From positions 1,184,001-1,248,000 of the forward strand of contig OZ244744.1 of assembly GCA_965219455.1 (NCBI GenBank): DNA of 64,000 nt. Direction: 5' to 3'. This document shows positions 1-64,000 of this stretch, piece by piece. Both the position numbers and the translations under genes were made by a program. The DNA is from Candidatus Latescibacterota bacterium (GTDB lineage Bacteria > Latescibacterota > UBA2968 > GCA-2709665). The notes under the pieces were generated by a model. The model was not told where the DNA came from. It saw only the letters and a list, made by a program, of their open reading frames with translations, and made no database searches. Each line of letters starts with the position of its first letter. Within the stretch, counting starts at the first letter, position 1.

Positions 1-1
1 C

Positions 2-190
2 CTCGATGCCCTGCGGAATCCCCACCACCCGCTGCTGAACAGCTGGCGCAATCCGGAAGCCCGCCTGGAGCAGCTTCGGCGAATTCTCACTTTGTCCCTC
101 AGCGCCGATCCCCGCACCACGGAACTCCGATCCTTTTTCGAACGTCGACTCAATCGCCCGTCCCGTACGGGGGCGGCGGGCTTACCTTGA
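2..190 (+). CDS. 3' end of an unidentified CDS entering from the left edge
   Basis: Open frame from position 2 (LDALRNPHHPLLNSWRNPEARLEQLRR...GLP) to TGA at 188-190, with GC3-rich codons. Confidence 0.5.
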   Translation, partial: LDALRNPHHPLLNSWRNPEARLEQLRRILTLSLSADPRTTELRSFFERRLNRPSRTGAAGLP

Positions 191-262
191 AGAAGAATCC
201 GTTCGGCGTGTTTGCTCCCAACGCCCGACCGGGGTGGATCGCGACATGAACGCGCAAAATGG

Positions 263-291
263 TTGACAACCCACCGGAATTGGCATATCGT
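263..291 (+). promoter_or_regulatory. Putative sigma70 promoter for the AIR-synthase-like gene
   Basis: TTGACA-N17-TATCGT. Confidence 0.5.
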
Positions 292-352
292 AAATTCAGG
301 GGGCAGTGCGCACCCCTAACCCTTTTTCCGTCTCGTAAATCATCTCACAATT

Positions 353-1366
353 ATGTGTTCATTCCTGCCGCCGGGCAAACTCCCGCTCGAAATGCTCTCC
401 GGCCTGCTGCGCGATTGCACAGCAGAGGACGAACGCGTTCTGGTGGGTCCGGAGGTGGGCGAGGACGCCGCCGTCATCGACTTCGGCAAGACCTGCCTGG
501 TGGTCAAGACGGACCCGATAACCTTCGCAACGGACGAAATCGGCCACTACGCGGTCCACGTCAACGCCAACGACGTCGCCACAATGGGCGCCGTTCCCCG
601 CTGGTTCCTGGCCACGCTGCTGCTGCCCGAAAACCAGACGCACGAAACGCTGGTTCGAACCATCTTCGACTCGCTCCGCCGCGCAACACGTGAGATCGGC
701 GTTACTCTCTGCGGCGGCCATACCGAAATCACAGCAGGTCTGGACCGGCCGATTGTCGTTGGTCAGATGCTGGGCGAAGTCTCGCGCGATAACCTCGTTC
801 GGTCGAGCGGACTTCAGGTGGGCGACGGCATTCTGCTGACCAAGGGGCTGGGGATCGAAGCCACCGCCATCCTGGCCAGGGAGAAAGAAGCAGAACTGCG
901 TGACCGGGGATTCGATCCCGACCTGCTTGAGAAGGCACGCGGATACCTTCGCGACCCGGGAATCAGTATTCTTAAAGAGGCTCGCATCGCCTGCGAAACC
1001 GCTTCGGTACACGCGATGCACGACCCCACCGAAGGCGGCGTTGCCACTGCGCTGCGGGAGCTCGCGGCCGCTTCGAACCGCGGACTTTCCGTGGACGCAG
1101 AGGCGCTTTTCGCCTCGGAAGAAACGCGCCTCCTCTGCGACGCCTTCCAGCTCGATCCGCTGGGCGTCATCTCCTCGGGCGCGCTGCTCCTCGGACTGGC
1201 GCCGGAAGACGCCGGCCCGGTTCGCAATGCGATCCGGGCAGCGGACATCCCCTGCGAGATCATCGGCCGCGTGGAATCACGCGAATTCGGACTCAGACTA
1301 CGCGAAGACGACCGCTGGAACGACCTCCCCGAATTCGACCGGGATGAAATCGGCAAGATCTTCTGA
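353..1366 (+). CDS. AIR synthase-related (PurM/HypE/ThiL superfamily) protein
   Basis: Motifs GEDAAVI, KTDPIT, NANDVATMGA, GGHTE, MHDPTEGG. Confidence 0.85.
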   Translation: MCSFLPPGKLPLEMLSGLLRDCTAEDERVLVGPEVGEDAAVIDFGKTCLVVKTDPITFATDEIGHYAVHVNANDVATMGAVPRWFLATLLLPENQTHETLVRTIFDSLRRATREIGVTLCGGHTEITAGLDRPIVVGQMLGEVSRDNLVRSSGLQVGDGILLTKGLGIEATAILAREKEAELRDRGFDPDLLEKARGYLRDPGISILKEARIACETASVHAMHDPTEGGVATALRELAAASNRGLSVDAEALFASEETRLLCDAFQLDPLGVISSGALLLGLAPEDAGPVRNAIRAADIPCEIIGRVESREFGLRLREDDRWNDLPEFDRDEIGKIF

Positions 1367-1408
1367 TCCGGGTCGGTTGTCTTGTCCTGGAAACTCCCCA
1401 CCCCCATT

Positions 1409-1665
1409 ACGTCCCCTATTCCCTTGCCCTTTTTCTTGCTTCGCCCAAGAAAAAGGGCGAAAAAGAAGGGCGCCGCTCGGCGCGGGGCCGGTTTTTCCAC
1501 GAATCTCGGCAGTGGCGTAGACTTGCGAATTTGCCCTGCATACCCATACGGTCCCACGGTGTTTCAGCGCTGAACGGAATAACGTGGAAAAACCCCCCAC
1601 TCAGCCACCGGACGGTCGTGAGTCTTCGAGGCAAGGACCTCCGATTGAATTTGCGCCTGTCCCGG
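1409..1665 (+). repeat. Dispersed structured repeat, copy A
   Basis: 1409-1498 matches the reverse complement of 45260-45349 at 89/90 nt; patchy similarity continues (CTGAACGGA..GGAAAAACCCCC..CCACCGGACGG). Confidence 0.85.
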
Positions 1666-1771
1666 CTTTTGCTGAACGCTGATAGCTGAATCTGCTTGTG
1701 CGTATTTGACTTAACGCATAAATTGTGAATCGACATCCCCGTTTCTTATCGTCATTACAGGAGCAGGCATT

Positions 1772-2929
1772 GTGACGGATCAAGACCGCTTCACCTTCCA
1801 TTCCCCCACCCGTCTTTTTGTCGGCCGCGGCAGCGTCTCGGAAATCCCGCAGCTTCTCTCCGAACGCCCCGAGAAAAAGGCCCTCGTCGTCACCGACAAG
1901 GGCCTCGTCAAAGCCGGCGTGGCGCAACAGTCCATCCGTGTACTGGAGACCGCCGGCATTCCGTTTGTGGTCTACGACGGCGTGGAGGAAAACCCGCCGG
2001 CCCACGTCGTTCATGCCTGTTTCGACCTTTACGAGTCAGCAGGCTGCGACTGGTTGCTGGCCATCGGCGGGGGTTCGTCGATGGACACCGCCAAGTGCGC
2101 GGGAGTGCTGGCTGCCAACGGGGGAAGGATCGAAGACCACTTCGGGTTGCTTCGGGATCGGAAACGGGTGCCCTACCTGCTGTGCGTGCCCACCACCTAC
2201 GGCACCGCCAGCGAAGTCACCCCGTTCGCCGTCGTCACGGACAACAACCACTTCAAAGCGACTGTGGGCGGCCCTCACGTGATTCCCGACGTCGGTATAC
2301 TCGACGCCAATGCGGCCGTCGCCCTGCCCATGCCCATCGCCGCCGCCACCGGGATGGACGCGCTCACCCATGCAGTGGAATCCTACGTGGCCCTTGCGTC
2401 CAACCCCATATCCGACGGCCTGGCCCTGCATGCCATCCGGCTTGTTGCGCGAAACCTGCGGCAGGCAGCGGCAAGCCACCACAATTACAGGGCCACCGAA
2501 CAGATGTTGCTCGCCAGCAATATGGCGGGCATCGCCTTCTCCCAGACGCGCCTTGGCAATGTCCACGCGATGTCGCATGCCGTAGGCGGCCACTACGGGG
2601 TCCCTCACGGCGTCGCCAACGCCATCCTTCTCACACGGGTCATGGATTTCAACAAAGTCGCATGCCCCGAACGTTTCGCCGATATCGCCGTTGCAATGGG
2701 TGAGAATATCGAAGGCCTGTCGCCCGTGGAAGCCGCCGACGTCGCCGTGGAAGCCGTGAAATCGCTGGCGGCGGAAGTCGGCATACCAGAATCCCTTACC
2801 GAAGTCGGCGTCGCGCCGCAGGGTATTTCCGTCCTGGCGGAAGATGCGATGAAAAGCGGAAATATCCAGATCAACCCGCGCCACACCACCCTCAAGGACA
2901 TCATTGCGTTGTACGAAGCCGCCATGTGA
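1772..2929 (+). CDS. Iron-containing alcohol dehydrogenase
   Basis: GGGSSMDTAK, PTTYGTASEVT, GMDALTHAVES, HAMSH and HGVANA metal-ligand motifs. Confidence 0.93.
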   Translation: MTDQDRFTFHSPTRLFVGRGSVSEIPQLLSERPEKKALVVTDKGLVKAGVAQQSIRVLETAGIPFVVYDGVEENPPAHVVHACFDLYESAGCDWLLAIGGGSSMDTAKCAGVLAANGGRIEDHFGLLRDRKRVPYLLCVPTTYGTASEVTPFAVVTDNNHFKATVGGPHVIPDVGILDANAAVALPMPIAAATGMDALTHAVESYVALASNPISDGLALHAIRLVARNLRQAAASHHNYRATEQMLLASNMAGIAFSQTRLGNVHAMSHAVGGHYGVPHGVANAILLTRVMDFNKVACPERFADIAVAMGENIEGLSPVEAADVAVEAVKSLAAEVGIPESLTEVGVAPQGISVLAEDAMKSGNIQINPRHTTLKDIIALYEAAM

Positions 2930-2960
2930 ATTTTCGTCGCGTCCGATCGCGAGCGGCTAA

Positions 2961-3147
2961 CAGTCCGTTGAAAAAGTCGCTCTGCAGGCGAGGCCGAGTC
3001 ATTGTGGCCGAAGACAAGGCGTGCGACCGCGTCGAATCGGGGATTCGGGGAGGGAGCGCAACGCAGTAATTCGGCCACAAGGGCCGGACGCCTGTCTGCG
3101 TGCGTACGCACAGGCAGGCAGCCCGGATGGACTTTTTCAACGGGCTG
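2961..3147. mobile_element. 187-bp MITE with IS5/IS1182-like ends
   Basis: 18-bp terminal inverted repeats CAGTCCGTTGAAAAAGTC / GACTTTTTCAACGGGCTG (17/18), flanked by CTAA direct repeats at 2957-2960 and 3148-3151; no transposase. Confidence 0.85.
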
Positions 3148-3207
3148 CTAAGGCATTAACGCGGGACTCAATTCCAGACTTTCGTCATCTAACACCGGAG
3201 GCTCCAC

Positions 3208-4506
3208 ATGCAATACCCCCACATGTTTCGGATTCGCCAGCGCTTCGACGCGCCGTGCGTTGACGATATTCCGGGCGCCACGCGGCACGAAATCCGGAAT
3301 CTCAACCCCGGCGAAACCATCAGGCCCGGGCACACCGTAGCGATTGCCGCGGGATCCCGGGGCATCGCCAACCTCGACACGGTTATCGCTACGCTCGTCG
3401 AAGAGATGGTCGCGCTTGGCGCCAGGCCCTTTATCGTTCCGGCGATGGGCAGCCACGGCGGCGGCACAGCCGAGGGCCAGGCGGAGATTCTGGCGGGGTA
3501 CGGCATCACAGAAGAAACCGTCGGCGCCCCCGTCAAATCCTCTATGGACGTTATTGAAATCGGCGTTACCGATTTCGGCATGCCGGTCTATTTCGACAAA
3601 TGTGCCTCGGAAGCCGATCACGTGGTCGTTGTCAACCGCGTCAAACCCCACACCGGCTTCGTCGGCGAGATCGAAAGCGGCCTGATGAAAATGATGCTCA
3701 TCGGCCTGGGCAAGCACAAAGGCGCCACCATTTACCACCGGGCAATCATCCACCATTCCTTCGACAAGATCGTACGCGTTGTGGGGAAGACGGTCAGGGA
3801 AAAAATGCCGATCACATTCGGCATCGCCCTGCTCGAAAACGGCTACGACGAAACGGCGCATGTTGCCGCCATTCCCGCGCCGGATTTTGAAAACGTGGAA
3901 AAGGAGCTTCTGGTCAAAGCCAAGGCCTGGTGTCCCCGACTGCCCTTCGACGACGTGGACCTGCTGATCATCGACGAGATGGGTAAAGACATCAGCGGCT
4001 CCGGCATCGATACCAACGTGGTGGGGCGTAAACGCAACGAACGCAGAGCGCTGGACGGAGACACCCCCCACGTCCTGCGGCTCTTCGTCCGGGATCTCAC
4101 GGAAAAAACCCACGGCAACGCCGTGGGAGTTGGTATGGCCGAATTTACCACAGACCGCCTGGTCGAGAAAATCGACTACCACGCGACGAACATCAACGCC
4201 ATTACCGGACAGCACCCCCCGGCGGCCTCCATCCCCATGCATTTCCCCACCGACGAGGAAGTCCTCCATATCGCGCTCGAATCCGTCGGGCTCATCGAGG
4301 CGTCGGACGCCCGTGTGCTCTGGATCAAGAACACGCTGGACCTGGGCGAAGTGGAAGCCTCCACCGCCTACCTGGAGATGGCCGAAATGCGGGACAACCT
4401 GGACATCCTGGTTGGCCCCCGCCAACTCGAACTCGGCCCCGACCGCAACCTCCCTCCCATCGAGGTCTTCGCGCGCAAGGCGCCGGAATTGGTCGCCGCG
4501 GATTGA
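3208..4506 (+). CDS. LarA-like (lactate racemase domain, DUF2088/DUF362-type) protein
   Basis: GSRGIAN, PAMGSHGGGTAEGQ, NRVKPHT, ESGLMKMMLIGLGK; RBS GGAGG. Confidence 0.75.
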   Translation: MQYPHMFRIRQRFDAPCVDDIPGATRHEIRNLNPGETIRPGHTVAIAAGSRGIANLDTVIATLVEEMVALGARPFIVPAMGSHGGGTAEGQAEILAGYGITEETVGAPVKSSMDVIEIGVTDFGMPVYFDKCASEADHVVVVNRVKPHTGFVGEIESGLMKMMLIGLGKHKGATIYHRAIIHHSFDKIVRVVGKTVREKMPITFGIALLENGYDETAHVAAIPAPDFENVEKELLVKAKAWCPRLPFDDVDLLIIDEMGKDISGSGIDTNVVGRKRNERRALDGDTPHVLRLFVRDLTEKTHGNAVGVGMAEFTTDRLVEKIDYHATNINAITGQHPPAASIPMHFPTDEEVLHIALESVGLIEASDARVLWIKNTLDLGEVEASTAYLEMAEMRDNLDILVGPRQLELGPDRNLPPIEVFARKAPELVAAD

Positions 4507-4548
4507 TGGCGGCGGCTGGTGATTCGGTGTGGCGTGCCGTGTTTTGAG

Positions 4549-4603
4549 CCTGGGTGCGCGGGCATCTTGCCCGCACGGGTGGGCGGAATGCCAACGTTCC
4601 AGG
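4549..4603. repeat. REP-like palindromic doublet at the left island edge
   Basis: CCTGGGTGCGCGGGCATCTTGCCCGC followed by a degenerate inverted partner ending CGTTCCAGG. Confidence 0.55.
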
Positions 4604-4883
4604 GTTCACTCGCAATTGGGCTAAAGAGGCGTGGCCGGTCCGCCGCGACATCCGGTAAGTTGGGTCTCTCTGCGGTGCGGCGGCCTGCATGCGTAGCGTA
4701 CTGCGCTGCAAGCACGTTACGGATTTCTGACGAATCGACGCTGGATTCCAAAACGATAGTCGAGCCCACCCACCAGAGCGTTGCTTCGGTATCATAATGC
4801 CTTTGGTAGGTTTCGCATGAGGCACGACAAATTTCGCGTGCGGAGATTTCCAGCACGTGTGACTCACGATAGGGACAAACACT

Positions 4884-5093
4884 ATGGATTGGCGCGATCA
4901 TATCACAGGGGATCCCGAGATTTTCCATGGTAAGGCGTGTATCGCCGGTACGCGGGTCCTCGTGACCACGGTTTAGGATAATCTTGCGTCGGGCCTGAAT
5001 ACCGAAGAAATTTCGAAGAGTTACACGTCGGTTTCGCGCGAAGCCGTCCTGGCGGCGATCGCCTATGCCGCGGCACTGGCCAACGAACAGTAG
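4884..5093 (+). pseudogene. DUF433-like antitoxin interrupted by an in-frame TAG
   Basis: Translates MDWRDHITGDPEIFHGKACIAGTRVLVTTV*DNLASGLNTEEISKSY...AAIAYAAALANEQ; TAG at 4974-4976 where Leu is expected; absent from the ORF track. Confidence 0.8.
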
Positions 5094-5160
5094 TCACCAT
5101 AGGTAGATGAACAGCGAATGGTACCTGGAATCAAGATTCATTAGACATTGAGGGTTTTAT

Positions 5161-8100
5161 ATGAGCGATCCGAATAGACGTAATAGCGAAAACCTCAAGG
5201 ATACACGGTGGGCTAGTGTTATCGAGGATTTGCGCCAATGGCCATCCGATGCTTCGGAATGGGAATCAGACCAGGTCGGAGGATTCGTCGAACAGGTACG
5301 GCTACTTGCCGAGCAGAAGTGCGACGAACAGAAGAAAGCGGGGCGGCTCCATCTCCAACAGGCGTTGGACCAATTGCGAGAAGTCTACGCCAGAGAAATA
5401 GCGTTTTTTGGATTCGAAAGCCTAGGCATAGCCAATTGGCAAGCGGCCAATTGCCCTGCTGATCATGTTTCAGAACGTGCGAAAACGGTCGGAAGTCTGC
5501 AGGAGCAGCTAAATGGGCTTCGCTTGTTAAAGCAACAATCGCCTGAAAACTTCCAAGAAACCCGCAAGCATCGGACGGACTTGAACGACACGGAAGATCG
5601 GATAAACTCACTTGCGATGCAACTCGACCAGGAGTTTGCGGTGGCCGAACCGGAGCCACAACAGACTCTGGATGAGGAAGTTGAAGACGAAGACGATCCC
5701 GGCACGGAACCCCCTAAGCCCGGAAAAGGCACGTCTGGTGACCGCCCAGATTCTGACGAACAACAGGAGGCCAAAAAAGAATCTCGTCAAACCGAAGACG
5801 AATCCAAAAAGGAAACCAGTTTAAAAGAACAAGGTGCCGAAGCTGAACTTTCAGACAAGCAAGAAGTGTCCGAACCAAAGCATTCCCAGCCGGCCGCGCC
5901 TGAACCTCAACCCAAAGATGGAACGCCAACGAAGTTGCGATCGGTTAGGGATGCGGCCGTCCGATTACAGGAAGACAAATCAGATGAGAACTGGGAATCG
6001 TTGGGCTGGAGCCTATTGGCTGAAGAGGATTGGACCGGAGCCTATTGGCTTGCTCATTCTCTGAAAGCAGCAGGCCGCGACGTACCTGTCGCGCCTGAAT
6101 TGCTTTCTGTGCTTCAGGGATCGCGCTGGTTGAAAAATGATACCGACAGTCTAGTCCGCGGCATCTTGGAAATCGCTTCGGATTGGGCTCCTCAAACGAC
6201 TGCGGAAAAGCTACTTGGGTTGGCTGCGGCATTGCGCCCGAGCTTAATTGCCCCATACGCGGGACTCGTCGGTTGGCTCCCTCAAAGGGAGGAAATCAAT
6301 CCTGCGTTGGGCGAATTCGCTGACGCCATCCGCACTTTTGCCCGCGCTGGCTATCCTTTGCAAAGCGAAAATCTGCAGGGAGTTGAAAATCAGGCCGATA
6401 TCGCGGAGAGAATTGCAAATATCGGAAAGCAGGCCCAAAGCCTCCTAGCGAACAATCGAGGCCGTAAATTAAAGATGCTAAGGGCGACAAACGTCCTGCG
6501 TCGTTTGGTGGACCGAGGAGGTGATTTAAACCTCCTATTAACCCCGGTTGTCGAAAATCGCGCCGACGAAATCGATCAGGTGCGGCAGCGCATAAAAGAC
6601 TTCGAAGGGCGCAGGATTGAAGAACGCATCCATCAGATCGACCGAGAGCGAGCGACTGCCCGACCATCCAGACCGATCACTGGCGTTCCTCGCGATCAAT
6701 TGGCACGAAGCATCGAAGAGGCTGTGACGGTAGCGGACCACTGGAGTTCCTTGATTGAGCGGGAAGAGCTAATCAGTACCAAGGGCGACTGGTGGACCGA
6801 TCACGTGAAGGAGCTGCGTGACCGAGCAAGAGATATCCTGCCGGACGTTGAAGCCGAACTTGAGCGAATGCAACGACAGGATCAAAACCCAAAGGAGGCC
6901 GCTTGTGGCCGCGTATTGCAAAAGGCCACAGGGGAAGTTACAGCTATGCTGGGTCTAGATGAACAACACGACAATGAAGACCCGCAAGCCTGGATGTGTA
7001 CCCAAAGCGGCTCATTGAATCGGGCGTTGGCGCGACGTCTGCTGTCGATCCCAGAAGTGTCCCTTGACGACGACGGCTATCCTAGTGAGGATCATATGGC
7101 CGAAATCGCCACGTTCTTGCGCCAATCGCTAGCTGAGGAACGTGTGTTAATTACGGCCTGTAACATTCGCATTGAAAGACAGGATTTTCGCTTCACCGAT
7201 GTATTGCGGAATGCATTGAAGGACGACGAGGAACGCAGGGTATTTGAGGATCGAAACGAAGAGGCTCTCAATGGATCCCGGACGGCTCTATTGGAAAGGG
7301 TCGCCAAAGTGAGGGGCGTGATCGAACAGGGTATGGTGGACGGGCTGCTGGTTGAACAAGAACGTACCACTATGAGTGCCGAGTTGGAAACGGCGGCCAT
7401 TGAAGAGCCTTTGTGTTTCGGACCCCTGTTCCGACGGTTAGCTGATATTGAGCGGCAATTGAACCAAAAGCGCGCCGACCGACTGCAAGAGTTGGAGAGT
7501 AAATGGGCACACATTCGGCAAGTGCTAGAGCAAAAGATTCAAGTTGAGCAGCTAAAAGCAGTAGAGGCATTTATCCATAGAGCTTTTCAACAGAGCGATA
7601 CCAGAGTCGTAGACGAAGGCTTAGCCCACCTACGCGAAGTCCTCCAAGGTGAGGTTGAATGGGAGAGTGGGTGGTTTGCCCCACCGGACGAGCGTGACAT
7701 CTTAAAGGAGTTCCTAGATGCTAGTTCGGGTATCGAATCCGGGCTTTCCAGTTTGGGGAGTGTCAATCAATTGGCCAGTGTGATCGAGAAAGGCAAAACT
7801 TGGGGAAAGGTGGCGTTCGGTGAGTTACCCAAGACCCGCAGAGATGAAGCCGTCAGGGCACTTAAATCCTGGCACGTACTCAAACGCCATCAGGACCAGC
7901 CAACAGTTGCCCATCGGCATGTACCGGTCTTGTTGGCATATCTTGGTTTTCATCTACAGGAGAAAGAATCGGCCGTCAGTGTGAAGAATCGCGGCCGGGA
8001 TTGGCTCCACTGCGAGGTAGATGCGTCGGCCAGCGATCTCGCACGGCCGATCCCTCAGCTGGGCTCGCAAGCCATTGGCTGCTACAATGTGGTATGTCTC

Positions 8101-10452
8101 TGGGAACGTCCTGGAGCCGCCTCGATCGGAGCTTTCTTGCGTGACATAGGACTGGAAACCAAGACGGTCATAGTTTTTTTTCTTGGGCGATTGACTGAGC
8201 GGCGTCGACGCGACATAGCCGCCCGCGCCGGAGAACGGGAGTTGGCTCTGGTGGTTCTAGATGAAGTCCTGCTCGCATTTTTGGCCAGGTTTGACGATAC
8301 CCGCCTTCCAGCTTTCCTGCGAAGTAGCTTGCCCTACGCTGCTCTCAATCCATATACGCCGTTCCAGGCTGGAAATGTACCGCCCGAAATGTACTACGGC
8401 CGCGACAAGATGGTCCGTCAGCTACAAAACGAGGGTAGCTGCATCGTATTCGGTGGGCGACAGTTGGGCAAGTCCGCTCTATTGCGCCAGGTAGAACGCA
8501 CATTTCACCAGCCGGATCGCGAGCGATTTGCATGGGTCGAGGACATCAAGCTAGTGGGAGATGCCCTGGCAGGAGAACAGCCCGACCAGCTATGGATCAA
8601 GTTGCGCGATGGCTTTAAGAAACAATTACTAATTAGAGACAGCATAACGGCGACGCAGCCTGAAAATATCATCAAACACATCCAGAACGCAATGGATAAG
8701 TCTCCTCAACGGCGTGTTCTCGTCCTGTTTGATGAAGCCGATTCCTTCTTGGGTGCCGATGCTCAGAATAACTTTCAAGTCGTCGAAAGACTGAGATCCC
8801 TTATTCAGGAGACACATTCTCGCTTCAAGGTGGTCTTTGCCGGTCTGCATAACGTCCAGCGGTTTAATGATATCCCCAACCAGCCGCTCGCGCACTTCGG
8901 AGAAAACTTACTGGTAGGACCTCTCGAAGCCAATTCCGCGCGGCAGTTGGTGCGGGAACCCTTGGAGACGCTAGGATATCGGTTCGTTGATGAGACCACG
9001 GTGCTCAAAGTCCTTTCCTACACCAATTACCATCCGGGTTTAATACAGTATTTCTGCCATGAACTCGTACGTCGCCTACAAGCCAAAAGGTCCACAGCAG
9101 GGCCGCCTTACAAAGTGCGCTCAGAGGATGTCGAGGCGGTGTATAGATCTTCTCAGGCTCGACAAGTCATTCGTGAACGGCTCGATTGGACCCTGGCACT
9201 GGATTCTCGGTACCAGTGCATCGCTTGGTCCATGATCTATGAGCAAAAAGAGACGCGAGACAGCTATGTCCGTTCATTCAGCGTGAACGAGCTTCTCCAA
9301 CTGACGCGAGAGTGGTGGCCTCAAGGTTTCGATAAGGTGGACAGCGTAGCCTTGCGTGGATTGCTCGGAGAAATGGTCGGCTTGGGCATATTGGTACACA
9401 ACGTGGACGAAAATCTATTCTTGTTACGCAGTCCCAATCTGGTCCGCCTTATGGGTACCGAGGAGGATATAGAAAGCCGTCTGCTGGAGTTATCTGACAA
9501 ATCTCAGCCGACCCAGTTTCAGCCCGATAGTCAGCACCTATTATTAGATGACCAAGGCCGTAGATACAGTCCCTTGACGCTCGTGGAGGAAGGCCGTCTG
9601 CAACATACGCGGCGGTCCGGCGTGAGGCTAGTCTTCGGTTCCCCGGCATTGGGGTTGGACGTGTTGGAACAAGCCTTAAACCGTATGGGAGGCAGTGAGA
9701 TCCCCGCCCAAGAATTGATTCAAGCCAACCGAACCTGTGCTTGGTTGAATTCCCACGCCCGGAAGCAACGAGGGGTCGAGCAATTATTGACCTATGGCCA
9801 GCTCAGGGGCACAGGGGGGTATATGGCCCAATGCGTCTGGGATGTACGGCAGATGTGCGAAGGTTTTAACCAAAGGGCAAGGCGACCTCTGCAAGTAGTT
9901 TTCATCCTCAAACCGGAGGCTGCCTGGACATGGCTGAGGTTGCCAGCGGATCAGCGCACTAGTCTGGAAGACCGGGCTATTTACCTGCGACGCTGGAACG
10001 AAGTTGGAATTCAGCAGCGGTTGAGGCAAGCCGATAAATTGGATTCGCCTGAGGTCTGTCAGTATGTGTTGGAAGCCACCGGGGGATGGCCATACCTCCT
10101 GAATGATCTTCTGCGCAGATGCAGCGACAATGACGATCCCCGTTCCTATGCGGAAGCTCTGGCCAAGGAAATCGCTTGTCCGAGGTCGAAGGTAGGCGGA
10201 GGGTTGTTACAGCAGATTGGATTGGCTTCGCAGGCGGAGTCTCTGCTGGTGTTACAGACTATAGTGAATTGCGGTAAATTCTCAGACGAAGATATAGAGA
10301 CATTGGGTGATCTGGTTGATGGTACCCCTACCCTCAGTATTGAGGACTGCACGTCGGCTGTGGAGTTCTTGAGCCGTTTGGGATGCCTCGAAAAAGGTAA
10401 TGGAGAGTACCGCGTAGAGCCTGTCCTGGGTCGAATAGTTGGACATCTATGA
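5161..10452 (+). CDS. 1763-aa multidomain P-loop NTPase (STAND/AAA-like) with a second, degenerate NTPase module
   Basis: NPYTP..YYGR, Walker A GGRQLGKS (~aa 1098), Walker B VLVLFDEAD, YTNYHPGLIQ; second module FGSPALGLD...ATGGWPYLL; acidic linker ~aa 160-255. Confidence 0.85.
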   Translation: MSDPNRRNSENLKDTRWASVIEDLRQWPSDASEWESDQVGGFVEQVRLLAEQKCDEQKKAGRLHLQQALDQLREVYAREIAFFGFESLGIANWQAANCPADHVSERAKTVGSLQEQLNGLRLLKQQSPENFQETRKHRTDLNDTEDRINSLAMQLDQEFAVAEPEPQQTLDEEVEDEDDPGTEPPKPGKGTSGDRPDSDEQQEAKKESRQTEDESKKETSLKEQGAEAELSDKQEVSEPKHSQPAAPEPQPKDGTPTKLRSVRDAAVRLQEDKSDENWESLGWSLLAEEDWTGAYWLAHSLKAAGRDVPVAPELLSVLQGSRWLKNDTDSLVRGILEIASDWAPQTTAEKLLGLAAALRPSLIAPYAGLVGWLPQREEINPALGEFADAIRTFARAGYPLQSENLQGVENQADIAERIANIGKQAQSLLANNRGRKLKMLRATNVLRRLVDRGGDLNLLLTPVVENRADEIDQVRQRIKDFEGRRIEERIHQIDRERATARPSRPITGVPRDQLARSIEEAVTVADHWSSLIEREELISTKGDWWTDHVKELRDRARDILPDVEAELERMQRQDQNPKEAACGRVLQKATGEVTAMLGLDEQHDNEDPQAWMCTQSGSLNRALARRLLSIPEVSLDDDGYPSEDHMAEIATFLRQSLAEERVLITACNIRIERQDFRFTDVLRNALKDDEERRVFEDRNEEALNGSRTALLERVAKVRGVIEQGMVDGLLVEQERTTMSAELETAAIEEPLCFGPLFRRLADIERQLNQKRADRLQELESKWAHIRQVLEQKIQVEQLKAVEAFIHRAFQQSDTRVVDEGLAHLREVLQGEVEWESGWFAPPDERDILKEFLDASSGIESGLSSLGSVNQLASVIEKGKTWGKVAFGELPKTRRDEAVRALKSWHVLKRHQDQPTVAHRHVPVLLAYLGFHLQEKESAVSVKNRGRDWLHCEVDASASDLARPIPQLGSQAIGCYNVVCLWERPGAASIGAFLRDIGLETKTVIVFFLGRLTERRRRDIAARAGERELALVVLDEVLLAFLARFDDTRLPAFLRSSLPYAALNPYTPFQAGNVPPEMYYGRDKMVRQLQNEGSCIVFGGRQLGKSALLRQVERTFHQPDRERFAWVEDIKLVGDALAGEQPDQLWIKLRDGFKKQLLIRDSITATQPENIIKHIQNAMDKSPQRRVLVLFDEADSFLGADAQNNFQVVERLRSLIQETHSRFKVVFAGLHNVQRFNDIPNQPLAHFGENLLVGPLEANSARQLVREPLETLGYRFVDETTVLKVLSYTNYHPGLIQYFCHELVRRLQAKRSTAGPPYKVRSEDVEAVYRSSQARQVIRERLDWTLALDSRYQCIAWSMIYEQKETRDSYVRSFSVNELLQLTREWWPQGFDKVDSVALRGLLGEMVGLGILVHNVDENLFLLRSPNLVRLMGTEEDIESRLLELSDKSQPTQFQPDSQHLLLDDQGRRYSPLTLVEEGRLQHTRRSGVRLVFGSPALGLDVLEQALNRMGGSEIPAQELIQANRTCAWLNSHARKQRGVEQLLTYGQLRGTGGYMAQCVWDVRQMCEGFNQRARRPLQVVFILKPEAAWTWLRLPADQRTSLEDRAIYLRRWNEVGIQQRLRQADKLDSPEVCQYVLEATGGWPYLLNDLLRRCSDNDDPRSYAEALAKEIACPRSKVGGGLLQQIGLASQAESLLVLQTIVNCGKFSDEDIETLGDLVDGTPTLSIEDCTSAVEFLSRLGCLEKGNGEYRVEPVLGRIVGHL

Positions 10453-11747
10453 ACTTGGAATTGACCAGCTTCTTGATGCAGATGCCGACGGCGCAACGAT
10501 TGTTGGATCTAATAAAGGACGACTTGCGGTGCGGTCGTAGTGTGTTGGGCTTGTTTCCCGAGGGAATCGATTCAAGTCGGCTGCGATCAGCATTATGGGA
10601 TGGGCTCGCATATTGGCACCTGCAAATCCAGGAGATATTTATACCCCAGCTGGATGTCCAAACGCCAGCGGGAGCTTTGGCTCAAGCTCTAGGAGTAGAT
10701 TGGGGTGCCTCCAACGCGCCCCGCACGGTAGAGAATCTTCTGAGGCAAACAAGCTTGCCCGAAATCATGTTTCTAGACGGATTTGATGAACTACCTAAAA
10801 AGGATCAAATCCAGTGGCTTCAATTTGTGGCCCAATGGGCCCAGGTTTGTCAAGGCAAGAACTTCACGGACGACGGTGGCTCCGAGACTCCCCCGGCACT
10901 GTGTCTGCTTGCCCAGGCGTCACAGGTGCCCTATCCACTTCCTCAGACGAATGTATTGCTGTCAATCCGGGTCTGGAGAGGGATCCCCACGACCCTGGAG
11001 ATGCGCCTATTGTGCCGATTGGCATCCGAGCAGGATTCCGGTCCGTTAAGCCGATGGAAAGAGCACACTATTCCAGCCATTGCGGGCTCTGATATAGATC
11101 TGGCCGATTATCTGTGGGCTCAGGAATATCGCGATTGTGTCGAATTGGCGGATCTCCTACGGGCTTTTGGTCAGAGACGCGGCTGGGATCAGACTGAATT
11201 GGAGGATTGGCCTTTACATAACCATCCCCGAAATACCACACTTTTGCAAGAGGATTGGGCGTTACCAAATGCGTTGTATCAGACTTGGGCCCGGGGAATG
11301 GTTCATTGGACCCCGGAATATGGGTTGGAACGCCATAGTGCAGTCTTAGCACTTTTGGATCAAAAAGAATCGTTAGATCATCGATTGTGGCGAGGCCAGG
11401 CGGGATTTCTTTTGCCTGAGATTGACGAAATTCGATTGGGATTGTGTAATCATCTGAACCGTTCGTACGGATTGAACTGGCCTTACAAGTGGCGGGAGCC
11501 GGAGACAGCAATAGAATGCCAGGAAGTTAGGGAGACGCCCTTTGCCTGTCAGTGGGGACATCTGGAATACCTGCTACAGAAATGTCCTAATATACAGGTA
11601 GAACAGCGGTGGCTTCCACTGGTGCGTCAATCGCGACAACTCCGCAATGCAGTGGCACACTATAGGCCGATAACCCTACGGGATTACGAAAGGTTCTGCT
11701 CAGCGGTAAAGAAAGCAACTGCGGCAGGTTTGAAGATAGGTTTGTGA
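10449..11747 (+). CDS. 432-aa protein with a degenerate NTPase-like N-terminus and a putative C-terminal HEPN RNase
   Basis: ATGA overlap with the upstream gene; Walker-B-like IMFLDGFDEL; LRNAVAH (RxxxxH) at 11643-11660 in a helical C-terminal region. Confidence 0.7.
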   Translation: MNLELTSFLMQMPTAQRLLDLIKDDLRCGRSVLGLFPEGIDSSRLRSALWDGLAYWHLQIQEIFIPQLDVQTPAGALAQALGVDWGASNAPRTVENLLRQTSLPEIMFLDGFDELPKKDQIQWLQFVAQWAQVCQGKNFTDDGGSETPPALCLLAQASQVPYPLPQTNVLLSIRVWRGIPTTLEMRLLCRLASEQDSGPLSRWKEHTIPAIAGSDIDLADYLWAQEYRDCVELADLLRAFGQRRGWDQTELEDWPLHNHPRNTTLLQEDWALPNALYQTWARGMVHWTPEYGLERHSAVLALLDQKESLDHRLWRGQAGFLLPEIDEIRLGLCNHLNRSYGLNWPYKWREPETAIECQEVRETPFACQWGHLEYLLQKCPNIQVEQRWLPLVRQSRQLRNAVAHYRPITLRDYERFCSAVKKATAAGLKIGL

Positions 11748-12026
11748 CTGGATAGACGTGTTTGTCCCATTTAATTCAATGACTGAGACCGAACTCTATT
11801 GAAGATCCATCAAGTCGCCCACACGGGCGAATGCGACATGGCAACCCAAGAAATCGGCGGCGATACGGCGAAAATATGTACGATAACCTAGTTAGCCAAT
11901 CACTTACGGAGAGAGCACCGCGCCACGACAGCCTACAGGTATTGCGGCCAACAAAACGTTCGGACATCTGGCAATCGATTGCCGACGTTGTCTTTCTCGC
12001 ACTCTTCGGGTTGAGAATGATCACTC

Positions 12027-14012
12027 ATGCCTGACCACAGCTATTTCACTAACCTGATCTGGCAGATCGCCGATCTTCTACGTGGGCCATACCGGCCTCC
12101 GCAGTACGAGCGCGTTATGTTGCCCATGACCGTGCTTAGGCGATTCGACTGCGTACTTGCCCCCACCAAATCCGGCGTGCTCGCTGAATACGAACGCTCC
12201 CGTGGCAAGTTTGAAGGTCGTGCGCTCGAGGCCAGGTTGAACACCGCCGCAAAGCAGCACTTCCACAACCACTCGCCGCTCGACTTCGAGAAACTCAAGG
12301 GCGACCCAGATAACATCGCCCAGCACCTCGTCAGCTACATCCAGGGCTTTTCGTCCAACGTGCGCCGCATTTTCGAGTATTTCGAGTTTGAGACTGAGAT
12401 CGAGAAGATGCAAGAGTCCAACATCCTCTACCTCGTCGTCTCAAAGTTCTGCGACGTGGACCTCCATCCCGACCGTGTCCCCAACGAGCAAATGGGACTC
12501 CTCTTCGAGAATCTGATCCGTCGATTCAATGAATTGGCAAACGAGACGGCGGGCGACCACTTCACGCCACGAGACGCCATCCGGCTGATGGTGAGCATAT
12601 TGTTCATAAACGACGATAAACTTCTCGCTACGCCGGGTGTAGTGCGCAAGCTTCTCGACCCCGCCTGCGGTACTGGTGGAATGTTGGCCGAAGCACAAAA
12701 TTACCTGCGAGAACACCATAGTGCTGCCCGTCTTTACGTTTACGGACAGGATTACAATCAGCGGGCATTTGCCACTGCCGCTTCTGACATGCTGATGAAA
12801 CAGGTCAACCATAACGGTGGCGGGGATAATGTGCGCTTTGGAGACAGCTTTACGGAGGACCAATTCGAGGGCGACACCTTTGACTACTTTCTTACCAATC
12901 CACCCTTCGGCGTAGACTGGAAAAAACAACGCAATGACGTACGAAATGAGCACGAAAAGCTTGGTTTCGCGGGCCGTTTCGGCGCAGGACTGCCCCGGAT
13001 AAACGACGGATCGATGCTTTTCCTGCAGCACATGGTCCGAAAGTTTGAACCCTTACGTCCGGACGAGCATAAGCATGGTTCTCGCCTTGCCATTGTGTTC
13101 AGCGGCTCGCCCCTCTTCACTGGCGGCGCCGGGTCCGGCGAAAGCGACATTCGCAAGTGGATCATCGAAAACGACTGGCTGGAGGCCATTATCGCCCTGC
13201 CGGAGCAAATGTTTTACAATACAGGCATCGGCACCTATATCTGGATTGTCACCAACCGCAAAGAAGATTTCCGGAAAGGGCGGATTCAGCTAATCGACGC
13301 CCGCGAAATGTGGACGGCTGGGGGAAGTAACGACAACAGGCGCAGTCTGGGCGATAAACGCCGGCACATCAGCGCGGAACATACCGATGAGATTGTGCGA
13401 CTTTACGGTCGGTTCGAGGAATGCGATCGCTCGAAGATTTTCGCAAACGACGACTTCGGCTATACCCGGGTGACCGTGGAGCGCCCCCTGCGTTTGCGCT
13501 ATCAGATGACCTTTGAAGACAAAGCGCGTTTCCTGGACGCATGTCCGTACTTGCTGGATGACGTCCAGGACATAGATAAGGTGTTGGGACGCGAGCCCCA
13601 GCGCGACTGGAATGCCGCATGGGAAAATATCAGCGCTCTCCTGCATAAGCGCCAATCGCGCTGGAAGAAAGTAGAACAGAGGCTCTTCCGAGACGTCTTC
13701 ACTGAGAAAAATTCGGACGCCGAGCCGGTCAGGAAGGATGGCCGAGAGAAAGGATACGAGTCCGACGCCGAGCTGCGAGACTTCGAAAATGTACCGCTCG
13801 CTGAGGACGTCGACGCCTACTTCGAGCGTGAGGTCCGCCCTCACGTCCCCGACGCCTGGATGGACCGCCGAAAGGACAAGGTCGGCTACGAGATCAACTT
13901 CAATCGGCACTTCTACAAGTACACGCCACCGCGCCCGCTGGAGGAAATCGACGCGGATCTGAAGAAAGCGGAAGAGAAGATCGTGCGGTTGTTGAGGGAG
14001 GTGACGGCGTGA
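12027..14012 (+). CDS. hsdM: Type I R-M methyltransferase subunit
   Basis: IWQIADLLRG, GDHFTPRD, LDPACGTGGML, TNPPFG. Confidence 0.95.
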   Translation: MPDHSYFTNLIWQIADLLRGPYRPPQYERVMLPMTVLRRFDCVLAPTKSGVLAEYERSRGKFEGRALEARLNTAAKQHFHNHSPLDFEKLKGDPDNIAQHLVSYIQGFSSNVRRIFEYFEFETEIEKMQESNILYLVVSKFCDVDLHPDRVPNEQMGLLFENLIRRFNELANETAGDHFTPRDAIRLMVSILFINDDKLLATPGVVRKLLDPACGTGGMLAEAQNYLREHHSAARLYVYGQDYNQRAFATAASDMLMKQVNHNGGGDNVRFGDSFTEDQFEGDTFDYFLTNPPFGVDWKKQRNDVRNEHEKLGFAGRFGAGLPRINDGSMLFLQHMVRKFEPLRPDEHKHGSRLAIVFSGSPLFTGGAGSGESDIRKWIIENDWLEAIIALPEQMFYNTGIGTYIWIVTNRKEDFRKGRIQLIDAREMWTAGGSNDNRRSLGDKRRHISAEHTDEIVRLYGRFEECDRSKIFANDDFGYTRVTVERPLRLRYQMTFEDKARFLDACPYLLDDVQDIDKVLGREPQRDWNAAWENISALLHKRQSRWKKVEQRLFRDVFTEKNSDAEPVRKDGREKGYESDAELRDFENVPLAEDVDAYFEREVRPHVPDAWMDRRKDKVGYEINFNRHFYKYTPPRPLEEIDADLKKAEEKIVRLLREVTA

Positions 14013-15250
14013 GGAAGGACAGTGCGACCCAACTCCGACGTGGATTCTCGGTCACGAGTGGAGCCACTCCACCAAGCGATAATCCTGAATTCTGGAATGG
14101 AGAGATCCTTTGGGTTACACCGGAAGACCTAAGTGCTAAGAAGAGCTATTGGCTTGAGGATACTCGCCGAAAAATCTCACACGCTGGTTATAAGTCTTGC
14201 GGCACGAATTTGGTTCCAAGCCGCTCAATTATTCTGTCGAAGAGAGCACCAATCGGACTGCTTGCGGTGCTTAAGCGAACCGCATGCTCAAACCAAGGCT
14301 GTTTTCTGTTGACGCCGACAGATGACGCCGATACACGGTTCTATTATTACTGGCTTTTTAGTAAAATTGAATTCCTTCGAGCCCTTGGCCGCGGCTCCAC
14401 CTTTATGGAGATTAGTGCTGATGACCTGAAGTCGATTCGCTTACCCACTCCTTTACCGCACGTACAAAGCAGCATCGCCGACTATCTCGACCGAGAGACA
14501 GCGCGGATCGACGAACTGGTGGCGGAAAAGAAGCGGTTGCTAGACCTGCTAGCCGAAAAGCGCCGTGCGCTCATCGCCCGCGTCGTCACACGTGGCCTCG
14601 ACCCAAACGTAACGTTGAGCGATTCTGGAATCCCCTGGCTGGGTAAGATTCCAGCGCACTGGAAGACTGAACGTGCTAGATGGTTGTTCAAAGAACGTGA
14701 TGAACGATCCGAAACGGGAGAAGAGGATCTCCTTACCGTCTCTCACCTCACGGGCGTAACTCTTCGTTCCGAGAAGGACGTCAATATGTTCGAGGCTGAG
14801 ACAAAAGAGGGATACAAGATGTGTTTCTCGGGAGACCTTGTAATCAATACACTTTGGGCGTGGATGGGCGCATTGGGTGTCTCGTCTAAGGACGGTATCG
14901 TAAGTCCTGCCTACAACGTATACGAACCCGGTGTGCATCTGAACCCTCGATACGTCGACGCTCTGGTGCGTTTGACGACCTTTGCGCAGGAGGTAACGCG
15001 ATATTCGAAGGGTGTGTGGTCATCCCGGTTGCGACTCTATCCTGAAGGATTCTTCGCTGTCTCACTTCCTGTACCACCGCTTGGAGAACAGCGAGAAATC
15101 GTCGGCTATATAGCGAAGACGATTTGCAAATTGAACGTACTGCAAGCATCGACAGAGCGGGCCGTGTCGTTGCTTAATGAGCGTCGCTCGACATTGATTG
15201 CCGCCGCGGTAACCGGAAAGACTGTCATCAAATCGTCACAACCAGTATAA
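14009..15250 (+). CDS. hsdS: Type I R-M specificity subunit
   Basis: Two TRDs separated by the conserved IADYLDRETARID...VTRGLDP..DSGIPWLGKIP spacer; C-terminal ERRSTLIAAAVTG; GTGA overlap with hsdM. Confidence 0.92.
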   Translation: MRKDSATQLRRGFSVTSGATPPSDNPEFWNGEILWVTPEDLSAKKSYWLEDTRRKISHAGYKSCGTNLVPSRSIILSKRAPIGLLAVLKRTACSNQGCFLLTPTDDADTRFYYYWLFSKIEFLRALGRGSTFMEISADDLKSIRLPTPLPHVQSSIADYLDRETARIDELVAEKKRLLDLLAEKRRALIARVVTRGLDPNVTLSDSGIPWLGKIPAHWKTERARWLFKERDERSETGEEDLLTVSHLTGVTLRSEKDVNMFEAETKEGYKMCFSGDLVINTLWAWMGALGVSSKDGIVSPAYNVYEPGVHLNPRYVDALVRLTTFAQEVTRYSKGVWSSRLRLYPEGFFAVSLPVPPLGEQREIVGYIAKTICKLNVLQASTERAVSLLNERRSTLIAAAVTGKTVIKSSQPV

Positions 15251-15352
15251 TTCGCGGAATTCGCGGACAATCACAGGAGAATGGGACCCCGCCATGGAGT
15301 TTCAGGCGGCGCACAATAACCATAGCGGTTAATCCGTTTTTCGGTTTACCTG

Positions 15353-15763
15353 ATGGCAGATATATACGACCAAAAGAAGCGCAGTGAGATAATGGGGCGA
15401 GTTCGCGACAAGGACACAAAGCCTGAAAATCGAGTCCGCAAGATCGCCCACGGTCTCGGCTATCGCTTTCGGTTATACGACGATGGTCTGCCTGGAAAGC
15501 CTGACCTGGTATTTCCCCGGCACCGGAAAGTGATCTTTGTTCACGGCTGCTTCTGGCACGGACACAAGGACTGTCCGAAGGCGAGACGTCCTGCGACGAA
15601 CAGAATCTTCTGGGACGAAAAACTATCACGAAATATCGAACGTGATCGGCGCAATGTAGTTGCGCTGGAGGAAGCTGGTTGGAAGACATTAATCATCTGG
15701 GAGTGTAAGACAGGGGATCGGGACTACGTTGAGCAAATGATGAGCCGGTTTTTTGATATTTGA
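15353..15763 (+). CDS. vsr: Very short patch repair endonuclease
   Basis: RSEIMGRVRDKDTKPE, LPGKPDLVF, FVHGCFWHGH, GWKTLIIWEC. Confidence 0.95.
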   Translation: MADIYDQKKRSEIMGRVRDKDTKPENRVRKIAHGLGYRFRLYDDGLPGKPDLVFPRHRKVIFVHGCFWHGHKDCPKARRPATNRIFWDEKLSRNIERDRRNVVALEEAGWKTLIIWECKTGDRDYVEQMMSRFFDI

Positions 15764-15785
15764 TTTGCTGGGTAAGGGTGACCAC

Positions 15786-16850
15786 GTGAGCGTAAAGGTA
15801 TTTGATTTTTTCTCAGGTTGCGGTGGTGCGAGTTGTGGTTTCCGGGATGCGGGAATGGAGATCGTCTTTGCGCTCGATTTCGATCCTGACTCTCAACGGA
15901 CCTATCAAACGAACTTCCCTTCGACTCATTTCGTATTCAAGAATATACGCGAGACACCAATCTCTGAAGTTAGTTCAATTGTTGATGCGCAAAAACCTGA
16001 TCCCGTGTTATTTTGCGGATGCGCGCCATGCCAGCCATTCACTAAGCATAACAGGAAGCTAGTCGAACAAGAAGATGACGACCGGAAATCACTATTGTCC
16101 CGGTTCGCCGAATTTGTCGAAGCCTGCAAACCAAACATAGTATTTATCGAGAATGTGGCCGGTCTTGAGGAAGAGAAATCGAGTACTGAGCCGTTCGGAG
16201 GATTCCTTGAAATTCTCCAGACAGCGGGTTACCGACATGTCAAGTACAGCAAAGTGCGGGCCATGAAATATGGAATCCCGCAGTGCCGTTGTCGCCTTGT
16301 ACTTCTGGCAAGCCGTCACGGTCCAATCGAACTCCCATCGGAGACTAACGGGCCTGGAACGGACAACCCCGATTACGAAACGGTCAGGAATTGGATCGGT
16401 GAACTTCCACCGATCGACGCCGGCGAGGAACACGCGACCACGCTAAATCATCGTGCTGCGGGACTGTCAGAACTTAATCTGGAGCGTATTCGCGCGACAC
16501 CGGAGGGCGGAGGCCGCAAAGATTGGCCAGAGCGACTTCAACTCGACTGCCACAAGAAAACAACGGGATACAGCGACGTCTACGGACGTATGGCGTGGGA
16601 CAGACCGGCGACAGCATTGACGACAAGATGCAATAGTTATTCCAATGGTCGATTCGGGCACCCGGATCAGGATCGAGCAATAAGTATCCGTGAAGCAGCC
16701 TGTTTACAAACCTTCCCACTCGACTTCCGATTCGAAGGCAGCCTCGCCTCGATGGCTCGACAGATCGGCAATGCTGTTCCAGTTAAATTGGCAGCAACAA
16801 TCGGACGACAAATCAACAAACATTTGAAGGAAGTGGGAGTACTCCGCTAA
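15786..16850 (+). CDS. C5 cytosine DNA methyltransferase
   Basis: FDFFSGCGG (I), APCQPF (IV), ENVAG (VI), QCRCR (VIII), IGNAVP (X); GTG start chosen from the RBS. Confidence 0.95.
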   Translation: MSVKVFDFFSGCGGASCGFRDAGMEIVFALDFDPDSQRTYQTNFPSTHFVFKNIRETPISEVSSIVDAQKPDPVLFCGCAPCQPFTKHNRKLVEQEDDDRKSLLSRFAEFVEACKPNIVFIENVAGLEEEKSSTEPFGGFLEILQTAGYRHVKYSKVRAMKYGIPQCRCRLVLLASRHGPIELPSETNGPGTDNPDYETVRNWIGELPPIDAGEEHATTLNHRAAGLSELNLERIRATPEGGGRKDWPERLQLDCHKKTTGYSDVYGRMAWDRPATALTTRCNSYSNGRFGHPDQDRAISIREAACLQTFPLDFRFEGSLASMARQIGNAVPVKLAATIGRQINKHLKEVGVLR

Positions 16851-16851
16851 A

Positions 16852-19812
16852 ATGGCTACATTTAAGACACGAGCTCGAACGCTTGACATGCTTGGGCGAC
16901 AGCAGATAGCCGGAATTCCGACTGCGATCAGTGAGTTGTTCAAAAATGCACACGATGCGTATGCCGACCACGTCGAGATCGACTATTTCCGTAGCGACGG
17001 GCTGTTCGTATTGCGTGACGATGGCGTTGGGATGAGTCGGGAGGAATTCGCCCAGCGGTGGCTGACAATTGGAACAGAGAGTAAGCTCAATTCCGGTGGT
17101 ATCGAACCAATTCGGCATGATCCGAACAAACCAATACGACCTATGCTGGGTGAGAAGGGTATCGGTCGTCTGGCTATTTCAACAATTGGTCCTCAAGTTC
17201 TGGTGCTCACCCGCGCCCGGCGCGGAGATACATTGTCCGATCTCACTGCTGCGTTCGTAAACTGGACCCTGTTTGAATGTCCGGGCATCGACCTTGAAGA
17301 CATACAGATTCCCATTCAGACTTTTCCCGGTGGCGACTTACCTTCGTATAAAGAAATACAACAATTGATATCGGCCTTCTCCGAAAATACCCGGCATCTG
17401 AGAGCCAGAATTGGAGACCAATTCTATGACCGAATATCCAGAGACCTTGGTATGTTTCGAGTCAATCCTCAGGACATCGACCGATATCTCGGTGAGCCTA
17501 CATTGAATGGCGCCGGAAGCGGTACTCATTTTATTATTATGCCCGCTTCGGACCTACTCATTGCAGATATCGACGGCGAGCCCCAAGTTGAAACGGCAAC
17601 ACCACTTACAAAGGCCCTGCTGGGATTCACAAATACCATGACGCCGAGACATTCGCCTCCGCCGATTCGAACCGCATTCAGGGACCACAAGACAGAGGAC
17701 CTCGTGAATGATCTTATCGCTGACGGCGAGTTCTTCACGCCAGAGGAGTTCGAAAATGCAGATCATCAAGTCGAGGGCCACTTTGATGAATATGGTCAAT
17801 TCCGTGGAGATGTATTGATATATGGAGAGATAATCAAACAACACGTGATTCCGTGGACCGGTGCTGGTGGTAGTCCGACCCTTTGTGGTCCCTTCTCGGT
17901 AAATTTCGCCGCCATCGAAGGAGTTGCAACATACTCGACACTCCCACGAGAAGATCATGCTCGTATGGCTCAGAAAATGGAAAAAATCGGAGGCTTGTAC
18001 ATCTTCCGGGATGGTGTAAGGATCTTGCCATATGGAAACACGGATTATGATTGGCTCGACATCGAATTCCATCGAACAAAGAGCGCTTATTATTATTACT
18101 TCTCACACCGCAAGATGTTTGGAGCTATCGAAATTGACAGTACAAATAATCCGCGGCTCAACGAAAAGGCTGGAAGAGAGGGATTTAGGGAAAACAAGGC
18201 TTACCGTCAATTCAAGAGTATATTGAAACACTTTATTGTACAAGTCGCCGCGGACTTTTTCCGAAAAGAAGGTGTGCACAGCGAGAGATTCGAAGAACGG
18301 AAGGAGGAGCTTAGTAAGATTGAGTTGGATAGGAGACGAAGAGAAAAATCCGTATCCATAAAGAAGCAGAAAATGAGCAAAGATCTTGCCTGGTTCTTTG
18401 AAAAGTTATCGGCCAATTCTCCGCAGGAAGAAGCCGTGAAGCTCAGCCAGAAATTTGCGCAGGAACTAAAAGTGGCATGCCTAATCTCCGATCCGCAGCA
18501 CGCGGCACAAGAGATTGTCCGGATTGAGCAGGAAGCACATGCGGAACTTAGAAAGATCGAATCCCAATATAAGATTTCGCGACCTCGTATCGGTCTCAGC
18601 AAAGCCATGCAAAAAGAGTGGAATGAGTACACCGCTGCTTTTTCGGATCTTTCGGACGATGTGTTCATTCCCACGCGAGAGTTGATCGGAGAGACCGTTC
18701 GAGAGGAGGCCGAAAGAGCTCGCGTGCAAATTGACCGAAGCCTTCAGGTGAAAACTACCCTTGAAGAGCTTGCGGCGCAGGCCAAGAAGCAGACCAGAGA
18801 CAGTGGAAACATCGTGAAACAGGAAGCACATAGGGTAGCTTCTGGTGTTCGAGACGTGGCGAGTACCTGCCTTAGCGAGGTTGAAGACGAACTACGATCG
18901 GTTGTGAGCGAGTTCCAACGTATAGACGTTTCCAAACTTCAGGACGCCGATTTTGTAGAAACACGAAATACTTTGGAAGCACGCATTCTGGGTGTTGCGG
19001 AAAATAAGTCGAGCTTGCTTGGCTCACTTATTGACCAGTTGAAAGCTGTCGAATTGACCGGGGAGACATCCGCTCTCGATCAACTTGTGGCTATCGAGCA
19101 GCGCAATGTCGCATTGGAAGAGGAAGTTGAAGCCGACCTGCAACTGGCCCAACTCGGAATGGCGGTAGAGATTATCAATCACGAATTTCATGCGACAATC
19201 CGTTCCATTCGTAACAATCTGCGCAGGCTAAAAGCGTGGGCCGATATCAACAAGGACCTCGAAGTACTGTACCACAACATCCGGGCGAGTTTCGATCATC
19301 TGGATGGATACTTGACGCTTTTCACACCGCTTCAACGTAGGCTTTATCGCAGGGCTGTGGATATTCGAGGTTCCGATATTTACACGTTTCTAAGCGATCT
19401 TTTCAGGGAGAGATTCTCACGTCTCGACATCGAATTCCGAAAGACAAGAGCGTTTTCAGAAATGAAAATAAACGGTTACCCTTCATCCTTCTATCCGGTA
19501 TTCGTCAATGTTATTGACAATGCAGTGTACTGGGTTTCCCAGAATAATCCCTCGGAGGAACGCCGGATTGTTCTTGATGCAACAGATGACTTTTTTTTGG
19601 TTGCCGATTCCGGCCCTGGTGTTAACGCAGGGGATAGAGAGGCGATCTTTGAATTCGGCTTCACAAGAAAACCGGGAGGAAGGGGAATGGGGCTGCATAT
19701 TGCCCGAGAGGTACTTCGTCGCGTTGGCTACGATTTGTCTCTACGAGATTCCGAAGATCATAAGGGCGCTACCTTTGCCATCGGCCCCGCGACTCCAACA
19801 TCAGAAGAGTAG
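16852..19812 (+). CDS. GHKL/MORC-like ATPase fused via a coiled coil to a histidine kinase module
   Basis: N-terminal ELFKNAHDA, DDGVGM, GEKGIGRLA; C-terminal H-box IINHEF, N-box NVIDNA, DSGPGV, IFEFGFTRK, GRGMGL. Confidence 0.88.
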   Translation: MATFKTRARTLDMLGRQQIAGIPTAISELFKNAHDAYADHVEIDYFRSDGLFVLRDDGVGMSREEFAQRWLTIGTESKLNSGGIEPIRHDPNKPIRPMLGEKGIGRLAISTIGPQVLVLTRARRGDTLSDLTAAFVNWTLFECPGIDLEDIQIPIQTFPGGDLPSYKEIQQLISAFSENTRHLRARIGDQFYDRISRDLGMFRVNPQDIDRYLGEPTLNGAGSGTHFIIMPASDLLIADIDGEPQVETATPLTKALLGFTNTMTPRHSPPPIRTAFRDHKTEDLVNDLIADGEFFTPEEFENADHQVEGHFDEYGQFRGDVLIYGEIIKQHVIPWTGAGGSPTLCGPFSVNFAAIEGVATYSTLPREDHARMAQKMEKIGGLYIFRDGVRILPYGNTDYDWLDIEFHRTKSAYYYYFSHRKMFGAIEIDSTNNPRLNEKAGREGFRENKAYRQFKSILKHFIVQVAADFFRKEGVHSERFEERKEELSKIELDRRRREKSVSIKKQKMSKDLAWFFEKLSANSPQEEAVKLSQKFAQELKVACLISDPQHAAQEIVRIEQEAHAELRKIESQYKISRPRIGLSKAMQKEWNEYTAAFSDLSDDVFIPTRELIGETVREEAERARVQIDRSLQVKTTLEELAAQAKKQTRDSGNIVKQEAHRVASGVRDVASTCLSEVEDELRSVVSEFQRIDVSKLQDADFVETRNTLEARILGVAENKSSLLGSLIDQLKAVELTGETSALDQLVAIEQRNVALEEEVEADLQLAQLGMAVEIINHEFHATIRSIRNNLRRLKAWADINKDLEVLYHNIRASFDHLDGYLTLFTPLQRRLYRRAVDIRGSDIYTFLSDLFRERFSRLDIEFRKTRAFSEMKINGYPSSFYPVFVNVIDNAVYWVSQNNPSEERRIVLDATDDFFLVADSGPGVNAGDREAIFEFGFTRKPGGRGMGLHIAREVLRRVGYDLSLRDSEDHKGATFAIGPATPTSEE

Positions 19813-19828
19813 ATTGGGAAAAAACCAA

Positions 19829-21412
19829 ATGGATGAATTTAACAAGCGCTGTGCGAAAATTGCAGAGCGTTTTCTCTTAACTGCTGTCATCGTCGATGAT
19901 CAGGCGCAGATATCCGAGTCGCCCACGCCAACTGAGTTGTTAGTGAAACCGGATCGGCATACAATTGGTACTGCACCTGACGAAACGCCTGGGAATAATG
20001 AAGTAACTGCCAACAGCCTAGACGCCAGAACATTGGTAGACTCATTCGCGAAACAAGGATTGATCTGCGCCGTGATAGCCCCGTCAGAAAATGATCCATC
20101 AACCGCCGACACGGTGATGCCAGTTGCGAGGCGGGCTGATATGGTCATTTTGGATTGGCGATTGCATCAAGACGATGGTGAAAAGACTATTGGATTGTTG
20201 ACGCATTTGTTAAGAGACGGGGAAGCCACTCGATTGCGTCTGATCGCGATTTACACTGGACAATACAATCTCATCGAAATAGGAGCAACCCTCAAGGAAA
20301 AACTCGCGCAACAAGGATGGGATTTTCAATCGGACGGCCAGGGCGTCCAGTTATCCTACGGACATTGTCGTATCGTTATTTACGCGAAGTCCCGGACTCC
20401 ACTGGGACCGGAGTTGAGAGACAGGGCAATTTCGGAGGGTGATATTCCGAATCGTCTCATTGGAGATTTCGCTGACATGACACACGGTCTGCTACCCAGT
20501 ATTGCCCTGACCTCGCTTGCAGCGGTGCGCAAGAATGCTCACAAGGTACTCGATAGCTTCTCATCGGAGCTTGACCCTGCGTTCCTCGCACACCGTGCTT
20601 GTCTTCCCGTCCCCGACAATTCCCAGCAACACATTGTCAATCTGCTTGTTAGCGAGCTACACGCAATCATGGACGACGCTTCGACACAAGAGTGTCCGGC
20701 GAGTATTGAGGCCATTAGGGAATGGCTATTATCAAGATTCGGACAAGAAATGATATTTGAATTTGGGCCGAAAAAGAAGCTATCTTTCGACAAAACTGTT
20801 TCACTTATCCAATGTGGGCTGGACAAGAGTGATATATTGAGTCGTAAAGACTTCGAAATCTTATCGTCTCGATTTCAGATAAATGGTGAGGCTTCAGTAG
20901 AGCTCGACCAACAGCTGGCATGGATGTTTAATTTTCGGACAGTGAGTAATTCTCCACCTCCAATTCTTCAATTGGGTACTGCTCTCGAGAAACGGAATCG
21001 AGAAGATGGAAACGCCCTGTATCTATGTATGAGGCCAAGATGCGACAGCCTGCGGTTGCAGAATGCGGAGACATTCCTCTTATTGCCATTAATCGATCCA
21101 GTCAGAGATACGATTCAGCTAGTTCTGAAAACAGAAAAGGGCGAATATTCGCGCCGAAGTCTTTGCACGAGTCCGTCCCAATGGCTGTTGGTAGAATTCG
21201 CACCGGACGATTCGAAAAAGTGTGTGGTTGCAGGAAAAGGCGCGGACGGGCAGTTTTCCTTCACGAGCACGAACGGAACCAGATTCAATTGGATCGGAGA
21301 ACTCAAGGCGGAATTCGCTCAGCGCGTGGCCCAACATTTCGCTTCAGGATTGTCACGAGTAGCTACGGACAACTCCGAATGGCTTAGAAGACATGAAGGG
21401 TCAGGTCGTTGA
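19829..21412 (+). CDS. Receiver-domain protein (527 aa) with an uncharacterised C-terminal region
   Basis: AVIVDD, MVILDW (phospho-acceptor Asp), IYTG, YAK; ATG 17 nt after the kinase stop. Confidence 0.8.
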   Translation: MDEFNKRCAKIAERFLLTAVIVDDQAQISESPTPTELLVKPDRHTIGTAPDETPGNNEVTANSLDARTLVDSFAKQGLICAVIAPSENDPSTADTVMPVARRADMVILDWRLHQDDGEKTIGLLTHLLRDGEATRLRLIAIYTGQYNLIEIGATLKEKLAQQGWDFQSDGQGVQLSYGHCRIVIYAKSRTPLGPELRDRAISEGDIPNRLIGDFADMTHGLLPSIALTSLAAVRKNAHKVLDSFSSELDPAFLAHRACLPVPDNSQQHIVNLLVSELHAIMDDASTQECPASIEAIREWLLSRFGQEMIFEFGPKKKLSFDKTVSLIQCGLDKSDILSRKDFEILSSRFQINGEASVELDQQLAWMFNFRTVSNSPPPILQLGTALEKRNREDGNALYLCMRPRCDSLRLQNAETFLLLPLIDPVRDTIQLVLKTEKGEYSRRSLCTSPSQWLLVEFAPDDSKKCVVAGKGADGQFSFTSTNGTRFNWIGELKAEFAQRVAQHFASGLSRVATDNSEWLRRHEGSGR

Positions 21413-21473
21413 TGCGATCAAAATTGAGACGCATCGACACAGACCTGCACGATTCGCAAGGGGGACGAAACGC

Positions 21474-21722
21474 ATGATACAAACCAGCGAATCCGCCTTC
21501 GAGACCGTCATCGAAGCGCACCTGCTTCAGAACGGATACGTTCCCGTTGCCCGCAAATGCTTCGACAGCGACCGTGCGATTTTCCCCGACGTCGTAATTG
21601 CGTTTATCCGTGACACTCAACCCAAAGAATGGGCCAGGTTGGAGACGCTGCACGGTGATAGAACGGGAGAGCAGGTTCTCACGGACCTTTGTAAGTGGAT
21701 GGACACGAACGGTTCGCTCGCT
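21474..21722 (+). pseudogene. hsdR: 5' fragment (83 codons) of a second hsdR
   Basis: [18 protein letters not shown]...[11 protein letters not shown] is colinear with the start of 23497; the last ~75 nt are near-identical. Confidence 0.9.
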
Positions 21723-21846
21723 CAGAGCCATCGCCAACAATACCATTTCACTGATCAAAGAACGCCGCTCCGCGCTCATAACTGCCTCGGTCACCGGAGA
21801 AATCGACGTCCAGGGCGGCGTTGCCTTGAACGCCCAAGCTAAGTAA
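21721..21846 (+). pseudogene. hsdS: 3' fragment of a second hsdS
   Basis: LRAIANNTISLIKERRSALITASVTGEIDV resembles the end of the intact HsdS (ERAVSLLNERRSTLIAAAVTGK). Confidence 0.8.
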
Positions 21847-21859
21847 TCTCTGTCAGCCT

Positions 21860-22237
21860 ATGAGTTACCGAGAGCCGTTACCTGAAGGATGCCCACCTGA
21901 TGCCGCAGAAGACATTATAGCATCGCGAGAGGTTTTTCGGTTGGTGCGAACTAGCCCACCGACGGAGGAGGACTTCACATCCCAGCGAGCTGAAAATCCG
22001 GACCGTGACTTCGGTAAGATCCCCGAGTGCCAAGCCAGGGGACTATCTGTTTTTGCTGAACGAGGCGATTCCCAAAAGGCATTGAAGCTCCCGAGACTAC
22101 GCGGGCGTCTAATTTGCCGAGTAGTGCTCGAAAAGGGTGCGGGCTCCATTCAACAGACAGGTCAGCGCTCACATCATACTTGGTGGCCGCTAGCAGATTT
22201 CGATATTTTGGCGTACTGTATAGTGGAAACCCCATGA
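21860..22237 (+). CDS. 125-aa hypothetical protein, possible ADP-ribosyltransferase-like fold
   Basis: VFRLV...GLSVF...HHTWW pattern; ATGA overlap with the next gene. Confidence 0.6.
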   Translation: MSYREPLPEGCPPDAAEDIIASREVFRLVRTSPPTEEDFTSQRAENPDRDFGKIPECQARGLSVFAERGDSQKALKLPRLRGRLICRVVLEKGAGSIQQTGQRSHHTWWPLADFDILAYCIVETP

Positions 22238-23367
22238 AAAAGATCCGACACACCAAGACGCTTTTCTATTACGATGGCCCTCAGGTCTTCGAGGCCCACG
22301 ATGCGATCGGTGGACACTATGTTGCGGTCATGGTGGAGTCTGATAATCAAGATGAACGTTATCTCGTAGCCGGTGTCCCTCCCGAGCAATTGCGTGAATT
22401 CCGTTCAGGCGCACTCGATCTGCGGTCATTGCTGATAGAATCGGACGAAGAGGAACGGTATCTGGCGACAGTAGATACCGACTTGGATCATCCACTAGTG
22501 CTTAATAATCTGTCTACTACCCTCATGGATAGTGGATTTCTTCCAGATGCTGGTTTTGTGTTACACGACCGCTCTTCAGACGATTCTGTGCTCAGGGAAG
22601 CCCGGGAACGCAACAACCTCGTACTTGAGGTCGTTGCAGAGCCACCAGAGGCGACGATGCAACATCGTATCCGTGCGAATACGCTCGCAGAGATGTTGAA
22701 TCTCGTTCAGGGCATGGTCAAATACGCTTACAGAACAGAAATGAAGGGAGATGATCCTCGCTATCGGCAGCCGGATGAAGACATGATGGATGTCGTTGTT
22801 CCAGCGGCAGCCGGATCATTTCAGATTGTTCTTGAAGCAGCGAGTATGCCGGATTTTTTCGGAGGCAGTAAACTTGCTAGAGCACTACGACGAATCGATG
22901 TGCTATTTGAGGATACTGCGAACCCTGAGAAAACACTTCTCACCGTAAAGGAACAACGTGGGCACCTGGCAGGGACATATCTGAAGCTCTTGCGTTTTTT
23001 GGTTGAACGAGAAACGGGGCTGCGCTACTCGTGGGCCGAACCGAAATCAGAACGCCCAAGCAACCGCGCAGTATCGCAGTCCGAGGCAGGCCTGCTAATA
23101 GAAGCACTTTCGAGTGTTACGAATCTGGGAAGCGAATCAATGACGCTGGAGGGAACCTTCGAGAGATTTAACCGTGGAAGCGGCTCTTGGGGATTGCTCA
23201 CGAACGAAGGAAAACGTTGGGGCAAGGTTAAGGGAGGGGGGCCAAGTCTAGATGGTTTGGAGGTCGGCGGGCGTTACAGATTTTACTGTGATGAAGAAGT
23301 AGAGGAAGTCGCTATCACGGGCCGCGAGTTACGGGTTCTCTATCTGAAAAACCATGAACCAGCCTGA
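22234..23367 (+). CDS. 377-aa hypothetical protein with a DUF6575-like N-terminus
   Basis: N-terminal LFYYDGPQVFEAHDAIGGHYVAV (family recalled, not searched); start taken at the overlapping ATG. Confidence 0.65.
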   Translation: MKKIRHTKTLFYYDGPQVFEAHDAIGGHYVAVMVESDNQDERYLVAGVPPEQLREFRSGALDLRSLLIESDEEERYLATVDTDLDHPLVLNNLSTTLMDSGFLPDAGFVLHDRSSDDSVLREARERNNLVLEVVAEPPEATMQHRIRANTLAEMLNLVQGMVKYAYRTEMKGDDPRYRQPDEDMMDVVVPAAAGSFQIVLEAASMPDFFGGSKLARALRRIDVLFEDTANPEKTLLTVKEQRGHLAGTYLKLLRFLVERETGLRYSWAEPKSERPSNRAVSQSEAGLLIEALSSVTNLGSESMTLEGTFERFNRGSGSWGLLTNEGKRWGKVKGGGPSLDGLEVGGRYRFYCDEEVEEVAITGRELRVLYLKNHEPA

Positions 23368-23496
23368 GTTGTAAAGGAGCTACTGACGATCATCAATTCG
23401 CACCAATGCTATGGCTTTCCAAAAGCTCCGCCTCAGTTTCTCTGCAAGATGGAAATCGAAGATCACGAATGACCAAAGTGGTGCTTATAAGAAGAC

Positions 23497-26400
23497 ATGA
23501 GCCAAACCACTGAAACAGCCTTCGAGACCGTCATCGAAGCGCATCTACTGGCGAGTGGTTACGTTCGGGTCGCGGGAGATGAGTTCGACCGCGACCGCGC
23601 CATCTTCCCCGACACCGTCCTCGCCTTCATCCGAAAAACCCAGCCCGTAGAATGGGCCAGATTGGAGGCGCTGCACGGTGATAGAACGGGAGAGCAGGTT
23701 CTCACGGACCTTTGCAAGTGGATGGACACGAACGGTTCGCTCGCTACGTTGCGACACGGCTTCAAATGCTACGGGCGCACACTCTATCCCGCATTCTTCA
23801 AGGCCGCTCATGAGTTGAACCCGGAACTCGAAGCCCGCTATGCGGCAAACCGGCTTGGAATCACCCGCCAACTTCGTTACTCACCTCGATCAGAGAAGTC
23901 CCTCGACGTTACGCTAAGTCTGAACGGTATACCTGTCGGTACGGTTGAACTCAAAAATCCCCTTACCGGGCAAACAGTTGACGACGCATTGCGCCAGTAT
24001 CGTCGGGATCGTGATCCCAGAGAACCGATTTTCGAGTTCAAACGGCGTTCGCTCGTTCATTTCGCTGTCGACACCGAGTGCGTACGCATGACCACTCGAC
24101 TGGCCGGGGGCGCGACCCAGTTTCTACCGTTCGACAAAGGGAATGATGGCGGGGCGGGAAACCCGCCCGATCCGAACGGGCGGAACTATCGGACGTCATA
24201 CCTCTGGGAGGAAGTGTTCGAACGCGACAGCCTGCTCGACATTCTCGCACGCTATATCCATCTGCAGACCGAGGAAAAACGCGACGACCAGGGCCGAATG
24301 GTGAAGGTCGAGTCGATGATCTTCCCGAGATATCACCAACTCGATGCCGTCCGGCTGTTGGTGAAAACGGCTCGCGAAGAGGAGGTCGGAAATAACTACC
24401 TTATCGAACACTCGGCGGGCAGCGGCAAGAGCAACACCATCGGCTGGCTTGCGCACCGCCTCGCTTGCCTGCACAACAAGTCAAATGAGCGCGTTTTCGA
24501 TAGCGTGATCGTCGTGACTGACCGCGTCGTCCTGGACCAGCAACTGCAAGACACCATCTACCAATTTGAACACAAGCATGGCGTGGTCCAGAAGATCGAC
24601 GAACGGTCTCGGCAGCTCGCCGAAGCCCTTGAGACGGCAGTCCCGATCATCATCACCACACTTCAGAAATTTCCTTTCGTCTCACAACATTTGCTTAAGA
24701 TGACCGAGGAAAGAGGCGAAAACGGGTCCGGTACGCTTCCTTCACGGCGCTGTGCAGTCATCGTCGATGAGGCGCACAGTTCGCAGGGCGGGGAGACCTC
24801 GACGCATCTCAGGGAGATCCTCGGGGGAGAAGATCTTCGGGAGGAGGCACGCCGACGCGCGGAGGAGGAGGGGAGCGAAGAACTCGAAGAATTATTCCGC
24901 AGTATGGCCAAGCGCGGCAGGCAGGCAAATCTGAGTTTCTTTGCGTTCACGGCGACGCCCAAACACAGGACACTTGCCGTGTTTGGCCGCGACGGTGAGC
25001 AATTCCATAAATACACGATGCGGCAGGCAATCGAGGAAGGATTCATCCTCGACGTTCTTGAGCACTACACGACCTATTCGACATACTACAAGCTCCTGAA
25101 AGACTGCGAGGAAGATCCGAACGTCGAGCGTAAGCCGGCTGCGCGCGCACTGGTGCAATTTATGCGGCTGCACCCATACAACATCGCGCAAAAAACCCAA
25201 GTAATGGTTGAACATTTCCAGACCGTTACACGGCACAAGATCGGCGGCAGAGCCAAGGCTATGGTGGTGACAGGCTCGCGCCTGGAAGCTGTGCGTTACA
25301 AGCTGAGTTTTGATGATTACATTGAAAAGAAGCGATATCCGATCAAAACGCTGGTCGCGTTCTCGGGTACCGTACAAGACGACAAATTTCCGGGCGTCGA
25401 GTTCACCGAAGTAAAGATGAACGAAGGTATTCGCGAGACGGAACTTCCGGAGAAGTTCGCTACACAGCATTATCAGGTGCTGCTGGTGGCGGAAAAGTAC
25501 CAGACCGGTTTCGATCAGCCGCTACTTCACACGATGTACGTCGACAAGCGACTCGCGGGCATCCAGGCCGTACAGACGCTTTCGCGCCTGAACCGCACCC
25601 ATCCTCTCAAAGAGGACACGTTTGTGCTGGACTTCGTCAATGACCGGGAAGAGATCCGGGAGGCGTTTAAGGTCTATTACGAAGGCGCGGAGATGGGCGA
25701 GGAAGTCGATCCCGCCAGAATGTACGAGGTAAAAGGGGACCTCGACGCGTCAGGGATCTATCTCGATGAGGAAATCAAAAGGTTTTGTGCAGTATATTTT
25801 AAACCCAGGCAGCGGCAGAGCGTCCAAGACCACAAGGAAATGAACGCCGCGCTTGATCCCGCAGTCACACGCTTTAGCGAAATGTGGGAAGAAAATGAAG
25901 ACGGGGCGGAACTCCTTCGCGGACAGATCCAGGCGTTCCGCAACCTCTATGGGTTCTTGAGCCAGATCATTCCGTACCAGGACTCGGACCTGGAACGCCT
26001 GCATGTGTTCCTTCGACATCTGGCGCCGAAACTGCGAAAACGCAGGAGCGGCCCGGCCTATCATTTTGACGACGACGTGCGACTTGAATACTACCGGCTG
26101 CAGAAGATCAGCGAAGGCTCGATTTCCCTGGCTGAGGGGGACGCGCATGCCCTGGACGGACCAAAAGAGGTCGGCAGCGGCGAATTACACGAAGAGTCGG
26201 TGGCGCTATCCCAACTGATCGACATCGTTAACGAGCGCTTTGGGACCGACTTCAACCAGGCCGACCAACTCTTCTTTGATCACATCGTCGAGGCCGCAAT
26301 TGCCGACGATGGAATGCGTCAGGCGGCAGCGGTAAACCCCGAGGACAAATTCGAACTGGTGTTCAGAAGTCTACTGGATCAAATCTTCGTCGAACGCATG

Positions 26401-27033
26401 GATCAGAACGAGGCGATCTTTCAGCGATATATGAACGACGACTCATTCCAGAATACTGTCCGCAATTGGATGACTGCCGAAGCCTATCGACGGCTGCGTT
26501 CCGACTTGGCTGTAACAGAAGAAACAGCGACAGATCCCGGGTTCCCGGCCGCACTTCGACTGGTTGAAGGCCAGCCAGAGGAACGATACGTTACATGTGT
26601 GCCGTTTGTTCCGCTCAAAGCGGCCGCTGGCGCATTCGGCGATCCACAGCACATCGAGGACGGCGAATTCGAATGGGCATCCGTGGATTCTCGCCATCGT
26701 CTCCGGCCGGGTATGTTTGTCGCGCAGATCGTCGGACGATCAATGGAACCCGCGATCCCCAATGGAGCGTATGGCTTATTTCGTGCTCCGGTCGAAGGTA
26801 CACGTCAGGGAAAGACCGTCCTGGTGCAACTCAGCGACGCAACCGATCCCGAAACAGGCCAGCGCTACACCATCAAGCGTTATCACAGCGAGAAGATCCA
26901 ATATGGCGAATCCTGGCGGCACGACGTCATTACCCTCCGGCCCAACAATCCCGAATTCGAACCCATCGTCCTGAACGAGAGGGATGAAGGGGAGCTTCAG
27001 GTCTTGGCGGAGTTGTTGGAAGTTATAAGTTAA
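23497..27033 (+). CDS. hsdR: Type I R-M restriction subunit with a C-terminal LexA-like S24 peptidase domain
   Basis: [15 protein letters not shown] nuclease, [24 protein letters not shown]; tail VPLKAAAG...GRSMEP...TIKR. Confidence 0.93.
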
Positions 27034-27174
27034 TCTCCGTTACCGTCTTTATTACCTCACACATGGAAATAGATGGACAGCGGGTCGCTGCTTTTCCTGC
27101 GGCACTGCATCTAGTCGGACAAGATATTTCGGAACAAAATGACCTTCACGTGACGTCTTTGCAGGAAAAATCCG

Positions 27175-27591
27175 ATGAATGAAACTCCGAATCCAAGATC
27201 GTTTATCGTTAGTGGAATGCTTGACGGGATCGAACACGGCAACGGCCGTTTTCGCCTTGTGGTGGGACAGCGAGCGGTGCTTTTCGGACGCGTAGACCCG
27301 AGGTCATTGGACTTGGAGGCATTGCGTCCTTTGTGGGGCAAACACACGACCGTCGAGGGCATTGTGCACTTCAAGGTTAACGGGCAGCCACGACTCATCG
27401 AAGCTCGCCGGATTAGTAGTCATCAAAGAGGGGATGTGGTCTTCGAAGAAATGCCAACGGTCGACGCAGAGGATTCGCACGCCTTGTTTCCTGTTACACG
27501 GAAGGAAGCAAAAGTGTTCGACCCGATTCAGCTTGCCGGAGCCTGGCCTGGAGATGAACCGATCGAGCAACTCCTCGCCCAACTCGATTGA
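27175..27591 (+). CDS. 138-aa hypothetical protein, probably a 5'-truncated remnant; its 3' half is duplicated at 28211-28445
   Basis: ORF track plus the visible duplication. Confidence 0.5.
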   Translation: MNETPNPRSFIVSGMLDGIEHGNGRFRLVVGQRAVLFGRVDPRSLDLEALRPLWGKHTTVEGIVHFKVNGQPRLIEARRISSHQRGDVVFEEMPTVDAEDSHALFPVTRKEAKVFDPIQLAGAWPGDEPIEQLLAQLD

Positions 27592-27599
27592 AAAAAACG

Positions 27600-27691
27600 C
27601 CCGCGCAAGCGAAGCGAAGCTTCTATCAACGGATACTGACTTTCAACACCTGGACGGAATCTGGTTTCATTTCATCTGTAATAATCAGTAA
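27600..27691 (+). pseudogene. C-terminal remnant of a PIN/VapC-like toxin
   Basis: ARASEAKLLSTDTDFQHLDGIW fits the PIN C-terminal T-x-D-x-D-F motif; no start codon. Confidence 0.55.
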
Positions 27692-27750
27692 CACTACTTT
27701 TTTCACACCAAATCTGTCAGTGTGGATGTCGACAGAGTCAGATCGAGCCT

Positions 27751-28122
27751 ATGGAACCTCTTCACGTCGGTGCCCAACTCGATGATCTTCGGTACCTGCG
27801 GGACGGTTGGCTTGATGGCGAAGGTAAAACGCCGCCAGCTGATGGCCTCGATTGGTTAAGAGGCGCATTCGAGTGCAATTACCCCGATAAATTACCTCTG
27901 CCGCACCTTTATCCCACAGAGACGGGTGGAGTTCACGCCGAGTGGTCCCTCGACCCGAACGAGATCACCCTTGATGTGAACCTCGGAACCCGTTTGGGCG
28001 AATGGCATATCCTCAATATGACGTCCGACGACGCCACCAAGCGCACATTGAATTTTAATGATGCCGCCGATTGGCAATGGCTGATTGATCGGATTAAGGG
28101 TATGTTTGGTGGCGGCGTATGA
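27751..28122 (+). CDS. 123-aa hypothetical protein, possibly the C-terminal part of a longer gene
   Basis: LRDGWLDGEG...PHLYPTETGGVHAEW; protein-like composition; no clear RBS. Confidence 0.55.
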   Translation: MEPLHVGAQLDDLRYLRDGWLDGEGKTPPADGLDWLRGAFECNYPDKLPLPHLYPTETGGVHAEWSLDPNEITLDVNLGTRLGEWHILNMTSDDATKRTLNFNDAADWQWLIDRIKGMFGGGV

Positions 28123-28210
28123 CCTGCAGAAATAAACGTCTACGGAAGGTGAACCTCCGCCGGTATCGCGAAAAACCTCAATTGTACACGATAAGTACCG
28201 CGCGACACAT

Positions 28211-28525
28211 GGGCATTGTGCATTTCAAGAAAAATGGGTAGCCACGACTCATTGAAGCGCGCAGGATATTTACTCATCAAAGAGGAGAAAACGTCTTCAA
28301 AAAAATGCCGACGGTCGACGTAGAGAATTCGCAGGACCTGTTTCCTGTTTCATGGAAGGAAGCGAAATTGTTCGACCCGATTCAGCTTGCCGGGGCCTGG
28401 CCTGGCAATGAACCGATCGAGCAACTCCTCGCCGAGCTTGATTGAATCTACCGATCATGTCCCGATTTCTCCTGGATACCAGCATGAACGAGATCTGGCT
28501 CGAATCTGTCCACATAGGTCATTAA
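28211..28525 (+). pseudogene. Degraded second copy of the 27357-27591 segment, followed by an internally deleted PIN gene
   Basis: Colinear copy with CAG>TAG; then ATG at 28457 MSRFLLDTS(deletion)MNEIWLESVHIGH*, where LLDT is the PIN N-terminal motif. Confidence 0.7.
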
Positions 28526-28621
28526 TATTATTGGTTTTGGCGACGGATTTGTTAGAGCAGGATTGAACGATGGTAGGCGAACGTCGCGAAGGGTGCGGCG
28601 TTTCTGGTGAGGGAAATTCAG

Positions 28622-28744
28622 ATGGCGAACGCGCGGTTCTGGAAGAGATTCTCGGCGGCGTGGATCGATAGTCTCGTCACCGCCGGATTAGAGACGATGC
28701 TAATAATCCCGTTGCTAGTTTATGTTGGTGTTACCCCGGTTTAG
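28622..28744 (+). pseudogene. RDD-family N-terminal fragment
   Basis: MANARFWKRFSAAWIDSLV fits the RDD FW-x-R...ID motif; stops after 40 aa. Confidence 0.5.
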
Positions 28745-28987
28745 ACCGCTCGATTTTAATACAACACTTGGAATGGATTATTGATGAAGAATTGTTATTC
28801 GCTTCTGGACCGGTACAAACTTGGGATGGAATGACTGATCCGATTATTCAACGATTAACCTCGCGTGGGCAACTATGGCTATTAGATAATTATGATTAAT
28901 AGTATAAAAATGAAACATAATCATTAAGAAGAGTATCCAAGTTACGAATCCACAAGAATCGAGGATCGTAACGCAAGGAGGTCGAAG

Positions 28988-29167
28988 ATGGCAAAAGGTG
29001 CACGTGGTGGTGGAGGTGGTAAAGGTGGAGGCAGCAGTAGGGGCGGAGGAGGTAGTAAGGGTGGATCTGACAGCAAGGGCAGTGGTGGTTGGCCGTCCAC
29101 TAAGGCCGGACAAGAGAGTGGGAGCGGAAGGACCAATAACCCACCGGGAACGGGTGGCAGAAAGTAA
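28988..29167 (+). CDS. 59-aa Gly/Ser/Lys-rich small protein
   Basis: AAGGAGGT RBS, ATG..TAA, terminator immediately downstream; MAKGARGGGGGKGGG...GGWPSTKAGQESGSGRTNNPPGTGGRK. Confidence 0.75.
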   Translation: MAKGARGGGGGKGGGSSRGGGGSKGGSDSKGSGGWPSTKAGQESGSGRTNNPPGTGGRK

Positions 29168-29190
29168 CTGATTCCATAACCGCCAAGACG

Positions 29191-29228
29191 AAGCCCCTGG
29201 GCAATATTTCCCAAGGGCTTTTTGTTTT
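29191..29228 (+). terminator. Intrinsic terminator
   Basis: AAGCCCCTGGG-loop-CCCAAGGGCTT followed by TTTGTTTT. Confidence 0.75.
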
Positions 29229-29540
29229 GGGGTTGTCTGGACTTGACAAAACCTCCACGGGATGCTGATTCGACGCCTGATTCGAACGAGACTCAAGGGG
29301 CATCCAGATTCAGATAAAATATGGCTCGTACGTGACAACAGATGCGATGTCCCGGTTCAGTATTCAGATTCGACATCGACCCGCCGATTCCAACTCCCAC
29401 CCGTTTAACCTATCCCTCCGCCACTCCCCGGCTCGAAGCCCTTGTCCGTGACAATCTACTCGCAATAGCCATCAATTTCCAATCGTATTGGCAGCACGTC
29501 GCCAGGAAAGCAGCCACCCTACCGTCGCTTTCTTGCAAGA

Positions 29541-32500
29541 TTACGCGCTCTCAGGCTCGAACACCATTTCCGGCACCACAACTTCCCAGGTATCGCATTT
29601 TGCGTGTTCGCGGTACTCCGGTTCCGATGCTTCGCGGCTCCAGGTTACGACCGCGTAGACCGTGGCGGACGTGCACCGCGTTTCCGCCGGCGGTTCAAAC
29701 GCCTGTGCAAGACGCCCCACGAACGTACCCGACCGGTCCAGCAATTCCCAGGTTCCCGTATCGGTAATCCGCGTCCACAGCCGATCGCCTGGTGACAGGG
29801 CGCCTATCGCACGATGTACCGGATGACTCGAGTTTTGCCGCCCGGCGAAACCCAGGTTGACCTCACTCAGACTGGGTCGACGGTATTGACGTGCGAGTTC
29901 CATGTCATTCTTCGGGACGGCTACGGGCTCGCGGTGCAAAATCGTACCGTTATTGGGAAACTTATAGGGCAGCGAATGGAGTCGCTCCCCGTACGCCGGG
30001 GGTGCGGGCTCTCTAACCAGGCCCGACCGTGTGGAACCTTCAGACCGGTGCGAACCCTGAAAACGGACAAGTGCGAGCGTTTGCCTGGCGCGTGTCATGG
30101 CCACGTAGTAGAGCCTGCGCGGCGCGTCGGGGTCTTCGCCCCGGTCAACCCTGTCCCAGCCGCCGTCGAGCACCACAATGTGATCGAACTCAAGTCCCTT
30201 GGCGCGGTGCGCGGTCGACAGCAATAGCCGGCGCTGGCGGCGACGTACATCCCGCCCCCATTCTGCCAGCCACTCGATGAAGTGGTCCACAGGCACTTCC
30301 GCGCCCCCGGTTTCCAGCGCGTGTTCGTCGAGCGCCTGCCGGAGCATTTCAATCCATGGCCCTGGGGGACGAGTATCCATCCAGCCATTCAGAGCCGCAC
30401 CATCAACAAGACGGGTATCCGGTCCCCTCAGCCATTCAACGAATGCGCGGGTCTCCCGCAGGTGCCAGAAACTCGGGATTCCCTCATTCGCCATTTGTGC
30501 CGGGATACCATTGACTTCGCAAAACGCACGCACCGGATCCAGGTATTTCCACTCGCGAGCGATCACCGCACACGTAGACCAATCCCAATTGGGCGAGAAT
30601 GCGGCGAGACGCTGCAACTCTGTCATCGCGATCTGTGCTTGCCAAATCGGATCGGGCATGGCAGGCAGAATCTGGACCCGACCTCGGGCGACCGGGTCCA
30701 GCGTCTCCCAGTCGCCACCGGGCGGATTTTTCGAACGCGCACGGTCGATCCGGATGGGGTGTTCGATCTTCAACCGTTCTCGCGCCGTCTTGATCAGTGC
30801 GTTGGCGGCCGCGATAACGTGGCCGGTGGAGCGGTAATTGTCAACCAGGTGGCTGGGTCTTGGCCCGTAATCCGTTTCGAAACGCCGGATGAACTCCACC
30901 GAGGCGCCGTTGAAGGCGTAGATGTTCTGATCGTCGTCGCCAACAGCGAAGAGGGTGAGTTTTCGATCTTCATCCTCAAGGGTTCGTCCGGCCAGCGCCG
31001 ATATCAATTCATATTGTTCCGCACCGATGTCCTGGTATTCGTCCACAAGGATCCAGCGGAAACCCCTGAGAAGCCGTTCCCGCTGATCGTCGGCTTCCTC
31101 CGGCTCCAGACCCTCGCCGCGCAGCAGCGCCACCGCCTGGCGCAACACCTCCCGAAATGCATCTTCGTCGAGCGGCCGCTTCTCTCGCTCCTGAAAGCTC
31201 ACCCCGACAAGACGCATGGCCAGGGCGTGGCAAGTTAGCACGGTGACCCCACGTGCGTCGTCGCCGATCAAATCCATCAGCCGTCGCCGGATCTCTACCG
31301 CAGCATGCCTGTTGTAGGCCAGCGCCAGTATGCCGCGTGGATTCTCGCGCCTTGCACGGACAAGGTAGGCGATGCGATGCACCAACACGCGCGTCTTGCC
31401 GGACCCGGGTCCCGCAAGTACCAGTACACTTGTCTGCTCCCGGTCATCCGCGACGATACGTTGTTGGATGGGATTCTTCAGGCTCTCGACGATGGCTCGC
31501 CACGACTCTGGCGTGGTTTCGCGCTCGAGCTCCTTATTTCGATCCGGCAGCCATCGGCGTAGGAAATCCTGCTGTGAAAGGTTGAAGTAATCCAGTGCCA
31601 ATCGCAGAGCGTCGGCCATATTGTCGAGCCCACGTTGAGCGAATTCGGCCATCACGTGGATCTGCACCGCCTGTCCCTTATAGTGGAGCCTGAGCGGTTC
31701 GAAGTCGGTCTTGGCAAAGCCTCGCCTCTCATCTTCCAATTTGATGGTCATCGCAGGACGGAATACCGCGAGGCCCTTGTTGAGGCGGATAACCTCCTGC
31801 TCGTGCAGCCACAGGAGGGCACGGTCCAGGAGTTTTTCGGGGTTCTTACTCTTCAGGACAATATCGGACGTGATCGCATTCAACAGCTTACCGAGGGTTG
31901 TCTCGGCGAGCAGGTCCGTGCCGCGAGTGTTGGGCGGCAGACATGACAGCAGGTGGTCAAGCAGAAGTTTCGCCCCCTCCCGCCTGCGCGACGCGAGTTC
32001 CTCCAGGGCTGACCACTCACGTCGCAATTCGACGTGCACCGTTTCGGTATCCCGCCGTCGTACCCCCAGGCTGCCCGCGTCGCCGCCTTCACCCCGCCCA
32101 TCGGCAGCGATACTACGGAGAATGCGCCACAAGAATTCGGGCAACGGATTAACCACTCCCGCGTTTCTCAGGGTTTGGGCGGCGACGCGCAAGTGCAGTG
32201 TCGACGCGTCTCCCTTGTTCATATCCGGCGCCAATTCGCCCATGTGCGCAATCAGCGCGGTCTCCAATTCCGCTGCCTCATCGAAACGCTTTCGGGAACT
32301 CCGCGTCACTCCCGTATGGACGAAGGCCGTCAGCGCCGTATCGTTACTGGCGATTCCCAGTCGTTCGAGGTCGAACATGGCGCCGCGTACGCCTTCCGCA
32401 CTCAATCCGGAAACGCCCATCAGTTCGTCGGTCGAGATACCTTCATCGGGATTGGCATCGACCAGGGCTTCGACTATTTTAAGCAACTGCCTCCGATAAT

Positions 32501-34808
32501 CGTCCCGAATTCGTCTCTTAACAAGCCTGGCAGCCGCTTCCGCCACCGAACTCACCCTCAGAGACGAGGGAAATACCTGAACGCGATTCTCCTCACGGGT
32601 CAGCAGGACCGTTTCCTCCAGCCAGGATACGGCGGTCCGCACGCGGGTGTCGTCCGTGGCGGAGTCCCGTTCGAAGACATTTTCGTCATCTTCGCCCAGT
32701 ATTTCACCTGACGTAGCGACGACCTCGCCGCCAAGCCGCTTCTTGCGGTCCAGGTTTCGGAGTGCTCTCAACACCCCATGAATCTCCCGCCTGGTAAGCC
32801 GCGAATATGCCGACATGCCGAACTGTCGCTCCACGTCTTCCTGCGTATAAAGCAGTACGCATCGCGCCATCTTCCTGTCGCGCCCGGCGCGGCCGGCCTC
32901 CTGCATGTAGTTCTCCAGCGAGCCCGGGATGTCGGCGTGAATGACCAGACGTACGTCGGGTTTGTCGATGCCCATGCCGAAAGCGTTGGTGGCCGTTATC
33001 ACCCGCAACTCGCCCTCGATGAATCGCCGCTGCACGCTCTTCTTCGTCTCAGGGGGCAGACCGGCATGGAAATGTTCCGCCGCGATTTCCTTAAGCTGCA
33101 GGAACTGGGCCGCCTCTTCCGTCTGGCGTCGGGTTGCGCAATAGACGATGGCGCCCCCGGGCCGGTTCGGGGGCAGGTCGGCGATCAATATCTGATATAT
33201 GTGCGCGAATTTCTCCGGTTCGGTCGTCTGCACGACTACGAAATCCAGATTCGTGCGGTGGGTCCCGCCGTCGAACACACTTAATTCAACCCCAAGCTCG
33301 TCCTGGAAATGCTGCTTTATGTCTGCCACGACGTCGGGTTTGGCCGTCGCGGTCAGGCACAGTACCGGCGGGATCGGCCCCTTTCCCGCCTTTTCGCGGA
33401 TAAAGCGCCCAATGTAGCGATAATCTGGCCGGAAGTCGTGCCCCCACCTGGATAGACAGTGGGCCTCATCCAGTACCCAGGCGCCGATCTCGCGCTGATC
33501 CAGTACCCTTCGCAGGGAACGAGAGCGGAGTTGCTCGGGGGAGACGAGGAGAATGGCCGCGTCGCCAAGTCGAACACGATCCAGCGCATCGGCGCGCTCA
33601 GGCATAGACAACAGGCCGTTGATCGCCACACAGGAGCCGATTCCCCTCGCCTCCAGCCCCACAACCTGGTCCGCCATGAGCGCGACCAGGGGCGAAATGA
33701 CCACCGTGAGAGCGCCGGTCTTGTCATAGCGCGACAATGCCGGAATCTGGTAGCAGAGCGACTTGCCCGTGCCGGTGGGTAGAATGCCCAGAACGTGCTC
33801 ACCTGCCATCGCAGCCACGACGATGGCCTGCTGCATTGGGCGGCCCTTTTCGTCCGTCGGTTCCGGTCGAAAGTCGGCGAAGCCGAACCAGCGCTTAAGC
33901 TCCTTACGCGGGTCATGTCGATCCGTGCACCATTCGCAGTCCGACTGGCCGCAGGGCGCGTCCCTCAACCGTCGAACCAGCTTGCCGGCTTCAGGGAACT
34001 GATGACGCACCCAGGGCGGCATCACCGAATTGCCCCCGGAAACTGACAACCAGGCAAGGGCGTAAGCAAGGGGCCAGGCGCCCTGATCGATATTCTCCAC
34101 AACAGACTGACCGTGATTCTGGCAGGCGTTGCCCTTCAGCAGGCTGCCTATGGCTGTGCGCGCCTCCACGTCCGACGGTGGTTGAGACCGCCGCAGCGCG
34201 GAGAAAAAGGCGCCGAAGCCGGCCGCTTCATTTCCTGAAAAAGCGTCCATTCCTGCCCCGTCAGCTGCAGGCGAGGTGAGCCAATGCCACGCCAGGAGCA
34301 GGTCCGGGGTGTTCTCACAGACCGTTTCCAACGCGCGCCTCTGGTCACGGAAAAGATTCAGCGCGAGGCGCGCATCGAGTTCCGGGTCGTTTATACGCCC
34401 CCGTTTGAGCTGTGGGTCCTGATAGTGTTTGACGAGATGATGATAGGGATTCCGGGGAAAGGCGAGGGGGTTCAGCTTCAACGTGTCCACGGCGGGCAAC
34501 TTCAGCAGACGGAGGTCCGATTTCGCCGCGGTCAGATGGGGCAGATCGAAGGCAATCAGGTTGTGGCCGAGCAGATAGTCCGCGCCATCGGCGAATCTGT
34601 CGAGTTCCGTCAAGGCCGTTTCCAGGTTTCCCTTTTGGAAAGTCAACGAACGGTCGGTATTCAGGCGAACCGCGGCGAAGGCGCGGATGCGACCGTCCTG
34701 TTTTCCGACTTCGAGGTCGATCGAAAGGCATCGATGTAGAAGATTGGAATCCATATTCACCAAACTTGATAACGATTTGATCGACGCGGCGTTATTACGT
34801 TCGGACAC
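29541..34808 (-). CDS. 1755-aa fusion: DEDD-like exonuclease + RecQ (SF2) helicase + UvrD (SF1) helicase
   Basis: IDLE..GHN..FD..DTL; PTGTGKSLCYQ, DEAHCLSRWGHDFRPDY, QEAGRAGRD; AGPGSGKT, DEYQD, GDDDQNIY, NYRS, HRAKGLEFD, YVAMTRA. Confidence 0.92.
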   Translation of the reverse strand: MSERNNAASIKSLSSLVNMDSNLLHRCLSIDLEVGKQDGRIRAFAAVRLNTDRSLTFQKGNLETALTELDRFADGADYLLGHNLIAFDLPHLTAAKSDLRLLKLPAVDTLKLNPLAFPRNPYHHLVKHYQDPQLKRGRINDPELDARLALNLFRDQRRALETVCENTPDLLLAWHWLTSPAADGAGMDAFSGNEAAGFGAFFSALRRSQPPSDVEARTAIGSLLKGNACQNHGQSVVENIDQGAWPLAYALAWLSVSGGNSVMPPWVRHQFPEAGKLVRRLRDAPCGQSDCEWCTDRHDPRKELKRWFGFADFRPEPTDEKGRPMQQAIVVAAMAGEHVLGILPTGTGKSLCYQIPALSRYDKTGALTVVISPLVALMADQVVGLEARGIGSCVAINGLLSMPERADALDRVRLGDAAILLVSPEQLRSRSLRRVLDQREIGAWVLDEAHCLSRWGHDFRPDYRYIGRFIREKAGKGPIPPVLCLTATAKPDVVADIKQHFQDELGVELSVFDGGTHRTNLDFVVVQTTEPEKFAHIYQILIADLPPNRPGGAIVYCATRRQTEEAAQFLQLKEIAAEHFHAGLPPETKKSVQRRFIEGELRVITATNAFGMGIDKPDVRLVIHADIPGSLENYMQEAGRAGRDRKMARCVLLYTQEDVERQFGMSAYSRLTRREIHGVLRALRNLDRKKRLGGEVVATSGEILGEDDENVFERDSATDDTRVRTAVSWLEETVLLTREENRVQVFPSSLRVSSVAEAAARLVKRRIRDDYRRQLLKIVEALVDANPDEGISTDELMGVSGLSAEGVRGAMFDLERLGIASNDTALTAFVHTGVTRSSRKRFDEAAELETALIAHMGELAPDMNKGDASTLHLRVAAQTLRNAGVVNPLPEFLWRILRSIAADGRGEGGDAGSLGVRRRDTETVHVELRREWSALEELASRRREGAKLLLDHLLSCLPPNTRGTDLLAETTLGKLLNAITSDIVLKSKNPEKLLDRALLWLHEQEVIRLNKGLAVFRPAMTIKLEDERRGFAKTDFEPLRLHYKGQAVQIHVMAEFAQRGLDNMADALRLALDYFNLSQQDFLRRWLPDRNKELERETTPESWRAIVESLKNPIQQRIVADDREQTSVLVLAGPGSGKTRVLVHRIAYLVRARRENPRGILALAYNRHAAVEIRRRLMDLIGDDARGVTVLTCHALAMRLVGVSFQEREKRPLDEDAFREVLRQAVALLRGEGLEPEEADDQRERLLRGFRWILVDEYQDIGAEQYELISALAGRTLEDEDRKLTLFAVGDDDQNIYAFNGASVEFIRRFETDYGPRPSHLVDNYRSTGHVIAAANALIKTARERLKIEHPIRIDRARSKNPPGGDWETLDPVARGRVQILPAMPDPIWQAQIAMTELQRLAAFSPNWDWSTCAVIAREWKYLDPVRAFCEVNGIPAQMANEGIPSFWHLRETRAFVEWLRGPDTRLVDGAALNGWMDTRPPGPWIEMLRQALDEHALETGGAEVPVDHFIEWLAEWGRDVRRRQRRLLLSTAHRAKGLEFDHIVVLDGGWDRVDRGEDPDAPRRLYYVAMTRARQTLALVRFQGSHRSEGSTRSGLVREPAPPAYGERLHSLPYKFPNNGTILHREPVAVPKNDMELARQYRRPSLSEVNLGFAGRQNSSHPVHRAIGALSPGDRLWTRITDTGTWELLDRSGTFVGRLAQAFEPPAETRCTSATVYAVVTWSREASEPEYREHAKCDTWEVVVPEMVFEPESA

Positions 34809-34837
34809 AACCAGATGACGTGGATCCTATTTTCAAA

Positions 34838-34866
34838 GAGATAAGGTACGCGCCGAAACGGGTCAA
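34838..34866 (-). promoter_or_regulatory. Putative sigma70 promoter of the helicase fusion
   Basis: TTGACC-N17-TATCTC on the minus strand. Confidence 0.4.
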
Positions 34867-34977
34867 GTCGAAAGTTGGCTTCAAGTATCTGCGCATGAGT
34901 CGCTGACCTACAAAAAACCGCTCTCCTTGTCAAGGAAAGCGGCCTCGGTCATTGCCGTCGGAGGGTCGCCGTAACCC

Positions 34978-35002
34978 GGGCGCCCACAAGGGACGCCCCT
35001 AC
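34978..35002 (-). repeat. GTAG-type REP palindrome
   Basis: GTAGGGGCGTCCCTTGTGGGCGCCC on the minus strand. Confidence 0.7.
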
Positions 35003-35098
35003 AAGGCGCTGGATCTGCGCTGCGCAATCTACCAGTTTGCTCTACGGTCGGCAGTTCAGTGCGTTTGACGAATATAGCTGGCAACCTGACAATGCCAG

Positions 35099-37609
35099 TC
35101 ACATTGTCCCGGCGGCACGCATGGTGAGTATATCCTCTCCCGTTCGATTGACGTCGAACGCGTACCGGTCGTTGTCTGTCCGGATCTCGAATCCATTCTC
35201 GTCTGCCGTCGCCTGCGCGTTCAGGCTGTGATCCAGGAACGCGAAGACCAGAACGTCTCCGGACGTCGACAGCCGCACCCGCGTGCTCGCATCCCGACCT
35301 CCCGGGACAAAACTCTTCAGGCTCCCCGCCGCGAGTCCGGCGGGCGCGAAGGGGACTTCCTCCTGCTCGAAACCGGCATCCTCGCCGTAAAGCGGGAGCG
35401 TATCGATCGTCCGTTCCCCTGCGCCTAACCGTGCGAGATTCGACCGTACCTCGCGTAGATCCACCGGGTTCAACTTCCATCCCAGCGCGGCGCTCCCGGT
35501 TTCTGGCCCGAGATCCGCCTCGAAATCCAACAGCAAACGCCTGCGGCCCGGGCACTTCAGGTCCGCCCTGTCGAGGTCGCATTTGAGCCCCGTCCCCGGC
35601 ATCTGTACCGCACCGCCGAAGGCCAGCACGGTATTCGACTTGATGTAGAACGTCCTGGGATCGGAACGCGACTCCAGGTTCTGGGAATCCACCCCCAGTT
35701 CACCGAAGACCGCGGGGTCGTCGCACCGTTCCAGGTGACCATCCACTTCGATCTCTATAAATGGATTGTCGCCCATCCGATTGAACCCGCCCCATCGGAT
35801 TGCCGCATCGTGCCACCTGCCGGATTCAATCTTGACCCGCGACACCACCTCCACCGACGTATTCCGCTGGCTCTGCACGACAAATGTCAGTGCCTTCCCG
35901 TCCATTATTGCCAGCGAATAGTTGTTCACCCGGCTCCCCATGACGCGTCCCACGCCGATTCCCGTATTGAAAAGAACCCCCGGGCCGTCTTCCCGGCTCC
36001 CACCGTTCAGCCGGAAACGCATCCTCAATTCACCCGCCCTCGGATTGAAGTACGGCCCGCGTTCGTACTGCAGATAATCCCGTCCGTTCAATCGTACGAA
36101 GCCCTCATCCCTTTTGCGCATCAACTTCACGCCGCGGCGCCGGCGTCTCAAAGCCGTCACCAGGATTGGAGACGCCCCCTTCAACAGCCAGTATTCATGA
36201 TCCGTTCGAATCGACCGGACCCGTAACCTGTCGAACCGTTCTGCGGAATGCAGCCGCCTCAGAAATGCCACGATCTCGTTCTGTCCGCCCACGAAGGGAA
36301 GACTTCCGCAGGCGACCGGCTGCGCTTCGTCCGCGGAGATCGACTGCAAAACCGGATATCCGGCCCACTGCGCGTGCAGGTTCATAAACCCATGCGCGCC
36401 CCCGCCCTTGTATCCCGCCACACTGCAGACGACCGCCTCCGTGCCCCAACCGCTGCGCAAGAGCCCCGTCTCGCCATAGTGAGCCCTCATAAACGTCCTT
36501 GAGAGCGGCAATTCAGACCTGCGTCGCGACGGCCGGAACTCCGGATCACAATAGCAATAAGCATACGGGCCGTACGCGACCATGCACTCTGCCGAGGTGC
36601 CCTTCACGCCCATCCCGAACCTGTAGAGCCTTCCCAGTCTGGGATCGGCGACGGCAACGTCACGCATCTCCGCGTCCCCCGCCTCCTGCGCCAGGCGAAG
36701 CAGGGTGACTGAACACGCGTCCAGCTGGCTGCCCGATATCACGTTTGAATTCTGCGGATAGTACAGCCTGTCTTCGATCACCTCCGGCGGCGCCAGGTGA
36801 TACCGGAACCACTTCAAGGGCCGCTCCAGCCGCTTCGGAAAATCCTTGTAGAGATCTTCGCCGGTCACATTTCTCAGCGCATCGGCAAAGTGAAGCATCC
36901 ACAGATTCTCCCACGGCCAGAACGAGGGCCCGTCGCCGGGCTCGCCGTCCCGCCCGCAGCCGTGGAGCATCACGCCGTTGCGAAACCGGTCGATCACGGC
37001 CGCCACCCAGGCTTCCGCATCGGGGTGTTTTCCCAGCAGATGCAGGGCCGCCACGCCGAAATGTCCGTTGTCGACCACGGCGTGGTGTCGTCCGTCCGAC
37101 GAATACCTGGACCGCTCCACGTCCGGCCACCAGCGGTCCATCAGCCGAACCAGGCACGCTGTCGCCGGTTCCTTCTCCTCGCCGGGCAACGCGTCGTCGA
37201 GCAGATCCAGCGCCAGCGCAAATGCCTGCATATACCGGTTGGCCGTATAGAAATGCTCCTCCACTCGGTCGCTATGCTCCCATTCCGACGCCGCGCGCAA
37301 CCAATCCCTGGCCCGCTTCAACCACCGCGGATCGCCGGTCAGCCGCCATGCGAACGCATAGTTCTCCATCAGGGCGGTCGCGTGCATCCCCGTATAGAAC
37401 GTGAGGTACAGCTGGTGGTACGGGTGCGGGCTGTCCGGACGCTCGGGAATCCGTTTCCATGGGCGCTGCGGATAATATCCCTCGCAATCCGCGAGGATAT
37501 TTTTGAGAATCAGTTTTCGCGCCTCATCCTCCGCCGGATCGAACCTGAACTTCGGATCGTCGACGGGACGATACAGCCGGGGATGCTCCTCACGCAAAAT
37601 CCGGATCAT
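35099..37609 (-). CDS. Heparinase II/III / polysaccharide-lyase-like protein with a possible LamG-like insert
   Basis: HPRL N-terminus, YAFAWRLTGDPRW helical-barrel motif, GLLRSGW, RWHDAAIRW/IEVDG. Confidence 0.55.
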   Translation of the reverse strand: MIRILREEHPRLYRPVDDPKFRFDPAEDEARKLILKNILADCEGYYPQRPWKRIPERPDSPHPYHQLYLTFYTGMHATALMENYAFAWRLTGDPRWLKRARDWLRAASEWEHSDRVEEHFYTANRYMQAFALALDLLDDALPGEEKEPATACLVRLMDRWWPDVERSRYSSDGRHHAVVDNGHFGVAALHLLGKHPDAEAWVAAVIDRFRNGVMLHGCGRDGEPGDGPSFWPWENLWMLHFADALRNVTGEDLYKDFPKRLERPLKWFRYHLAPPEVIEDRLYYPQNSNVISGSQLDACSVTLLRLAQEAGDAEMRDVAVADPRLGRLYRFGMGVKGTSAECMVAYGPYAYCYCDPEFRPSRRRSELPLSRTFMRAHYGETGLLRSGWGTEAVVCSVAGYKGGGAHGFMNLHAQWAGYPVLQSISADEAQPVACGSLPFVGGQNEIVAFLRRLHSAERFDRLRVRSIRTDHEYWLLKGASPILVTALRRRRRGVKLMRKRDEGFVRLNGRDYLQYERGPYFNPRAGELRMRFRLNGGSREDGPGVLFNTGIGVGRVMGSRVNNYSLAIMDGKALTFVVQSQRNTSVEVVSRVKIESGRWHDAAIRWGGFNRMGDNPFIEIEVDGHLERCDDPAVFGELGVDSQNLESRSDPRTFYIKSNTVLAFGGAVQMPGTGLKCDLDRADLKCPGRRRLLLDFEADLGPETGSAALGWKLNPVDLREVRSNLARLGAGERTIDTLPLYGEDAGFEQEEVPFAPAGLAAGSLKSFVPGGRDASTRVRLSTSGDVLVFAFLDHSLNAQATADENGFEIRTDNDRYAFDVNRTGEDILTMRAAGTM

Positions 37610-37678
37610 TTTCGGACTCCACTATGATAAGTGTTCGTTTGACATATCCTGTCGCGGCATTGCTATGCTCAGCCGACC

Positions 37679-37693
37679 CTTCGACAAGCTCAG
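37679..37693 (+). repeat. CTTCGACAAGCTCAG REP-like unit
   Basis: Identical 15-mer at 45423-45437, with partial copies at 45397-45418. Confidence 0.6.
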
Positions 37694-37772
37694 GGAGCGG
37701 CAAAGGGCGCACGGCTCCGCTCCCCATTCAGGCGGCGGCATCCGCCTGCCCGCAGCAGGCAGGCGGACCCAT

Positions 37773-38903
37773 TCAGCGCACCCGCTCGGCCCGAATGGCA
37801 TCCACGGCAAACGTGCCATTGGGACAATACACGGAAACAATCGCCTCCGGTCCAATCGCCTGGAGATCGATAACGACCCTTCTGCCCTCGATGCGAACCG
37901 AGACAATTCGCGCGGCCTTCAATGGAGACGGCTTGAGGCCGGGCGGGTTGTCCTGCGTACTGAAATACTCGATCCGCAGACGACACGGCCCCGGCGTCCT
38001 GATCGACCAGGTATGGAACCCGGGCGGATACGACCCCCCCAGGTAGTGGCCGCCCACGTAATCGGACCCGTTCGTCACCAGTCTCAGCACGTCGCTGTTA
38101 TTCCCGTCCACCTCGCCAACCCGCATCTCTTCCCGTTCCCTCAGGTCCGCGTCGACCGGATAGGAAACCGGATCCCGGTGTCCATAAGCGATCGGAAATG
38201 TCTCGGCCGCGTACTTCCCGTAAAGTTCCAGGATTGACGTCCTGTACACGTCCTTCAGATAATCCGCTTCCGCCGCCGCCACCCCATACGCCCGCACCGT
38301 ATCGTCGTACCGTCCGATCCAGGGACGTTCGACCACCTTGAAGGCCGTCCATTGGTCTGGCGCCATAACCAGATCGTAGAAGGACGCAATTTCCCCAGTG
38401 CCGTCGTACTGCTCCTTCGAATAGAAGAAGAGACCGAACGTGGGGTCCAGCAAGTGCCATTTCCCGTCGTAATACACCTCGCTGATGGCATGGCTGCCCA
38501 TGATCGGACGGAGATTGAACGCGCCGATATACCGGGAAGGCAGCCCGACCATCCGGCAAAGGACCCGGTGTACGTGCGAGAGCCCGCCGCAGATCGCATA
38601 GCCCTCCCTGATTATCTTCGTGGCGGACCCGCCGTTGTTTTTCAGTTCGAGCGCCGATGACGCGTAACGCAGAATCGCGATCCCCTTCTGCTCGTCCGTC
38701 AGCCCCTCGGTTCCTTCGGGGAAGATGCTGCGCAGCACCTCCTCCAGGAATTCCTTGTCCTCGTCGGATGAAATCTTCAGATCTTCCGGTCCGGGCATCG
38801 TACGAAAGGGCAGGACTGGATCGTTCCGCTCAGACGCGATGGCCGCTGCGGGAACCAGCAACACGGCCAGAAAAACCGGCGTTATCAGAAATACCGAAAC
38901 CAT
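37773..38903 (-). CDS. Secreted transglutaminase-like domain protein
   Basis: Signal peptide; triad GYAICGG / SHAISEVY / WHLLDPT. Confidence 0.8.
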   Translation of the reverse strand: MVSVFLITPVFLAVLLVPAAAIASERNDPVLPFRTMPGPEDLKISSDEDKEFLEEVLRSIFPEGTEGLTDEQKGIAILRYASSALELKNNGGSATKIIREGYAICGGLSHVHRVLCRMVGLPSRYIGAFNLRPIMGSHAISEVYYDGKWHLLDPTFGLFFYSKEQYDGTGEIASFYDLVMAPDQWTAFKVVERPWIGRYDDTVRAYGVAAAEADYLKDVYRTSILELYGKYAAETFPIAYGHRDPVSYPVDADLREREEMRVGEVDGNNSDVLRLVTNGSDYVGGHYLGGSYPPGFHTWSIRTPGPCRLRIEYFSTQDNPPGLKPSPLKAARIVSVRIEGRRVVIDLQAIGPEAIVSVYCPNGTFAVDAIRAERVR

Positions 38904-39010
38904 TGTAAGCCTCCATTCGAATCCAACACCAATTTTAGGCAAAGATACGCACGGTCCTGCGAAACAGCAAGCCGCGTGAAGCCGATCCTCCCTTCTCCGA
39001 TGGAATCCGC

Positions 39011-39039
39011 TTGACAGAAATGGCCCCCGCCGGTAACTT
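39011..39039 (+). promoter_or_regulatory. Putative sigma70 promoter of pyrC-carA
   Basis: TTGACA-N17-TAACTT. Confidence 0.6.
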
Positions 39040-39078
39040 TGCATTCAAAATTCACGAGCGCCGCAACCCCGTCCCCTC

Positions 39079-40398
39079 ATGAGCCAGGCCACCCCGATTC
39101 TCCTTCAATACGGGCGGATGATCGATCCCGCCAACGCACTTGACGCGCCCGCAGACCTTCTGATCCGGAGCGGCCGCATCGACCGTATTGCCGCAGGAAT
39201 CGAACCCCCGGTCGACGCCCACGTCATCGACGTTTCCGGATGCCTGGTCGTCCCCGGACTCATCGACATGCACGTCCATCTGCGGGATCCGGGGTTTCCG
39301 GAGAAGGAAACCGTGGAAACCGGGTGCCGGGCCGCGGCTGCCGGGGGGTTTACCGCAGTGGCCTGCCTGCCCAATACCGACCCTCCAATCGATACCCCCG
39401 AAGCCATCGAATACATCCTGAATAAGGCCGAACAGGCGGATGCCCGGGTCTATCCGATCGCTTGCGCGACAAAAGGGATGCAAGGCGGGGAACTCACGAA
39501 GATCGAGGCGCTGCTGGATGCCGGCGCCGTCGGATTCTCCGACGACGGTCTGCCAATAGAGTCCGATGCCGTCATGCGCGATCTCCTGCGCCGGTCCGAA
39601 CGACACGGATTTCCGGTCTGCCCGCACACCGAGGTGTTCGCGCTCACAAGAGGCGGGCACATGCACGAAGGCGCCGTATCACGCGAACTGGGTATCGGGG
39701 GCATGCCGGCCGAGGGCGAGGCCGCCATGGTCGAGCGCGATATCAACCTGATGCGTTCGGTCGGCGGTCGCCTGCACATCCTCCACATTAGTGTTCGCCG
39801 CGCCGTGGAACTCGTGCGAGAGGCCAAGTCCGAGTGCCTGGCCGTTACCTGCGAAGCCACACCCCACCACGTCGCGCTCACGGACGAAGACGTGCGCGTT
39901 TACGGTACGCAGGGCAAGATGAGCCCTCCCCTGCGCTCGGCCGACGATCGCGTTGCCCTGCTGGAAGGCCTGGCCGACGGCACCATAGACGCACTTGCCA
40001 CAGACCACGCGCCGCACACCGACCTGGAAAAGCTCCAGCGCTTCCCCGAAGCGCCCAACGGAATTCTGGGGCTGGAAACCGCCGTGGGGACCCTTCTTAC
40101 CCACCTGGTTGAGCCCGGCATCCTTCCGGTATCCGAAGTTATCCGCAAACTCACCGCGATACCGGCCCGGATCCTGGGGATACCCGGCGGTACCCTCTCT
40201 CCCGGCGCGGCGGGAGACGTCACCGTCATCGATCCATCGCATACCTGGACCGTTGACGCCCACGCGTTCCGTTCCAGGTCCCGGAACACGCCCTTTCACG
40301 GGCACACCCTGACGGGCAGAGCCGTACTGACCATCCTGGGCGGACGGGTGACGCACCGGGCCGGGGACGACGACGATCCACCGGCAGGCACCGCGTGA
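39079..40398 (+). CDS. pyrC: Dihydroorotase
   Basis: PGLIDMHVHLRDPG, GFSDDG, ATDHAPH; next to carA. Confidence 0.93.
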   Translation: MSQATPILLQYGRMIDPANALDAPADLLIRSGRIDRIAAGIEPPVDAHVIDVSGCLVVPGLIDMHVHLRDPGFPEKETVETGCRAAAAGGFTAVACLPNTDPPIDTPEAIEYILNKAEQADARVYPIACATKGMQGGELTKIEALLDAGAVGFSDDGLPIESDAVMRDLLRRSERHGFPVCPHTEVFALTRGGHMHEGAVSRELGIGGMPAEGEAAMVERDINLMRSVGGRLHILHISVRRAVELVREAKSECLAVTCEATPHHVALTDEDVRVYGTQGKMSPPLRSADDRVALLEGLADGTIDALATDHAPHTDLEKLQRFPEAPNGILGLETAVGTLLTHLVEPGILPVSEVIRKLTAIPARILGIPGGTLSPGAAGDVTVIDPSHTWTVDAHAFRSRSRNTPFHGHTLTGRAVLTILGGRVTHRAGDDDDPPAGTA

Positions 40399-40480
40399 CC
40401 CGCACAATTCATGCGGAATGCAACACCCGCGACCTTTTTCAAACATGCCTACCAACACGCCTCAGGAGTGATCACCATCC

Positions 40481-41602
40481 ATGAAAGCCATACTTGCCCT
40501 GGAAGACGGCACCTGCTACGAGGGAGAGTCCTTCGGTGCGCCCGGTGAATGCAAGGGCGAGGTCGTGTTCAACACCAGCATCACCGGCTATCAGGAAATT
40601 CTCACCGATCCCTCCTACAAAGGTCAAATTGTCACGATGACCTACCCGCTTATCGGAAACTACGGCGTCAATCCGGACGACGTCGAGTCCGGGCGGCCCC
40701 AGGTGGAAGGATTCGTCGTCAGGGAATACTGCGAACTGCCCAGCAACTGGCGTTCGTGCGAATCCCTGGGCAACTACCTGAAACGCCACGACATCCTGGG
40801 CATACAGGGTATCGACACCCGGGCGCTCACGCGGCGCATCCGCACCGAAGGCGCCATGAAAAGCGTCCTCTCCACCCTGGACCAGGACCGGGACAGCCTG
40901 GTCGAAAAGGCCCGGAAGTCGCCCGGTATGATGGGACGGGACCTTGCCCGCGCCGCCAGTTGCAGCGAACCCTACCGCTGGACCGAGGGCCTGTTCGACT
41001 ACAAGAATGGCCGGGCGGATACGCCCCAGAAAGACGCCCGTTTCCGTGTGGCCGTCTATGATTTCGGCGTCAAGTGGAACATCCTTCGGTACCTCGTCAG
41101 CCGCGGCTGCGACGTCACTGTTTTTCCTGCTGACGCGCCGCCGGATCAACTGCTCGAAATCGACCCGGACGGAATCTTCCTGTCGAACGGACCCGGAGAC
41201 CCCGAGCCACTCACCTATGCGGTGGAGAACATCCGACAGCTCATGCACGTCAAACCCACCTTCGGCATCTGCCTTGGCCATCAGCTTCTCGGTCTGGCCC
41301 TTGGCGGACGGACGTACAAACTGAAATTCGGTCACCGCGGCGCCAACCAGCCTGTCAGAGAACTGGATACCGGCAAGGTGGAAATAACGTCTCAGAACCA
41401 CGGGTTCGCCGTCAACGCGGATTCGCTGGACCACCGTGAAGTTGAAGTTACCCACATCAACCTGAACGACAACACCCTGGAAGGGTTGAGACACAAGCGC
41501 CTGCCCATCTTCTGCGTACAATATCACCCGGAAGCATCCGCAGGCCCGCACGATGCCGAATACCTCTTCGATCGGTTTGTGGAACTTATGGAAGAGGCGT
41601 AG
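40481..41602 (+). CDS. carA: Carbamoyl-phosphate synthase small subunit
   Basis: [47 protein letters not shown]. Confidence 0.97.
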
Positions 41603-41787
41603 ACGATCCGCCCGCTGATGTTCAGGCGCCTATGCTCGAAGGACAAGGCGGGTCATTTTCAGCAGGCGCGCGGCAAGCGGGGAACCGGGCCGTTTCATCG
41701 GCGCGGCAATGCCGGCAGACGGATTATGGAACGATTTTCACCCCTCAAACGTCCAACGTGTGGAATGCTGATTGGCGTCGATAGCCC

Positions 41788-41816
41788 TTGACAAGCAAAT
41801 ATTATTGTCGTATTCT
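41788..41816 (+). promoter_or_regulatory. Putative sigma70 promoter
   Basis: TTGACA-N17-TATTCT. Confidence 0.65.
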
Positions 41817-41868
41817 TTGTTGCAATCGCCGGATACGATTCAGGCCGGGAATGCAGGAGGATGACCAA

Positions 41869-42345
41869 ATGAAAATGCTTACGGCTGCACTGGCAGTCTT
41901 CGTTCTGACTTTCTCTCTCGCCTCTGCGGAAGTGCAGGTTCAGCCCCAGCCAGCGAACCTTTCCGCCCTGAAAGCAATCGATTTTACGCCCAAACCCTTC
42001 GGGCTGGGCGAAAAGTTCAAAGGCCTGTTCGAGTCTGGCAGGCTATCGTCCAAGAACACGGTCGGATTCAAATTCCGTTCAGGTGCCTTCGGTGGCGCAA
42101 GCCAGTACTATCTGAATACCATCAGCTACCGCGCAAATTCGAAGACGCCCCTGATGTTCGAGGCGCAGGTCGGCCTCGAACACGTGCTTCAGGGCAACTC
42201 CGCCTTCGGATCCTCTCTGGGTAACAACACGAAGCTTGTCATTCCATACGTGGGCATGTTTTACCAACCCAGGGAAAATATCCAAATCGAAATTCAGTTC
42301 AGAAATTCCCCCTACTATCGATCCGGAGGCAGATATCGATATTGA
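41869..42345 (+). CDS. Secreted hypothetical protein (beta-rich)
   Basis: AGGAGG RBS; signal peptide MKMLTAALAVFVLTFSLASA. Confidence 0.75.
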   Translation: MKMLTAALAVFVLTFSLASAEVQVQPQPANLSALKAIDFTPKPFGLGEKFKGLFESGRLSSKNTVGFKFRSGAFGGASQYYLNTISYRANSKTPLMFEAQVGLEHVLQGNSAFGSSLGNNTKLVIPYVGMFYQPRENIQIEIQFRNSPYYRSGGRYRY

Positions 42346-42420
42346 GATTCGTCTTCGGGTCACTCCTTCATACGGGACACTGCCCGGGCAGTGTCCCGTT
42401 CCGTTTTTCGGGCATAACAG

Positions 42421-42978
42421 ATGTCACGAAAAATCGTAATGCTTGTTCTGGCGGCGTTGACCTTTGCAACGCTCGTCGTCCTCGACATCCAGAGACGGCT
42501 GCCGTCGGGACCCCCTCCGGCCGAACCGAAATCGGAACCTGTCGCCGGGCCGAAGCCTGAACCTCCTGCCAGAGCGAAGCCTGAACTTTCCGCCGAACCG
42601 AAGCCGGAACCGCTCGCCGGACCAAAGCCGGATTCGTTCAAAGTAATCCGTATCGAAGTGCTCAACGGCTGCGGCGTTGCCGGCGCTGCGGAAAAAGTGG
42701 GGCGTCATCTGCGAAATGCGGGTTTCGACGTCATGACGTGGAAGAACGCCGATAGCTTCAACTATCCCGAAACCATCGTCATCGATCGGACGGGCACCCT
42801 TGAAAACGCCCGCAGAGTGGCCAGCGCCATGGGACTTCGGACGCATATTCAACAGATCGTCCAGGACCCTTATCGCATCGAACAGGTCGCGGTCATTGTA
42901 GGCAGGGATTGTGACCGTCTGGGTGTCTTCTCTCGCGATCGGCCGCGACAGTATCGGCAGACTCGGCACGCCCAATAA
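42421..42978 (+). CDS. Membrane-anchored LytR C-terminal domain protein with a Pro-rich repeat linker
   Basis: N-terminal TM helix; IEVLNGCGVAGAA; VIVGRD. Confidence 0.85.
   Translation: MSRKIVMLVLAALTFATLVVLDIQRRLPSGPPPAEPKSEPVAGPKPEPPARAKPELSAEPKPEPLAGPKPDSFKVIRIEVLNGCGVAGAAEKVGRHLRNAGFDVMTWKNADSFNYPETIVIDRTGTLENARRVASAMGLRTHIQQIVQDPYRIEQVAVIVGRDCDRLGVFSRDRPRQYRQTRHAQ
42520..42633 (+). repeat. About five imperfect 24-nt tandem repeats (8-aa AxPKPEPx units)
   Basis: GCCGAACCGAAATCGGAACCTGTC / GCCGGGCCGAAGCCTGAACCTCCT / GCCAGAGCGAAGCCTGAACTTTCC / GCCGAACCGAAGCCGGAACCGCTC / partial. Confidence 0.85.
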
Positions 42979-43016
42979 ACGTGAGTCGTTCAATCCCGCC
43001 ACGGAATGGAACCACC

Positions 43017-43397
43017 TTGTCCAATCAGATACACGAAATACTGGACCTCAGCATCGAATGCCTTCAGTCCCGAAAAGGCGAAGACCTTCTTCTGATCGAT
43101 CTGCGCACGATCTCCGACGTCGCGGATTTCTTTCTCATCTGCACGGGCAATTCGGACGTACACGTCAAAGCCCTCGCAGACGGGTTGCAGGAAGGCACGA
43201 AAGCGGCGGGCCACCGGCCGTGGCATATTGAGGGCCAGGAATCACGCACGTGGATTCTGTTCGACTATATCGACGTGATCGTACACATCTTCCAGCCAAA
43301 GGCGCGGGCATTCTACCGCCTCGAACGCCTCTGGGGCGACGCCCCATCGGAACGGATCGAAGAAGATCCCTCACTCGCGGAAACATCTTCTCTTTGA
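43017..43397 (+). CDS. rsfS: Ribosome silencing factor
   Basis: KGEDL..ID, ADFFLICTG, WILFDYIDVIVHIF, FYRLERLWGDA; start codon uncertain. Confidence 0.93.
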   Translation: MSNQIHEILDLSIECLQSRKGEDLLLIDLRTISDVADFFLICTGNSDVHVKALADGLQEGTKAAGHRPWHIEGQESRTWILFDYIDVIVHIFQPKARAFYRLERLWGDAPSERIEEDPSLAETSSL

Positions 43398-43451
43398 AGG
43401 CCGTGCGGATCATCTTTAGAAGCTGTCTTAAACACCTGACGGACCTGACCG

Positions 43452-44495
43452 ATGCCCGTTCCAACCATCACCTGGGAAAACGACTCCCTTCGGCTGATCG
43501 ATCAGACATTTCTTCCTGAACGTTATGTTCGGATCGACTGCGGAGACGTGGAAGCCGTTGCCGAAGCCATTGAGAGCCTTCGGGTCCGGGGCGCCCCGGC
43601 CATCGGCGTGGCCGCGGCGTACGGCGTCGTTGTCGGCGCCGGGGAAGCCCTGGCCTCTGGAGCCGATATCGTTTCCGGGGCAAGGGAGGCAATCGCGAGA
43701 CTTTCCCGCACCCGGCCCACGGCGGTAAACCTCTTCTGGGCACTCGAGCGGATGGGCAGACGGCTCGACGAAGTCGCCCACCAACAAGCCGCCACGGCGA
43801 TTCGAGATCGGCTGCTGCAGGAAGCGCACGAAATCTTCGAGGAAGACCGGAGAGTCTGCCGGCAGATCGGAAAGAACGGCGCCGAACTGCTCAATCACAA
43901 TGCCACCGTACTCACCCATTGCAACGCGGGTGCCCTGGCTACCGCAGATTACGGTACGGCGCTGGCCGTAGTATATGCAGCCGTCGAAGCCGGGAAACAG
44001 GTCGCCGTCTTTGCCGATGAAACCCGCCCCCTGCTGCAGGGGTCGCGGCTCACGGCGTGGGAACTCCGGCAAAGCGGGGTCGACGTTACGGTGATCTGCG
44101 ACAGCATGGCGGCGTCGGTCCTGAGGCAGAAGAACATCGACAGCGTCATCGTAGGCGCCGACCGCATTGCCGCCAACGGCGACGTGGCCAACAAAATCGG
44201 CACCTACGGGCTGGCCATCCTGGCAAGGGAACACAACGTTCCCCTCTACGTCGCGGCCCCGCTTTCCACCATCGACATGTCCCTCTCCCGCGGGGAGGAA
44301 ATTCCCATCGAAGAACGCGGTCCGGAAGAAATCACCCGCGGCATGGGCAGGCAAACCGCCCCGGGAGGCGTCAACGTTTACAATCCGGCCTTCGACGTCA
44401 CGCCCCAGCGGCTGGTCTCGGCCATCGTCACGGAGAAGGGCGTGGCGCAATCGCCCTACGGACCCACCTTCCGCGCCTGGTTCCAGGCCGAGTAA
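43452..44495 (+). CDS. mtnA: S-methyl-5-thioribose-1-phosphate isomerase
   Basis: VRGAPAIG, RPTAVNL, THCNAGALAT, ETRPLLQGSRLTAWEL, NPAFDVTP. Confidence 0.96.
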   Translation: MPVPTITWENDSLRLIDQTFLPERYVRIDCGDVEAVAEAIESLRVRGAPAIGVAAAYGVVVGAGEALASGADIVSGAREAIARLSRTRPTAVNLFWALERMGRRLDEVAHQQAATAIRDRLLQEAHEIFEEDRRVCRQIGKNGAELLNHNATVLTHCNAGALATADYGTALAVVYAAVEAGKQVAVFADETRPLLQGSRLTAWELRQSGVDVTVICDSMAASVLRQKNIDSVIVGADRIAANGDVANKIGTYGLAILAREHNVPLYVAAPLSTIDMSLSRGEEIPIEERGPEEITRGMGRQTAPGGVNVYNPAFDVTPQRLVSAIVTEKGVAQSPYGPTFRAWFQAE

Positions 44496-44680
44496 TTCAT
44501 CGATGTAAACACACCGGGAATCGGTATACCCTGGTTGTCAATCGTTCCCGCTTCGCTCCGGTGACCCCTCCCCGACGCCTGGAAGCAGCACGAGCGGCTT
44601 TCAGTAATCAGCCCTTAGCTTGATGCAAAAAAGCCGATAATCAACATCCACATCTCCCCAAATTCCCTGCCTACGGCGTG

Positions 44681-44732
44681 TTCCTTTTGAAGCGACCAAA
44701 AGGAACCAAAAGTCGCCGCCAGGCGCGGGGCC
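44681..44732 (+). repeat. Divergent copy C of the structured repeat core
   Basis: TTCCTTTTG-AAGCGAC-CAAAAGGAA-CCAAAA-GTCGC-CGCCAGGCGCGGGGCC has the same architecture as copies A and B. Confidence 0.6.
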
Positions 44733-44953
44733 TGCCATATGCACAGCGCGAATCGCCTTACAGGCTGTACAGGATCCGCTGCCCTTCCATCCACGGCGTA
44801 ATTCGGCGTCCTCAGTGGGACGGATCAGCGCGCTCTGCTCTGTTAGTGCTCCGGCTGGGCATCGTGACAGACAGCTGTGGGGCTATTTGAGTACAAACAG
44901 CAAATAGCGGTCAGTTAAAGCCGGTTGGCGAAGACGCACGGCAGTGGGTTTTT

Positions 44954-44981
44954 GTAGGGGCGACCGGCCGGTCGCCCCTAC
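44954..44981. repeat. Perfect 28-bp GTAG-type REP palindrome
   Basis: GTAGGGGCGACCGGCCGGTCGCCCCTAC. Confidence 0.85.
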
Positions 44982-45083
44982 CTATACAGTGCGCCAATAC
45001 CAAGGCATCCACGAGGGTTACGCCAGCAATAATCGACCACGGCGCAGCGAAGGCAAGATGCCCTTGCTGTTCTGGGTTGCAGG

Positions 45084-45349
45084 AATCAACCTTCAGCGGC
45101 ACAGCGGTAGATCTACCCAACGGTCTTTGTGGTAGGCCGTAACCGCCGTCCGGTGGTGATGGGGGTTTTTCCGCGTAGATCCGTTCAGCAAGGGCGTTCT
45201 AGAAGGCCTGCATCGTCAGCAGGGTACCAAGGTTCGTCTGTGCCACTGAGGTGATTTGCGGAAAAACCGGCCCCGCGCCGAGCGGCGCCCTTCTTTTTCG
45301 CCCTTTTTCTTGGGCGATGCAAGAAAAAGGGCAAGGGAATAGGGGACGT
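45084..45349 (-). repeat. Dispersed structured repeat, copy B
   Basis: Inverted copy of 1409-1665. Confidence 0.85.
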
Positions 45350-45527
45350 TAGGGAGTGGTGGAACTTATACCTCACAGGTAGCGAAACACTGGCATTTCG
45401 ACAAGCTTGCTTCGACAGGCCACTTCGACAAGCTCAGTGCAGGCAGCACAGGCAACGACCACGTTTCGGTAGGCGCGTTTTGACAGGCAGACAGGAAAGA
45501 ATGGTGACATAATTCCGGTACTGGGCG

Positions 45528-46895
45528 CTACCGCCACAGGTTAACACCCTCGCAACCGAAGGCCGGCAGCAACACAAAATGATCCCCGGTCTCAACCAGG
45601 CGTTCTCTGAGAGGCCTGTGGTGCCGCGCAATCTCGTCCTGGAAGTCCGGGTGATCGATCAGATTCCGGCGTTCATACGGATCGGCGTCCAGATCAAAAA
45701 ACTGCCATGCGCCCGCGCCCATTTTATCTCCCCGGACGGTATACTTGCAGCGCCGGCTGCGAAACGCGCGCCACACCCACTGGTTGAACGCCATCCCCTT
45801 GCGGAGTTCGGCCACGAATTCCAGCAGAACGCCTTCACGATCCAGCGTGTCGATCTCACCGTGTATCAACGCCGACAGATCCGTCCCCATCAGATGCTCT
45901 CCGGGCGCCAGCCCCGCCAGACCCAGTAGCGTGGGGAAGAAATCCTCCGTGCAGATCGGATCCTCGATCGCCGCGCCCGCCCGGGACGTGAACCGGGGGT
46001 CGTAGACGATCGCCGGAACGCCTACCGACTCCTCGTACGGCCACTGCTTCCCTCTCAAACCGTGGCTGCCGCCCAGTTCGCCATGATCCGACACGAACAT
46101 CACCACGGTATTCTCCGCCAGCCCCTGCGCCTCCAGAAAGTCCGTCATCCGCTTCACGTTGGCGTCGAGATTCTCCACCATCGCGTAATAACGCTTTCGA
46201 TCCAGCACCAATGCCTCGCGCTTCGCGTCGTCGGGCGCCTCGAAATTGGGCGGCATTTCAATCTCCCTGGCTTCCCACGCCGCCTGGATATCGGGCGGCG
46301 CTTCGAACGGATCGTGCGGGGGCTCGACCGAAATTACCATACAGAACGGCCTGGACGGATCCCGTTCGCCGGCGAGGTAGTCCATTCCGATATCGTACAA
46401 CCCGTCTGTCTGGTAGCCCTGGATAGGCCTCGGCACCGGATCGTCGTCCTCGAAATAATACGTGTCGAAGGGCGCGTTCCTGAGCTCGAATCCGAACCAC
46501 TTCTCCCAGCGGCCCTGATACGCCCGGGGTACCGGTGTACGGCCGCATTCAAGCGCGGAACCCATCCTCCCGTGACCGCCGTCCAGGTGCCACTTGCCCA
46601 CGTAGACCGTTTCGTACCCTGCCTCGTTGAACGCGTCGGCCAACGTGTATTCGGCGGGTGACATACGGTACTCAATGCCAGGGACCTTTCGGCTGTGCGC
46701 ATACTCCCCGGTCATGAACGTAAAACGGAACGGCACGCATATCGGATAGGTTGAACAGGCGTTTGAGAATCTGACGCCCCTGGTTGCCAGCGCGTCGATA
46801 TGCGGCGTCTGCAGGTTCACGTCGCCGTGAATCGAAAGCGCATCGCGACGAAGCTGATCGCACATCAGTACCAGAATATTGGGCTTTTCGGACAT
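45528..46895 (-). CDS. Formylglycine-dependent sulfatase
   Basis: KPNILVLMCDQ, CVPFR (CxPxR), GKWHL, SDHG, DPYERRNL. Confidence 0.93.
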   Translation of the reverse strand: MSEKPNILVLMCDQLRRDALSIHGDVNLQTPHIDALATRGVRFSNACSTYPICVPFRFTFMTGEYAHSRKVPGIEYRMSPAEYTLADAFNEAGYETVYVGKWHLDGGHGRMGSALECGRTPVPRAYQGRWEKWFGFELRNAPFDTYYFEDDDPVPRPIQGYQTDGLYDIGMDYLAGERDPSRPFCMVISVEPPHDPFEAPPDIQAAWEAREIEMPPNFEAPDDAKREALVLDRKRYYAMVENLDANVKRMTDFLEAQGLAENTVVMFVSDHGELGGSHGLRGKQWPYEESVGVPAIVYDPRFTSRAGAAIEDPICTEDFFPTLLGLAGLAPGEHLMGTDLSALIHGEIDTLDREGVLLEFVAELRKGMAFNQWVWRAFRSRRCKYTVRGDKMGAGAWQFFDLDADPYERRNLIDHPDFQDEIARHHRPLRERLVETGDHFVLLPAFGCEGVNLWR

Positions 46896-47001
46896 CACGA
46901 CGCCTTTCCAACAATTGCGGATCACACCGCCGACGCAGCCACGCCCCCGATACGTTCGTTCCAGGTCCGCCCGGCAAACGGCCTCCGGCTGCGCATTGAA
47001 A

Positions 47002-47976
47002 TCACCCGCCGGCCCCCCTGTATTCCGGATTCACCAGGTTCTCGGGATCATCTCCCTGCAGGACCCTGCAGGTCTCCACAGCAGCACGTTCCCTCAGTTC
47101 GATCAGGGATTCTGCCGAATAAAACGCCGCATGTGGCGTATGGATCACCTGGGGCATCCCGATAAGCCGGTCGCCCGCGCCCGGCGGCTCCTTTGCACGG
47201 ACATCCAGGGCGGCCCCCGCGATCTCGTCCGCCGCCAGCGCGTCCGCCAACGCGGTCTCGTCCACAATATCGCCTCGCGACGTATTAATCAGACAGGCCG
47301 TGGGTTTCATCTTTCGCAGGGCGTCCGCGTCGATCAGTCCCCGCGTCGTTTCCGAGGAAGGACAATGGATCGAAACATAATCCGCGGTCTCCAACAACAC
47401 ATCCAGCGTCACGGCCTCGACGCCTCCGGCCGCCGTGGTCCCGGGCGTCAGTGACGGGGCGGTCGTCAGAACGCGAAGCCCGAATGCCGCCGCGCGGTCC
47501 GCGACCTCCCGGGCGATGCGTCCGAAACCGATCAGCCCCAGCGTCCGCCCGGTCAGGCGATTCAGCGGCAAACAGGCCTGGATATCCCAAACATCCCCGC
47601 GAACCGTCCGGTCAAATCTCGCCACCTTGCGCGAAAGCGCCAACAACAGCGCCATCGCATGCTCCGCCACGTCCACCATACAATAGTCCGGCACGTATGC
47701 CACCGGTATCTTCTGCGCGGTTGCGTAGGCCACGTCTATATTGTCCAACCCCACCCCGTAACGCGTCACCACCTTCAGATCCGGCAGCGCGGCCTGAATG
47801 ACCCGCCTCGTGGTCTGGGCCCAGCAGGTCATAATGCCACTGACGCCCGCTGCCAGCCGCGCCAGCGTCTCTTCGTTTCCATCCGGCGCGGCCACCAGCT
47901 CGACCCCGATCTCTTCCAGGACGTTTTTTTCCACAGCGAGGTCGGCCCACGCATAGTCCGTTACCAGGACCCGCAT
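47002..47976 (-). CDS. D-2-hydroxyacid dehydrogenase (CtBP-like)
   Basis: RYGVGLDNID, VPDYC, GFGRIA, NTSRG, TPHAAFYS. Confidence 0.92.
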   Translation of the reverse strand: MRVLVTDYAWADLAVEKNVLEEIGVELVAAPDGNEETLARLAAGVSGIMTCWAQTTRRVIQAALPDLKVVTRYGVGLDNIDVAYATAQKIPVAYVPDYCMVDVAEHAMALLLALSRKVARFDRTVRGDVWDIQACLPLNRLTGRTLGLIGFGRIAREVADRAAAFGLRVLTTAPSLTPGTTAAGGVEAVTLDVLLETADYVSIHCPSSETTRGLIDADALRKMKPTACLINTSRGDIVDETALADALAADEIAGAALDVRAKEPPGAGDRLIGMPQVIHTPHAAFYSAESLIELRERAAVETCRVLQGDDPENLVNPEYRGAGG

Positions 47977-49361
47977 CAAAATACCCCCGATTGGTTCCCA
48001 GAGAGGCGCGAACCACCACCGACTCCGCAAAATCGATGTACGATATCGCACAGCACCCGTGTGCCGAACCACAGGTTCTCCACCGAGGTGCGTTCGTCAT
48101 GCCCGTGAATCAGATTCCATTCCTCTTCTCCCGGGGCGCCCCTGAAGGGCATAAAACCGTACACCTGGGTTTCCGGCCGGCGCGGACAGATGTGTTTCGC
48201 ATCCGTTCCCCCCGTGGATAGTGACGGTACCACACGCGCCCCGGGGTCGTGATCCGCCATCACCTCCACAATGGTCCGGTACAGCGGAGAGTCGATCCCG
48301 GCCTCCAGCGGCGGAGTGTACTGGTCCACCTCGATACGAACATCGTCTCCTATCAGCGGCCGGATCTCCTCGAAGAAGCTCGTATCGGTCTGCCCGGGCG
48401 CAAGCCTGCCGTCGACCCACGCCGTCGCCTCGGTGGGGATCACGTTGATCTTCTGCCCGGCCTGCAGCATGGTCACGGAAGCGGTGTTTCGCAGCAACGC
48501 GCGCAGGTTCGACACGATCTCGGGCGCCACCGGAAGCGATCCGAGCGCCGACTCGCTGCACGAAGGATCCAGGACTCGTCGCAGCAGGTCCGCCGTGCAG
48601 GAATCCTGGGTTTCCGCAATTCCGTCCAGGAAAGCGCGAACGGTCCCGGAGGGATGCATCGGCAACACGACCCGTCCCAGGGCTGCGACCGCTTCCGAAA
48701 GCCTCACCAGGGCATTCTCGGGGTGCGGCCTGGATCCATGGCCGGGTTGCCCACGGGCCACCATCCGAAATCTGCAGATCCCCTTCTGCCCCGTCTGGCA
48801 CGTATAGAACCGGGCGTCACCCACCCGAAAGTCCGCACCGCCGCCCTCCGTCAGCACAAACGGCGCGTCCACCTGCTCCGGATGGTTGTCCAGCAGCCAG
48901 CCGATGCCATGGACCCCCTTGCCCGCCTCTTCATCGGCCGTGGCGGCGAAAATCACATCCCGCTTCAAATTGATCCGGTGTCGCTTCAACAGCAGAAACA
49001 CCATCAGTTCGGCCGCCACCATATTTTTCATATCCAGCGCGCCGCGTCCCCAGACGTACCCGTCGTGGAACTCTCCGCCGAACGGAGGATGCCGCCATCT
49101 TTCGGGTTCAACCGCCACCACGTCCGTGTGTCCCAGCAGCACGAGCGGCCCGCCGCCGCCGGCCAACCGAGCGGTAACGTTGCCCCGCCCCGGCCGCGAC
49201 TCGGTCACCTGAGGATCGAAACCCTCTCTCCGCAACACCCCGGCAAGGTACTCCGCCGCGAGTATCTCGTTTCCGGGCGGATTGGTCGTGTCCAGGCGGA
49301 TCAGATCCTGAAGATATCCCGTCACCTCCTCACGGACCGCATTCCAGTCGATTGGTTCCAA
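47976..49361 (-). CDS. M20 family metallopeptidase/deacylase
   Basis: TTNPPGNE, GHTDVV, GRGALDMK, ADEE, HGHDER. Confidence 0.92.
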   Translation of the reverse strand: MEPIDWNAVREEVTGYLQDLIRLDTTNPPGNEILAAEYLAGVLRREGFDPQVTESRPGRGNVTARLAGGGGPLVLLGHTDVVAVEPERWRHPPFGGEFHDGYVWGRGALDMKNMVAAELMVFLLLKRHRINLKRDVIFAATADEEAGKGVHGIGWLLDNHPEQVDAPFVLTEGGGADFRVGDARFYTCQTGQKGICRFRMVARGQPGHGSRPHPENALVRLSEAVAALGRVVLPMHPSGTVRAFLDGIAETQDSCTADLLRRVLDPSCSESALGSLPVAPEIVSNLRALLRNTASVTMLQAGQKINVIPTEATAWVDGRLAPGQTDTSFFEEIRPLIGDDVRIEVDQYTPPLEAGIDSPLYRTIVEVMADHDPGARVVPSLSTGGTDAKHICPRRPETQVYGFMPFRGAPGEEEWNLIHGHDERTSVENLWFGTRVLCDIVHRFCGVGGGSRLSGNQSGVF

Positions 49362-49491
49362 ACCTGTCCTCCGGGAAAACGGGGATTCGTCCGCATTCCA
49401 GCTTAAGGGCCGTCAAGGGCCGCAATTTTATACGTGGTGCCTCACCCAATTGCCGCCAGGCGTGCACGCGGCGTTCTCCGGCCGAGGATCC

Positions 49492-50943
49492 TCAGAGATC
49501 CAGAGATGCCGGCGACCAATCCTCCAGAGGCGTAAACCTCGTGGTATCCAGATCGAAGCCGTACCCGAATGGCGCATCCACGACGCTTCCGATATTCAGC
49601 CGTCCGCCCTTCACGTCCAACGTTGGAAACCCCGCTTCGTGACGGCGGTAAAGCGTGCCGTGATGCTGGAGAACCGTCGACTGTACGTCTTGGGGATACA
49701 TGCTCAGCCCGGTGAAATAGTGATGACCGTTGCGCTCCGTATGGCCCACCCCCAGACATGCCGCCACCGCCAGGTCCTGCAGCAGCGCGACGGGGCCGAC
49801 ATTTCCCAGATCCTCGCTGCTTAAAACGTACTTCCGGCCGGGGTCCTTCTGCCGTCTGTCTGCGATGAGACAGGCGCTGGCGACGCCTTTGAAGATTCCC
49901 TTGCAGTTCTTGTGGCTGGTTCCGGCATATCCCAGTTCCAGCGCCTGCGCAGCGCTGGTCAGCGTCCCGTCCGACTCATCGATGATCATCGGCGGGCGGC
50001 TCGTCCAGTCCCGCAGCGCGGCGCCCACGCCCTCGCCCAGGGCGACGTCACGCCTCAACGGCTGCTCCACAAACAACAGCCGACCCATGAACCGATCGAG
50101 CGACGGATCCGCCGTAACCGCCTCCCACAACGCCCGGAACGGATCGATTTCAGTGTATTGCTCGTTCCCATCCAGCGTAAACGCGTAGTCGGATCCGGAA
50201 TACCGTTCCATCAATCCGGCGATATGTTTCAACCGGTCCGCGTCCTGAGCTGCATCGCCGCACAACTTGATCTTCAAATGCGTCAGACCGTACGCCTGTA
50301 TACTGGCTTCGAGAGATTGCGGCAGCCCGTCGTCCACACGTTCTTCCCCGGAGATATCCGCGTCCGTCAGGGGATCGGTTAACCCTACGGTATGCCGGGC
50401 CAGAATCGACCGGCTCGCCCGTTCGGGCAGCAGCGCCGCGGGATCGACCCCATTCAGATCGTGGTGTATCTCACCCAGCCGAATGCCGAACGTATTCTCT
50501 CGCAGCGCACCCTCGAACACGGCCCCGGTTGCCCGGCAGAACGCGTCGATCAAAGCCCGCTCCACCAGGCTCACACCGAAACCCCACAGCAGTGGCGGAT
50601 AGGCACCGGATGCCGCCCATTCCTCCTGACCGTTGTAGATTTCCCGCCAGAATCCATAGACCGTCTCCGCCGGACCCGCGGCCAGAGCCAGACGGCACGC
50701 CTGCCGGATCACCGCCAGCATTTCTTCCAGGTCGTCCTCGAAAGACGCCTCCGGGTTCTTCGTAAACCACTTGGGGGGCAGCCCATCCGCCGCGAGCCCG
50801 ACCTCCCGGCGTCCGCCTGTCTCCGTGGTCACCCGGACGAACAGATGGGGCACGGCAACGAGGGACGCGATCCCATACCGGAACGGCATTCGCGCTTTCA
50901 TATTCAAGACGTTCAAATCGATATCTTTTATTACGATTGACAT
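49492..50943 (-). CDS. Enolase-superfamily-like protein
   Basis: LKIKL, LDGNEQY, EQP, IDES metal-ligand spacing. Confidence 0.65.
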   Translation of the reverse strand: MSIVIKDIDLNVLNMKARMPFRYGIASLVAVPHLFVRVTTETGGRREVGLAADGLPPKWFTKNPEASFEDDLEEMLAVIRQACRLALAAGPAETVYGFWREIYNGQEEWAASGAYPPLLWGFGVSLVERALIDAFCRATGAVFEGALRENTFGIRLGEIHHDLNGVDPAALLPERASRSILARHTVGLTDPLTDADISGEERVDDGLPQSLEASIQAYGLTHLKIKLCGDAAQDADRLKHIAGLMERYSGSDYAFTLDGNEQYTEIDPFRALWEAVTADPSLDRFMGRLLFVEQPLRRDVALGEGVGAALRDWTSRPPMIIDESDGTLTSAAQALELGYAGTSHKNCKGIFKGVASACLIADRRQKDPGRKYVLSSEDLGNVGPVALLQDLAVAACLGVGHTERNGHHYFTGLSMYPQDVQSTVLQHHGTLYRRHEAGFPTLDVKGGRLNIGSVVDAPFGYGFDLDTTRFTPLEDWSPASLDL

Positions 50944-50962
50944 CCGGATCCCAAAAAAAGTA

Positions 50963-50990
50963 AGACGTGAGACGGAAGACGTGAGACGAA
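50963..50990 (+). repeat. Short heptamer tandem repeat (AGACGTG/AGACGGA/AGACGAA)
   Basis: AGACGTG AGACGGA AGACGTG AGACGAA. Confidence 0.6.
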
Positions 50991-51021
50991 AAGAAACATC
51001 GCCAGCGACGTCATTCCTTTT

Positions 51022-51048
51022 GTAGGGGCGACCGGCCGGTCGCCCTAC
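51022..51048. repeat. GTAG-type REP palindrome overlapping the amidohydrolase stop codon
   Basis: GTAGGGGCGACCGGCCGGTCGCCCTAC, one base shorter than the copy at 44954. Confidence 0.85.
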
Positions 51049-51881
51049 GCTTCATCCAGTCCGATTACGCGAACCGCGTTCCGATGCAGAATATCCTCCA
51101 GCGCTTCCGGATCGTCTACCATCCGTCTCAGAAACGGCAGACTCTTCGCCGCAAAACACCCCGGCGGATAGTCGGCACCCTGTCCGTCGGCGCAAGGGCA
51201 ATCGGTGGCAAACAGAAGCTTGCGCCGGTGGCGCATCAGAAAGTCCCTCCCAAACGCTTCGTCCCGGGTGAGCGCCCCCAGCCCGGACCCGGCGGACAGG
51301 TCCGCATAGACGTTTTCGTAGTCGGACAGCAACCGGTCCGCCAGTCCACCCGGAACCACCACCCCCCGGGGGTACAGTGTTTCCTCCGGCGGGGGCACTT
51401 CGGCACTGATATTGGCCCACCAGGACTGAGCGTGCCCGATGAACCTGATTTCCCGAAACTTGCGCACCAGCGTCTCCAGATGTTCGATCCCCTGGTTGTA
51501 ACCTCGACTGCCCTCCTGAAAATGCCACGTGACTGGCCAACGCATCTCGTTGCAGAACGCCAGCACGCGTTCCAGGCCCGGATGATCCAGCGGGACGTGC
51601 TGTTTCTGTTCTCCGTACCCCCTGAACACACCCAGTGCGGCGCGTCGTTCGAGTTCCGCAACCGCGTCTTTCCGTGTCACGTCCACGTGGCAGAAGGGAA
51701 TGACTCTGTCCGGGTACCGCTCATATGCCATAGCCACGGCGTCGGATAGCCACTCGTATTCGCGATCGCCTGTCTCTATCGGCAGGAACACCGCCTTTTC
51801 CGCGCCTATGCCCTCGATATGCCGGATCGTATTCTCCAGACTCCTGCCCTGATGTCCAATGTGCAGATGCGCATCAATCAT
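51045..51881 (-). CDS. Amidohydrolase_2 family protein
   Basis: IDAHLH, IGHA, YADLSAGSG, LFATDCP, ILHRNA. Confidence 0.88.
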   Translation of the reverse strand: MIDAHLHIGHQGRSLENTIRHIEGIGAEKAVFLPIETGDREYEWLSDAVAMAYERYPDRVIPFCHVDVTRKDAVAELERRAALGVFRGYGEQKQHVPLDHPGLERVLAFCNEMRWPVTWHFQEGSRGYNQGIEHLETLVRKFREIRFIGHAQSWWANISAEVPPPEETLYPRGVVVPGGLADRLLSDYENVYADLSAGSGLGALTRDEAFGRDFLMRHRRKLLFATDCPCADGQGADYPPGCFAAKSLPFLRRMVDDPEALEDILHRNAVRVIGLDEA

Positions 51882-52975
51882 CGGCTCAACACCTCCTTCA
51901 AGCGACGGCCCACAATCTCCTCCTCACTAGGCGCCAGCGTCATCGGATCCACGACGATTCCTTTCCCGCTTCGACGGATTATCACCGGAGGATCCCCTTC
52001 CCGCATAGCCCGAATCACCTCGGCGGCTTCACTCCCGGGGAGATCCACGTACGCCCTGGGGGTGAAATCGGGAGACGCCTGCTGGCCCTCCCCCAACAGG
52101 TACGCCACAGCGCCCGGTACTTCCGCCAGGGTCTCCACCACCCGCTTCGCCCGTCGATGCCAGGTCGTCCGGTCCTCCTCGTCGCTCCCCGCCAGAAACA
52201 GATCCACGGCCGCCAACAGCCCGAGGATCTCTTCCTTGCCCACTTTCATTCCACGCCCCACCGCGCTGAAGGGGCTGGCATTCAGACTGACCGCGTCCAC
52301 GTACTCCCTCTTTCCCAGAACCATCCCCGTGCATTGCGGCCCCCGCAGACCCTTGCCTCCGCTGAAGACCACCAGGGTCGCGCCGATGTCTACAATCTCC
52401 GTCAAATTCGTTCTGGGCGGAAGCTGGGCCGCGGCGTCGACCACCACCGGGACCCCCATGCTGTCCGCCCCGGCAATCACCTCTTCGAGCTGGGCCTTGC
52501 TCTGCGTTCCCAGGAAATGGACCACGGCCGCCGTCCGTTCCGTGATCCCGCCCAGAATGTCGCTGGCCGTCACGTCCGTCCTGCTGCCCACCCGCACCAG
52601 TTTTCCTCCACAGATCTCGATCCCCTGATGGATGTACGTATGGGAGTCCACGAGACTGACAACGAACTCGTTCCGCCAGCCTTCCGTATGCGGCAGCGAC
52701 CGGACCCTCTCCGCGTCCGTACCCGTCAGACACGCCGCCGCCGAAAGCTGTACGCCGCTTGCCGCGCCACAGGATACGAATGCCGCCTCGACACCGATTT
52801 TTCCGGCCAGGTATTCGCCCGCCCTTTCGTTCAACTTCGGAAGATCCACGAACGCCCCAGCCGCTTCCCGCATGGCCTCCAGCACTTCGGAAGGCATCAG
52901 ACTGCCGCCGAGGGTTGTAATCGTTCCACTGGCGTTGATGAACGGTCTTACACCCAGTTCCTGGTAGTTGATCAT
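51878..52975 (-). CDS. SelA-like PLP-dependent enzyme (DgaE-type family)
   Basis: LGVRPFINASGTITTLGGS, VDAAAQ, FSGGKGLRGPQ, GRGMKVGKEE; GGAGGAG RBS. Confidence 0.85.
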   Translation of the reverse strand: MINYQELGVRPFINASGTITTLGGSLMPSEVLEAMREAAGAFVDLPKLNERAGEYLAGKIGVEAAFVSCGAASGVQLSAAACLTGTDAERVRSLPHTEGWRNEFVVSLVDSHTYIHQGIEICGGKLVRVGSRTDVTASDILGGITERTAAVVHFLGTQSKAQLEEVIAGADSMGVPVVVDAAAQLPPRTNLTEIVDIGATLVVFSGGKGLRGPQCTGMVLGKREYVDAVSLNASPFSAVGRGMKVGKEEILGLLAAVDLFLAGSDEEDRTTWHRRAKRVVETLAEVPGAVAYLLGEGQQASPDFTPRAYVDLPGSEAAEVIRAMREGDPPVIIRRSGKGIVVDPMTLAPSEEEIVGRRLKEVLSR

Positions 52976-52986
52976 ATTCTCCTCCG

Positions 52987-53136
52987 GTGTTCTGTCCCGA
53001 AAATAGATTGCCAAAATTCGGCCGCCGAGTCGCCCGGCTGGCAAGGCGCCTGAGCGAGGCGACCTGGGCAAGGTCGGCGAGCGAGGGCAACGCAGCCAGA
53101 CGGGATGAATGGTAGCATATTTCCGGGACGGGACAC
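52987..53136. mobile_element. 150-bp MITE-like element
   Basis: 19-bp inverted ends GTGTTCTGTCCCGAAAATA / TATTTCCGGGACGGGACAC (16/19); internal CAAGGCG...GCAACGCAG shared with the 2961 MITE. Confidence 0.65.
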
Positions 53137-53215
53137 GAGTATTGATGGTGTAAAACGCAACATCCCCGGGGCACGGCGCCCGACGTGGAGGGCCCTGGAC
53201 AGAATGTCCGATCCC

Positions 53216-53998
53216 CTACGGATAAGGGAAATTGCGATCCCTGTCGGCCCGGGACAGTTCGGCCAGAAACCTGCCCGTGCCGTCGATGCTTGAATCGATA
53301 ACAATCTTACCCTTTTCCCGGGAAGCCCTGCTTGCGTCTCCCCCGGCGGATGCCGGCATGTAAAGATGCCAGGGTCTCACAAAATCCACCTGGAACTCCG
53401 TCAGGACCTCCAGCGCCGGCCGCCTGCGCGGATTGTCGCCGATCTTTGCCGAATGGACGAGGTCGGGTCGCAAGTAGAGCATTTGAGACGTCTCATCCTC
53501 GCCCGCGTGGTCGCTTGGTTTCTCGCAAACCTGCCGCGCCTCCAACGACGCGCACGAAGATGCCTGGATCAGGCAGACGAACGCGCCGTCGGCGGCTGTC
53601 AGGTCGCGCATCGCCGCCCGGATCACGTCCGGATTGCCTCCGTGGGCATTCATGAATACCACCTTCTCGATGGCATCCGCCTCGCACATTTTCACGAGGT
53701 CCTTCAGCAGGGCCATAAACGTAGACACCTGCATGCGGCAGGCGAACGGAAAGGCGCGAAAATTGTTGTTCAGGCTGATGCGGACGGTGGGCAGACACAC
53801 CACGCGGCCCCCCTGCCTGTTCGCCTCCCGGGTGGCGCCGCAGGCGATCGCCTCTGCCCGATAGCTATCGGTTCCATACGGCAGCGCCGGACCGTGCGGT
53901 TCCGTTGACCCGATCGGAATCACGGCAACGTCCGGCTTCAGCCCGCGAACCTGGTCGATGGTCATTTCTTCGAGAATACCTGAGTAACTCTCAGCCAT
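53216..53998 (-). CDS. Creatininase family amidohydrolase
   Basis: PIGSTEPHGPALPYGTD, NAHGGN, HAGEDETS. Confidence 0.92.
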   Translation of the reverse strand: MAESYSGILEEMTIDQVRGLKPDVAVIPIGSTEPHGPALPYGTDSYRAEAIACGATREANRQGGRVVCLPTVRISLNNNFRAFPFACRMQVSTFMALLKDLVKMCEADAIEKVVFMNAHGGNPDVIRAAMRDLTAADGAFVCLIQASSCASLEARQVCEKPSDHAGEDETSQMLYLRPDLVHSAKIGDNPRRRPALEVLTEFQVDFVRPWHLYMPASAGGDASRASREKGKIVIDSSIDGTGRFLAELSRADRDRNFPYP

Positions 53999-54028
53999 GC
54001 GAACCTCCTGTCAAAAATTTGCGATCAC

Positions 54029-54057
54029 AAGATAGGCCCGCATCCGGCCTCTGTCAA
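54029..54057 (-). promoter_or_regulatory. Putative sigma70 promoter of the catabolic run
   Basis: TTGACA-N17-TATCTT on the minus strand. Confidence 0.65.
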
Positions 54058-54128
54058 GATATCGCGGATCAGGGGCTTCCACGCGGCCCGCCGCGTGGAA
54101 AGTGGCGCTCCCACGCACAGACTTTTGC

Positions 54129-54157
54129 TTGACCCGCATTTGGGGATTCGGTAAATT
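54129..54157 (+). promoter_or_regulatory. Putative sigma70 promoter of aroC
   Basis: TTGACC-N17-TAAATT. Confidence 0.55.
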
Positions 54158-54235
54158 GAGGCCGTTTCCGTCGAGGTGAGGCGACGGCTTCACGAACGGG
54201 AAATCCAGCCGCATACAGCAGGGAGCGAACGCCGC

Positions 54236-55315
54236 ATGGGCAACACTTTCGGTCACCTCTTCCGCATCACCACCTGGGGCGAATCCCACGGCGGCGGCGT
54301 AGGCGTCGTTGTTGACGGCTGCCCACCCAATCTCGAGATCACCTCACGGGAGATTCAGGCTGAACTGGACCGCCGCAGGCCCGGCCAGAGCAGAATCACC
54401 ACCCAGCGGAGAGAAGAAGACCGCGTCGAAATTCTATCCGGTGTCTTTGAAGGCAAGACCCTCGGCACACCCATCTCGCTGCTTGTGCGTAACAAAGACG
54501 CCCGCACCAAAGACTACGAGGAAGTGCGCGTAAAATACCGTCCGTCCCACGCCGACTACACCTACCAGGCAAAATACGGCATCCGCGACTGGCAGGGCGG
54601 CGGGCGGGCCAGTGCGCGCGAGACCATAGGTCGCGTGGCTGCCGGAGCGATCGCACGCAAAATCCTGCACCAGGCGCTTGGCGTGGAGATCCTGGCCTTT
54701 GTCAAACGCGTACGCAACCTGACGGCCGGCGTCGATCCCGACGTCGTCACCCGGGACCAGATCGAATCCAATATCGTACGCTGTCCCGACCCCGATATTG
54801 CGCATCGGATGATCGAACAGATCGAACAGGCAAGAAAAGACGGCGATTCCCTCGGCGGCGTCGTGGAAGCCGTAGCCCGCGGGGTGCCGCCCGGTCTGGG
54901 GGAACCCGTATTCGACAAACTGGAAGCCGACCTGGGCAAAGCCATCCTTTCTCTGCCGGCCTGTAAGGGATTTGAAATCGGATCGGGTTTTGCCGGTACA
55001 AAGCTCACCGGTTCCGCCCACAACGATCCATTCTTCAACGACGGAGACAGGATACGTACGCGTACCAACCGTTCCGGTGGCATTCAGGGCGGCATCTCCA
55101 ATGGCGAGAACATCGTCGTCCGCGCCGCCTTCAAACCGACGGCAACCATCCTCAAGTCACAGGAAACCGTGGATATTCACGGTAACGCGGCCACGTTGTC
55201 GGGCCGCGGCCGACACGATCCCTGCGTACTTCCCCGCGCGGTGCCGATGGTCGAATCCATGATTGCACTCGTCCTGGCCGACCACCATCTCCTCCACAAG
55301 GCCCGTAGTGAATGA
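54236..55315 (+). CDS. aroC: Chorismate synthase
   Basis: [39 protein letters not shown]. Confidence 0.98.
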
Positions 55316-55379
55316 GTCTGGCCCCGAATCGGGGTTCCCGGCGCCTCATCCGTTGTCACCGACACGCGGTTCAGTCTCT

Positions 55380-57038
55380 ATGGATCCACAGATATTCACA
55401 TGTACAAAGAACGGACGCCCTCTCGTTTATCGCTTCCCGTGGAAAAACTTCACGCACCTGCTCCAACAACGGGCAACCCATCGGGATGATCGCGCGGCCA
55501 TCATATTCCGCGACCTGGACCGGGAAAAACGGTCGGTTGTCACGTACGGCGATCTGGACCGACGGACCGCCGCGCTGGCCGGCCGTCTTCAAGGTGACTA
55601 CGGCATCCGTCCGGGAGACAGGGTGTCCCTGGCGATGCCCAATTGTCCCGAAATACTCCTGATCACCCATGCCCTCTTCCGTCTTGGCGCCGCCGCCGTC
55701 CCTCTGGATCTCAGGCGCGACGGGCGGGAACGAAAACGGTACAAACTACAAGACTCCCGCGCAAAATTGCTGTGCGTCCTTCCGGATCACCTGGATTCCG
55801 AACGGACAATCGCACCGGAGGTTCCCGTCGCGGCCACGGACAGCCTTCTTGCGGGCGAGGTTCATCGGACCACAGACCTGGAACCGGAATGGAGCGGAGA
55901 CGCCGTCGCGGAACAGGGCACCGGTATTATCCTGTATACGTCCGGAACGACCGGTAAGCCCAAGGGTGTCTTGCTCACGCGACAGAGCATTGTAAGCAAT
56001 GCGGATGGCATTCGCCGCTGGCTGCTTTTCGACGAAAACGAACGCCTCAGCCTGGTGCTGCCGCTGCACCACGTTAACTCAACTGTCTTCTCCATCGCGC
56101 TTTTCATGGTCGGCGGCACGCTCGTTCTCAACTCCCGCTACAGCACCTCCACTTTCTGGCCCGTCATTGCAGAAGAGAGAGCCACATCCAGCAGCATTGT
56201 TCCCACCATCATGCGGGATCTGCTTGCCGACGCCGCCGCGTTCGACGCGGCCGGTCACGACGTCTCCGCACTGAAGAAGATAATGATCGGCAGCGCGCCC
56301 GTTCCCGCGGGCCCTGCGGTGCGGTTCCACGATCATTTCGGCGTGCGCCTCATCCAGGGCTACGGCACCACCGAAGTCAGCCTTCGGGTAACCGGCGTTC
56401 CGCCCGACCTGCCCGAAAACGAATATCGGGAGGCTCTTGTACAGAACGCCGCGGGCGTAGAACTGAACAACAATAACGTCCGCCTCGAGGGCAACCCGCC
56501 GCCTGGCGAACTCGGGGAAATCCTGGTTCGCGGCCCGGTCGTATCGGGCGGGTACCTCAACCAGCCGGCCGCCACCGACGAAGTTTTCAAGGGGGGTTGG
56601 TTCCACACCGGCGATATCGGATACCGGCGCGCCATTGGGGGCCGCGATTTCTTCTTCGTTCATAGCCGAAAAAAGGAAATCGTTATCAAGGGCGGCGTTA
56701 ACATCTCCCCGATTGCCGTTGAAAACGCCCTTGTAGAAGCCTTTCCCGAGCTGGCCGCGGCCTACGTTACCGGCCTCGAGGACGAACGCTGGGGACAGGA
56801 GGTCTGCGCCGCGCTCGTCTTCCGCAACGGCATGGCGCCCAAGATACAGGAAGAAGCTGCAGGGAGGATTCTGAGCGCGGGACGGGCCGGAAAGGTAGCG
56901 AATCTCAGCCCCTACGAAGCGCCGTGCAAGACCATACCATTCAACCCCGACCGCCTGCCAATGACTTCCACGGGAAAGGTCCAGCGCAGCGCCCTGCGCG
57001 AAATCGTACAGGAAATTGTGAACCGGTCGGACGCCTGA
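55380..57038 (+). CDS. Class I adenylate-forming enzyme (acyl-CoA ligase)
   Basis: YTSGTTGKPKG, GYGTTE, FHTGDIG, TSTGKVQR. Confidence 0.92.
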   Translation: MDPQIFTCTKNGRPLVYRFPWKNFTHLLQQRATHRDDRAAIIFRDLDREKRSVVTYGDLDRRTAALAGRLQGDYGIRPGDRVSLAMPNCPEILLITHALFRLGAAAVPLDLRRDGRERKRYKLQDSRAKLLCVLPDHLDSERTIAPEVPVAATDSLLAGEVHRTTDLEPEWSGDAVAEQGTGIILYTSGTTGKPKGVLLTRQSIVSNADGIRRWLLFDENERLSLVLPLHHVNSTVFSIALFMVGGTLVLNSRYSTSTFWPVIAEERATSSSIVPTIMRDLLADAAAFDAAGHDVSALKKIMIGSAPVPAGPAVRFHDHFGVRLIQGYGTTEVSLRVTGVPPDLPENEYREALVQNAAGVELNNNNVRLEGNPPPGELGEILVRGPVVSGGYLNQPAATDEVFKGGWFHTGDIGYRRAIGGRDFFFVHSRKKEIVIKGGVNISPIAVENALVEAFPELAAAYVTGLEDERWGQEVCAALVFRNGMAPKIQEEAAGRILSAGRAGKVANLSPYEAPCKTIPFNPDRLPMTSTGKVQRSALREIVQEIVNRSDA

Positions 57039-57139
57039 CGGGTCCGATTCCGGAATTCGCGGTATGTAAATACCAGCTTCGGCCCGGCCTGGGATTCGAT
57101 CACGCTGCCGCCACGTCACTTCACTTACCGAGGAGTTGC

Positions 57140-58132
57140 ATGTCACGAAGATTCCTGCTGTCAGCCAACATGCAGAACCCCGAATTCGACTCAGAAAGCC
57201 GCCAGAAACACCTGGAAGACCTGGCCAACGTTGGCAGTGTGGACTACTACACGGGTGAACTCACGGAAAACGATGCGGATGGCGTGGTTGGCGTTATCGC
57301 GAGTTCCTCGCTTATTCACGAAAGTTTCTACGAAGCCGCGGCGGGCCTGCGCATCATTTCCCGCTGGGGTGTTGGTTACGAAAATGTCAACCTGGAGGCG
57401 GCCACCCGACACGGGGTTATCGTCACCATTTCCCCGGAGCACATGGTCACGGTAGCCGAATACGCCATTGCCCAGTGGATGGCAACGCTGAAAAGGGTCT
57501 ACACCCTGAACCAGCTCTCCCACAGCGGCGACTTCTCTCTCATCAGAACCTACGAAGCCGCTGAAACCACGCTTGGCCTGTTCGGATTCGGCCGCATCGG
57601 TCAGGCCGTCGCCGAACGTGCGAAACCTCTTCTGGGTGAAAGGGGGCGCCTGCTCGTATACGACGTACGGCCGGACATTGCCGAACTGGCGTCCCGGTTC
57701 GGGGCCGAACCGGTCGGCGATCCTATCGACCTGTTCAGGGAGTGCGACACCGTGTCCCTGCACGTTTCCGGGGCCGACACCATCGTCACATACGAACTCC
57801 TTTGCGCCATGCAGCCCCATGCCTCACTTATCAACCCCTCCCGGGGCACCCTCGTAGACGACGTCGCCGTCAACCGCGCCATTGTCGAAAGGCGCCTCTG
57901 GTACTACGTGGTAGACGACCCTGTAGACGGCCCTCGAGCCATCCACAAGGGGCACCCACGCATCATCTGTACCAACCACAACGCCGGAATGACTGACGCT
58001 TCGGCTGTACGCCTGGATCACAGGACCTTCGGGCAACTCACCGACGCCATGGAGGGTCGGGAACCTGCGCACATCATCAATCCGGACGTATTGAACCACC
58101 CCAGGGTCAGATCTTTTCTCGGCAGAAGTTAG
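57140..58132 (+). CDS. D-2-hydroxyacid dehydrogenase family protein
   Basis: RWGVGYENV, GFGRIG, INPSRG; GAGGAG RBS. Confidence 0.88.
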   Translation: MSRRFLLSANMQNPEFDSESRQKHLEDLANVGSVDYYTGELTENDADGVVGVIASSSLIHESFYEAAAGLRIISRWGVGYENVNLEAATRHGVIVTISPEHMVTVAEYAIAQWMATLKRVYTLNQLSHSGDFSLIRTYEAAETTLGLFGFGRIGQAVAERAKPLLGERGRLLVYDVRPDIAELASRFGAEPVGDPIDLFRECDTVSLHVSGADTIVTYELLCAMQPHASLINPSRGTLVDDVAVNRAIVERRLWYYVVDDPVDGPRAIHKGHPRIICTNHNAGMTDASAVRLDHRTFGQLTDAMEGREPAHIINPDVLNHPRVRSFLGRS

Positions 58133-58199
58133 ACAAAAACGTCGTCACTTGAACTATGGCGACAGATATGGCGTCCACCTGACCCCGCTCGCTACTGCC

Positions 58200-58517
58200 A
58201 TGCGCGGCATCTTCTCCATTCTATTTCGCCTGCCCCAATACATCAGACTCTCCTGGCGCCTGATGAAAGACCCGCGTGTGCCATGGTATAGCAAACTGCT
58301 GGTCTTTCTCATCATACTCTATGGGATATCTCCGGTGGATCTGTTGCCGGAAGCGTTGTTCCCACACCTGGGCTATGGCGAAGATATCCTGTTGTTCCTG
58401 CTGGCGATCCAGCAACTGATCAGAAGCAGCCCGCCGGATGTTGTCACCGGGCACGCCAGTGATATTGCGAAGAAAAAACGTCGCGGTGAAGAAAACGGTC
58501 CAGGCGCGGCGACGTGA
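58200..58517 (+). CDS. DUF1232/YkvA membrane protein
   Basis: DPRVPWYSK, YGISPVDLLPE..LGYGED. Confidence 0.85.
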   Translation: MRGIFSILFRLPQYIRLSWRLMKDPRVPWYSKLLVFLIILYGISPVDLLPEALFPHLGYGEDILLFLLAIQQLIRSSPPDVVTGHASDIAKKKRRGEENGPGAAT

Positions 58518-58535
58518 TATTGAACCCGTAGATCC

Positions 58536-59624
58536 ATGAATGTGAACCCGACAAAACGTGCGGCGATTAAACGAAGCCTGCTCGCCTGGTATCGACGAGA
58601 GAAGCGGGATCTTCCGTGGCGGGATGCGACTGATCCATACCACGTCCTGCTCTCCGAGTTCATGCTTCAGCAGACACAGGTCAAAACCGTCATACCGTAT
58701 TACAGGCGTTTCCTGAGAGATTTCCCCACGGTGCAGGACCTCGCCCGAACGCCGCATGATCGCGTTCTCAAGGCCTGGGAGGGCCTCGGATACTATACGC
58801 GCGCCCGAAATCTGCACCGAACGGCTCAGTACATCGTGGACAGATTCAACGGCACCGTGCCCGATGTCTATGACGATCTCTCCTCCCTGCCCGGTTTCGG
58901 CCCGTATACCACGGCCGCGGTCCTGAGTATCGCCTACGACCGGGATTACGCCGTACTCGACGGTAACGTCATTCGCGTTCTCTGCCGCCTCTTCGATATT
59001 CAGGACGATATCGCACAGACCCGCACCAGAACGCATCTCCAGAAACTGGCCGACAAGCTGCTGCACAGCGGCGACGCCGGCGAGTACAACCAGGCGATCA
59101 TGGAACTGGGCGCAACGGTCTGCCGCCCGCGAGCCCCCCGCTGCAGTTCCTGTCCGATCGACGAACATTGCGCCGCGTTTCAAGCCGGGACCGCGGAATC
59201 GCTCCCGGTCAGAGCCCCGAGGAAACCGCGTCCCCACCACATCCTGGGGGTGGGAATCGTATCCTGGAAAAACAAATTCCTGATCGCCCGCCGGCCGGAA
59301 ACCGGCCTTCTCGGGGGGCTCTGGGAATTTCCCTCGGCCCGTCAGTTGCAAGACGAGGCCCTGAGCGACACCTGCATTCGCGCCGTACGCGAGGCAACCT
59401 GTGTCGACGCGGCGGTTCGGAACCGGTTCAGAACCGTCAGACACGGCTTCACCCACTTCAGCGTGACCATGCATGCCTTTCAATGCGAGTACAGAGGCGG
59501 CAAAGCCCGCGCGGGCAACTGTTCGGACGTAAGATGGGTCCCACCGGACATTCTCGGAGACTACGCTTTTTCCCGGGCGAACCGGAAACTCATCGAATTC
59601 ATGGACCGGACGGAACTCCTATGA
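58536..59624 (+). CDS. mutY: A/G-specific adenine glycosylase
   Basis: RDLPWR, SEFMLQQTQV, WEGLGYY, LDGNVIRV, 4Fe-4S Cys cluster, GGLWEFP. Confidence 0.97.
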   Translation: MNVNPTKRAAIKRSLLAWYRREKRDLPWRDATDPYHVLLSEFMLQQTQVKTVIPYYRRFLRDFPTVQDLARTPHDRVLKAWEGLGYYTRARNLHRTAQYIVDRFNGTVPDVYDDLSSLPGFGPYTTAAVLSIAYDRDYAVLDGNVIRVLCRLFDIQDDIAQTRTRTHLQKLADKLLHSGDAGEYNQAIMELGATVCRPRAPRCSSCPIDEHCAAFQAGTAESLPVRAPRKPRPHHILGVGIVSWKNKFLIARRPETGLLGGLWEFPSARQLQDEALSDTCIRAVREATCVDAAVRNRFRTVRHGFTHFSVTMHAFQCEYRGGKARAGNCSDVRWVPPDILGDYAFSRANRKLIEFMDRTELL

Positions 59625-59646
59625 CTCTCTAATTGAAAGTACGACC

Positions 59647-60384
59647 ATGTCACAAACGTTTATGGACCTCACCGGCCGCGTAGCCCTCGTCACCGGCGCC
59701 GCCAGGGGCATCGGATCCGCCATCGCCGAACGCCTGGCCACCGCAGGCGCAACGGTCGCTATCGCGGACATCGACCCGGCCACTGCCGGATCTTCCACCA
59801 TCAGCCTGGTCCTGAAGGCAGATGTCTCCAGCAGCGAAGACGTCACCCGCATGGTGAATACCGTGCTGGAACGCCTGGGGCAGATCGATATCCTGGTCAA
59901 TAACGCCGGCGTTGTGGGTCCGGAGGCGCCCGTGCGGGATCTGGGCGAAGCGGACTGGGATCGTGTATTGAACACCAACCTCAAGGGCGTCTTCCTCTGC
60001 TCGCGCGCGGTCATTGGACACATGGTGGAACGCAGCCAGGGCGCAATCGTATCCATCGCCTCAATCTCGGGCAAAGAAGGAAACGCCAACATGGCGGCAT
60101 ACTCGGTCTCCAAAGCCGGTGTCATCTGTTTTACCAAGACGCTGGCCAAAGAGGTGCTCGACCACAACATCCGTGTCAACTGCGTCGCGCCCGCACTCAT
60201 CGAAACCGAGATGACCCTGAGCCTGGATCCGGAACGGGCCGCCTTTCTGACATCCAAAATACCGATGGGCCGCCTCGGCAAACCCGACGAGGTCGCCGCA
60301 CTCGTACACTTTCTGGCCTCCGATGAAGCCACCTTTACAACGGGGCAGTGTTATGACGTCAGCGGCGGACGGGCCACGTATTAA
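59647..60384 (+). CDS. Short-chain dehydrogenase/reductase (FabG-like)
   Basis: TGAARGIG, NNAG, YSVSK. Confidence 0.93.
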   Translation: MSQTFMDLTGRVALVTGAARGIGSAIAERLATAGATVAIADIDPATAGSSTISLVLKADVSSSEDVTRMVNTVLERLGQIDILVNNAGVVGPEAPVRDLGEADWDRVLNTNLKGVFLCSRAVIGHMVERSQGAIVSIASISGKEGNANMAAYSVSKAGVICFTKTLAKEVLDHNIRVNCVAPALIETEMTLSLDPERAAFLTSKIPMGRLGKPDEVAALVHFLASDEATFTTGQCYDVSGGRATY

Positions 60385-60410
60385 ACGGAATTCCCAAATG
60401 GGAGAATAGT

Positions 60411-60440
60411 GAAGGCCCGGACAGACGTCCGGGCCTTTCT
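60411..60440. terminator. Likely bidirectional terminator hairpin
   Basis: AAGGCCCGGAC-AGAC-GTCCGGGCCTT between convergent genes. Confidence 0.7.
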
Positions 60441-60473
60441 GTGTTGAACCTATGCCTGTCTTCACACCCTTTG

Positions 60474-60638
60474 CTAACCCAGCGGTCGTGCGGTCCAGAC
60501 GTCACGCATATAGACAATGAGAGCGGCAAACAAAGTAACCACAATCGCAATACCTACCGCCAGAAGAACCAGAAAAATCCTCGAAGGAGGCCTCCTGGGG
60601 TCGCCTGGCGGATACGATTTGAAAGGATCGGGGTCCAT
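60474..60638 (-). CDS. 54-aa single-pass membrane protein
   Basis: MDPDPFKSYPPGDPRRPPSRIFLVLLAVGIAIVVTLFAALIVYMRDVWTARPLG; GAAAGGG upstream; below the ORF-track cutoff. Confidence 0.6.
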   Translation of the reverse strand: MDPDPFKSYPPGDPRRPPSRIFLVLLAVGIAIVVTLFAALIVYMRDVWTARPLG

Positions 60639-60731
60639 CGCGCCCTTTCAGGTTCCAGTTTCGCTCCGGCGACGGAAGGTTTCCCGCACCACGACCGGAA
60701 ACCGCCGATGGAGCGAGAGGCATTGTCGGGT

Positions 60732-61982
60732 CTACATCCTGATCGCCTCAACCGGGTCCAGCGCGGCGGCATCTCTGGCCGGGAACAGCGTAAACAGATA
60801 ACAGATCAACGCGGCGGACGCCGAGATTGCAAAAAAATCAGACACCTGCATCTCCACGGGCAGCGCCTGGGTGATCAACACGTCTCCCGGAATTTTCAGG
60901 AGCTCGAACCGCTGCTGCGTCCAGCACAGGGCAAGACCCAGCAGATTGCCCAGCAACACGCCGGACAGCCCGACAGCCAGACCCTGCCAGGTAAAAATCC
61001 GACCGATCTTCCGCGGCGGCACCCCCAGGGCCTTCAGAATGCCAATCTCCCGGCGCCTTTCCGCCACGTTCATGGTCAGCACGCTGACGATGTTGAAGCC
61101 CGCGACCACCACGATCAGCCCGATACCCAGAAAACTCGCCCACTTCTCCAGATGAATTGAAAAATACAGGTTGCCGTGGTCCCGCATCCAGGGATGCACG
61201 GCAAGCGCCGGATCCAGCCGCCCGGCTGCCTTCTCAACGACGCTGCTGATTTCCTGGGCCCTGAAGGCATCTCCGAACCGAAGGCGGACACCTGTAATCT
61301 GGCGCTCCCAACCCAGATCTCTTCGGGCAGCCATAAGCGAAACATAGGCCAATCCGCTATCGAACTCAGGGTTACCCGAACTGAAGATGCCAGTGACTAT
61401 GTAACGTCGAAACCGCGTCTGAGCGGCGAAAATCTCATGCGGCAAGATCCACAGATGCACTTCCGAGCCCACCCGTACGCCCAGTTGATCGGCCAGATAG
61501 CGCCCGATCAGAATCCCGTACATCCGCCCTCGGCCTTCCGTTTCCTGGGGGCCGAGGTCCAGAGCGCCTCCCCAGATATGGTCCGCCAGGTCGCTTACCG
61601 CCTTCAGTCCGTCCGGCGTCACGCCCCTCACCATCACACCGGCGCTATATACCTCGTCTTCAAAGGACCTGTGCAATACGGCGCCCTCCGAAGCCACAAA
61701 CGGCGAAACGGCAGCAACCTGGGGATGGGCGGCCAGGGCGGCAAGTAGCGCCTGTGGATCTTCGATCCGTTGCCCCCCTTTCTTCCTCACCGTCGCGTGT
61801 GCGTTCACTCCCAGCAACCGGTCCCATACCAGGGCCGAAAAACCGTTCGAAACCGACAAGACGATGACCAGCGCCGCCACGCCCAGGCCCACGCCCATAA
61901 CCGCCACCATCACCGTGAACGACACCCGTTTCCGGCGGCGCATGGAGCGCAGATACCGCCGCGCAATCAACAATTCATACAT
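60732..61982 (-). CDS. LolC/E-like ABC transporter permease
   Basis: IARRYL, GVGLGVAALVIVLSVSNGF, VAGFNIVS, REIGILKALG, LDPVEAIR. Confidence 0.9.
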   Translation of the reverse strand: MYELLIARRYLRSMRRRKRVSFTVMVAVMGVGLGVAALVIVLSVSNGFSALVWDRLLGVNAHATVRKKGGQRIEDPQALLAALAAHPQVAAVSPFVASEGAVLHRSFEDEVYSAGVMVRGVTPDGLKAVSDLADHIWGGALDLGPQETEGRGRMYGILIGRYLADQLGVRVGSEVHLWILPHEIFAAQTRFRRYIVTGIFSSGNPEFDSGLAYVSLMAARRDLGWERQITGVRLRFGDAFRAQEISSVVEKAAGRLDPALAVHPWMRDHGNLYFSIHLEKWASFLGIGLIVVVAGFNIVSVLTMNVAERRREIGILKALGVPPRKIGRIFTWQGLAVGLSGVLLGNLLGLALCWTQQRFELLKIPGDVLITQALPVEMQVSDFFAISASAALICYLFTLFPARDAAALDPVEAIRM

Positions 61983-62107
61983 CGCCGGTCCCCCGTCCTG
62001 GCCGCCGGGCATTGTCAGGAACCGTGGGCACGTCCCTCTGCCTGGCTATTGAGGAGACCTCGACGCAGACTGGCGCACTGCGCCCGGGGGCCGACATGCG
62101 CCAACGA

Positions 62108-63367
62108 TCACTCATAGCGGATCGCATCCACCGGATCCAGCGCGGCCGCATCCCGGGACGGAAAGAGGCTGAAGAGGTAACAGATGAGAACCGCGCACAG
62201 GGAAACCAGCCCGAAATCCTCGGGGCGCATCTCCACCGGCAACGAACTGACATAGTAGACCTCACCCGGTATGCGAATGATTTCGAACCGCTTCTGAATC
62301 CAGCACAGCGCAAACCCCAGCAAATTGCCCATCGCGATACCGGACAGGCCCACCACCAGCCCCTCGAGGGTAAAAATCCGGCCGATCCGACCCGGGATCA
62401 TTCCCATTGCCTTCAGAATTCCGATCTCCCGGCGACGATCGGTCACGTTCATCGTTAAAATACTGATTATGTTGAAGCCCCCCACCACCACTATCAGACT
62501 CAGAATCAGGAAAAAGGTCCACTTCTGCAACTGGATCAATACGTAAAAATTCCCAAAATTTCGTGTCCAGGAAGTGGCGAACAGACCGGGATAGGTCTCA
62601 CGCAGAACCTGTCTGAACGTCTCGCCGAGCCTGTCGGCTGCCATCGGATCCTGCAATCGCAGGCGAATACCGGTTACGACGTCCTGCCAACCCAGATCTC
62701 GTCTTGCGGCCGCGAGAGAAATATAGATCAGTCGGGAATCGAACTCAAAATAACCCGTATTGAAGACCCCGGTCACCCGGTAACGCTGCCACCGGCGTCC
62801 CCGGCCGCCGAGAACATCCTTCGGAACCAGACCCAGGAACACGTCGGCGCCGGGGCCAACGCCCAGCTTTTGCGCCAGGACCTGGCCCAACAGAATCCCG
62901 TGTACCGCCCGCGAACCCCCGTTCTCCCGTGGACCGAGATCTATTGTTCCTTCCTGGATATAGGTCCTGACGTCGCTCGTACGGAGAAAACCCGCCGGAT
63001 CCACACCACGCACCAGCACGCCCGACTTCACCGCCCCCTCTCCGGCGGGCTTCCGGAAGACAAACCCCTCCGCGTGGATATATGGCGACGCCGCGAGCAC
63101 TTCAGGGTGGTCTTCCAGGGTGCGGATAACCGGCTTATAATCCACAATCGGCTTGCGATAGGACTTGCGCACGGTCACGTGCGCGTTCACCCCCAGCAGA
63201 CGCTGGCGGATCATATTTGTATATCCGTTCATGACGGACATGACAATCACCAGCGATGACACACCCAGCGCCACGCCGATCGCGGCGATACATATCGTAA
63301 ATGAGATCCGCCGCCGGGCGCGCAGAGACCGGAAATGCCTGCGCGCGATCATGAACTCGAGGTTCAT
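62108..63367 (-). CDS. LolC/E-like ABC transporter permease (tandem paralog)
   Basis: IARRHF, GVALGVSSLVIVMSVMNGY, REIGILKAMG, LDPVDAIRYE. Confidence 0.9.
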   Translation of the reverse strand: MNLEFMIARRHFRSLRARRRISFTICIAAIGVALGVSSLVIVMSVMNGYTNMIRQRLLGVNAHVTVRKSYRKPIVDYKPVIRTLEDHPEVLAASPYIHAEGFVFRKPAGEGAVKSGVLVRGVDPAGFLRTSDVRTYIQEGTIDLGPRENGGSRAVHGILLGQVLAQKLGVGPGADVFLGLVPKDVLGGRGRRWQRYRVTGVFNTGYFEFDSRLIYISLAAARRDLGWQDVVTGIRLRLQDPMAADRLGETFRQVLRETYPGLFATSWTRNFGNFYVLIQLQKWTFFLILSLIVVVGGFNIISILTMNVTDRRREIGILKAMGMIPGRIGRIFTLEGLVVGLSGIAMGNLLGFALCWIQKRFEIIRIPGEVYYVSSLPVEMRPEDFGLVSLCAVLICYLFSLFPSRDAAALDPVDAIRYE

Positions 63368-63562
63368 CCGGTCCTCCAACAAGTGTCCCTTCGGCACGAC
63401 TTCGTCCATACTTCAGACAACAGTCGGAACCGCACCGCCGCCACATACAAAAAATCCCGATCTGAAAACAAGGTGCTGTTCAGGACCGGAATATACGGGC
63501 GCTTCGCCCACCCGGCGCCAAAGCCCCGGTGCGGACATCCCATTAAATTGTCGACTACGAAA

Positions 63563-64000
63563 TCAGTTCAACCCGCGCAGACGGTTTCTCAATATCGCGG
63601 CCTGTTCGTAACGCTCCTCGGCGACCGCCGTCTCAATCTGTTCGAAAAGGCTTTCCCCGGCTGGCCCAGGATGTCGCCGCCGAATCTCTTCCACCCAGTC
63701 CTCCAGCGAACGAAGCTCGTCGCTGGATTCGGGAGTCTCCGGGTCTCCGGACCCGTTCAAAAAGCACCGCATCTCCTCGATTCCCTCCCGCACCACCTCG
63801 AGCGCACCCTCGAAATCTCCGTTCTGCAAACAGATTTCTCCCTTGGATCTGGCGTGTATCATGAGCACGCACGTACGTGAACGCTCGAACTCAGACTTGA
63901 TCTCGTCATTGCCTGAATACGTCCTGACCAGATCCAGTAACGCCAGATTGTGTGTGGTGTCCCTGAGAACCCCCTCATAGTCGCCCAGGTGCAGAAGGCA
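63563..64000 (-). CDS. UvrB/UvrC-motif protein, 5' end outside the window
   Basis: Frame is open to the window edge; C-terminal AVAEERYEQAAILRN UVR motif. Confidence 0.75.
   Translation of the reverse strand, partial: CLLHLGDYEGVLRDTTHNLALLDLVRTYSGNDEIKSEFERSRTCVLMIHARSKGEICLQNGDFEGALEVVREGIEEMRCFLNGSGDPETPESSDELRSLEDWVEEIRRRHPGPAGESLFEQIETAVAEERYEQAAILRNRLRGLN

Follow-up and report, generated by a model that had tools for sequence, protein, structure and literature searches.

A pair of overlapping genes in a 64,000-nt stretch of a Candidatus Latescibacterota genome (contig OZ244744.1 of assembly GCA_965219455.1, hereafter the window) encodes, in our assessment, an uncharacterised variant of the STAND-plus-trans-HEPN conflict systems. 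We consider it rather probable that the pair is a self-contained two-gene module of the NLR/STAND type, directed against phages or other mobile elements and acting through an effector in trans, where the role in defence is one that we infer. Because each protein has hundreds of homologues and the two genes are found together again and again, the pair goes far beyond what chance would produce.

Gene layout, pairing and genomic context

An earlier note on this DNA, made from the sequence alone, had described two genes joined by an ATGA overlap directly upstream of hsdM; both open reading frames, the overlap, and hsdM were confirmed (Table 1), and all motifs that it quoted for the two genes are present in the translations. 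Gene 1 stops and gene 2 starts within the ATGA at 10449-10452 (4-nt overlap), a Shine-Dalgarno-like GAGGG stretch lies a few bases 5' of the gene 1 ATG, and hsdM follows at 12027-14012 (N6_Mtase 1.6e-51, HsdM_N 1.6e-25). Two close relatives (L009 and L016) likewise have hsdM directly after the pair, as might be expected if genes 1 and 2 supplied accessory subunits to the neighbouring type I restriction-modification (RM) system. We regard that reading as exceedingly improbable, given the 279-nt gap between gene 2 and hsdM, the absence of any type I RM gene adjoining the pair in the other phyla examined, and a single N6_Mtase among 122 neighbour ORFs.

Table 1 Features of the gene pair, in window coordinates
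Feature	Position	Strand	Basis or remark
Gene 1 (P0001), 1763 aa, multidomain	5161..10452	+	ORF list and translation
Gene 1 residues 1-254, N-terminal stretch, charged and of low complexity, weakly conserved	5161..5922	+	Translation; consensus mostly x
Gene 1 residues 255-900, conserved region, candidate sensor	5923..7860	+	Identity to homologues
Gene 1 residues ~929-1029, small alpha/beta domain preceding the ATPase	7945..8247	+	Secondary structure of model m689ad4268ecc; conserved columns
Gene 1 module 1, residues 1063-1433, active STAND/ORC-like NTPase module	8347..9459	+	Walker motifs, predicted model
Walker A GGRQLGKS (K1104), residues 1098-1105	8452..8475	+	Invariant in 44/44 aligned homologues
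Walker B LFDEAD (D1191, E1192, D1194), residues 1189-1194	8725..8742	+	D-E-A-D invariant in 44/44
Gene 1 module 2, residues ~1459-1763, degenerate STAND/AAA+-like	9535..10449	+	Family consensus; model secondary structure
Gene 2 (P0002), 432-aa partner	10449..11747	+	ORF list and translation
Gene 2 residues 1-300, inactive STAND/AAA+ fold	10449..11348	+	Predicted model; no Walker A lysine, Walker B position unconserved
Gene 2 residues 306-425, helical Swt1-like HEPN-type domain, predicted RNase effector	11364..11723	+	hhalign; model
RNAVAH, Rx4H motif (R399...H404), within LRNAVAH	11643..11660	+	Family alignment

Both proteins belong to large families whose members are annotated everywhere just as "hypothetical protein" or "ATP-binding protein". 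Among 8000 candidates scored, more than 1722 gene 1 homologues (969-3086 aa) passed E <= 0.001, and the gene 2 family comprises 1551 representatives (50% identity) at E <= 0.001, with 421 at <= 1e-30, while a word-indexed search with gene 2 returned 102 clusters. Surveying the loci of these homologues, as the earlier note had suggested, revealed near-invariable co-occurrence: of 28 genome loci found via gene 2, 27 have a gene 1 homologue immediately upstream, mostly with the 4-nt overlap, and of 80 metagenome loci found via gene 1, 75 have a gene 2 homologue immediately downstream, three of the five misses having at most 289 nt of downstream sequence. No third gene conserved across phyla stands beside the pair in the loci examined.

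The pair is accessory, mobile, and horizontally spread. It occurs in 9/151 genomes sampled in the phylum and 3/15 in the genus, in MAGs of Latescibacterota, Binatia, Armatimonadota, Entotheonella, Acidobacteriota, Chloroflexota, Bacillota, Desulfovibrionaceae, Burkholderiales, and Pirellulaceae, and once on a plasmid (Salinibacter ruber pSR118). The phage collections searched contained no copies, a result that is neutral on defence and leaves a prophage hotspot unsupported.

A defence-island setting is clear in the window and in a few other loci, but neighbour counts make the picture mixed overall. In the window, the pair sits in an island of low GC (~5000-29000; 0.47-0.58 vs ~0.60-0.62 outside) together with the type I RM system, vsr-dcm, and a HEF_HK/Response_reg_2 pair, and elsewhere it adjoins SIR2-HerA (L013), DEAD+MZB helicases (L023, L024), BrxL, SNF2, and methylase genes. 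Among the 122 neighbour ORFs from 52 loci, a handful are defence-like (three to four helicases, one BrxL, two methylases, and two PDDEXK_9) and many are housekeeping (e.g., ammonium transporter, peptide deformylase, transglycosylase, RsgA, and RsmB), and in several Latescibacterota genomes the pair is located within an ABC sugar-transporter operon.

The many copies among housekeeping genes would suit a pair that is not immune at all, whether a selfish addiction or stress module (toxin-antitoxin (TA)-like, with gene 1 restraining a HEPN toxin) or a host regulator of RNA metabolism. HEPN toxins are common in TA systems according to the account in Anantharaman 2013, and ATGA translational coupling as tight as that of genes 1 and 2 is also typical of TA pairs. 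We nonetheless judge a non-immune role unlikely, since an ATPase of 1763 aa, 900 of them in a conserved N-terminal region, far exceeds the needs of an antitoxin, the active ATPase is strictly conserved, the distribution is sporadic and crosses phyla, and several loci are plainly defence islands.

Domain architecture of the two proteins

Residues 1-254 of gene 1 match no Pfam family, and residues 255-900 match none either apart from a weak ATG14 coiled-coil hit (E 0.0015); for the latter region, PDB sequences gave no match and an Atlas search no lead. Residues 255-900 are ~30-36% identical to distant homologues, vs 45-50% for residues 900-1763 of the same proteins, indicating by this measure a region that evolves faster than the ATPase half. 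This large N-terminal region probably recognises the trigger, and with ~650 conserved residues and no detectable relatives of known structure it may represent a new sensor type. The small alpha/beta domain that follows has conserved C-x-W-x-R-P and P-x-P-x-x-G-S loops and, among aligned homologues, no conserved acidic/lysine triad; on our reading its topology is a candidate for the restriction-endonuclease-like kind.

The order of parts in module 1, i.e., a nucleotide-binding domain, a helical domain with TNYHPG, and a winged helix, is that of STAND proteins such as Apaf-1, CED-4, and NLRs, as reportedly defined by Leipe et al. in 2004. AAA_22 scores 40 bits here (cut-off 27), and nSTAND1 (PF20703) scores 27.3 bits against a cut-off of 27.1 on the isolated module (14-239 of 379 positions) and 29.8 bits on gene 1 in a six-frame search, and is absent from the full-length protein matches at E <= 1; nSTAND6 and nSTAND3 remain below threshold. 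R1234 is kept in 43/44 homologues, and the other gene 1 motifs are YYGR (1078), TNYHP (1288), LGEMVGLGIL, FGSPALGLD (1492), and TGGWP (1640).

Module 2 matches no Pfam family, and its consensus reads F-A-S-E-A-L-G-L where the P-loop would lie, lacking both K and GK[ST]; TGGWP is retained and the C-terminal end is a winged-helix-like hairpin. Across modules 1 and 2, Foldseek and VIA-align matched tandem AAA+ proteins (p97, ClpA, Pex1/6, and VAT) with poor rmsd. A third such module opens gene 2, whose family lacks the P-loop lysine throughout (GRSVLGLFPEG in P0002). The earlier count of three NTPase-like modules with only one catalytic is borne out, in that Walker motifs are intact in module 1 alone and the others lack the P-loop lysine family-wide, with folds taken from predicted models. 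Less durable was the Walker-B-like FLDGFD noticed in gene 2, which is present but unconserved: of 88 sequences, 22 have D at position 110, 15 have E, 8 have K, and 7 have T. Pairwise comparison of the three STAND-like modules detected no sequence similarity, so we treat a shared origin of the modules, and their homotypic packing, as assumptions.

The C-terminal domain of gene 2 is all-helical in the model, with the motif ending the penultimate helix, and fold searches with the protein were dominated by its N-terminal domain. Within the Rx4H motif, R399 and H404 are present in 88/88 family members, N400 in 81/88, and A403 in 82/88, and the Salinibacter plasmid copy, only 21% identical, retains it as RNRIAH. 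An hhalign comparison of 88 gene 2 C-terminal domains with 16 bona fide HEPN_Swt1 domains gave 74.1% probability (E 2.8e-5) over 97 columns (positions 9-113 of 115), whereas four control alignments from the same locus reached 0.1-1.3%; a version with 24 sequences gave 50.8%. The Pfam model HEPN_Swt1 (PF18731) itself scored gene 2 at 13.9 bits, under its 27.5 cut-off (E 0.49 in the genome search), with weak matches in 10/37 family members (best E 0.0018). We conclude with moderate, not decisive, confidence that the domain is homologous to Swt1-like HEPN at the profile level, and the proposal that RNxxAH is conserved and HEPN-like is in line with both the invariant R and H and these alignments. 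The domain also occurs on another protein, next to an AAA_22+TPR ATPase and a NurA protein (L027), which fits a portable effector.

The sub-threshold Pfam score could instead mean that the domain is a non-nuclease helical domain binding RNA or protein, with the output lying elsewhere, e.g., in ATP-driven remodelling, or in inactive STAND modules or the gene 1 alpha/beta domain binding nucleic acids. The eukaryotic Swt1 HEPN is thought inactive (as put in Anantharaman 2013), and inactive STAND modules have been proposed as nucleic-acid receptors in the discussion of such modules by Kaur et al. 2021 (PMC8195603). This alternative strikes us as improbable, because the Rx4H pattern, held even at the divergence of the plasmid copy, is expected of a catalytic site and not of a mere scaffold, and because the alpha/beta domain has no conserved acidic or lysine residues.

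Proposed mechanism and significance

In the mechanism that we favour, gene 1 would be both sensor and switch, combining the N-terminal region with a STAND ATPase module that works and a second one that is a fossil, and gene 2 would be an adaptor-effector in which a third fossil STAND module bears the Swt1-like HEPN RNase domain. Upon binding of the trigger, the active module would become able to bind ATP, or exchange it, and to form oligomers, the inactive STAND modules of genes 1 and 2 would pack into a common assembly (a putative hetero-oligomer), and that assembly would bring the HEPN domains into dimers. HEPN RNases need dimers for their composite Rx4-6H active site. The predicted RNase activity would then cleave RNA and arrest growth of the infected cell, i.e., abortive infection. 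A search of the literature found no experimental evidence for defence by any family member.

A bolder reading, which we put forward tentatively as possible though on balance doubtful, is that these genes represent a large family of NLR-like immune systems in bacteria that has gone unrecognised, in which a giant sensor with one live and one fossil STAND module nucleates a mixed "resistosome" with a separate fossil-STAND-HEPN executioner. Inactive NTPase modules would then act solely as interfaces for assembly, and the first 900 residues of the sensor would form a new kind of trigger-recognition domain. If true, prokaryotes would have a counterpart to sensor/helper NLR pairs or to NAIP/NLRC4.

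If the favoured mechanism is right, the pair would be a clean natural case of labour split between an active STAND switch and inactive STAND adaptors. ORC, BREX BrxB/BrxC, and paired NLRs are known examples of such a division of labour between active and inactive NTPases; to our knowledge, no bacterial system based on HEPN has been worked out in these terms. As a large, cross-phylum family that is annotated only generically, the pair would be missed by the PADLOC 2.0 and NCBIfam 2026 catalogues. The pSR118 copy, in a cultivable host, offers an experimental entry point.

Relation to known systems

No named system in PADLOC 2.0, NCBIfam (2026), or Pfam fits the pair, nor does any specific Pfam family, and the sole PADLOC match was PDC-S01 (E 0.0079), over the P-loop. 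The suggestion in the earlier note of a candidate new system holds to the extent that these catalogues contain no counterpart, but the design had been predicted by Kaur et al. 2021 (PMC8195603).

In Avs, as outlined in Lee et al. 2026, one polypeptide has the effector at its N-terminus and the sensor at its C-terminus, whereas in our pair the N-terminus of gene 1 is taken up by the large non-ATPase region and a second protein carries the effector, attached to an inactive STAND module; neither protein matched the Avs models in PADLOC. BREX combines BrxC, an ORC/Cdc6-like ATPase, with BrxB, an inactive STAND, while the effector of our pair is a HEPN-type domain; no PADLOC BREX model matched either protein, and PglZ, PglX, and BrxL are not conserved neighbours (one BrxL in 122 ORFs). 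Swt1/Abi2-class HEPN domains with an RNxxAH-type motif, joined to AAA+/STAND ATPases in conflict systems, are described in Anantharaman et al. 2013, with fusions including Ava_2192/DUF499-HEPN and STAND-TPR-HEPN, in which the HEPN domain is on the active ATPase and usually N-terminal. The pair likewise combines a Swt1-like HEPN bearing an RNxxAH-type motif with a STAND ATPase, but its HEPN domain comes after an inactive module, on the C-terminal side, and the neighbouring protein carries the active ATPase.

The nSTAND2 system, a computational prediction of Kaur et al. 2021 (eLife 10:e70394; PMC8195603), is described there as a mobile two-gene operon of an active STAND and an inactive STAND fused to HEPN or GT4, with a proposed hetero-multimer, an effector that is often a HEPN RNase, and a conserved arginine finger in both proteins. 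Our pair has the same composition, namely two adjacent genes with a STAND module in each, one of them inactive and fused to HEPN, and this identical logic (a mobile two-gene operon with the eroded STAND carrying the HEPN RNase) is what would make it an ordinary nSTAND2 member. We find that very unlikely, since PF20702 finds nothing in the genome that contains the window even at E <= 10, the two sets of profiles do not cross-match, and module 1 scores at the nSTAND1/AAA_22 thresholds. PF20702 does find true nSTAND2 pairs in 10/151 genomes of the same phylum (small ones, e.g., 341 aa and 596 aa with Walker A in both proteins), and against the gene 1 and gene 2 profiles these gave nothing past the P-loop level (best 13 bits). 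Further, gene 1 is 1763 aa long vs ~340-940 aa in the nSTAND2 examples and, unlike them, has a large N-terminal region and tandem active and inactive modules, and the effector of our pair is always of the HEPN type, with no GT4 in the ~100 loci examined, whereas nSTAND2 has HEPN or GT4. Judged by these profiles and architectures, the pair belongs to a different STAND family from nSTAND2, built on a design that is itself not new.

The two-gene locus and its surroundings

Gene 1 and gene 2 are joined by an ATGA common to the stop codon of the former and the start codon of the latter, with a GAGGG just upstream of the gene 1 ATG and hsdM 279 nt downstream of gene 2, and every motif quoted for them in the earlier note was found in their translations. 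The pair forms the start of a low-GC stretch (~5000-29000; GC of 0.47-0.58 vs ~0.60-0.62 on either side), which also contains hsdM, hsdS, and an hsdR whose C-terminus bears a Peptidase_S24 domain; the hsdR is set apart from the other two by vsr, dcm, genes for a histidine-kinase-like and a receiver-domain protein, and a DUF6575 gene. No tRNA genes were found within the window.

Several neighboring genes were observed separately. The DUF433 gene directly upstream of gene 1 (67.8 bits, model positions 1-56 of 56 covered) is interrupted at codon 31 by an in-frame TAG, and is either a pseudogene or dependent on read-through. Between dcm and hsdR, the HEF_HK protein and the overlapping Response_reg_2 ORF are a two-component-like conflict pair. 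The fusion of Peptidase_S24 (LexA/UmuD-like) to a type I R subunit is unusual, and a double helicase gene lies just beyond the low-GC island, where the local GC is ~0.60.

Features of the locus, its surroundings, and loci used for comparison
Feature	Location	Strand	Description
DUF433 gene	window 4884-5092	+	directly 5' of gene 1
Gene 1	window 5161-10452	+	ORF, 1763 aa, P0001
Gene 2	window 10449-11747	+	ORF, 432 aa, P0002
Two-component-like genes	window 16852-21412	+	986-aa HATPase_c_3/HEF_HK/HATPase_c protein, then 634-aa Response_reg_2 ORF
Type I R subunit	window 23497-27033	+	HSDR_N, SWI2_SNF2, ResIII, T1R_D3-like, C-terminal Peptidase_S24
Double helicase	window 29541-34808	-	1755 aa, DEAD/Helicase_C helicase + UvrD-type helicase
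Split gene 1 homologue	L016:6110-7326		876-aa + 892-aa ORFs, 297-aa ORF between
HEPN-type domain without the pair	L027:238-10477		1426-aa AAA_22+TPR, 837-aa NurA-domain, 616-aa protein
HEPN_Swt1 gene, window's genome	L029, G000:C1:1899876-1900217	-	domain inside 1112-aa open frame
Genuine nSTAND2 gene	L154, G078:C1:1380661-1384428		PF20702 match
Plasmid pSR118 copy	L159, NZ_CP030363.1 42897-49816		1927 aa + 377 aa

Architecture of the encoded proteins

Known families offered little purchase on either protein. Gene 1 matched only generic P-loop families in Pfam (AAA_22 at 2.8e-8, with AAA_16, nSTAND6, and nSTAND3 sub-threshold) and a single PADLOC-DB 2.0 entry at P-loop level (PDC-S01, E 0.0079); gene 2 had no match in Pfam or PADLOC-DB 2.0, and NCBIfam gave none above threshold for either gene. 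Sequence searches of the PDB with gene 1, gene 2, a profile of the gene 2 C-terminus, and a profile of the whole of gene 1 returned unrelated proteins at best (best E 0.15-0.75).

In gene 1, a charged, low-complexity region (residues 1-254) is followed by residues 255-900, which have no relative in Pfam, PDB, or the ESM Atlas and are conserved among homologues, though less so than the ATPase half in the same distant proteins (~30-36% vs 45-50% identity); an Atlas search with residues 255-1040 likewise gave no usable match. The small alpha/beta pre-ATPase domain (~929-1029) has conserved loops, and the homologue alignment revealed no conserved acidic or lysine residues there. The ATPase residues are strictly conserved. 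Residues 900-1763 were modelled from a 44-sequence alignment (mean pLDDT 81.6), and module 2 (~1459-1763) is predicted to combine strands that alternate with helices, a helical segment that contains TGGWP, and a terminal hairpin-helix. The broken P-loop that the earlier note described for this module, beside a retained TGGWP, is borne out by the family, whose consensus at the P-loop position (F-A-S-E-A-L-G-L) is devoid of lysine. Tandem AAA+ proteins (p97, ClpA/C, Pex1/6, VAT) matched across both modules in Foldseek and VIA-align at rmsd ~20 Å, in searches that ran on whole models and were dominated by ATPase domains; this spanning match supports the prediction that module 2 is AAA+/STAND-like.

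BLASTP revealed no similarity of gene 2 to gene 1, nor did hhalign find any when modules 1 and 2 and the pre-ATPase domain of gene 1 and the N-domain of gene 2 were compared with one another, the best inter-module alignment being winged helix to winged helix (E 0.053). Because the three modules are without detectable sequence similarity, an origin by internal duplication could not be shown. Complex prediction for gene 1 residues 1070-1763 with gene 2 residues 1-300, run without controls, gave a score of 0.01 and a mark of 0.32, which speaks neither for nor against binding.

The gene 2 model, a confident one (pLDDT 89.7, pTM 0.87), is entirely helical over residues 306-425, where RNAVAH closes the penultimate helix. 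This RNxxAH motif, which the earlier note had read as a HEPN active site, is kept among homologues, strictly so for its Rx4H core (R399 and H404 in 88/88, N400 in 81/88, A403 in 82/88), and R312, W314, and R329 are nearly or fully invariant. Pfam HEPN_Swt1 weakly matched 10 of 37 family members (best E 0.0018), the window's own domain scoring 13.9 bits against a cut-off of 27.5, and the ESM Atlas gave weak leads for the C-terminus (score 0.85; clusters with 18-19% HEPN_Swt1). For a profile comparison by hhalign, 16 bona fide HEPN_Swt1 domains were gathered from the window's phylum; against these, 24 gene 2 domains reached a probability of 50.8% over 39 columns, and 88 reached 74.1% over 97 columns (E 2.8e-5; positions 9-113 of 115), as compared to 0.1-1.3% for four alignments of the same locus that served as controls. 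On this evidence, we take the domain as a probable divergent Swt1-like HEPN, for which the sequence evidence is moderate.

Coupling, spread, and genomic context of the pair

The co-occurrence survey that the earlier note had called for revealed tight coupling from both sides. Of the 28 loci reached from gene 2 (contigs at one genome per species), 27 have a gene 1 homologue immediately upstream, mostly with a 4-nt overlap, and one gene or the other is split or decayed at L002, L010, L012, L016, L023, and L026. At the exception, L027, the HEPN-type domain occurs alone, in a 616-aa protein whose neighbors are an AAA_22+TPR and a NurA protein. Starting from gene 1, 75 of the best 80 among 545 confirmed metagenome loci have a gene 2 homologue directly downstream; in three of the other five, the sequence after gene 1 amounts to ≤289 nt. 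Neighborhood comparison found no third gene conserved across phyla.

The last 151 residues of the L027 616-aa protein share 48% identity with the HEPN-type domain of gene 2, and gene 1 of the close relative L016 (gene 2 83% identical) looks disrupted, apparently by insertion.

An exhaustive profile search yielded 1551 gene 2 representatives at E ≤ 0.001; a threshold of 1e-10 left 983 of them, and one of 1e-30 left 421. The best 150 are nearly all full length (~400-460 aa). The ATPase half of gene 1 has >1722 homologues among the 8000 candidates scored. The pair is sporadically distributed across phyla, occurring in MAGs labelled Latescibacterota, Binatia, Armatimonadota, Entotheonella, Blastocatellia, Chloroflexota, Bacillota, Desulfovibrionaceae, Burkholderiales, and Pirellulaceae, and is patchy within the window's phylum (9 of 151 genomes sampled) and genus (3/15). 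None of the 34 pattern matches in viral contigs was a relative, and no match was found in phage records. A distant copy on the Salinibacter ruber plasmid pSR118 (gene 2 identity 21%), annotated as 'ATP-binding protein' and 'hypothetical protein', retains GGRQLGKT and RNRIAH. This copy adjoins a transposase and a DUF3320 protein, and its gene 2 is without the insert that separates HEPN helices 1 and 2 in the window's protein.

Defence neighbors are clear at some loci, i.e., SIR2 and HerA at L013, DEAD/MZB helicases at L023 and L024, and DrmE at L136, but among 122 nearest-neighbor ORFs (52 loci) only a few resemble defence genes and many belong to housekeeping, and in several Latescibacterota genomes the pair breaks up an ABC sugar-transporter operon. 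The tally listed families by member count without a background set, and omitted 27 of 149 ORFs, namely every one from L001, L002, L006, L008, L009, and L016, which are near-syntenic Latescibacterota loci, plus five singly annotated; L027 was left out because the pair is absent there. Hence, the association with defence islands is real in places, but not statistically established. AAA_22/TniB-type matches in two homologues raised a transposition-accessory role, which we dropped because no transposase is conserved near the pair.

Proposed mechanism and comparison with known systems

The evidence best supports reading the pair as an NLR-like conflict system whose effector is encoded in trans. Gene 1 would serve as sensor and switch, driven by its single live ATPase, and gene 2 as a HEPN RNase carried on an inactive STAND adaptor; upon activation, both proteins would assemble, allowing the HEPN domains to dimerise and RNA to be cleaved. 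The coupling, the strict conservation of the ATPase and Rx4H residues, the sporadic distribution over phyla, and the folds, as predicted, are results of the analysis, whereas the defence role, the hetero-oligomer, the RNase activity, and the kind of trigger are inferred.

The earlier proposal of a new defence system stands in part: the pair is unnamed and we found no described match, but its design is not new, as it was predicted by Kaur et al. 2021 (PMC8195603), who describe a predicted mobile two-gene operon with nSTAND2 modules in both products, one module being eroded and carrying a GT4 or HEPN fusion. The nSTAND2 system works alike, yet we rejected membership of the pair, since Pfam nSTAND2 (PF20702) has no match in the window's genome at E ≤ 10, and the true nSTAND2 pairs, which this model did detect in 10 of the 151 genomes sampled from the phylum, are small and match neither gene 1 nor gene 2 profiles. 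Genuine nSTAND2 genes (L149-L158, including L154), which occur in another family of the same phylum, are in some cases adjacent pairs (341 aa + 596 aa), and the pair examined has Walker A in both members. Here PF20702 is nSTAND2 and PF20703 nSTAND1, as in the Pfam copies used, while a GBE 2026 paper reverses these names.

Other systems share some parts of this design. As described in Lee et al. 2026, Avs proteins hold effector, ATPase, and C-terminal sensor on one chain, unlike the present pair. BREX, as described in PMC12839542, resembles it in that its ORC/STAND ATPase, BrxC, is active while a second protein, BrxB, is an inactive STAND. No BREX genes lie beside the pair. The Swt1-class HEPN fusions to AAA+ or STAND ATPases catalogued in 2013 (PMC3710099) place HEPN on active ATPases, again unlike the pair. 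Elsewhere in the window's genome, a strong HEPN_Swt1 match (L029, 123.6 bits) lies within an open frame whose ~1110-aa counterparts recur in relatives, and which by size and domain may be of the HEPN-DUF499 ATPase type of the BREX-related literature.

We found no literature description of this pair, although Figure 6-source data 1 of Kaur 2021 and Supplementary Tables 1-5 of Lee 2026 (589 STAND clades) may list the family. We place the pair as a widespread, unnamed form of a known kind of system, in which a STAND NTPase is coupled to an inactive-STAND-HEPN effector; it is notable mainly for its size, for having a live and a fossil module in tandem, and for an N-terminal region that is uncharacterised.
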